Shown: piece by piece, positions 1-26,337 of the stretch
Position numbering within the stretch: the stretch's first letter is position 1
How the letters are laid out: every line of letters starts with the position of its first letter
Assembly (NCBI GenBank): GCA_040391885.1
Contig: JBEBXB010000001.1
Span: 1-26,337, forward strand
Reading direction: 5' to 3'
Source of the DNA: Conexibacter woesei
GTDB lineage: Bacteria; Actinomycetota; Thermoleophilia; Solirubrobacterales; 70-9
Length of the DNA: 26,337 nt
Translations under genes and position numbers: made by a program
Notes under the pieces: model-generated
Seen by the model: the letters and a program-made list of their open reading frames with translations, nothing else
What the model was told of the DNA's origin: nothing
The model's database searches: none

Positions 1-2
1 TG

Positions 3-536
3 GGCTGGAACGCCTCGGACACCCACCCGCTCACCTTCAGCGGCGCCCGGGTCCCGGAGTCGAACCTGCTCGGCCCGCGCGGCATGGGCTTCAAGCAGTT
101 CCTGCAGATCCTCGACGGCGGCCGCATCGGGGTCGCCGCGATGTCGGTCGGCGTCGCCCAGGGCGCGCTGGACGAGGCGATCAAGTACGCGAAGGAGCGC
201 CAGGCCTTCGGCAAGTCGATCTCCAAGTTCCAGGCGATCCAAGCGAAGATCGCCGACATCTCCTCCCAGCTCGAAGCGGCCCGCCTGCTCACCTACAAGG
301 CGGCCATCGAGAAGGACCGGGGCGAGAACTTCACGCTTACCGCCGCCCAGGCCAAGCTGATCACCGGCCGCCTGGCCGTGCGGGCCACCGAGGAAGCGGT
401 CCAGATCCACGGCGGCTACGGCTTCATCGAGGAGTACCCCGTCTGCCGGTTCTACCGCGACGCCAAGATCCTCACCATCGGCGAGGGCACCGACGAGGTC
501 CAGCAGATGGTCATCGCCCGCGCCCTCGGCTGCTAG
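3..536 (+). CDS. Acyl-CoA dehydrogenase, C-terminal part (5' end lies outside the window)
   Basis: The frame is open from base 3 (GWNASDTHPLTFSGARVP...). It contains ACAD motifs LDGGRIGVAA, RQAFGKSISKFQAIQ, AVQIHGGYGF and IGEGTDEVQ. Confidence 0.95.
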   Translation, partial: GWNASDTHPLTFSGARVPESNLLGPRGMGFKQFLQILDGGRIGVAAMSVGVAQGALDEAIKYAKERQAFGKSISKFQAIQAKIADISSQLEAARLLTYKAAIEKDRGENFTLTAAQAKLITGRLAVRATEEAVQIHGGYGFIEEYPVCRFYRDAKILTIGEGTDEVQQMVIARALGC

Positions 537-564
537 CCGCAGGGATTAGCCGCAGGGGTACCGG

Positions 565-1119
565 TCAGTCGCCCACCGCGAAGGTGAGGTGGGCGAACTG
601 GCCGTGCTGCTCGGCGCTGACCAGGCTGAGCCGGTCGGAGAGCAGCTCGGCCGGGAAAAGCGGCGCGCCCCCGGCCAGCGCCACCGGCGCGACCGAGATC
701 TGAATCTCGTCCAGGGCCCCGGCGGCCAGGAACTGGGCGGCAAGATCGCCGCCGCCGATCACCCAGACATCCCTTCCGCCCGCGGCTTGCCGGATGCGAT
801 CGAGATGCCCGGAGACGTCGCCCCGGAGCAACGTGATGTCGGCGCCTTCGGGTCTCGGCAGGTCGCGGCTGGTGAAGACGAAGCTGGGACGTTCGCCGTA
901 CAGCTCCCGCCATTTCTCCGGCTGCTCGATCAGGTTCTCGTGTTCGAGGACCCATTCGTAGGTGGTCGACCCGGAGACCAACGCGCCGATGCCGTCGAAG
1001 AACGACGCGAAGTCGACGTCGTCGGGAGAGCCGACGGCGAACAGCCAGTCGAGCGAGTTCTCGGGCGTGGCTATGTAGCCGTTGAAGCTGGTCGCCGTGT
1101 AGTAGATGACCCTGGTCAT
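565..1119 (-). CDS. Dihydrofolate reductase / RibD C-terminal family protein
   Basis: Motifs YYTATSFNGYIA, GSTTYEW, DVWVIGGGDLAAQF and LDEIQISVAPV. GGAAGG lies upstream of the ATG. Confidence 0.9.
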   Translation of the reverse strand: MTRVIYYTATSFNGYIATPENSLDWLFAVGSPDDVDFASFFDGIGALVSGSTTYEWVLEHENLIEQPEKWRELYGERPSFVFTSRDLPRPEGADITLLRGDVSGHLDRIRQAAGGRDVWVIGGGDLAAQFLAAGALDEIQISVAPVALAGGAPLFPAELLSDRLSLVSAEQHGQFAHLTFAVGD

Positions 1120-1153
1120 GCCGAACCTTCCGGACGCGGCCCAGGCTGCGGCC

Positions 1154-1648
1154 TCAGGCCGGAGCCTGGGCGGTGACGGCCGTGGCGGGCCGCTCCTTGA
1201 TCTCGGCCCCGCGGCCGACGGTGTCGGGGATGCCGTAGTAGGCCAGGACCTGCTGCTCCTGCTCGCGATTGAGCGGCATCGTCGGATCGACGGCAGGCGC
1301 GTTGCGGATCACCTCACGGTCATGCGGCACCCAGACCCGGCCCGCGGCGGCGGCGCACTCACGAACCGAGATCGGCACGACCTTCCCGAACCTTCCCAGC
1401 TTCGCGAGCACCCAGGCGGGATCGCCCGATTCCTGGTCGACGAACAGACCTTCGACGCGGGCGACCGAGTGGCCCGAGATCTCGTCGACCCGGTACCCCT
1501 CCCACGCCTTCACGTCCTCCAGGCTCGGTTGTGGCGGCGGGGCGGCGGTCAGGGCATTGGCGCGAGCGCTGGCCCCCGAGTCCTTCCCTTCGTTGATCCT
1601 CGCCTCAACGGTGTCGTTCTCACCGGGTCCAACCTTGGAATCACTCAT
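1154..1648 (-). CDS. PRC-barrel domain protein
   Basis: The WEGYRV...VEGLFVD..SGDPAWV...GRFG...VP...RVWVP.D...IRNAP...EQ..LAYYG pattern is typical of actinobacterial PRC-barrel proteins. The ATG at 1648 (or GTG at 1651) overlaps the meaB stop and has GGAGAGGG upstream. Confidence 0.8.
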   Translation of the reverse strand: MSDSKVGPGENDTVEARINEGKDSGASARANALTAAPPPQPSLEDVKAWEGYRVDEISGHSVARVEGLFVDQESGDPAWVLAKLGRFGKVVPISVRECAAAAGRVWVPHDREVIRNAPAVDPTMPLNREQEQQVLAYYGIPDTVGRGAEIKERPATAVTAQAPA

Positions 1649-2606
1649 CACCCTCTCCTTCCAGAAGCTCGGCGGCCGCTGACGCCGGATCCAGTTCGCG
1701 GCTCACCACTCGGTCCAACAGCTCGGCCACGCGGGGATCATCCTCGATCGCCGCTTCGAGCCGCCGCCGCAGACGCGCGGTCGCGATGCCCAGCACCTCG
1801 CTGCGGAGGTTACGGGCCCGTCGCTCGGCCAGGGTACCTTCACCTTCGATGAAGGCGCGGTGCTCCGCGATCTTCTCGGCGAGCTCGGCCACGCCCTCTC
1901 CGCGAGCGGCCTCGGTCCGGAGTATCGGCACCCGCCAGCCACCCGGCACGTGGGCAAGCGAAAGAGCCCCGCGCACCTCGCGGACCATGGTGTCGGTCAT
2001 CGGGTGATCCGACTTGTTGACCACGATCACGTCAGGAATCTCCATGACCCCGGCCTTGAGCGCCTGGATCGAGTCGCCGGAGCCGGGCATCAACGCCAGC
2101 ACGATGGTGTCGGCGTGGTCGACGATGTCGATCTCCCCTTGGCCGACACCGACCGTCTCGATCAGGACGTCGTCCTTGCCGGACGCATCCATGACCAGAG
2201 CGGCTTGCAAGGCGGCTTCGGAGAGCCCTCCCAGCGCCCCGCGAGAAGCCATCGAACGGATGAAGACACCGCCGTCGAGGAAGTGCTCGGTCAGGCGTAT
2301 GCGGTCCCCGAGCAGGGCACCCTGCGTGAAGGGGCTGGAGGGATCGATCGCCAGCACCGCGACCTGCCGGTCCTCCTTGCGCAGCTCACCGGACAGCGCG
2401 CCGACGAGGGTGCTCTTGCCGACCCCAGGGGGGCCGGTGAAGCCGACGATCCGGGCCTTGCCGGTCTTCGGGTAGATCTCACGGACCAGATCCCAGCCGG
2501 CAGGATCGTCGTTCTCGATCAATGTGATCGCCCGGGCGAGGGCCCGTTTGTCTCCTGCGAGGAGCCGTTCGGCGAGCGAACTGGTTGTGGCGGGTGCGTC
2601 GTTCAT
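1641..2606 (-). CDS. meaB: Methylmalonyl-CoA mutase-associated GTPase MeaB/ArgK
   Basis: Motifs ALARAITLIEN, Walker A GPPGVGKST, DPSSPFTQGALLGDRIR, ETVGVGQ, GDSIQALKAGVMEI and NKSD. Confidence 0.95.
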   Translation of the reverse strand: MNDAPATTSSLAERLLAGDKRALARAITLIENDDPAGWDLVREIYPKTGKARIVGFTGPPGVGKSTLVGALSGELRKEDRQVAVLAIDPSSPFTQGALLGDRIRLTEHFLDGGVFIRSMASRGALGGLSEAALQAALVMDASGKDDVLIETVGVGQGEIDIVDHADTIVLALMPGSGDSIQALKAGVMEIPDVIVVNKSDHPMTDTMVREVRGALSLAHVPGGWRVPILRTEAARGEGVAELAEKIAEHRAFIEGEGTLAERRARNLRSEVLGIATARLRRRLEAAIEDDPRVAELLDRVVSRELDPASAAAELLEGEGDE

Positions 2607-2616
2607 CGTTCACGCC

Positions 2617-2622
2617 AGTCTA
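2617..2622 (-). promoter_or_regulatory. Candidate -10 box TAGACT for meaB
   Basis: TANNNT hexamer 10 nt upstream of the meaB ATG. No SD is visible. Confidence 0.4.
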
Positions 2623-2712
2623 AGACCTGAACCGGCACCCGAAGCCGGGTGGGCGCCGCCGGCCTTGTCGGCCCCTCCCAATGGCCGGGGCCTCAATAGA
2701 GTTTCCGGCGAA

Positions 2713-3369
2713 TTGTCTCGCTCACTCTCCTTCTTTGCCCGCAACCGGATGCTCCGGCCGAAGTACGCCCGCCTTTTCTGGCGTTACCTCTGGCGGCGCC
2801 TGGCCACGCGCTCGGGTTGGCGGTGGCGGACGGACGGCCCGGTCTTCTTCGGGAGAAAGCTCGCCCTTCAGACGGGGAGCACGGGATCGATCCGGTTCGG
2901 CCGCTGGGTCTGGATCGGCGACGGCACCAAGATCCGGTGCCATGAGGGCACCGTCGAGATCGGCGACAAGACCGTCTTCGGCCAGGAATGCACCATCTCC
3001 TGCTATCAGCGCGTGCGGATCGGCCCGGAGTGCGTGATCGCCGATCGCACCATGTTCATCGACTTCGACCACGGGGTCGTCGACGTCGAGCGCCCGATCC
3101 GGAGCCAGGGGATCTACAAGGAGGATGTGATCGTCGGCGCCAATGTCTGGATCGGCTACGGGGCGGCGATCCTGCGGGGCGTGCGGGTCGGCGACAACGC
3201 CGTGATCGGCACCAACTCGGTGGTCACGCGGGACGTCCCGGCGAACGCCGTGGTCGGTGGAGTGCCCGCCCGGGTCCTGCGGATGCGCGACACCCCGGAG
3301 CGGCTGGCATGGCCTGATCCGGTCGAACCGGAACCGGGCGCGCCCGGCGTCATGCCGATCCCCGAGTAG
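2713..3369 (+). CDS. Hexapeptide-repeat (LbH) acyltransferase, Rv3034c-like
   Basis: GRWVWIGDGTKIRCHEG..EIGDKTVFG, DFDHG...PIRSQGIYK and VWIG..AAILRGVRVGDNAVIG repeats match my recollection of Rv3034c. The start is uncertain (TTG 2713 or ATG 2749). The ORF-track start at 2524 overlaps meaB and was rejected. TAGAGT (TANNNT) lies at 2697-2702. Confidence 0.88.
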   Translation: MSRSLSFFARNRMLRPKYARLFWRYLWRRLATRSGWRWRTDGPVFFGRKLALQTGSTGSIRFGRWVWIGDGTKIRCHEGTVEIGDKTVFGQECTISCYQRVRIGPECVIADRTMFIDFDHGVVDVERPIRSQGIYKEDVIVGANVWIGYGAAILRGVRVGDNAVIGTNSVVTRDVPANAVVGGVPARVLRMRDTPERLAWPDPVEPEPGAPGVMPIPE

Positions 3370-3409
3370 TCCGGAAGCCGAGCGAGCCTGAGGGCGGTCC
3401 GGCGGGCGT

Positions 3410-3892
3410 TCAGGTCCGATCCTCGGCGAGCCGGGCCAGCAGAGCCTCGGCGGCCGCCTCGTTGATCTCGGCGCTCTGGCGATTGAAGCGGGTCAGCAGC
3501 TCGAAATCGTGGGCATCCAGACCGTCGAGGATCTCGGCCGACCTCTCGACCAACGGCGTGTAGTGGATCCGGGCCGCCGAGCGTCCCTCGTCGGTCACCT
3601 CGACCAGGACCCGCCTCCGGTCCCCTGGGTCGGATGCCCGCCGCGCATACCCTTTGGCCTCCAGCCGGTCGATCACCGCGGTCACGGCGCCGCTGGTCAG
3701 GCCGACCGACCGGCCGAGCTCTCCGGCCGGCATGGGGCCTTGGTGATCGAGCACGTCGAAGCAACGTCCGTCGGTGCGATTCAGCCCGAGTGCCCGGCAT
3801 ACGACATCGTCGAATTTCTCGACCGCGATCTGGTAGTCGCGGATCGCCTTGATCAGGTTTGGGAGCAGCTCGTCGCGGGCATCATCACTCAT
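3410..3892 (-). CDS. MarR family transcriptional regulator
   Basis: Motif LGLNRTD..CFDVL...GPM.AGELGR..GLTSGAVTAVIDRLEAKGYARR..DPGDRRRVLV. The start is ATG 3892 or ATG 3934. Confidence 0.93.
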   Translation of the reverse strand: MSDDARDELLPNLIKAIRDYQIAVEKFDDVVCRALGLNRTDGRCFDVLDHQGPMPAGELGRSVGLTSGAVTAVIDRLEAKGYARRASDPGDRRRVLVEVTDEGRSAARIHYTPLVERSAEILDGLDAHDFELLTRFNRQSAEINEAAAEALLARLAEDRT

Positions 3893-3938
3893 CGTCGTTT
3901 CCGATCCCGGCCGTCGCCGGCCGGCACTCGACATGTTC

Positions 3939-3955
3939 TCTTAGTTGCTAAGATA
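3939..3955. promoter_or_regulatory. Putative MarR operator overlapping divergent -10 boxes
   Basis: Perfect inverted repeat TCTTAG-N3-CTAAGA at 3939-3953 in an AT-rich spacer. TAAGAT (+, 3949-3954) and TATCTT (-, 3950-3955) both fit TANNNT. Confidence 0.65.
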
Positions 3956-4012
3956 CTCGATCTTCTAATGAATCTGAAAGCGATGGCGTCATCGGGGCGT
4001 CCGAAGGAATAG

Positions 4013-5026
4013 ATGACTGAGCAGAAAGCGATCGAGGTCCTCGACCTCGCCAAGCAGTACGGGGACGAGATCCAGGCCCTGGACGGGGTTTCCTTCTCGG
4101 TGGAGCCCGGCACCGTGTTCGGCCTGCTCGGGCCCAACGGGGCCGGCAAGTCCACCTGCGTCAAGATCCTCACCACCCTCTCCCACCCGACCTCCGGCAC
4201 CGCCGCCGTGATGGGCTTCGACGTCCTCACCCAGGGAGCCGAGGTGCGCAACCGGATCGGGGTGGTCGCCCAGAGCTCGACCGCCGACCGCGAGGCCACC
4301 GCGCGCGAGAACCTCCGTCTCCAGGGCCAGCTCTACCGCATGAAGGGCAAGGACCTCGAGTCGCGGATCGACGGGCTGCTCACCGACTTCAACCTGGCCG
4401 ATTCCGCGGATCGGATCGTGCGCGGGTTCTCCGGCGGGATGGAACGCCGGCTTACGATCGCCATGGCCCTGGTCCACAGGCCGGAGATCCTCTTCCTCGA
4501 CGAACCGACCACCGGGCTGGACCCCGAGGTACGTGCGGAGATGTGGGAAGAGATCTCCACCCTGGCGTCCCGCGAGGGAATGACCATCCTGCTGACGACG
4601 CACTACCTGGAAGAGGCCGACAACCTCGCCGCCAATCTGGCGATCGTGGATCGCGGCAAGATCGTGGCGGAGGGCTCCCCCGAGGAGCTCAAGCGTGGCC
4701 TCAAGGGCGACGCGATCCATGTCGAGATCGGTGCCGCGGTGACCGAAGAGGCCGTGATTGCGGCCTTGGCCCGGGTCGACGGCGTCGGCGAGGTCATCCT
4801 CAACGAACGCACCCTCCACGCCCGTGCGGCCGACGGGGCCCGTTCGGTGCCTTCGATCCTGCAGACCCTCGACGCGGCGGGGATAACCGCCGATTCGGTG
4901 ACCGTCTCCCGGCCTTCGCTGGATGACGTCTACCTGAAGTACGCCGGACGCACGATGGAGCAGGCCGAGAAGTCGGATGCCGACCAGAAGAAACCCGGCT
5001 CCGACCGTGAGGAGGTGACCGCGTGA
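4013..5026 (+). CDS. ABC transporter ATP-binding subunit, DrrA family
   Basis: Walker A GPNGAGKST, signature FSGGMERRL, Walker B ILFLDEPT and TTHY. SD GAAGGA lies upstream. Confidence 0.95.
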   Translation: MTEQKAIEVLDLAKQYGDEIQALDGVSFSVEPGTVFGLLGPNGAGKSTCVKILTTLSHPTSGTAAVMGFDVLTQGAEVRNRIGVVAQSSTADREATARENLRLQGQLYRMKGKDLESRIDGLLTDFNLADSADRIVRGFSGGMERRLTIAMALVHRPEILFLDEPTTGLDPEVRAEMWEEISTLASREGMTILLTTHYLEEADNLAANLAIVDRGKIVAEGSPEELKRGLKGDAIHVEIGAAVTEEAVIAALARVDGVGEVILNERTLHARAADGARSVPSILQTLDAAGITADSVTVSRPSLDDVYLKYAGRTMEQAEKSDADQKKPGSDREEVTA

Positions 5027-5802
5027 ACGCCATGCTCGATACCTGGCACATGGCTCAGCGCCACATCCGGGCCCTGCTCCGGCAGCCCTGGTGGATCGTC
5101 GTCACGCTGATCCAGCCGATCATCTGGCTGGTCCTCTTCGGTGGTCTTTTCGAGACGATGGAGAACACGCCCGGCTGGCCCGAGGGGGTCAGCTTCCTTG
5201 AGTTCATCACTCCCGGGGTGATCGTGATGACCGCGTTCTTCTCGGCCGGCTGGGGCGGCATGAGCATGATCGAGGACCTCAACCGGGGGATCATCGACCG
5301 CTTCCTGGTCTCCCCCGCCAAACGCTCCTCGATCATCATGGGAGCGCTGCTGCAGAGCGCCCTCAGCGTCTCGATCCAGTCGGTGATCGTGCTCGTCCTG
5401 GCCCTGATCATGGGTGCGAGCTACCCGAACGGGATCGGCGGGCTGATCCTCCTGATCCTGATCGCGGCACTGGTCGGATTCGGATTCGGCGCCTTCTCCA
5501 ACGGCTTGGCCCTGATCATCCGCAAGGAGGAGAGCCTGATCGCGATGATGCAGTTCCTGCTGCTGCCGCTGACCTTCATGGCCGCGGCCTTCATCCCGCT
5601 CGATCTCGCACCCGACTGGATCGGCTCGGTCGCGAAGTTCAATCCCGTGAACTGGGGGATCGAAGCCGGCCGTTCGGCGGCGATGGACCCCTCGCCCGAC
5701 TGGGGACTGATCACCAGCCGGGTCGGGCTGCTGATCGTCTTCGGTGCCCTGATGGCCACCTTCGCCACCCGCGCCTTTCGTTCGTACCAGCGAACGGTCT
5801 GA
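5023..5802 (+). CDS. ABC-2 type permease, DrrB family
   Basis: Several hydrophobic helices, plus LIQPIIWLVLFG, EDLNRGIIDRFLVSP and FNPVNW. The GTG start overlaps the ATPase stop (GTGA). Confidence 0.93.
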   Translation: MNAMLDTWHMAQRHIRALLRQPWWIVVTLIQPIIWLVLFGGLFETMENTPGWPEGVSFLEFITPGVIVMTAFFSAGWGGMSMIEDLNRGIIDRFLVSPAKRSSIIMGALLQSALSVSIQSVIVLVLALIMGASYPNGIGGLILLILIAALVGFGFGAFSNGLALIIRKEESLIAMMQFLLLPLTFMAAAFIPLDLAPDWIGSVAKFNPVNWGIEAGRSAAMDPSPDWGLITSRVGLLIVFGALMATFATRAFRSYQRTV

Positions 5803-5817
5803 TTCCCGAGGTGGCCC

Positions 5818-5845
5818 GGATTCACCGCTCCGGCGCGGTGGATCC
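5818..5845. terminator. Hairpin between convergent genes, probable terminator
   Basis: GGATTCACCGC-TCCGGC-GCGGTGGATCC forms an 11-bp stem with one T-G pair. A weaker AGCCC...GGGCT stem follows at 5846-5867. There is no U-tract. Confidence 0.55.
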
Positions 5846-5890
5846 AGCCCGCCTCGGGGGTTGGGCTTGGGGAAGGTTCAGGGAACTGCG

Positions 5891-5938
5891 GCTGTGGCCC
5901 GGGCTGTGGCCCGGGCTGTGGCCCGAGCTGTGGCCCGC
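5891..5938. repeat. 12-bp tandem repeat x4, GCTGTGGCCCG(G/G/A/C)
   Basis: Read directly, with copies starting at 5891, 5903, 5915 and 5927. Confidence 0.97.
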
Positions 5939-5955
5939 TTTGACATGGCCGCAGC

Positions 5956-7155
5956 TCAGAGAGCCGCGTCGGCCGGCTGCTTGCCGACTTCCCGGTACAG
6001 CGCGAGCGTCCGGCCGGCGACGTCGTCCCAGTCGAAGCGGCGGATGTGGTCCAGGCCCTCCTGGACCATGCGACGGCTCAGATCCTCGTCGGAGAGGACC
6101 TGGATCGCGGCTTCCGCCAGGTGCTCCGGATCCTTGGCCCGGAATCGCAGTCCGGCGCCCTCCAGCGGCACGACCTCCCGCAGGCCGCCGGTGTCGGCGG
6201 CGATGCATGGGCACTCGGAGGCCATCGCCTCGAGGGCGACCAGGCCGAAGGGCTCATAGATCGAAGGGACCACCGTCAGGTCGGCGATCCGGTAGAGCGA
6301 GTGGAGGACGTCGTCCCCGATCCAGCCGAGGAAGGTGCCGTGGCTCATCAGCCCCAGCTCTTCGGCCTGCTTGTGGAGCTCGGCCTCGTGGGTGCCGGAG
6401 CCGGCCACCAGGAAGCGGGTGTTCGGCATCGCCTCGATCACGGCGGGCATCGCCTCGAGCGCGAGCTGGAAGCCCTTCTCGTATACGAGGCGGCCGATCA
6501 GGAGGACGAGGTTCTCCTCCGGTGAGGCGAACTCGGAACGCAGCCGGGCCAGCTCGGCCGGGTCGTCGGCGGGAAGGTCGTCCGGATCGATCCCGTTGGG
6601 GATCACCGTGATCCGGCCCTCTTCGACGGCGAAGATGTCGGCCACCTGCTCACGCATGAAGTCGGAGCAGGTGATCACCCGGTCGGAGCGGTTGGCGATC
6701 CACTTCTCGACCCCGTGGATGTGCGACTGGGGGTGCTTGTCGACCCATCCCTGGTGGCGGCCGAACTCGGTTGCGTGGATCGTCGTGACCAGGGGGCAGC
6801 CGTAGCGGCGGGCCAGGTGGTCGCAGGCGCCGGCGACGAGCCAGTCGTGCCCGTGGACGAGATCGAAGTCGTAGCGGTCGCCGAGCTCCACGCCGGCGGC
6901 GAGCATGTCGGAGTTCATCCGCTCGACCCAGGTGACGAACTCGGCCAGGTCGGTCGGCCGCTCCGGCTCGACGATGCGGTGGATCTGGACCCCGGCCATC
7001 GTCTCTTCGACGGTCGCCTGCTCCCCACCGCGGGTGAGCACGTGGACTTCGACCCCGAGACGGATCAGCGCCTCCGAAAGCTTGCGGACGTGACGGGCGA
7101 GCCCACCCTCGATCAGCGGCGGGTACTCCCAGGTGACGATCAGTACGCGATTCAA
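5956..7155 (-). CDS. GT4 glycosyltransferase, Rv3032-like alpha-1,4-glucosyltransferase
   Basis: Motifs WEYPP...GGLARHV, HGHDWLV, TIHATE.GRHQGW, GRLVYEKG and PSIYEPFGLVALEA. The TTG start is uncertain. Confidence 0.93.
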   Translation of the reverse strand: MNRVLIVTWEYPPLIEGGLARHVRKLSEALIRLGVEVHVLTRGGEQATVEETMAGVQIHRIVEPERPTDLAEFVTWVERMNSDMLAAGVELGDRYDFDLVHGHDWLVAGACDHLARRYGCPLVTTIHATEFGRHQGWVDKHPQSHIHGVEKWIANRSDRVITCSDFMREQVADIFAVEEGRITVIPNGIDPDDLPADDPAELARLRSEFASPEENLVLLIGRLVYEKGFQLALEAMPAVIEAMPNTRFLVAGSGTHEAELHKQAEELGLMSHGTFLGWIGDDVLHSLYRIADLTVVPSIYEPFGLVALEAMASECPCIAADTGGLREVVPLEGAGLRFRAKDPEHLAEAAIQVLSDEDLSRRMVQEGLDHIRRFDWDDVAGRTLALYREVGKQPADAAL

Positions 7156-7224
7156 ATTGGTTCCGGGAGTTCGGGCGTCAGGGCCGTTGGGCGAGATTGG
7201 GTGGCGGATGAGGACTGGGCGGTG

Positions 7225-8670
7225 TCAGGGAACCAACATCGGGGCGAGGCTCAGATCCGGGGCGAGCGCACGTACCCGTGTATCCACCTGTACACCGACA
7301 TCGGATTGTAGGGCCTCGAAAGCGCTCCTGGTGTGCAGCAGCACACGCTCGAAGGGATAATCCCCCGCTTGGCGGCGCCCGTCGAGGAAAGCCCAATCGC
7401 TGGACTGGACCATCATCAACTCCCTTGCGGCCCGTTCGGCCGCATCCCGCGGGATGCCCCGGTTGATCGCCTCGGTGACTCTCAGCTCCAGGCGCCGCGT
7501 CCCCCAAGCCAGGTCCGAGACAGCCGGGGAGTCCCAGGTCCGGAAGTCCTTCTCCTCTCCCCAGGTCGAGGCGGGCAGGGGTACCGCGCGAACGGAGCCA
7601 TCGCCTTCTGAGCCGTCCTTCCCGGTCCGCTCGGCGGCCGCCTGGTCCAGGGTCACGAGCCGGATCCCGGCCGCTTCCGCCCCGGCAAGCACCTGCTCCA
7701 ACCAGATCGGCCCCTCGGCCCACCAGTGCCCGAGGAGCTCGCAGTCGAAGGCGAAGGTCATCAATCCCCGGTCGCCGGTGCGTGCCCGGTAGCCGTCGAG
7801 ACGCTCGGCCGCCGCCGTCAGGAACTCCTCGGCCTGCCCGGCCGCCCGTTCGCGGGCCGCTTCGGCGTCGTAGGGCTCGCCGTCGATGCGAAAGATGTGG
7901 ACCCCGTTCATGGAGAGCCGGTGGAAGTCCCGGTAGCCAGGCCAGGACGGATACCCCTTCATGTCCCAGAGCCACGAGATAGCGGTCCAGTCGATGGTGA
8001 AGGCCAACGGCCCGGCCGGGGTCCGCACCGGCGCCAGGCAGTCGTCGCCGCTCCCTTGCCGACTCTGGTCGACGCAGAACCACTCGACCCCATTTCGCCC
8101 GAGCGCTCCGTCCAGACCGGGTCTCCAGGCGCATTCCGGCAGCCAGAATCCGCCGGTCCACCCAAAGCGGCGTTCGTGGGACGCGGTTCCGGTCGTGATC
8201 TGCAGGTCGATCCCGGCCCGGGTGGCGAGCAGCGGCAGGATCGCGTGGGTGGCGCTCGATGCGGCCATCGCGACCCGGCCGGAGCGGCCAGCCTCGCGGA
8301 AGGCGGAGAGAGGATCGCAGTCGGCCGCATCGAGCAGCTCCAACGCCCGGGCGTACCGAGCCACTTCGGTCTCGGCCGCGACCCGAAAGCGTGGCTCGGC
8401 GGTCTCGACATCCCGTTCCGCGGCCCGCAGCCGATGATCGACCAGGAACTCACGCAACCGCTCCGCCACGCCGGGGGCCTCCATCTGGTCTGCCAGCACC
8501 GGGGTGACGGTGAAGGTCACGTCCTCGGCAATATCCAGCACCGGCAGATAGGACCGCACCACGGCGTCGAACAGCCACTCCTCGCCGAACGGGTAGGTGC
8601 CGTGCCCCTCGACGTAGGGCATGTGGGAGTGGAGGACGATCGCTAGATCGCCCACCCCCCGGTCAGGCAT
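7225..8670 (-). CDS. GH57 family 1,4-alpha-glucan branching enzyme (DUF1957), Rv3031-like
   Basis: Motifs VLHSHMPYV, GEEWLF, WLPEC (catalytic Glu), YRDFH, FDCELLGHWW.EG (catalytic Asp) and SSDWAF. The ATG overlaps the upstream stop (ATGCCTGA). Confidence 0.92.
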   Translation of the reverse strand: MPDRGVGDLAIVLHSHMPYVEGHGTYPFGEEWLFDAVVRSYLPVLDIAEDVTFTVTPVLADQMEAPGVAERLREFLVDHRLRAAERDVETAEPRFRVAAETEVARYARALELLDAADCDPLSAFREAGRSGRVAMAASSATHAILPLLATRAGIDLQITTGTASHERRFGWTGGFWLPECAWRPGLDGALGRNGVEWFCVDQSRQGSGDDCLAPVRTPAGPLAFTIDWTAISWLWDMKGYPSWPGYRDFHRLSMNGVHIFRIDGEPYDAEAARERAAGQAEEFLTAAAERLDGYRARTGDRGLMTFAFDCELLGHWWAEGPIWLEQVLAGAEAAGIRLVTLDQAAAERTGKDGSEGDGSVRAVPLPASTWGEEKDFRTWDSPAVSDLAWGTRRLELRVTEAINRGIPRDAAERAARELMMVQSSDWAFLDGRRQAGDYPFERVLLHTRSAFEALQSDVGVQVDTRVRALAPDLSLAPMLVP

Positions 8671-9415
8671 GGCAGACGGCGATGAAGTCCAGGGCGTCCT
8701 CGAGGTCGTGGGTGCTGAGCCGGAAGTCGGAGGCCGCGATCGCCGGCGTGAACCGGTCGTAGAAGGCTTTGCTCAGCCCGAGCGTCTCGTGAACCCGGTC
8801 CCAGCCGAGCGAGAGCGCCAGCTCGTGCCACTTCAGTTTGCGGGCATGCGACAGGCCGAGGATCTCGACCCGGGAGAAATGAGGCTCCAGCATCGCCCGG
8901 TACTCCTCGAGGCGATACTCCTTGATGTGCCAGGGGTTGTCCGACTTCTCGGCCCCTTCGGGCGCCAGGGTCAACAGGTTCGGCGTCGAGATGTAGGAGA
9001 CGGGTGCGATCCGCGCAAAGCCGGCGACCAGCGAGTCGGGGTCCTGGATGTGCTCGATCGTCTGCAGGAAGACGACGGCGTCGCGGGGCTCGTCGAAGCT
9101 CTCGACCAGCTCTCGCCGGAAGGTGAGGTTGTCCGTCGTGTACTTCGCCTCGGCGTGCGCGAAGGCGTCGGGGTTCGCGTCGACCCCGATCACCTCGGCC
9201 GCGGTCCGGGCGAGGACGGCCGAGCCGTACCCTTCGCCGCAGGCGAGATCGACCACCTTCTGGCCGGCCACCAGGTCGGAGATCCACTCGTAGACCACCA
9301 GGTGGCGGCGGTACCAGTAGTTCTCCTCGGGTACGTCGGGGAGGGTCCGCTCGCCGGTCAGTTCGAGCGGCGGGACCCCATCGGGCTGGTTGTTCTGGAT
9401 GTACGAGTCGGTCAA
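8663..9415 (-). CDS. Class I SAM-dependent methyltransferase, Rv3030-like
   Basis: Motifs LTGERTLPD..EENYWYRRH.VVY, DLACGEGYG, QTIEH, STPN and NPWH.KE. The start is TTG 9415 (preferred) or ATG 9448. Confidence 0.92.
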   Translation of the reverse strand: MTDSYIQNNQPDGVPPLELTGERTLPDVPEENYWYRRHLVVYEWISDLVAGQKVVDLACGEGYGSAVLARTAAEVIGVDANPDAFAHAEAKYTTDNLTFRRELVESFDEPRDAVVFLQTIEHIQDPDSLVAGFARIAPVSYISTPNLLTLAPEGAEKSDNPWHIKEYRLEEYRAMLEPHFSRVEILGLSHARKLKWHELALSLGWDRVHETLGLSKAFYDRFTPAIAASDFRLSTHDLEDALDFIAVCHA

Positions 9416-9432
9416 GAACCGCGATTCTTCCC

Positions 9433-9438
9433 TATCTT
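9433..9438 (+). promoter_or_regulatory. Candidate -10 box TATCTT (possible leaderless transcript)
   Basis: TANNNT 8 nt upstream of ATG 9447. No SD sequence is visible. Confidence 0.35.
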
Positions 9439-9446
9439 TGAGCGTC

Positions 9447-10367
9447 ATGCCCGCTTCCCCGACGGCGACGCCGCAACACATCAAAGACGTGAACACCCGC
9501 TACCACGACGCGGCGGCCGAATCCTACGATGCCAAGTGGGGCATCGATTTCAGCGATATCGGCCAGCATCAGACGGCTCTCAAGCTGAAGAAGGCCCTCG
9601 GCGGCAAGCTGCCCGAGCCCTTCGAGGATGCCCTCGAGATCGGCGCCGGGACCGGCTACTTCTCACTCAACCTCGCCACCCAGGGCCTGATCGAGAACCT
9701 GACCGCGACGGACATCTCGCCCGGGATGCTCAAGTCCCTGGCCGCCACGGCGGACCGCCTCGGGGTTCCGGTCAAGACGGTGGTCACCGAGGCCGAGGTC
9801 CTGCCCTTCGAGGACGACTCCTTCGACGTCGTGCTCGGCCACGCCATCCTTCACCACATCCCGGATCTAGACAAGGCCTTCTCCGAGTTCTTCCGGGTTC
9901 TGAAGCCCGGCGGCGTGATCGTCTTCTGCGGTGAGCCGTCGCGCTACGGCGACCGGCTGGCGGTCGTGCCGAAGAAGACCGGCACCTTCGTCTCGCCGGT
10001 CTGGCGCCGCCTGGTCGGGGCCGAGACCCTCACCCACACCGAGGAGGAGCTGGCCGACGACGAGCACAGCCTCGAGCCCGAGGTCGACGTCCACGCCTTC
10101 GCTCCCGCCGATCTCCGCGCGATCCCGCCGCGGGCCGGCTTCGAGGACACCAAGGTCAACGGCGAGGAGCTGGTCGCCAACGTCTGGGGCTGGGGCATGC
10201 GCTCGATGGAGTCCACCGCCACCCCGGACTCGATCCCGCACCGCTGGCGCAACTTCGCCTTCCGCAGCTACATCGCCTTCCAGAAGGTCGACAACAACGT
10301 GCTCGAACCCCACCTCCCGGCCGAGCTCTTCTACAACCTGCTCCTCTCGGCCCGCAAGCCGAAGTAG
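9447..10367 (+). CDS. Class I SAM-dependent methyltransferase, Rv3038c-like
   Basis: Motifs YHD.AA..YD.KW.I, LEIGAGTG, DISPGM, GHAILHHIPD, VLKPGG...F.GEP, E..VDVHAF and FYN. Start at ATG 9447; the ORF-track start at 9390 overlaps the divergent gene. Confidence 0.92.
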   Translation: MPASPTATPQHIKDVNTRYHDAAAESYDAKWGIDFSDIGQHQTALKLKKALGGKLPEPFEDALEIGAGTGYFSLNLATQGLIENLTATDISPGMLKSLAATADRLGVPVKTVVTEAEVLPFEDDSFDVVLGHAILHHIPDLDKAFSEFFRVLKPGGVIVFCGEPSRYGDRLAVVPKKTGTFVSPVWRRLVGAETLTHTEEELADDEHSLEPEVDVHAFAPADLRAIPPRAGFEDTKVNGEELVANVWGWGMRSMESTATPDSIPHRWRNFAFRSYIAFQKVDNNVLEPHLPAELFYNLLLSARKPK

Positions 10368-10385
10368 ACCGACCCGGAGCCAGCG

Positions 10386-11528
10386 TCAGTCCGAATGCCG
10401 GCGGACCCTGAAGAGCCTCACCGGCCGCTTCAGGCCCTTGAACTTGTGCTCCCCCACCTTCGAGTAGCGGAAGGCGTCGCCGGCCGCTTCGACGGCGGTC
10501 GCTTCGGCGAGCACCGAGTCCGGGCGGGCGGCTTCGGTGATCCGGCTGGCGAGGTTGACGGGGTTGCCGAACCAGTCGCCTACCTGGGGTGTGGCAAGGC
10601 CACGGGCGACGCCGACCCTGAGCGCCGGTAGTTCGGACCCGGCGTCGCGTCCGGCATCCCGACCCACCTCGATGAACCTGAGGGCGGCGTCGAACAGCGC
10701 AGCCCCGTCCTCGGAGACGAGCATCGCCGCGTCACCGATCAGCTTGACCAGCCGCACCTCGGGGTTCGTCACTTCGATCGCCACCGATTCGAGCAGCTTC
10801 GCGACGGTGCCGATCTGCTCCAGCTCGGAGCGTTCCCCGAGCCGGGTGAAGCCGACGAGGTCCGCGAAGCAGACGGAGACCTCGACCGCGCCACCCGAAC
10901 CGAACCAGCCGGGGGTGTCCATCGCCATGACCTGGCTTCGGAGCTGGTCGACGAAGTGCGATCGCAGAGCGTACGTGACCGCTTCCTCACCCATGGGCAG
11001 AAGCTCCCGGGCCGCTTCCCGGAGCTGCATCGCCGCTTCCCATTCGTCGGCATCGGGGTCGACGATGTCGGTCGATACGAGATCCCGGTGGACCTGGGCG
11101 ATGCGGGCGGCACTGGAGCCGACCACCCGGGTCACGGCCAGCATGTTGTCGAGGGGCAGCCCGGCATCCATGAACTTGCGCAGCCGCTTGGCCGCCCGGA
11201 CGTCCTGCCGCCCGAGGATACGGTCGTCGGCCGCGGGTGGCGGGAATCCCAGGGCTGCGATCAGCTTCTGAAGCTCGTTGACGGTTATCCCAGCCTGTTC
11301 CGCCACTTCGATTGGGGTGAACCGGTGGCCGGGCCGGCCGATCGCGAGGTCGGCCGGCAGCAACGCGAGCCGGTTGGCCTTGGCTTCGCGGCGCAGGGTC
11401 TCGAGGTCCACCCCTTCTTCCGCCCACAGGAACTCGAGCAGGCGCAAGCGGACCTCGCGGGCCTCACCGGTGAGGCCGTCGAGGAGGCCTTCGTACTCGA
11501 AATCGGGGATTCCGGCCGGTTCAGGCAT
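10386..11528 (-). CDS. Class III adenylyl cyclase with N-terminal regulatory domain, Rv1264-like
   Basis: Catalytic motifs FADLVGFT, VKLIGDA (Lys) and GDWFGNPVNLASRI (Asp, Asn, Arg) indicate ATP specificity. The N-terminal GLLDGL.G.ARE.R.RLLE.L segment resembles the Rv1264 regulatory domain. The ATG overlaps the ggt stop (ATGCCTGA). Confidence 0.9.
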   Translation of the reverse strand: MPEPAGIPDFEYEGLLDGLTGEAREVRLRLLEFLWAEEGVDLETLRREAKANRLALLPADLAIGRPGHRFTPIEVAEQAGITVNELQKLIAALGFPPPAADDRILGRQDVRAAKRLRKFMDAGLPLDNMLAVTRVVGSSAARIAQVHRDLVSTDIVDPDADEWEAAMQLREAARELLPMGEEAVTYALRSHFVDQLRSQVMAMDTPGWFGSGGAVEVSVCFADLVGFTRLGERSELEQIGTVAKLLESVAIEVTNPEVRLVKLIGDAAMLVSEDGAALFDAALRFIEVGRDAGRDAGSELPALRVGVARGLATPQVGDWFGNPVNLASRITEAARPDSVLAEATAVEAAGDAFRYSKVGEHKFKGLKRPVRLFRVRRHSD

Positions 11529-13038
11529 ATGCGACCGCCCCACCCCGCCGCGGGTCGCCGCCGCCGTCGAGTCGTCCCGTGGCGGGATCCCGGGTGACCA
11601 CCTGGACGCCCCCGAAGAACAGGTTGCGTTCGTCCCACCGGAAGATCTCCTGCCCCAACCCTTCGATCTCCGCGAGGCCCTGCGGGTCGACGCCCGGTTC
11701 GGCTTGGAGCACCCCGGCTTCGAGGTGGACCCTTGCCGCCTCGACCGCCTCCTGCGGCCCCATCCCGCGCGTCAGCAGGTTCAGGGTCGTCTGCAGGATG
11801 GCCGACCGGATCCGGTTCGAGCCGGCACTGCCCAGCCCGGCCCGCACCTCGTCGCCTTCCATGATCAGGGTCGGAGACATCATCGAGCTGATCCTCGAGC
11901 CGGGCGTCGAACGGTGGAAGCCGAGCGGGTTGAGATCCTCTTCACCAAGCATGTTGTTCAGATGGACACCGGTTCCGGGCACCACCATCCCCGATCCCGT
12001 CCCGTTCGAGCAGGTGACGGACGCGCACAGGCCGTCGCCGTCCATCGCGGCAAGATGGGTGGTCGATCCGAGCCGATCGGCGATCTCCAGCCCCTGCCGG
12101 AACCGTTCTTCCCGCAGGAACTCGGCCGCGAAGTCCTCCTGGTCGAGCTTCTCGGCGAAACCGGTTCGGCGGGCCTGGCTCGCCGCTTCCATCACCCGGG
12201 CGATCTCGACCGTTCCCGACCTCCCCATCCGTTCGAGGAGCGCCAGGCAGTAGGTGATGAGGATGCCGCCCGCCGAAGGTGGTGGGTTCGTATGGATCCT
12301 GTGGTTGCCGAACGGGGTCGTGACCGGTTCGCGGACGATCGGCTCGTAGGCTTCCAAGTCCTTCCCGGACAGGGTCCCGCCCCGTCCGAGGATGTACTCC
12401 TCGATGGCGGCGGCTGTCTCTCCGGCGTAGATCGACCGGGGGCCTTCGGCGCCGTATCGGTCGAGCGCGTCGCCGAGGTCGGGATCGCGGAACACATCGC
12501 CCTCTTTGAGGATCCGCCCCTCCGGCGCGTAGATCGCCCGGGCTTCGGGGGTGGCCGTGTAGATCGGTTCGAGGATCCTCAACACGTAGGCCTGCTGGCG
12601 GTTCAAGGGGGCCCCTTCGCGGGCGAGCCGGGCGGCTGGGGCGGTCAGCTCCGCCATCGGGACCGATCCGAACCGGTCCAGTGCCAGGGCGAGCCCCGCG
12701 GCGGTGCCGGGAACCCCGCAGGAGGCCGCGCCGGCATTGAACACCTGGGTCGTGGCGGCATCGAAGTGGACCGGCACCGGCACCAGCTCGTCCGCCAGCT
12801 CGTGACCGCCGCGGCCTGGGGCGGCCACGAAGAAGTCGATCAGCACCGGTTTCACCCCGGCCCCACCGATGATCATGAACCCCCCGGCCCCGAGACCCGT
12901 CAGGGCACTCTCCAGCGAGAACGACGCGAGCACGGCCGCGGTGGCGGCATCGACCGCATTTCCTCCGTCTCGCAGGATCTGCGCCCCGGCCTCGGCCGAC
13001 AGCGGATGCCCCGCGGCGACCACACCGCGCGAGGCCAT
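11521..13038 (-). CDS. ggt: Gamma-glutamyltransferase family Ntn-hydrolase, cytoplasmic
   Basis: Motifs GVVAAGHP...AG..ILR.GGNAVDAA, GLGAGGF, nucleophile STTH, LNNMLGE, SSMMSPT and GGDPRRGG. There is no signal peptide. Confidence 0.88.
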   Translation of the reverse strand: MASRGVVAAGHPLSAEAGAQILRDGGNAVDAATAAVLASFSLESALTGLGAGGFMIIGGAGVKPVLIDFFVAAPGRGGHELADELVPVPVHFDAATTQVFNAGAASCGVPGTAAGLALALDRFGSVPMAELTAPAARLAREGAPLNRQQAYVLRILEPIYTATPEARAIYAPEGRILKEGDVFRDPDLGDALDRYGAEGPRSIYAGETAAAIEEYILGRGGTLSGKDLEAYEPIVREPVTTPFGNHRIHTNPPPSAGGILITYCLALLERMGRSGTVEIARVMEAASQARRTGFAEKLDQEDFAAEFLREERFRQGLEIADRLGSTTHLAAMDGDGLCASVTCSNGTGSGMVVPGTGVHLNNMLGEEDLNPLGFHRSTPGSRISSMMSPTLIMEGDEVRAGLGSAGSNRIRSAILQTTLNLLTRGMGPQEAVEAARVHLEAGVLQAEPGVDPQGLAEIEGLGQEIFRWDERNLFFGGVQVVTRDPATGRLDGGGDPRRGGAVAYA

Positions 13039-13041
13039 TCG

Positions 13042-14655
13042 TCAGGAAAGGAATTCGGGTATATCGCCGCCGCTGACCGCGGGCAGAGATCCACCCCGGT
13101 CACGGACCGATCCCCTTGCGCGGGAATCTCCGCGGTCGAGCGGTTCGCGTCTGGTGTCCCGGCCGGAACCGCCCCGGTCACGCTGATCCTCGCTGGACCG
13201 TCGCCGGGTCGGTGACTTGTTGTCGAACCGGGTCGCGACCACGGTGATCCACACCTGGTCGTCGAGGTCTTCGTCGATGTTCGCGCCGAAGATGATGTTG
13301 GCATCGGGATGAGCGGCTTCGCCGACTGCGCGGGCCGCTTCCGAGACCTCGATCAACGAGAGGTCGGATCCACCGGTGACGGAGAGCAGGATCGACCGGG
13401 CGCCGTCCATCGGGGTCTCCAGGAGAGGCGAGGAGATCGCCTTCTCCGCGGCGATCATGGCGCGGTCGGGACCGCTGCCCATGCCGATCCCGAGCAGGGC
13501 GCGGCCGGCGTCGGACATGATCGACCGGACGTCGGCGAAGTCGAGGTTGATCACCGACGGCAGGGTGACGAGGTCGGAGATGCCCTGGACGCCCTGGCGG
13601 AGGACGTCATCGGCGACCTGGAAGGCGTCGACCATCGGGGTCGACTGGTCGAGCACTTCGAGAAGACGGTCGTTCGGGATCACGATCAGGGTGTCGACTT
13701 CGCCGGCGAGGGCCTCGATGCCCTGCTCGGCCTGCTTGGCCCGGCGGCTGCCTTCGAAGGTGAACGGCTTGGTCACGATCCCGACGGTCAGGGCACCGAG
13801 GTCCCGGGCCAGACGCGCGATCACGGGGGCGGCACCGGTTCCGGTCCCGCCACCGGCACCGGCCGCGATGAAGACCATGTCGGAGCCCTTGAGCAGCCTC
13901 TTGATGCGGTCCTGCTCGTCGAATGCGGCGCGGAACCCGAGCGAAGGGTCGGCTCCGGCGCCGAGGCCCCGCGTCTCGTCCCCACCGATGTGGACGGTGA
14001 GATCGGAGACGCAGAGCTGAAGCGACTGAAGGTCGGTGTTGACGGCCATGAACTCGACGCCCGGGATCTGAGCTTCGATCATGCGGTTGATCGCGTTGAC
14101 GCCACCTCCGCCGACTCCGACCACGCGGATGATCGGGGTATGTGGCACACCGGCGCCCTGGTTGGCCGACGGTTCCTGGCGCCCGTAACGGGGCGCGTCG
14201 TCGGTCGGGGCCGGAGAGTCGGAGAAGATTCGACGGAGCCGGTCCTGGGGATCCGGCAGCCCGCTGGTGTCGGCCGCGGGGTCGGGGGCGGACAGCGGTC
14301 CGTGATCCGGTTCCTCGCGTCGCGGCTCGGGCTCGGCCGCCCGGCGGGTCTCCCCCACATCGGAGCCACCACGGGCCTCGACGGGATCCTGACGACCGAA
14401 ACGGCCGGCGGAAGCGGGGTCGGGACCTCGCTCTTCCTCACGGGCATCGTCGCCCGAAGCAGCTTCGGGGGCGGGATCTACATCGCGTGCGACGGCCTCG
14501 GCATCACGTTCCACCGGATCGCCCTGCGGTCCGGATCGGTCATCCTCGCGGCGGGGTTCGAATTCGGGCGGCTCCTGAGAAGGGTCGTCGGAGGTAGAGC
14601 GAAACAGGTCCGCCAGGGGACCTTCACGCATACTCGCTCGTTTACGACGAGCCAT
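13042..14655 (-). CDS. ftsZ: Cell division protein FtsZ with a ~170-aa N-terminal extension
   Basis: Motifs IRVVGVGGGGVNAINRM, NTDLQSL, tubulin signature GGGTGTG, PFTFEG..R, T7 loop INLDFADV and C-terminal DIPEFLS. The start (ATG 14655 or GTG 14658) has a perfect SD AAGGAGGT. Confidence 0.95.
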   Translation of the reverse strand: MARRKRASMREGPLADLFRSTSDDPSQEPPEFEPRREDDRSGPQGDPVERDAEAVARDVDPAPEAASGDDAREEERGPDPASAGRFGRQDPVEARGGSDVGETRRAAEPEPRREEPDHGPLSAPDPAADTSGLPDPQDRLRRIFSDSPAPTDDAPRYGRQEPSANQGAGVPHTPIIRVVGVGGGGVNAINRMIEAQIPGVEFMAVNTDLQSLQLCVSDLTVHIGGDETRGLGAGADPSLGFRAAFDEQDRIKRLLKGSDMVFIAAGAGGGTGTGAAPVIARLARDLGALTVGIVTKPFTFEGSRRAKQAEQGIEALAGEVDTLIVIPNDRLLEVLDQSTPMVDAFQVADDVLRQGVQGISDLVTLPSVINLDFADVRSIMSDAGRALLGIGMGSGPDRAMIAAEKAISSPLLETPMDGARSILLSVTGGSDLSLIEVSEAARAVGEAAHPDANIIFGANIDEDLDDQVWITVVATRFDNKSPTRRRSSEDQRDRGGSGRDTRREPLDRGDSRARGSVRDRGGSLPAVSGGDIPEFLS

Positions 14656-15778
14656 CACTCAAGACCTCCTTCGCCAGATTCCGGTAGTACGACGCCGCAC
14701 GACTGTCGGGATCGTACTTCAGGACACTAGCGCCCCGTACCGGCGCTTCGGCGAACTTTACGGCCTTGCGGATGCGGGACTTGAATACCAGGTCCCCGAA
14801 ATTCTCTTCCAGAATCGAAACGGCTTCCCGGGCATGGAGGGTCCGGCCGTCGAACATGGTCGGCAAGATGCCCTCGATCCGGACGTTCGGGTTGAGGTTC
14901 TCCTGGATCATCTTCAAAGTGTTCTGGAGCTGGACCAATCCACGCATAGAAAGGTACTCGCACTGGACCGGGACGATCACCTTGCTCGAAGCGGTGAGGG
15001 CGTTGATGGTCAGCAAGCCGAGGCTCGGCGGGGTGTCGATGCAGATGTAGTCGTAGTCGCCGTGGACCTCGCGAAGCGCCTTCTCCAAGGATCGTTCACG
15101 GCCGATCTTGGTGCTCATCGCGATCTCGGCCCCGGCCAGGTCGATCGAGGCGACGGCGATGTCGATCTCGCGGTGGGCGATCACTTCGGAGATCGGCAGA
15201 TCGTCCACCAGCACGTCGTACATGCTGTGTTCGACCTTGTCGGGGTCGATTCCCTGACTCATCGTGAGGTTGCCCTGCGGGTCGAGATCGATGCAGAGAA
15301 CCCGGTTGCCGAGCTCGGAAAGGGCGACCGCCAGGTTCAGGGTCGAGGTCGTCTTGGCGACGCCGCCCTTCTGGTTGGCGAAGCTGATCACCTCGGCCAT
15401 GTCGACCGGGGTCGGGTCCGGCTCCGGGGTCGGCAGAAGGAAGTCACGGCGGTCGGGGGCGAGCAGGTCGGCGGCCTTGAGGCGGATCTCCGACTCCTCG
15501 GCGGCAGCTTCCTCTTCCACCTGAGCCAGCTCCTCCTCGACCGGGGCGCCGGCGGGCGGCGCGACCGAAGCAGCCGCGGCGGCATCGCCGGCGGATTCGT
15601 TCGCGGGGGCATCGGCCGCCGGGGCCTGATTCGGCTCGGCAGCGGGTGTTGACATCGTCGAAGCAGGCTCCGGAGCGGCCGTCACCGGGACGGCGGCAGG
15701 CTCAGCCGTCGGAGTTTCCTCCGCCGATTCGGGAGCGTGCGTGTCACGTGCGTGGTTCTTGCGGCTCAGGATTCGCAT
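14642..15778 (-). CDS. Orphan ParA/Soj family ATPase with an Ala/Pro/Glu-rich N-terminal extension
   Basis: Deviant Walker A KGGVAKT, DLDPQGNLT, IDTPPSLG, VQCEY and TMFDGRT. The core domain starts at about residue 127 (15400). The start is uncertain (15778, 15655 or 15400). Confidence 0.92.
   Translation of the reverse strand: MRILSRKNHARDTHAPESAEETPTAEPAAVPVTAAPEPASTMSTPAAEPNQAPAADAPANESAGDAAAAASVAPPAGAPVEEELAQVEEEAAAEESEIRLKAADLLAPDRRDFLLPTPEPDPTPVDMAEVISFANQKGGVAKTTSTLNLAVALSELGNRVLCIDLDPQGNLTMSQGIDPDKVEHSMYDVLVDDLPISEVIAHREIDIAVASIDLAGAEIAMSTKIGRERSLEKALREVHGDYDYICIDTPPSLGLLTINALTASSKVIVPVQCEYLSMRGLVQLQNTLKMIQENLNPNVRIEGILPTMFDGRTLHAREAVSILEENFGDLVFKSRIRKAVKFAEAPVRGASVLKYDPDSRAASYYRNLAKEVLSDGSS
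14664..14671 (-). promoter_or_regulatory. Shine-Dalgarno AAGGAGGT for ftsZ, embedded in the parA 3' end
   Basis: Perfect SD 8 nt before ATG 14655 and 5 nt before GTG 14658. It supports translation of the full N-terminal extension. Confidence 0.85.
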
Positions 15779-15832
15779 TTGGGCCGTTATTCGCAGGTAC
15801 CTCGCCCATTCCTCCCCGGAGGCTGCATCCGG

Positions 15833-16765
15833 TTGAATGCCTGCATAACCGAGTTCCTCGACAAACGGCTGTTATTCGTGACCGGGAAGGGTGGCGTCGG
15901 CAAGACGACGGTCGCGATCGCGCTCGGGATCCGCGCTGCGCTCGAAGGCAAGAGGACGATCGTCTGCGAGGTCGCATCCTCCGAGAACACCTCGCGCCTT
16001 TTCGACCAGTCGGCGGTCGGGTTCCGCGAGGTCGAGCTGGCCAACAACCTGTGGGCGATCTCGATCGACCCAGAGGAGTCCATGCGCGAGTACGTGCTGC
16101 TCCAGTTGAAGGTCAAGGCGATGCGCGACCTGCTCTTCCGCAGCAAGATGTTCACCTACCTGGCGGCCGCCACCCCGGGCCTGAACGAGCTGGTGACGAT
16201 CGGCAAGATCTGGGAGCTGGCCCAGCTGGACCGCAAGGTGAAGCACGGTCGCAAGTACGACCTGGTGATCGTCGACGCACCTGCCACCGGCCACGGGATC
16301 AGCTTCCTGCAGACGCCCCGCACCTTCGCGAACATCGCCCGGGTCGGGCCGATCCACAGCCAGGGCCTCCAGCTGGAGGCGATGATCACGGATCACAGCC
16401 AGACCGGCGCGGTGATCGTTTCCCTGCCGGAGGAGATGCCGGTCAACGAGAGCGCCCGCCTCGAACAGGAGCTGAGCGAAGGCATCGGCGTCTCGATCGA
16501 CCGGGTGATCATGAACGCCCTGTATCCCGACCGGTTTTCGCGGACCGACCTCGATCGGCTCGCTTCCCTGCGCGGGTCGGACGACGGCGAGGTCCGGGCG
16601 GCGGCCCGGGCGGCGGGCTCCCAGGCGAAAAGGGTCGCCGCCCAGCGGGAGCAGCTCGCCCGGCTCGAGGAGATGGTCCACGCGCCCATCTCGACCCTGC
16701 CGTTCGTGTTCCGGCCCGAGCTCGACCTCAAGGCGGCTCGTCTGTTGGCCGAGGAGATTTCCTGA
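15833..16765 (+). CDS. ArsA/GET3-like ATPase, Rv3679-like subunit
   Basis: Motifs LLFVTGKGGVGKTT, PGLNEL..IGK, DAPATGH and LPEEMPVNE. The TTG start is chosen because of GGAGG at 15818-15822. Confidence 0.88.
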   Translation: MNACITEFLDKRLLFVTGKGGVGKTTVAIALGIRAALEGKRTIVCEVASSENTSRLFDQSAVGFREVELANNLWAISIDPEESMREYVLLQLKVKAMRDLLFRSKMFTYLAAATPGLNELVTIGKIWELAQLDRKVKHGRKYDLVIVDAPATGHGISFLQTPRTFANIARVGPIHSQGLQLEAMITDHSQTGAVIVSLPEEMPVNESARLEQELSEGIGVSIDRVIMNALYPDRFSRTDLDRLASLRGSDDGEVRAAARAAGSQAKRVAAQREQLARLEEMVHAPISTLPFVFRPELDLKAARLLAEEIS

Positions 16766-17952
16766 TGACCTCGATCGAAGATGTGATCGGCGATCGCCAG
16801 ATCGTGATCTGCGCCGGCTCCGGCGGGGTCGGCAAGACGACCACTTCGGCGGCGATCGCGCTCGGCATGGCCGCCCGGGGCTTGAAGGTGTGTGTCTTGA
16901 CGATCGACCCGGCGAAGCGGCTGGCCGACTCGCTCGGCCTCGAAGAGCTCGGCAACGAGGCGTCCCGGGTCGATCCCGCGCTGCTCCGTGAACATGGGGT
17001 CGAGACGAGTGACGGCGGCGAGCTCTGGGCGATGATGCTCGACGCCAAGGAGACCTTCGACGCGCTGATCGCCCGACATGCCGAGGATGCCGCCGCCCGG
17101 GACCGGGTGCTCGGCAACCGCATCTACCAGGAGATCTCGGGCGCCCTTGCCGGCTCCCAGGAGTACATGGCGATGGAGAAGCTCTTCGAGCTGCATTCCG
17201 ACGGTCGGTTCGACCTGCTGGTGCTCGACACCCCGCCGAGCCGCAACGCGCTGGACTTCCTCGACGCGCCGCGGCGGCTGACCCAGTTCATCGAGGGGCG
17301 CTCCCTCCAGATCTTCCTCCGGCCGACCGGGCTGGCGGCGCGGGTCGCGGGCCGGGGTGCCAGCGTGGTCCTGTCGGTGCTGAAGCGGATCCTCGGATTC
17401 GACCTGCTGGCGGATCTCTCCGAGTTCTTCACCGCCTTCAGCGGCATGATCGACGGCTTCCGTGACCGTGCCCAGCGCGTCAACACCCTGCTCAGCGACC
17501 AGCGGACCTGTTTCGTCGTCGTCTGCGGGCCCCAGGGTCAGCCGATCGACGAGGCCGTCTTCTTCCATTCGAAGCTGGTCGAGAACGAGATGAACTTCGC
17601 CGGGGTGGTCGTCAACCGGGTCCGGTACCGGTTCGGGACCCGGTCACCGCGGTTGCGGGACCTGACCGCCCGGCTCGAAGGCGAACTGGGTGATGAAGCG
17701 TCACCGGAACTGGCCGAGGCGGCTGCCCGCAACCTGGTCGAGTACGAGGCCCTGGCTCAGCGCGACGCCCGCAACATCGCCCGGCTCACCGAGAGCCTCG
17801 GAGGCGAACCGATGATCCGGGTCCCGTATCTCGACACCGATGTCCACGACATCGCCGGCCTGGCCGAGATCGATCGTTACCTGTTCGCCGACGAGGAGAC
17901 CAGGATCGATCTGGCTACCGGGTCCGGCGATGGCGGTAGTTCAGCTCGCTGA
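16765..17952 (+). CDS. ArsA/GET3-like ATPase, Rv3680-like subunit
   Basis: Motifs GSGGVGKTT, TIDPAKRLA.SLG, QEYMAMEKL and DTPPSRNALDFLDAP. The start overlaps the upstream stop (TGATG). Confidence 0.92.
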   Translation: MTSIEDVIGDRQIVICAGSGGVGKTTTSAAIALGMAARGLKVCVLTIDPAKRLADSLGLEELGNEASRVDPALLREHGVETSDGGELWAMMLDAKETFDALIARHAEDAAARDRVLGNRIYQEISGALAGSQEYMAMEKLFELHSDGRFDLLVLDTPPSRNALDFLDAPRRLTQFIEGRSLQIFLRPTGLAARVAGRGASVVLSVLKRILGFDLLADLSEFFTAFSGMIDGFRDRAQRVNTLLSDQRTCFVVVCGPQGQPIDEAVFFHSKLVENEMNFAGVVVNRVRYRFGTRSPRLRDLTARLEGELGDEASPELAEAAARNLVEYEALAQRDARNIARLTESLGGEPMIRVPYLDTDVHDIAGLAEIDRYLFADEETRIDLATGSGDGGSSAR

Positions 17953-19834
17953 CCGACCATTCGGTCGTGCCGGGATCCGGGAAGAAGCGGCGGTTGAGCG
18001 GCCCGTGATCGGGGTTGCGGCGGTCCTCTTCGAACCCGTCGTGAGGCTGGACCGGAAAGTCCATAGTCTCACCGGCCCGGCTCGCGTTAAGCCAGTCCTC
18101 GCGTAGCGTCGCACCGACCTCCGTGGTCGCCGTAACCTTGATCTCACCTTCGGCCGGCGTCGGCTCCAGCAGCCTGGTGCTGCCGGTGTCCTCGAAGGGC
18201 TGGTCGAAGCTCGCGCCGAAGTCGGCTGCGAAATCGGCGTTGACGGTGCTCCGTTCGGAGCCGGGCTCGATGCCGAGCGCGACCTCGATCTCCGGCATCG
18301 ACTCGAACCGGCGTTCGTTGAGATCGATCGGGGCGGCGGGAACGTCGGGAAGCGGTTCTGGGTCGAACTCAGGAACCGATCCGAACAGGGGGTCCACCCC
18401 TGCCTCCACTTTCGGATCGACACTTTCGGTCCCACCCACGACCCGGGGGCGGAACACGTGAATCTCTGCGCCGGCCGGCTCGTCCATGGCGATCTCGCCG
18501 GGGAACTCGGTTGCGACGAAATCATCTTCGGGTTCCGGCACCGCGTCCCATTCGGCCGTCGAGCCGATCTGGCTGGCGCTGCCTTCACCGGCGGCGAGAC
18601 CCGTGGTCAGGAGGGTCTCCTCCGCGGTCACGTTCAGGTCCTGGCCGAAGTGGCCGAGCACGGCCTCCCGCATGATGTGCCGGGTCGAATCCTCGATCCA
18701 GGCGGCGATGTAGGTGGCTGACTCGCCGCCGACCGACATCACGTCTTCGCCGTTGATCAGGGTCTGCTCGAGCTTCATAGCCAGCGCGAACCGTTCGCGG
18801 GCACGGAGATCCTCGGCGTCACCGGTGACCAGAGCCGCTGCCCGCGCGTCGAGCGGGGCGTCGATGACGCCTTCGCCACCGAGAGCGGAACGGATCGCCA
18901 GCAGGTGATCGCTCAGCCCGTCGATCGGCAGGGCGCGTTCGCATCCGTACTGGAAGCGACGCTGCGCGTAGGCGAGATGGTCGAGATCGGCGGGGCTCTC
19001 GTTGAGGCGCCGGACGAGGCCGTTCAGGCCTTCGACCTCGGACTCGATAAGGAAGTAGCTGCCGGGACGCGGCGGGGCGGCACCGGTCTCGATGCGGCGC
19101 CAGGACTCCTCCCCGACCGGGGCGAAGGCGAAAGGCCCGACCCCGACCGAGCCGTCCTTGAAGAGACGGAGCGCCTGGATCAGAGCGTGGAGACGGGCTA
19201 CCGCCCTGCGCGGTCCATCCTCGGAATCGGTCAGGGGCACCATGGCCAGGTACGCCTGCTGCCAGGCGGCCCGCTCGGTTCCCTCGCTGGTGGTCGCCTC
19301 CAGGGGCGCGTTGACGGAATCGGCCTGGACGATCTTGATGTCGCCGACGAGCTCGATCTCCGTCGGGGTCATCTCGAACCCGATCAGCGGGGCCAGCAGC
19401 ACCTCCGCCTCGTGGATGTCGCGGGCTTCGACCTCGAGCGCGGCCAGCGCCTGCTCGACCCGAGCGATGTCCAGTGAGAACTCGGTGGTGCCCTCCCAGA
19501 GGGAGGTGATGAACACGGAGAGCATCTCCTCGGCCCGGCGGTTCGGCTCGGAAGGAACCGGGATGCCGCGCGACTCGAGGTAGGGAGCGGCGACCTCGGT
19601 CGAGGCGACCGCGCCCCGCGCGGGCCCGTAGGAAGGCAGCGACTTGAGCTCGTCGATGTGGGCGCTGATGTAGCGCGAAGTCAGGGGCACGTACCGGTAG
19701 AAGTGGGAGCTCTCCCCATCGTTCTCCGCAACGTCGAAGGGGATCTGGTCGCCGGTGGCCACCAGGGAGGAGAACCGCGTCGACGCCTCGGCTGCAAGCC
19801 GCTTCAAAGCCTCGTCAAGTACCGGATCGTGCAT
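17915..19834 (-). CDS. Hypothetical protein (639 aa) with an ApeA-like HEPN-type region and an acidic low-complexity tail
   Basis: Long ORF with coding-like codon pattern from ATG 19834 (MHDPVLDEAL), with AGGA upstream. Its 3' end overlaps the convergent ATPase by 38 nt. The domain call is by-eye inference. Confidence 0.75.
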   Translation of the reverse strand: MHDPVLDEALKRLAAEASTRFSSLVATGDQIPFDVAENDGESSHFYRYVPLTSRYISAHIDELKSLPSYGPARGAVASTEVAAPYLESRGIPVPSEPNRRAEEMLSVFITSLWEGTTEFSLDIARVEQALAALEVEARDIHEAEVLLAPLIGFEMTPTEIELVGDIKIVQADSVNAPLEATTSEGTERAAWQQAYLAMVPLTDSEDGPRRAVARLHALIQALRLFKDGSVGVGPFAFAPVGEESWRRIETGAAPPRPGSYFLIESEVEGLNGLVRRLNESPADLDHLAYAQRRFQYGCERALPIDGLSDHLLAIRSALGGEGVIDAPLDARAAALVTGDAEDLRARERFALAMKLEQTLINGEDVMSVGGESATYIAAWIEDSTRHIMREAVLGHFGQDLNVTAEETLLTTGLAAGEGSASQIGSTAEWDAVPEPEDDFVATEFPGEIAMDEPAGAEIHVFRPRVVGGTESVDPKVEAGVDPLFGSVPEFDPEPLPDVPAAPIDLNERRFESMPEIEVALGIEPGSERSTVNADFAADFGASFDQPFEDTGSTRLLEPTPAEGEIKVTATTEVGATLREDWLNASRAGETMDFPVQPHDGFEEDRRNPDHGPLNRRFFPDPGTTEWSVSELNYRHRRTR

Positions 19835-20002
19835 GTCGTCCTGGTTCCCGCCCCCGGCCCCCCATCCTGCGGCTGCACGGTGGATTGCAGTCGGCCCGAA
19901 GGCGAGCACGCACCCTGAACCGGCCGGGTGCAACTCTCGTGGTCCGCCGTTGTTATGGGTCTGTCGCTGCCCGCCGGCAGCGCTTACCGGGGGAGACAAC
20001 GA

Positions 20003-22318
20003 ATGTCGAGGGAGTTTCCGCTTTACCGCATCGCTGGAATGGTCACGATGGCAGTCCTGGCGCTGTGCGCCGCTTTCATGCCCGACCCGGGCCAGGCCCG
20101 GTCGCCCGGGCAACTCGACCCGTCCTGGGGATCCGACGGGCTCACGGTCCTTGCGTTCGGGGACAAGACCGCCGGTTCCACCGCAGCCGGGCTTGTCAAG
20201 GATCCGGAGGGTCGCATCATGCAGCTCGGCAGCTCATCTTCCGGCAAGGAAGGGTTGATCTCCCGCAATTTGGCGGACGGCAGCCCGGATTCGACATTCG
20301 GCAACGAGGGGACGGCGGCCGTTCCCGGCCTGCTTCCCCGTTCGATCGATTTTCAGCCGGACGGTCGGCCGGTGATCGCCGGGCTGGCTGCCGGCGAACC
20401 GGCCCTCGCTCGTCTGAACGGCGACGGTTCGCTGGATGCCTCTTTCGGCACCGGCGGCATCAGCCGTATCGTCTGGGATCCACCTGCCAAGCTCTTCTCC
20501 GGTTTCGCCCGGTCCGATGCGCGGGTGATCGACCTGCAGAGCGTCGCCGTTCTGACCTCTGGTGACATCGTCGCCGCCGGCCCGGTAGGTGGCTGCTACC
20601 GGGACGACCCCGACGGTTACCCTCAGACAGGCTGCGATCAGTTCGTCGCCATTGGGGCCGATTCCGGCGGTGCCCCCCTTGCGGATTTCGGAGCAACCGG
20701 CGGAATCCGGTACTTCAGCTTCTACGGTGACGTAATCGGCAACATGGCGTTCGCCGCCGACGTGGCCCCGGACGGGCTGATCCGGCTGGGTCTTTACTCG
20801 ATTGCCGATTCAACCAACGGGGGACTCGACGCTTTCGTCAACGTCGCCACGATGCCCGCAAGGTCTTCGGCCGAGGCCGAATGGATCGCCGATCACTACC
20901 CGGACGCGCCACCGATAGCCCGGGCGATGGTCGGGGTTCTGTCCGGGGGCCCCGGAATGGGGGGACCGGACTTTGGCGGGCCCGGCCCCGGCGGCCTCAC
21001 GCTCGACGGCGACCTCACCTATGCCGTCACCGGCGAGGCCCTGGTGAGATTCGGGGCAGACGGGGCGCCCGACCCTGCCTTCGGCAGCCGCGGGGTGGTG
21101 GCGCTCACCGCGGCCACCTACCACGGCTCGATCGGCAACCGGCGGATGATCGGACAGTCGGTGGCTATCGACGATCGAGACCGAGTGGTGGTCTCGGGCC
21201 TGTTCAAGCCGTCCCCCGGATCAAGTGCCTTCGCGGCACGCTTCAACGCGTCCGGTGAACCCGACCCGACCTTCAGCAACGACGGCTTCGCCGCCGCGTG
21301 GCAGGGCAGCGGTGGATCGCTGGTCAACCGCCCGTCACTGGTGGTCAGCGGTGACCGGTACCTGCTCGGCGGAACCCACACCAACAAGGGGTCCTCGCGT
21401 GCCCTGCTGATGGCGATCGACGGGAGCGCCGGCCGTTCCTACAGATGCGGTGGACGGGCTGCGACCTGGATCGGCACCGACGGCGACGATGAGGTCAGGC
21501 TGACCAACGGCGTCGTCGTCACCCTGGGCGGCAAAGACCGGGTGACTTTCCTCAAACGTGAAACCCAGCAGTCGGTGACCTGCGCCGGACCGGGCAACGA
21601 TCGAGTCGAAACCATCGGCGGAATCGTCTACGGCGGTCCTGGCAACGACGATCTGTCCGGGATCACGAGCGAGAAAGGCCGCTTCCTGGGAGATCGCCTC
21701 TACGGTGGCCCCGGAAACGATGTCATCAAGGGCAAGTCCGGTAGCGACGTGATCTCCGGTGGCCCTGGCAACGATCGTCTCTACGGAGGATCGGGAAGGG
21801 ATCAGATCCGGGGAGGGCCCGGCCGGGATCTTCTGAAAGGCGGAGCCGGCACCGACCGGTTGATCGGTGGGCCGGGCCGCGACCGGCTGGACGGTGGACC
21901 GGTCGGACCGCCCCTGGACCGGTACGTCACCCGGGCGGGCGCGAAGACTTCCGTTTCGATCATCGCCTCTGGCCGCAAGGTGCATAACGTGCTGGTCGGG
22001 TCCACCATCGCCTGCCAACCGTTCAACCCCGACTGCCAGCAAGGCCGCTTCGGCTACTTCCAATTCAACGACCACCGGTTCAAAGGTCGGAAACAGATGC
22101 TGAAGGGACACGAATGGGATGCCGACGAGTACGACGCCGACACATTCGACCAGAGGATCGAAGCCCGCAAGCGGGGAAGGGTCGTGACCGGCAAGGTCCG
22201 CTTTACGATCCCCAGCCCTCATTGGCGTGCCCACTGGACCGGCCAGAGCCTGCGCAACCCGTGGGTTGGCTTCCGCGCGTTCCGCCAGCCGAAGGACCGG
22301 CAGATCGTCAAGCAGTGA
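20003..22318 (+). CDS. Secreted delta-60 (DUF5122) beta-propeller + RTX-like Ca-binding repeat protein 1
   Basis: SD GGGGAG and a signal peptide ending ...PGQA. Repeats LDPSWGSDG, PDSTFGNEG, LDASFGTGG, PDPAFGSRG and PDPTFSNDG. GGxGxD nonapeptides at about 21630-21900. Confidence 0.88.
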   Translation: MSREFPLYRIAGMVTMAVLALCAAFMPDPGQARSPGQLDPSWGSDGLTVLAFGDKTAGSTAAGLVKDPEGRIMQLGSSSSGKEGLISRNLADGSPDSTFGNEGTAAVPGLLPRSIDFQPDGRPVIAGLAAGEPALARLNGDGSLDASFGTGGISRIVWDPPAKLFSGFARSDARVIDLQSVAVLTSGDIVAAGPVGGCYRDDPDGYPQTGCDQFVAIGADSGGAPLADFGATGGIRYFSFYGDVIGNMAFAADVAPDGLIRLGLYSIADSTNGGLDAFVNVATMPARSSAEAEWIADHYPDAPPIARAMVGVLSGGPGMGGPDFGGPGPGGLTLDGDLTYAVTGEALVRFGADGAPDPAFGSRGVVALTAATYHGSIGNRRMIGQSVAIDDRDRVVVSGLFKPSPGSSAFAARFNASGEPDPTFSNDGFAAAWQGSGGSLVNRPSLVVSGDRYLLGGTHTNKGSSRALLMAIDGSAGRSYRCGGRAATWIGTDGDDEVRLTNGVVVTLGGKDRVTFLKRETQQSVTCAGPGNDRVETIGGIVYGGPGNDDLSGITSEKGRFLGDRLYGGPGNDVIKGKSGSDVISGGPGNDRLYGGSGRDQIRGGPGRDLLKGGAGTDRLIGGPGRDRLDGGPVGPPLDRYVTRAGAKTSVSIIASGRKVHNVLVGSTIACQPFNPDCQQGRFGYFQFNDHRFKGRKQMLKGHEWDADEYDADTFDQRIEARKRGRVVTGKVRFTIPSPHWRAHWTGQSLRNPWVGFRAFRQPKDRQIVKQ

Positions 22319-22332
22319 TACGGAGTTCACGC

Positions 22333-24501
22333 ATGAAGCGTCTGTTTTCGGCAGCACTCGCGCTCTCGGTGCTGGTTTCTTGCGCCACTATCGGCGCGTC
22401 GGCAGGTTCAGCGAGCCAGGCACAAGCCGCTCTGCCCGGAGACCTCGACGGGGGATTCGGAAAGCGAGGGGTCGCGACGGTCGCGCTCGGTCGGGGTGAC
22501 CGTGAGCGGGCGACGGCGGTTGCCCGACAGCCGGACGGCAAGCTGGTGGTTGCCGGCATGGCCGGGAGGACCGGGTTCCTGGCCCGCTTCCACCCCGGGG
22601 GTTCACTCGACCGGAATTTCGGCACCGGGGGCAGCGTCACAACCGCGCCGACCTCCTGGTCCCGTGTCGCGGTCGACGGCGTCCATCTGGTGACCGTTGG
22701 CACGGACGGGAGTGCCGTCGTGGTCGCCCGGTTCCATCTTGACGGCTCGATCGACCAGGGCTTCGGGACCGAGGGGATCTACCGATTCGACCCGGAACCC
22801 GGCCTTCCCGGTGGCTTGCCCGCCCTGGCAGTCACCGGCTTGGCCGTCGCCGACGGCCGGATCACGGTCGCGGGCGTTCCCGACAGGTGCGTCGACGACC
22901 CGTGGCGCGAGGAATACTCGTCCTGTCACGATCCATTCGTCGTCGCCCTGACCCGGGACGGCAGGCTCGACGAGACCTACGGCAAGTCCGGCGTGCTTCG
23001 CATCGATGCCGCCCGGGAACGCAGATCGGTCGCCCTCCTTCCCGACGGACGTGCGGTCTCGGTGGCCACGGACTTCACTGGGGATGGCGATCCGGTCGAC
23101 TGGAGCAGCTATACGCACGCCCGGTTCTTCACCGCCGCCGGCCAGCCTGACCTTTCCGTCGGAAAGCAGCGGGATGGCCATGTTCTTCTGCCGATCCCCT
23201 TCGGTCGTCAAGGTGTCCCGATCAGCGCTGCCCTGGACCACAGGGGCCGGATCGTGCTGGCGCAGGACATCCTGTACCGGTTCCGCCGTGACGGCAAAGT
23301 CGACATGACGAATTACCTCGCATCCGACGAAGGTCTGATCTCCGTCGACGGCCTCGCGATCGATGCACGCAACCGGCCGGTCCTCGCCGGGCATTCGCTG
23401 AGGCGGGGAACCCTGCGCACCTGGGTGGTGCGCCTTTCGGCTGACGGCAGCTTAGATCCTGCCTTGAGCAACGACGGGGTCGCGCTCGGCCGACGGTTCG
23501 GGCCCGTCTCCGACCGTGACAGCCTCAGGCTCCGTCCGGTGGGCATCGTCCCCGGCCGTGGCGGGACCTGGCTCATGGTCGGGACCGAGAAGCGCGGCAA
23601 GAAGCTCCGGGTGACGGTTTCAGCCCACCTCGGTGGGGAACGGCGTGTCCCCCGATGCTTCGGTCAGCGGGTGACGTGGCTCGGCACCAACGGCCCCGAC
23701 CGGGTCCGGCGAGGCAACGGGATAGTCGCCGGACTCGGGGGCGACGACCGGATCAAGGTCAAGTCAGGTGCGGTCTGTGGCGGGCCGGGTAACGACCGGA
23801 TCACCGGCTCCGCCAAACAGGTGGACGGCGGATCCGGAGACGATGTCATCCGGTACACCGGGCGCACCTACCCCGGCATCACCTCCAGAATCAGCAACTG
23901 GCTTTCCGGAGGGCCGGGGGATGACACGATCCTCGGCTCAGGCGTGAACGATTCGATCAGGGGAGGAACCGGGAACGACACCCTCAAGGGCTTCCGGGGC
24001 CGGGACCGCATCCACGGGGGTCCCGGACGCGACTCCATCATGGGCGGGGCCGGATACGACCGACTCGTCGGCGGGCCTGGCCGCGACCGGATCGATGCTG
24101 GGACCGGTGAATCTCCACGAACGTACTACCGCGGCAAGCGGCGCGGCGTATGGATCGAGCTCAGGCGGAGAGGCAATCACCTGAAGGAGGTGAGGATCCG
24201 GGCCTGGGAGAAATGCGACGGATCACGGCGCTCCCGGGGCGAGTTCCAGGTGACGGGCCCGATCAGGATCCATCCGCGGACCGGGAAGTTTCGGCTGCGG
24301 GCTGGACACGGGAATCCCGACGATGGAATCGAACAGCTGATCGGCCGGTTCAAGGGCGATCGGGTCACCGGGACTTATGAGTATTTCGACCCTGGATGGG
24401 ACTGGACCCAGACCTGCCGGATCGTGGCCGGCCCGCAAATCGGCACCGTGAAATTCAGGGCCCGGCGTGTGTCCCCGCCTCGCGACGAGGTGAGGCCTTG
24501 A
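22333..24501 (+). CDS. Secreted delta-60 (DUF5122) beta-propeller + RTX-like Ca-binding repeat protein 2
   Basis: SD GGAG and signal peptide MKRLFSAALALSVLVSC...AQA. Repeats LDGGFGKRG, LDRNFGTGG, IDQGFGTEG, LDETYGKSG and LDPALSNDG. GGxGxD nonapeptides at about 23740-24100. Confidence 0.88.
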   Translation: MKRLFSAALALSVLVSCATIGASAGSASQAQAALPGDLDGGFGKRGVATVALGRGDRERATAVARQPDGKLVVAGMAGRTGFLARFHPGGSLDRNFGTGGSVTTAPTSWSRVAVDGVHLVTVGTDGSAVVVARFHLDGSIDQGFGTEGIYRFDPEPGLPGGLPALAVTGLAVADGRITVAGVPDRCVDDPWREEYSSCHDPFVVALTRDGRLDETYGKSGVLRIDAARERRSVALLPDGRAVSVATDFTGDGDPVDWSSYTHARFFTAAGQPDLSVGKQRDGHVLLPIPFGRQGVPISAALDHRGRIVLAQDILYRFRRDGKVDMTNYLASDEGLISVDGLAIDARNRPVLAGHSLRRGTLRTWVVRLSADGSLDPALSNDGVALGRRFGPVSDRDSLRLRPVGIVPGRGGTWLMVGTEKRGKKLRVTVSAHLGGERRVPRCFGQRVTWLGTNGPDRVRRGNGIVAGLGGDDRIKVKSGAVCGGPGNDRITGSAKQVDGGSGDDVIRYTGRTYPGITSRISNWLSGGPGDDTILGSGVNDSIRGGTGNDTLKGFRGRDRIHGGPGRDSIMGGAGYDRLVGGPGRDRIDAGTGESPRTYYRGKRRGVWIELRRRGNHLKEVRIRAWEKCDGSRRSRGEFQVTGPIRIHPRTGKFRLRAGHGNPDDGIEQLIGRFKGDRVTGTYEYFDPGWDWTQTCRIVAGPQIGTVKFRARRVSPPRDEVRP

Positions 24502-24539
24502 ATGTTCCGGACGTGACGCGGTCCTGAGCCTGCCGGGGG

Positions 24540-24872
24540 TCAGGCGGTGACCGGCTGGGCGTCCAGCCACTGGATCCCGTACTTGCGCATGTCCTCGATC
24601 AGGGGAACGAGATGCTTGCCCTTCTCGGTCAGCGCGTAGGTGACGCGAGGCGGCACCTCGGGGAAGGTCTTGCGCTCGATGATCCCCTCGTCCTCGAGGG
24701 TCCGCAGCCGCAGCGAGAGGGTGCGGGGACTGATCCCTTCGAGGGAGCGTTCGAGCTCGCAGAACCGACGACTGTCGTCGGCAAGGTCACGGATCACCAG
24801 GAGGGTCCATTTTCCGGAGATGACGTCCGCCGTGCGGCAGACTGGACATCGGTCGTTGTCGATTGCGCTCAT
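24540..24872 (-). CDS. HxlR family winged-helix transcriptional regulator
   Basis: Motif CPVCRTADVISGKWTLLVIRDL....RRFCELERSLEGISPRTLSLRLR.LE..G...R..F.EVPPRV.Y.LT.KG, with an N-terminal Cys. Confidence 0.95.
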   Translation of the reverse strand: MSAIDNDRCPVCRTADVISGKWTLLVIRDLADDSRRFCELERSLEGISPRTLSLRLRTLEDEGIIERKTFPEVPPRVTYALTEKGKHLVPLIEDMRKYGIQWLDAQPVTA

Positions 24873-24945
24873 GGTTTCGATCGGACCGGCGGTAAAGGCG
24901 AACTCGGCGGGCGGTTGAAGAAAGCCCGGACCGAAGCCAACCGGT

Positions 24946-24987
24946 CACTTCAACAAGTATAGGCACATGGCTTCACTTACTGAAGCG
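24946..24987 (-). promoter_or_regulatory. Putative hxlR promoter with two operator-like inverted repeats
   Basis: Minus-strand -10 TATACT (24956-24961) and -35-like TTCAGT (24979-24984) are 17 bp apart. Sites CACTT-N4-AAGTA (24946-24959) and CACTT-N4-AAGCG (24974-24987) overlap them. Confidence 0.55.
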
Positions 24988-25077
24988 GCTCGGCGCCGCT
25001 CCCGTCGCCATTCACCCGTCTTCAGATCGGCGCCGCCTCGCCGACCGAGCTTGCGCCGCCCCACCGGCCAGGCTTGT

Positions 25078-25554
25078 TCAGAGCAGCCCGAAGGAGGCCA
25101 GCCAGGCGACCGGCACCGTGCCGACCGCGAGGAAAGGAGCCAGCGGCAACGTGGTGCGGGATGGCGGGGTGCGGGTGGCCAGGGAGATCATCGCGCCGGT
25201 CAAAGCGGCGAGGCCGAGAGCCGGCAGCACAGCCGCCCAGGCCGTGATCCCGAGGTAGATGCCGATCACCCCGACCAGCTTGACGTCGCCCATCCCCATC
25301 CCCTCCGGGCGGGCCAGCGCGACGATCAGCAACGGCAAGGCGGCCATGAGTCCAAGGAGGGCGGCCATCAGCATCCCGGACGCGCCTGCCTCGATGGCCG
25401 CGACGATCAGGCCGAGGGCCCCGGCTGCCCCGGTGAGCAGGTTGGGGATCACCCTTCGGCGAAGATCGGTGACCGAGGCGGCGGCCACGGTGGAGGTCAG
25501 CAGCGTAGCCGCGAGCAGCGTCGCAAAATGTGAGCTGTCGTTCGCCTCGATCAC
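25078..25554 (-). CDS. A24 family prepilin peptidase (short TadV/CpaA type)
   Basis: Both catalytic Asp motifs (TDLRRRVIPN and GMGDVKL) and C-terminal LPLAPFL are present. The protein is hydrophobic and lacks the N-terminal Zn/methylase domain. The GTG start is uncertain. Confidence 0.88.
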   Translation of the reverse strand: MIEANDSSHFATLLAATLLTSTVAAASVTDLRRRVIPNLLTGAAGALGLIVAAIEAGASGMLMAALLGLMAALPLLIVALARPEGMGMGDVKLVGVIGIYLGITAWAAVLPALGLAALTGAMISLATRTPPSRTTLPLAPFLAVGTVPVAWLASFGLL

Positions 25555-25639
25555 CTGACTTCATCGTGGCTGGATTTAGCTCACAGGTGTTGCGACAAGC
25601 GCGAATTTTCGGTGACGTCGATCCAAAGCAGCTGCAACG

Positions 25640-25662
25640 AAAACCGGCCCCGAGGGGCCGGT
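25640..25662 (-). terminator. Intrinsic terminator downstream of rpoD
   Basis: On the minus strand, ACCGGCCCC-TC-GGGGCCGGT is a perfect stem running into TTTT. Confidence 0.8.
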
Positions 25663-25707
25663 GAACGTTTCGCTCTGAGCTCGCCAGCGCGGAGCTGACA
25701 AGGATTT

Positions 25708-25760
25708 CCACCGGGAAGGTCGCGATAGTGCCCCGGCACGTGAGCCGGCCTTCCCGGTGG
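25708..25760. repeat. Perfect 12-bp inverted repeat CCACCGGGAAGG...CCTTCCCGGTGG around a 29-nt structured loop
   Basis: Arms read directly at 25708-25719 and 25749-25760. Confidence 0.9.
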
Positions 25761-25797
25761 TACTGACGCAGTCAGCGTCGCACTGGTGAACTCAGGC

Positions 25798-26337
25798 TCA
25801 GGTGGCTTCGCGGAGCTTCTGGGCCTCGTTCAGGCTCTGAAGCTTCTTCAGCGACTGGTTCTCGATCTGACGGATTCGCTCACGGGTGACGTTGAAGGTC
25901 CTTCCGACCTCGTCCAGGGTCCGGGGATGCTCGCCGCCGAGCCCGTAACGGAGCTCGAGCACGCGACGCTCGCGGTAGGAGAGGTTCTCCAGCGATTCCT
26001 TCAGCGCTTCCTTGGTCAGCAGGTCGGCCGCACGGTCGAACGGCGACTCGGCCTTCTCGTCGGCGATGAACTGGCCGAACTCGGACTCCTCTTCGTCGCC
26101 GACCGGCTTCTCCAGCGAGACCGGAGACTGGGCGGAACGCTTGATCGAGTCGACCTCTTCGGGATCGATGCCGGTCACTTCGGCGATCTCCTCCGGGGTG
26201 GGCTCGCGGCCCAGCTCCGTGACGAGCTTGCGCTCGGCGCGGCCGATCTTGTTCAGCTTCTCGACCACGTGGACCGGGATGCGGATGGTGCGGGCCTTGT
26301 CGGCCAGCGCCCGGGCGATCGCCTGACGGATCCACCA
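25798..26337 (-). CDS. rpoD: RNA polymerase sigma-70 factor RpoD/SigA, regions 2.4-4 (5' end lies outside the window)
   Basis: Motifs WWIRQAIARALADKARTIRIPVH, LGREPTPEEIA, PVSLEKPVG and RTLDEVG..FNVTRERIRQIE. A group-2 paralogue cannot be excluded from this fragment. Confidence 0.9.
   Translation of the reverse strand, partial: WWIRQAIARALADKARTIRIPVHVVEKLNKIGRAERKLVTELGREPTPEEIAEVTGIDPEEVDSIKRSAQSPVSLEKPVGDEEESEFGQFIADEKAESPFDRAADLLTKEALKESLENLSYRERRVLELRYGLGGEHPRTLDEVGRTFNVTRERIRQIENQSLKKLQSLNEAQKLREAT

Follow-up and report, generated by a model that had tools for sequence, protein, structure and literature searches.

In M. tuberculosis H37Rv, the genes Rv3030-Rv3037c have been published as the biosynthetic locus for 6-O-methylglucose lipopolysaccharide (MGLP; PMC2674218, PMC4555173), and Rv3038c adjoins them. 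The literature treats MGLP and the methylmannose polysaccharide (MMP) as peculiar to mycobacteria and a small number of their close relatives; the roles proposed for both are the buffering of long-chain acyl-CoA and the regulation of FAS-I (PMC9883506, PMC4555173). The methyltransferase at the Rv3030 position is a putative 6-O-methyltransferase; the functions of Rv3031, Rv3034c and Rv3038c are putative and unproven even in mycobacteria, and our literature search found no paper that links Rv3038c to MGLP. The same search found no paper reporting an MGLP cluster outside the Mycobacteriales and no report of a methylglucose polymer from the Solirubrobacterales. The mycobacterial MMP cluster follows the same logic as the locus described here, with a glycosyltransferase, methyltransferases and a hydrolase leading to an intracellular polymethylated polysaccharide; however, it uses other enzyme families and another sugar (mannose; ManT, MeT1, MeT3, MmpH; PMC9883506), whereas the enzymes we investigated are counterparts of those of the MGLP locus.

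The window, by which we mean the whole stretch of 26,337 nucleotides that was analysed, comes from an uncultured soil actinobacterium of the Solirubrobacterales, whose own genome assembly (G000) is 71.6% complete. A methyltransferase (MT1), a GH57 protein and a GT4 glucosyltransferase form a run on the minus strand, and a second methyltransferase (MT2) diverges from this run (Table 1). The sequence-only reading had proposed this arrangement, and reading frames and domains bear it out with boundaries at or near the ones it gave. MT1 and GH57 have 8 nt in common (8663-8670), from the ATG of GH57 to the stop of MT1, and 69 nt separate GH57 from GT4. Three starts can be considered for MT1 (GTG 9496, ATG 9448 or TTG 9415) and two each for MT2 (TTG 9390 or ATG 9447) and for the gene of the LbH acyltransferase (GTG 2524 or TTG 2713). 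In other families, the homologues of these three proteins begin to align only near the starts chosen in the earlier reading (9415, 9447 and 2713), and TTG 2713 is the likely start of the LbH gene.

Table 1. Features of the window discussed in the text; alternative starts are separated by slashes.
Feature	Coordinates	Strand	Domain evidence	Counterpart or position
LbH (hexapeptide-repeat) acyltransferase	2524/2713-3369	+	Pfam Hexapep	Rv3034c-position counterpart
GT4 retaining glucosyltransferase	5956-7155	-	Pfam Glycos_transf_1 + Glyco_transf_4	counterpart of the Rv3032-position alpha-1,4-glucosyltransferase
GH57 branching-enzyme-like protein	7225-8670	-	Pfam Glyco_hydro_57 + BE_C	Rv3031-position counterpart
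MT1, class I SAM methyltransferase	8663-9415/9448/9496	-	Pfam Methyltransf_11	Rv3030-position counterpart
MT2, second class I SAM methyltransferase	9390/9447-10367	+	Pfam Methyltransf_11, 90 bits	Rv3038c-position counterpart
MarR regulator	3410-3934	-	Pfam	between LbH and GT4
ABC-2 transporter ATPase + permease	4013-5802	+	Pfam	between LbH and GT4
MeaB-type GTPase	1641-2606	-	Pfam MeaB, 287 bits	divergent from LbH gene

The LbH gene had been read as a flank of the minus-strand run. The gene and its strand are confirmed, but it lies 2.6 kb from GT4, separated from it by a MarR gene and an ABC-2 pair. These intervening genes also occur in the congener G344 and are absent from the congener G288 and from two further related loci examined (G377 and G262), in both of which the LbH gene directly adjoins GT4. 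This distribution marks the MarR/ABC-2 stretch as an insertion into a conserved module, standing outside the module itself. On the other side of the LbH gene, the MeaB-type GTPase is a conserved divergent neighbour within the order. A MeaB gene was seen near or adjoining LbH in G288, G344, G377, G262, G275, G045 and G145, and none was found near the module in the eight other-family loci examined or in G311.

As mycobacterial references we used a Mycolicibacterium-like genome (G139; named relatives up to 88% identity) and that of Mycobacterium lacus (G243). The G139 locus reads ETF on the minus strand; methyltransferase, GH57 and GT4 on the plus strand; then LbH (-), PQQ_2 (+), DUF3298 (-), a THUMP-like methyltransferase (-) and a further methyltransferase (-), and the published content of the MGLP cluster agrees with it (PMC2674218). 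The five module proteins of the window are all reciprocal best hits of the Rv3030, Rv3031, Rv3032, Rv3034c and Rv3038c positions in G139, as the sequence-only reading had anticipated from motifs. The reverse best hits of the five mycobacterial proteins all land in the window by wide margins, and the forward best matches of the window proteins also fall in the M. lacus locus. Even with identities of only 30-37%, the five genes are therefore true counterparts of these positions. The order methyltransferase, GH57, GT4 is common to both loci, and the LbH acyltransferase and the Rv3038c-position methyltransferase have counterparts in both; MT1 and MT2 have their family-specific invariant motifs in common with the mycobacterial proteins, and the GT4s are monophyletic. 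In contrast to the mycobacterial locus, that of the window has no PQQ_2, DUF3298 or THUMP-like methyltransferase neighbours, its operon stands between LbH and MT2, and the MarR/ABC-2 stretch is inserted.

The individual proteins support this assignment. MT1 matches its G139 partner with 120 bits, where the runner-up reaches 41, and MT1 has a single match in G139, inside the cluster. Its 46 homologues retain 26 invariant columns, including TGERTxP, YW..RH, GEG, Q..EH and TPN; the AlphaFold model (pLDDT 93.4) has a class I Rossmann methyltransferase fold, and no close relative of MT1 was found among solved structures. For MT2 the reverse search gave 185 bits against 53 and the forward search in G139 187 against 43, and 55 columns are invariant across 10 homologues, two mycobacteria among them. 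The LbH protein gave 131 against 94 bits in the reverse search and has a single match in each of G139 and G243, in both cases in the MGLP neighbourhood. The reciprocal best hit of GT4 is likewise clear (reverse 213 against 78 bits; forward in G139 219 against 119).

These genes occur together in all the Solirubrobacterales loci examined and in many further families of the Actinomycetota, an association far beyond chance. Within the order the synteny is MeaB / LbH> <GT4-GH57-MT1 / MT2>. Of 46 other-family loci, 41 have GH57 next to a homologue of MT1, as do almost all the Solirubrobacterales loci examined. Within the order, LbH adjoins GT4 or GH57 in most of the remaining loci that were examined; it lies beside the operon in 29 of the 46 other-family loci, and in other families MT2 usually adjoins the LbH gene. 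All five genes fall within 20 kb in 18/46 other-family loci and in G139, where an overlong neighbouring query had masked MT2 in the count. MT1 was found in all 31 sampled Solirubrobacterales genomes. The core MGLP genes are orthologously conserved in every sampled genome of this order and in many other actinobacterial families. The earlier suggestion of an ancient origin fits the GH57 tree, in which every family is monophyletic, but it is not proven, and MT1 is missing from 16/16 sampled genomes of other Thermoleophilia orders.

The window fairly probably carries a reduced but orthologous form of the locus with which mycobacteria make MGLP. The likeliest product would be an intracellular methylated and acetylated alpha-glucan, possibly primed with glucosylglycerate and without an octanoyl group. 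GT4 would extend a short alpha-(1->4)-glucan, into which GH57 would introduce an alpha-(1->6) link or branch close to its reducing end. O-methylation of the glucose units would fall to MT1, with position 6 suggested by the mycobacterial genetics; MT2 would share this task or add methyl groups of a second kind. The LbH enzyme would attach acetyl or some other short acyl group to the chain as an ester. The methylated, acylated glucan proposed in the sequence-only reading is supported by orthology, the GT4 tree and gpgS, except that the octanoylated "lipo" form is not to be expected.

The primer, maybe glucosylglycerate, would come from a gene pair that is unlinked to the module. The sequence-only reading had named gpgS, gpgP and octT as genes to be sought in the genome. 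A gpgS gene was found on contig C108 of G000 (273.5 bits; cut-off of the equivalog model NF010496, 262), and the same model is exceeded in 6/6 genomes of the genus. The gene for a HAD-IIB phosphatase starts 12 nt after gpgS, and a folP-like gene stands beside gpgS in G000, as in Rv1207-Rv1208. The phosphatase is weakly similar to characterised MpgP/GpgP models; it could do the job of GpgP, and non-mycobacterial GpgPs are HAD-like (PMC3240985). The known glucosylglycerate pathway likewise combines a GT81 GpgS/MpgS (M. tuberculosis Rv1208; Rubrobacter xylanophilus 3F1Y) with a HAD-like GpgP. The best solved match of the G000 GpgS is the dual-specificity MpgS/GpgS of R. xylanophilus (3F1Y); mannosylglycerate is therefore another candidate for the primer, and it may also be that the two genes serve only to make a compatible solute. 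The other genes sought did not appear. The mycobacterial histidine-phosphatase type of GpgP (Rv2419c) had no match in G000 or in two genomes of the same genus, and in two other genomes of the family its query gave weak, generic histidine-phosphatase matches. OctT (Rv2418c type), for which the SGNH gene adjoining the verified GpgP in G139 served as query, had no match in G000 or in five genomes of the family (97-100% complete). The Rv3037c-like (THUMP-like) methyltransferase was also missing from G000 and five family genomes (91-100% complete), with a query that does match other mycobacterial loci; the Rv3038c-type MT2 is present instead. Because OctT and the Rv3037c-like gene were not found, we expect no octanoyl group, and terminal methylation may differ.

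The same primer genes bear on a different reading of the module, in which its product is a short glucoside or oligosaccharide with methyl and acyl groups, such as a decorated solute of the glucosylglycerate type, and not a fatty-acyl-binding polymer of MGLP size. A gpgS-phosphatase pair is the classical compatible-solute pathway (PMC3240985), the hosts lack a marker of FAS-I, the system that MGLP is proposed to serve, and three sister-family genomes (G045, G145 and G311) keep MT1, GH57 and MT2, two of them also LbH, without a GT4 in the cluster. However, the window and its closest relatives retain the chain-extending GT4 of the Rv3032 clade in the operon, and alpha-glucan chains are the substrate of GH57 enzymes. 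We therefore regard a short glucoside as rather unlikely.

It is also improbable, and more so, that GT4 and GH57 are a plain glycogen synthase and branching enzyme, with the methyltransferases and the acetyltransferase acting on unrelated substrates. The GH57 protein does resemble the glycogen branching enzymes of its family (Thermus thermophilus 1UFA/3P0B, Thermococcus kodakarensis 3N8T, the 5WU7 chain). It belongs to the same fold family and has in common with them the C-terminal BE_C domain, the nucleophile Glu and the acid/base Asp; the catalytic E184 and D353 of 1UFA have E179 (WLPECA) and D309 (FDCELLGHWW) opposite them in the alignment, so that the pair is intact as first claimed. Its similarity to characterised branching enzymes is about that to the mycobacterial copy (202 bits to 5WU7 against 173-187 bits to the mycobacterial GH57, scores from two different programs), and GT4 weakly matches glycogen-synthase models. 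Nevertheless, the GH57 is some 40-80 residues shorter than the branching enzymes, and it is translationally coupled to a methyltransferase and not to glycogen genes; this overlap, together with the MT1-GH57 adjacency across families, speaks against a glycogen function. The equivalog models NF041133 and NF041566 give 211.7 and 209.4 bits, far below their cut-offs of 1000 and 920, and the mycobacterial cluster GH57 also remains below them at 255-265 bits. The window GH57 is the only one in G000; G139, G288, G344 and G334 likewise have a single GH57, each at the cluster, and G243 has one further, marginal match (21 bits) besides its cluster copy. The GT4 tree points the same way, as had been suggested from the motifs. 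Twelve cluster-linked GT4s from mycobacteria and other families, that of the window included, form a clade with 98/99 support, apart from 12 paralogues (GlgM-like, MshA-like, PimB-like) that include the GlgM-like gene beside gpgS.

The background of the host can be read in two ways. GH13 enzymes, GlgB, GlgE and glycogen phosphorylase were not found in the six genomes of the genus, so GT4 and GH57 might be the sole alpha-glucan machinery and might make ordinary glycogen. However, no phosphorylase, GH13 debranching or amylase-type enzyme that could mobilise such a store was found either, and the GlgC matches in all six genomes lie below the cut-off, with no true GlgC. This suggests that GT4 and GH57 act outside the ordinary glycogen cycle. 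In lacking classical glycogen genes, as in lacking a FAS-I marker, the host differs from mycobacteria.

A role of these genes in modifying a polysaccharide that is exported or sits on the cell surface, where they would add O-acetyl and O-methyl groups in the manner of LPS or EPS pathways, is very improbable. The LbH protein has WbbJ- and WcaF-type polysaccharide O-acetyltransferases as its best NCBIfam matches (all far below cut-offs), and ABC-2 transporter genes separate LbH from GT4, but the transporter belongs to the insertion confined to the window and one congener, the conserved module has no flippase, polymerase or lipid-carrier glycosyltransferase, orthology points to the locus of an intracellular polymer, and none of the five enzymes has a predicted membrane or hydrophobic segment, which lends indirect support to an intracellular product.

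Returning to an MGLP-like glucan as the product, its genes suggest that a methylated, acylated glucan of this rare kind probably occurs far beyond the mycobacteria, even where FAS-I is lacking. A more tentative extension, which we would sooner doubt than assert, is that the five-gene module makes the only alpha-glucan of the Solirubrobacterales cell, a non-octanoylated, methylated and acetylated oligoglucan, in line with the sampled genomes having no FAS-I marker, GH13 enzyme or phosphorylase. If the polymer really is made, MT1, GH57, GT4, LbH and MT2 would be the likely core set, and OctT, Rv3037c and the mycobacterial GpgP would be mycobacterial additions. The Rv3038c-type methyltransferase, which travels with LbH across the phylum, would then be a candidate for an unassigned MGLP methyltransferase, and on the more tentative reading a true one, beside Rv3037c or replacing it. 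Since the FAS-I marker is almost entirely absent from the Solirubrobacterales that carry the module, the ancestral function would be something other than the control of FAS-I, and the long-standing question of what the polymer does could be tested in simpler, non-pathogenic organisms. On the more tentative reading, polymethylated glucans would be an old trait of the Actinomycetota that predates mycobacterial lipid metabolism, and FAS-I regulation would not be their primary role.

The sequence-only reading had proposed a five-gene module, comprising two class I SAM methyltransferases (MT1 and MT2), a GH57 enzyme, a GT4 glycosyltransferase and a hexapeptide acyltransferase (LbH), and all five genes are borne out by the open reading frame listing and by Pfam (see table). 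The window is contig C1 of an assembly (G000) that comprises 2.12 Mb in 282 contigs and is 71.6% complete. The ATG of the GH57 gene and the stop codon of MT1 overlap by 8 nt, and 69 nt separate GH57 from GT4. The starts of the two methyltransferase genes are ambiguous: candidate ATGs, for MT1 on the minus and for MT2 on the plus strand, occupy a single CATG at 9446-9449, and homologues from other families are alignable only from roughly the starts proposed earlier. With the MT1 start placed at the TTG at 9415, the gap between MT1 and MT2 is 31 nt; the ATG or longer starts leave no intergenic region, so that each promoter would lie inside the opposite gene. A promoter and terminator scan of positions 2400-10600 found nothing above chance.

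Features of the module, its surroundings and related loci (window coordinates unless a contig is named; bit scores are for mycobacterial queries against G000)
Feature	Position	Strand	Basis or context	Bits, window gene	Bits, runner-up
MeaB-type GTPase	1641-2606		divergent neighbour of LbH gene, conserved in two families of the order
LbH acyltransferase	2524/2713-3369	+	ORF listing and Pfam	131	94
MarR gene and ABC-2 transporter pair (ATPase, permease)	3410-5802		between LbH and GT4; Pfam
GT4	5956-7155	-	ORF listing and Pfam	213	78
GH57 with BE_C domain	7225-8670	-	ORF listing and Pfam	175	none
MT1	8663-9496	-	ORF listing and Pfam	120	41
MT2	9390-10367	+	ORF listing and Pfam	185	53
Four-gene run adjoining MT2	10386-15778	-
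732-aa ORF	17915-20113	-	no Pfam match
Two tandem ORFs of ~795 aa	19928-24501
folP-like (Pterin_bind) gene divergent from gpgS, HAD-IIB phosphatase gene after gpgS	C108 (L197) 271-2940
Split MT2 and GH57 matches	L146 (G236:C10) 9013-12097
PF08354 match	G210:C60:28637-29635

Two mycobacterial genomes were compared: G139, a Mycolicibacterium-like mycobacterium judged from named relatives at <=88% identity, and G243, Mycobacterium lacus. In G139 an ETF gene (minus strand) is followed by a methyltransferase, GH57 and GT4 (plus), and then by LbH (minus), PQQ_2 (plus), DUF3298 (minus), a THUMP-like methyltransferase (minus) and another methyltransferase (minus); the methyltransferase-GH57-GT4 order claimed for mycobacteria is present in this run. 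On the H37Rv map fixA is Rv3029c and a further methyltransferase is Rv3038c. The G139 locus fits the published content of Rv3030-Rv3037c, with glucosyltransferase Rv3032, acetyltransferase Rv3034c, methyltransferases Rv3030 and Rv3037c, and branching-type Rv3031 (PMC2674218). Rv numbers given here follow from position in the locus, as read from the published account of the cluster and the H37Rv gene order.

Queries from this locus have the window genes as their best matches in G000, and in the reverse direction the window proteins score best against genes of the G139 and G243 clusters; the proposed correspondence with the genes at the Rv3030, Rv3031, Rv3032, Rv3034c and Rv3038c positions therefore holds reciprocally for all five proteins. 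GH57 is essentially single-copy. For GT4, the maximum-likelihood tree places the window copy within a clade of 12 cluster-linked GT4s (support 98/99) that excludes 12 paralogues, including the mycobacterial GlgM-like gene adjoining gpgS, in line with the grouping expected earlier. The homologues, mycobacterial ones included, share 26 invariant columns with MT1 and 55 with MT2. By these comparisons, the orthology of the five window genes to the locus for 6-O-methylglucose lipopolysaccharide (MGLP) is well supported. None of the five window proteins scored above an NCBIfam cut-off, and since the mycobacterial counterparts behave alike, this library cannot decide membership. The GH57 protein retains its nucleophile Glu, E179, and its acid/base Asp, D309, whose counterparts in the aligned Thermus thermophilus enzyme are E184 and D353; the catalytic pair is intact, as previously stated. 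Searches of PDB sequences returned no informative relative of MT1 (best 25.7 bits) or of MT2. The high-confidence MT1 model resembles only generic class I methyltransferases (TM <=0.58, identity <=19%), so that the fold does not reveal its substrate or regiospecificity.

Across the phylum, MT1 was matched in 121 of 401 Actinomycetota genomes, a tally that takes in the unpublished genome G088, which enters into none of the other results. It is present in all 31 Solirubrobacterales genomes (6 families, 18 genera) and in none of 16 genomes from other Thermoleophilia orders. The closest GH57 homologues carry Solirubrobacterales or Thermoleophilia MAG labels. In the GH57 tree (50 rows) each family is monophyletic and the Solirubrobacterales form a clade with 100/100 support, which fits vertical descent within lineages; the tree does not fix the root of this history. 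Ten further Solirubrobacterales loci share, with exceptions, a layout in which MeaB and a forward LbH gene precede the reverse-strand GT4-GH57-MT1 run and a forward MT2. LbH adjoins GT4 in G377 and G262, three genomes of family f2 are without GT4 in the cluster, and only MT1 and MT2 are visible at the G103 locus. The sample from other families comprises 46 loci from about 20 families, several of them cut by contig ends. GH57 adjoins the MT1 homologue in 41 of these, and GT4, LbH and MT2 lie within 10 kb in 31, 29 and 24, respectively; LbH and MT2 are mostly an adjacent pair. All five genes occur together in 18 of the 46, and G139 is one more because its MT2 had been masked by an overlong neighbouring query. 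At a locus from the same family as the window (L146), the matches to MT2 and to GH57 are both broken into two frames, and two TAG codons lie within the longer match to MT1; this may reflect decay of the module or assembly errors.

The MarR/ABC-2 block was found only in the window and congener G344 when ten other Solirubrobacterales loci were compared. It is missing from congener G288 and other family members, and was rejected as a component of the system for its absence from close relatives. The partner mutases of MeaB yield succinyl- or isobutyryl-CoA, and both acyl groups occur on MGLP. One may speculate that MeaB is linked to the module through these donors; the adjacency is confined to Solirubrobacterales and may be coincidence. 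On the other side, the tight run next to MT2 encodes a ParA-like ATPase, FtsZ with a long N-terminal extension, a gamma-glutamyltranspeptidase and an Rv1264-like adenylate cyclase, a homologue of which lies beside MT2 in four of the related Solirubrobacterales loci examined. The tandem ORFs further along carry DUF5122 beta-propeller and RTX calcium-binding repeats, and overlap by ~200 nt when taken from their first start codons.

The search for gpgS, gpgP and octT that the sequence-only reading had suggested found the first of these. The GpgS equivalog NF010496 (NCBIfam) is matched on contig C108 of G000 (273.5 bits; cut-off 262) and over cut-off in six of six sampled genomes of the genus. Among solved structures, the G000 protein comes closest to the dual-specificity MpgS/GpgS of R. 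xylanophilus, with mycobacterial GpgS next. The gpgS gene on C108 has a divergent folP-like neighbour, and in M. tuberculosis folP2 (Rv1207) also adjoins gpgS (Rv1208). Mycobacterial GpgP, whose query was verified against PDB 4PZ9, has no match in G000 or in two genomes of the same genus, and OctT, queried with the gene adjacent to GpgP in G139, has none in G000 or in five family genomes that are 97-100% complete. In G000, gpgS is followed after 12 nt by a gene for a Cof-type HAD-IIB phosphatase, which is conserved in congener G401; GpgPs outside mycobacteria are HAD-like (PMC3240985). An Rv3037c-like gene was not found in G000 or in five family genomes of 91-100% completeness.

That GT4 and GH57 simply make plain glycogen is less well supported. 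In six genomes of the genus (G000 and G401-G405), GlgC matches stayed below cut-off, and a GH13 domain, GlgB, the GlgE N-domain and glycogen phosphorylase were all absent, so the genus seems to be without classical glycogen and trehalose-to-glucan metabolism. Also less well supported as the product are a decorated glycoside of small size and a polysaccharide destined for export. All five enzymes are free of hydrophobic segments. Of 31 Solirubrobacterales genomes, 30 lack the FAS-I marker domain PF08354, for which the C. glutamicum control was positive. The sole strong match in this sample (321 bits, in G210) could represent a FAS-I or PKS-like gene that was acquired.

The literature ascribes MGLP to mycobacteria and Nocardia (PMC9883506, PMC4555173). 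The best-ranked papers of our search never paired it with Thermoleophilia, Solirubrobacter, Acidimicrobiia or Rubrobacter, and no paper in the collection searched ties Rv3038c to MGLP. For the module in this organism, glucosylglycerate is a possible primer, GH57 would probably form the (1->6) link, MT1 and MT2 would O-methylate the glucan, and the LbH enzyme would add short-chain acyl groups; an octanoyl group is not expected. We infer that the product is an intracellular, O-methylated and short-chain acylated alpha-(1->4)-glucan.

Follow-up and report, generated by a model that had tools for sequence, protein, structure and literature searches.

The window (the whole 26,337-nucleotide stretch of DNA analysed), from a soil actinobacterium of the class Thermoleophilia, carries a parA-like gene and a gene for an FtsZ protein of 537 aa (counted from the ATG), both on the minus strand and overlapping at their junction. 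The features of this pair are listed below.

13042–14655, minus strand: ftsZ2, encoding the FtsZ protein (TIGR00065, 408 bits; ATG at 14655, GTG at 14658)
13045–13071, minus strand: C-terminal peptide GGDIPEFLS, the kind of motif to which membrane anchors such as SepF bind (read from the sequence)
13225–13506, minus strand: FtsZ C-terminal domain (Pfam FtsZ_C, 1e-30)
13651–14130, minus strand: FtsZ GTPase domain (Pfam Tubulin, 9e-44; AF2 pLDDT above 90; GGGTGTG and the T7-loop NLDFADV intact)
14140–14592, minus strand: linker of ~150 aa, acidic, Pro-rich and predicted to be disordered (AF2 pLDDT below 50 over most of it)
14224–14250, minus strand: linker helix QDRLRRIFS, residues 136–144 (AF2 helix of top confidence within the linker)
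14593–14655, minus strand: conserved N-terminal tag MARRKRASMREGPLADLFRST (class-wide conservation in alignments; protein-level selection)
14642–14655, minus strand: 14 nt overlap of the parA stop and the ftsZ2 start (read from the sequence; parA stop TAA at 14642–14644)
14664–14671, minus strand: Shine-Dalgarno sequence AAGGAGGT for ftsZ2, 8 nt upstream of the ATG, within the K-E-V codons of parA
14642–15778, minus strand: parA-like gene, 378 aa (Pfam AAA_31, 6e-60; CbiA)
15404–15778, minus strand: N-terminal extension of ParA, Ala/Pro/Glu-rich, ~125 aa (comparison of 50 loci)

The protein encoded at 13042–14655 belongs to FtsZ by the TIGR00065 model (408 bits against a curated cut-off of 295), and matches both PF00091 (Tubulin, 9e-44) and PF12327 (FtsZ_C, 1e-30). 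The motifs GGGTGTGAAP and NLDFADV are read in its translation, and both are invariant in an alignment of 88 sequences. Its Tubulin domain begins only at residue 177, giving an N-terminal extension of about 175 residues, in line with the ~170 extra residues described in the initial annotation. The protein is a paralogue (FtsZ2), because the same genome also holds a canonical ftsZ (FtsZ1) on contig C14, directly after ftsQ, and the idea of positioning a sole FtsZ is not supported. In the tree, FtsZ2 lies on one side of a branch (support 99/95), with FtsZ1 and the outgroup actinobacterial FtsZ on the other; by this topology and the C14 copy, FtsZ2 is not orthologous to the division FtsZ of the dcw cluster. 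The tree also indicates a single origin of FtsZ2, without independent gains. The FtsZ2 cores compared are just 58–75% identical to that of the window protein. Among eight families examined, the D-[IV]-P-x-F-[LVI] peptide is kept in seven (f1, f2, f3, f7, f8, f9 and most of f10) and is absent from f6. By these motifs, the GTPase core of FtsZ2 is evidently complete, and in most families the protein still carries the C-terminal peptide for anchor binding.

Two ftsZ genes (two FtsZ_C matches) are present in the window's own genome and in 126 of 130 other Thermoleophilia genomes, each ≥90% complete. At all 20 loci compared, from nine families, parA lies directly upstream of ftsZ2 on the same strand, with its stop either overlapping the start of ftsZ2 or directly adjoining it (offsets −17, −14, −4 or +1), and the same holds for three further metagenomic homologues; the adjacency first noted in this one genome is class-wide. 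The pair never separates at the loci compared while its neighbours change: GGT is the downstream gene in f1, f2, f3 and f6, scpA takes this place in f7, and BagA lies upstream in f1–f3 only. The four genomes without ftsZ2 also lack this parA; the two genes are adjacent, and these assemblies are 91–95% complete. No genome separating the tag from ParA was found, so their co-occurrence can be explained by common descent. From their distribution, parA and ftsZ2 evidently make up a module of two genes, fixed in Thermoleophilia from the ancestor of the class onwards. The gene order in f7 is parA-ftsZ2-scpA-scpB, and in the window's genome scpA lies elsewhere, on contig C275. An ftsZ duplicate evidently came to lie between parA and scpA, an order that f7 retains. 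Among five genomes of the class examined, MinC is found in none, FtsA above its cut-off in none, and SepF in all five. A literature search found no paper linking Thermoleophilia, FtsZ and ParA, nor one describing the parA-ftsZ2 module.

The 14 nt overlap and the Shine-Dalgarno sequence inside parA, both reported initially, were confirmed from the sequence, and a GAGG-type site 10–16 nt upstream of the ftsZ2 start is found at 18 of the 20 loci, across nine families. The parA-scpA junction of outgroup Actinomycetota shows a similar overlap, with offsets of −4, −4, +5 and −17/−14. Since parA and scpA overlap there too, the overlap is weaker evidence of a partnership than the first reading assumed, and it may have been inherited rather than evolved for FtsZ2.

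The upstream gene has intact ParA motifs, i.e., NQKGGVAKTT (with the Walker A variant KGGVAKTT), IDLDPQGN and ICIDTPPS, which identify it as a deviant Walker A ATPase. Its N-terminal extension starts with MRILSRK (MG[LF][FL][NS]R in relatives), carries the motif R[IL]xAxxA[LI]xPxRR near its core end, and is missing in f7 and f9. In the tree, the window ParA is split from the Soj clade (support 100/99), and falls within a non-Soj orphan ParA clade of Actinomycetota; it is not a Soj/ParA of the ParABS type. The early description of an orphan ParA holds, as no ParB domain occurs within the window and the sole ParB_N match in the genome lies on contig C45, beside a Soj-type parA. Nor is it a MipZ: PF09140 covers profile positions 2–137 of 262 with an E value of 5e-11, a much poorer match than those to the generic ParA models. 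Among solved structures, mycobacterial ones (4PFS/5IHP) are the nearest. In five of five outgroup genomes its best match is the parA upstream of scpA, a position presumably that of PldP/Rv1708; the comparison behind a possible PldP-type assignment covers these outgroup scpA-linked parAs. In the tree, the FtsZ2-linked ParAs group weakly (84/67) with a third orphan type and not with the scpA-linked ones, and the AU test does not reject a clade uniting the FtsZ2-linked with the scpA-linked ParAs (p 0.20). By these comparisons, the window ATPase evidently represents, for Thermoleophilia, the non-Soj 'orphan ParA' known across Actinomycetota.

Alignments across the class bear out the initial expectation that the first ~21 residues of FtsZ2 are conserved while the linker varies. 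The class-wide core of the tag is [KR]-x-S-[MIL]-[KR]-[EDN]-[GS]-(x)-L-x-x-L-F-[RKQ]-x-[TG]. Residues S8, L14, L17 and F18 are invariant in 21 aligned sequences, with the single exception of S8→N in genome G012, and S8, G12, L14, L17, F18 and T21 are all nearly invariant. Over 39 distinct DNA sequences, tag codons 8–21 specify invariant amino acids using 2–6 synonymous codons each, except for Met, a pattern indicating that selection on the tag acts at the protein level. Because these codons keep their amino acids while synonymous codons vary, the extension is a translated sequence and not a mis-called start. Constraint from RNA structure or from the overlap of the two genes was considered as a cause of this conservation and rejected; third positions vary freely, and codons 1–5 alone overlap parA.

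The linker is as acidic, Pro-rich and disordered in appearance as first described, with AF2 pLDDT values below 50 over most of its length. It ranges from ~15 aa (f7) to ~200 aa (f2) and varies in sequence too. Family-level islands occur within it (alignment consensus GRFGRQDP and PRYGRQEP), and its helix is conserved in f1–f3 as [EQ]-[ED]-R-L-x-R-[IAV]-F; AF2 means for the two 10-residue blocks spanning residues 121–140 are 64 and 76. The tag itself is modelled as a short helix at residues 15–19 (pLDDT ~64). The tag probably sits on a flexible tether of varying length and acts as a protein-docking motif under strong selection. At the DNA level, the linker contains a hairpin, CCCGAAGC-A-GCTTCGGG (14453–14469), that is unique in the genome; a palindromic in-frame repeat common to the tails of parA and ftsZ is absent.

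The initial annotation likened the tag to the N-terminal peptide of ParB/Spo0J. A profile of nine ParB N-termini, run on the six-frame translated genome, recovers ParB at 29.6 bits, and the N-terminus of FtsZ2 is absent among 12,466 background hits; the likeness is no better than chance. The tag does not fit the ParB N-terminal motif GxG[RK]GLxxL[ILF], and the second-best genome hits of the tag profile are not ParB. Derivation from, or mimicry of, the ParB N-terminus is therefore unsupported by the profile scan. Capture of the tag from the 5′ end of scpA was a speculation that arose from the resemblance of REGPLADLF to FxGPFDLLL and from the position of ftsZ2 in the slot before scpA. This origin is likewise unsupported: a ScpA N-terminal profile (35 sequences) has no hit on the tag, and the f7 and f9 tags lack EGP. 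By these scans, the tag resembles the N-termini of ParB and ScpA no more than expected by chance.

The initial annotation also mentioned small proteins, encoded after orphan actinobacterial ParAs, that would start with a similar motif. No such protein was recovered: the tag profile has no match in ~369 genomes from other classes of the phylum, and among 1.84 billion representative proteins the best 150 of 1,082 hits consist of FtsZ2 fragments, nearly all of them at contig ends, and of three sequences that are unrelated or chimeric. Nor was the tag found downstream of three third-type orphan ParAs.

Among known systems, the closest to the window ParA are PldP (Cg1610), Rv1708 and ParA2 (SCO1772), likewise non-Soj and without a ParB partner. 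Unlike in those systems, parA is here followed by a second ftsZ, which either separates it from scpA or takes the place of scpA as its neighbour, and PldP has not been reported to have any link to FtsZ. Deletion of PldP gives minicells and asymmetric septa, and the protein is seen both at septa and on the nucleoid; neither ParB nor lipids stimulate its ATPase, for which no activating partner is known (PMC3989709; bioRxiv 10.1101/2025.07.02.662783). A 2025 preprint ties PldP to TatA dynamics (bioRxiv 10.1101/2025.07.02.662783). The module resembles ParABS in having a partner gene directly downstream of parA, and a flexible region that bears a short peptide at the N-terminus, in which L-x-x-L-Φ comes after basic residues. 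Unlike ParABS, the window ParA lies outside the Soj clade, the proposed cargo is a cytoskeletal GTPase and not a CTPase DNA clamp, and the genome has a separate Soj-ParB pair on C45.

The systems MipZ, PomXYZ and MinCDE, which place the Z-ring, share with the present pair a genetic tie between FtsZ function and an ATPase of the ParA/MinD family, and in PomX and MinE it is a short N-terminal peptide that activates the ATPase. However, MipZ of Caulobacter works on the sole FtsZ, via its globular part and dependent on ParB, PomZ of Myxococcus requires the PomX/PomY adaptors, and MinD is membrane-bound and acts through MinC; none of these systems has a dedicated FtsZ paralogue bearing its own tag. 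Atribacter laminatus resembles the present case in having a conventional FtsZ and a second, N-terminally extended FtsZ outside the dcw/ftsA context, but its extension was interpreted as an amphipathic helix for the membrane, and a link to ParA is not reported (PMC7736352). Nine of 6,751 type strains carry both kinds of FtsZ (PMC7736352).

The strictly conserved tag and the constant parA overlap suggest that the ATPase may act directly on FtsZ2. In the proposed mechanism, FtsZ2 would polymerise and join the SepF-anchored ring made by FtsZ1, and its tag would dock on the ATP-bound ParA dimer and modulate its ATPase, like the N-terminal peptides of ParB, PomX or MinE. The distribution of ParA over the nucleoid would then bias the assembly site of FtsZ2 and, via FtsZ2, of the Z-ring, which would matter in a lineage without MinC and FtsA. 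Taken as a whole, the explanation built on a class-fixed parA-ftsZ2 module is tentative, with a likelihood somewhat short of even. The putative direct contact of ParA and tag is possible, if rather unlikely, and the full model of Z-ring positioning is improbable. Similarly low is the probability of the broader proposal, that in Actinomycetota the PldP-type orphan ParA has FtsZ itself as its partner, hard-wired in Thermoleophilia through a paralogue whose flexibly tethered tag would dock on ParA and activate its ATPase, so that a nucleoid gradient of ParA directly sets Z-ring nucleation.

If the tag is a docking motif, its partner might be something other than ParA, such as FtsZ1 or the core of FtsZ2 itself, SepF, SMC-ScpAB, a kinase acting on [KR]-x-S, or DNA; ParA would then act via the globular domain of FtsZ2, as MipZ does, or not at all. 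This alternative is doubtful, and draws on the lack of similarity to ParB N-termini, on the near-invariance of [KR]-x-S (S8 being changed in G012 only) and on the position of the module beside scpAB in f7. MipZ is moreover established to bind FtsZ without any tag, and the further linker islands ([FY]GRx[DE]P twice, and QDRLRRIF) imply several binding partners. Nevertheless, ParA is the only protein whose gene always accompanies the one encoding the tag, the AF2 model shows no confident docking of the tag on the core of FtsZ, and the ScpA N-terminal profile does not match it.

The linkage could also be historical, ftsZ2 having landed in a translationally coupled slot behind parA and been kept there for co-expression only, with FtsZ2 modulating division independently of ParA like the extra FtsZs of Hyphomicrobiales. 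The same overlap geometry at parA-scpA in outgroups and the single origin of FtsZ2 are in keeping with this, and there are known FtsZ paralogues with a tuning role in division (bioRxiv 10.1101/2025.09.29.679267). A purely historical linkage is nonetheless unlikely: the pair has outlived every rearrangement that parted parA-ftsZ2 from scpAB, GGT and BagAB in nine families, the Shine-Dalgarno-like site and the overlap are maintained across loci, and the extreme conservation of the tag would be left unexplained.

The tag might instead be a membrane-targeting amphipathic helix by which FtsZ2 anchors itself, a mode proposed for the N-terminally extended FtsZ of Atribacter, ParA being a co-expressed neighbour only. 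The segment PLADLFRST has a hydrophobic moment of 0.58 and a mean hydrophobicity of 0.04, apparently similar to the membrane helix of MinD, and L14, L17 and F18 form one helix face; the moments computed span 0.53–0.82. A basic run precedes the helix in f1, and the second FtsZ of Atribacter offers a precedent for an amphipathic N-terminal extension, but no amphipathic helix was found in the nine cultured strains with a typical and an N-terminally extended FtsZ (PMC7736352). Self-anchoring is improbable: the predicted helix is just five residues long and includes acidic ones, the net charge (0 to +4) drops to 0 to +1 in f10 and f7, lipid-binding helices accept hydrophobic swaps and yet six tag positions hardly vary, and FtsZ2 retains its C-terminal anchor-binding peptide with SepF present.

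Actinomycetota are not known to use Min or Noc in choosing their division site. PldP-type ParAs influence septum placement, and the tagged FtsZ paralogue is a concrete candidate for their partner. The class-wide, unbroken pairing of ParA with a tagged FtsZ suggests a specific interaction, reducible to two proteins and one 21-residue peptide. Even if ParA did not bind the tag, an entire class would still keep a pair of complete FtsZs, one bearing a strictly conserved N-terminal motif at the end of a disordered tether, a piece of division biology not described so far. If the proposed reading is true, division sites in these bacteria, which lack Min and FtsA, would be selected by a two-protein system with FtsZ as the cargo of ParA.

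Two overlapping genes and a ribosome-binding motif make up the locus, all on the reverse strand:

14642-15778, minus strand: parA, encoding a ParA/MinD-family ATPase of 378 aa (AAA_31, 6e-60)
13042-14655, minus strand: ftsZ2, encoding an FtsZ of 537 aa (TIGR00065, 408 bits against a cut-off of 295)
14664-14671, minus strand: Shine-Dalgarno-type sequence AAGGAGGT, 8 nt 5′ of the ftsZ2 ATG

The parA stop codon (TAA, 14642-14644) lies 14 nt inside ftsZ2. In translation the ParA motifs are intact (deviant Walker A KGGVAKTT, Walker A′ and Walker B), while the Tubulin domain of FtsZ2, a complete FtsZ paralogue, has its first residue only at 177. No ParB is encoded within the window, and the Soj-ParB pair of this genome is found on contig C45. 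Coordinates and domain matches agree with the initial annotation, which had described the 14-nt overlap, the Shine-Dalgarno sequence, the N-terminal extension and the lack of a parB in the window.

Twenty loci were fetched from nine families of the class Thermoleophilia, including two with few matches to the tag profile described below. ParA (63-80% identity in the core) is directly upstream of ftsZ2 and on the same strand in 20/20, so that the adjacency claimed for this genome is class-wide. Measured from where the parA stop codon ends, the ftsZ2 start falls at -17, -14, -4 or +1 at most loci, with outliers at -29 (family f8) and -71 (f10), and a GAGG-type site occurs 10-16 nt 5′ of the start in 18 of the 20. 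Flanking genes change with family (downstream, GGT in f1, f2, f3 and f6, and scpA in f7), but parA-ftsZ2 is unbroken in all loci compared. The four single-ftsZ genomes are also without the FtsZ2-linked parA, a joint absence that could come from one assembly gap. All carriers of the N-terminal peptide of FtsZ2 (the tag, about 21 residues, 14593-14655) descend from one ancestor, and the tag was never seen apart from ParA. The two genes are a real and ancient pair that has never been broken.

All 120 homologues listed, 59-85% identical to the window FtsZ2 over the aligned part, start with M[ASGT]RRKRASMREGPL[AS]DLFRST, or at an internal Met owing to gene calling, and the approximately 150 residues that follow vary among them. 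In 260/401 genomes of the class, a 26-column tag profile matched once, where a frame of 430-600 aa begins; two class families gave weak matches only (2/79 and 2/61), and about 369 genomes from elsewhere in the phylum gave none. The tag is diverged yet recognisable in every family sampled.

Tag sequences by family of the class
f1: MARRKRASMREGPLADLFRST
f2: MATGKRASMREGPLADLFRKT
f7: MADRPSMKDGLSELFRRT
f8: MARKRASMREGPLAELFRAT
f9: MEKRSSIKNSGLRYLFKAT
f10: MGTRASMREGALASLFQST

Residues S8, L14, L17 and F18 are invariant in an alignment of 21 sequences, with S8 changed to N in one further genome (G012). Across 39 distinct DNA sequences the amino acids of codons 8-21 never change, while each codon, Met excepted, is represented by 2-6 synonymous versions. 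This pattern places selection at the level of the peptide, rules out a tag conserved as RNA, and shows that the extension of FtsZ2 is translated. The tag is thus a linear motif conserved at the protein level and carried on a variable tether. The prediction that the peptide would be conserved and the linker would vary is borne out, the tag core being class-wide and the linker ranging from about 15 residues (f7) to about 200 (f2). Two features were noted in the linker:

14140-14592, minus strand: FtsZ2 linker, with islands of the form [FY]-G-R-x-[DE]-P in two copies (GRFGRQDP and PRYGRQEP)
14453-14469: perfect hairpin CCCGAAGC-A-GCTTCGGG in the linker coding region, a single occurrence in the genome

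An AF2 model of FtsZ2, built on an alignment of 88 sequences, gave pLDDT values above 90 for the core, below 50 for the linker and about 64 for the tag. A second helix (residues 136-144, QDRLRRIFS) has the top confidence within the linker, the 10-residue block means for residues 121-140 being 64 and 76. The islands and this helix could serve as additional docking sites. FtsZ2 of f6 (loci L054-L057) has the tag but no C-terminal D-[IV]-P-x-F peptide, which other families keep.

The AF2 tag helix covers five residues (15-19), and the hydrophobic moment of PLADLFRST (0.58) is on par with that of known membrane-targeting helices, so that the tag could be read as an amphipathic helix directing FtsZ2 to the membrane. 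The helix is, however, short and contains acidic residues, and its net charge is only 0 to +1 in two families. The FtsZ2 C-terminal motif D-[IV]-P-x-F-[LVI] is also retained in 7/8 families, and SepF is present in 5/5 genomes. A captured ScpA start (...FxGPFDLLL), proposed from the position of FtsZ2 in the slot before scpA, is speculative: a 35-sequence ScpA-N profile gave no match on the tag. The tag had also been likened to the N-terminal peptide of ParB. A profile of nine ParB N-termini from the class and from Actinomycetota outside it (the outgroup) was run on the genome translated in all six frames (3.7 million residues); it found ParB at 29.6 bits and nothing else above 8.7 bits, with no match on the FtsZ2 N-terminus, and a ParB mimic is unsupported.

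A class-wide 34-column tag profile gave 1,082 matches (E ≤ 0.001) among 1.84 billion representative proteins. The best 150 of these were nearly all N-terminal fragments of FtsZ2, the three exceptions being unrelated or chimeric sequences. Within genomes, the second-best matches of the tag profile were to an internal EGPLADLFR in a protein of about 640 aa that is not ParB. This exact 9-mer of the tag core (L076, L077 and L080) occurs in genus g7 and is probably due to chance.

The source genome is a MAG (72% complete, 282 contigs) with two FtsZ_C matches. Its other ftsZ, on contig C14, is directly 3′ of an ftsQ-like gene and encodes the canonical FtsZ1, whose N-terminus is short and whose C-terminal peptide reads DIEVPPFLRD. 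Among 130 other class genomes at least 90% complete, 126 have two FtsZ_C matches, three have one and one has three; source names on homologues of FtsZ2 are Solirubrobacterales or Thermoleophilia. Outside the class, 100/103 sampled genomes of the phylum have a single ftsZ, and the other three belong to one family with a tandem pair. In this family (f39; G443:C63, G484:C15 and G497:C18) the two genes are about 1.4 kb apart, which looks like an independent duplication. In a maximum-likelihood tree FtsZ2 forms one side of a branch (support 99/95), and therefore arose once, in the class ancestor or earlier; FtsZ1 clusters with the sole FtsZ found in other Actinomycetota.

A tree of 38 ParA cores, with class and outgroup Soj included, split Soj from the remaining ParAs (100/99), which comprise FtsZ2-linked, scpA-linked (other Actinomycetota) and third orphan types. 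The 20 FtsZ2-linked ParAs are monophyletic (100/99), and their placement as sister of the third type is weakly supported (84/67); the alternative of a clade with the scpA-linked ParAs was not rejected (AU p 0.20). The third type (L119, L121 and L123, other Actinomycetota) has …KTTTVASLG after Walker A, which reads GVAKTT in L119 and L121 and GVGKTT in L123, so that the Gly-to-Ala change is common to two of the three and the FtsZ2-linked ParAs. No conserved downstream partner was evident at these three loci.

The window ParA has its best match in a parA adjoining scpA in 5/5 outgroup genomes, and such a parA lies within 1.5 kb of scpA at 10/30 outgroup loci. Three unpublished genomes (G401, G445 and G483) were counted only in the outgroup best-match and outside-class ftsZ tallies; no locus or sequence from them was used. 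The closest solved structures (4PFS and 5IHP), both of mycobacterial ParA-like proteins, carry the deposited name "cobyrinic acid a,c-diamide synthase". The parA gene upstream of scpA presumably encodes PldP/Rv1708/ParA2. PldP (Cg1610, homologue of Rv1708) is an orphan ParA-like protein located at nascent septa and on the nucleoid; cells that lose it form minicells and place septa asymmetrically, and its ATPase is stimulated by neither ParB nor lipids, so that it has no known partner (PMC3989709; bioRxiv 10.1101/2025.07.02.662783; PMC4255298). The window ParA is probably a member of this orphan, division-linked branch of actinobacterial ParAs.

Gene order in f7 is parA-ftsZ2-scpA(-scpB) at 4/4 loci, and in f1 scpA is 3′ of trpS without parA. 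The simplest account is that an ftsZ copy was inserted into a parA-scpAB locus in the class ancestor, and that parA-ftsZ2 afterwards left scpAB in most families. In the outgroup, the parA stop overlaps or abuts the scpA start (-4, -4, +5 and -17/-14 in L083, L084, L088 and L089), which hints that an orphan PldP-type ParA is translationally coupled with the kleisin ScpA in other Actinomycetota. The coupling geometry may therefore predate ftsZ2, and the overlap is accordingly weak evidence for a ParA-FtsZ2 partnership.

Further features lie around the 5′ end of parA:

15404-15778, minus strand: ParA N-terminal extension, with conserved ends in L003-L035, L058 and L061
15737-16765 and 16762-17952, plus strand: pair of Get3/ArsA-like ATPases of BagA/BagB type, divergent from parA

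The extension begins with MG[LF][FL][NS]R[KG] (MRILSRK in the window), carries a second motif (R[IL]xAxxA[LI]xPxRR) about 25 residues before Walker A, and is missing in f7 and f9. Its first motif is reminiscent of the N-terminal segment by which MinE binds membranes (..FFLSRKK). The second Get3/ArsA-like ATPase scores 345 bits, under the equivalog cut-off, and the BagA/BagB-type neighbourhood, with BagA upstream of the pair, is kept only in f1-f3. A 732-aa ORF (17915-20113, minus strand) has no Pfam or NCBIfam match.

No paper describing a parA-ftsZ2 module was found. Katayama et al. (2020) counted 9/6,751 type strains in which a typical FtsZ occurs alongside one extended at the N-terminus, not analysed further (PMC7736352), and the phyla with two FtsZ listed by Pende et al. 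(2021) do not include Actinobacteria (PMC8178401). The class is without MinC and FtsA (above cut-off), each found in 0/5 genomes examined. We infer that ParA and FtsZ2 work together. The tag would be a docking motif, with ParA as its likeliest partner; physical contact between ParA and the tag is a tentative proposal. A complete Z-ring positioning model is improbable at present; under it, the parA-ftsZ2 system would bias where the Z-ring is placed in these bacteria.
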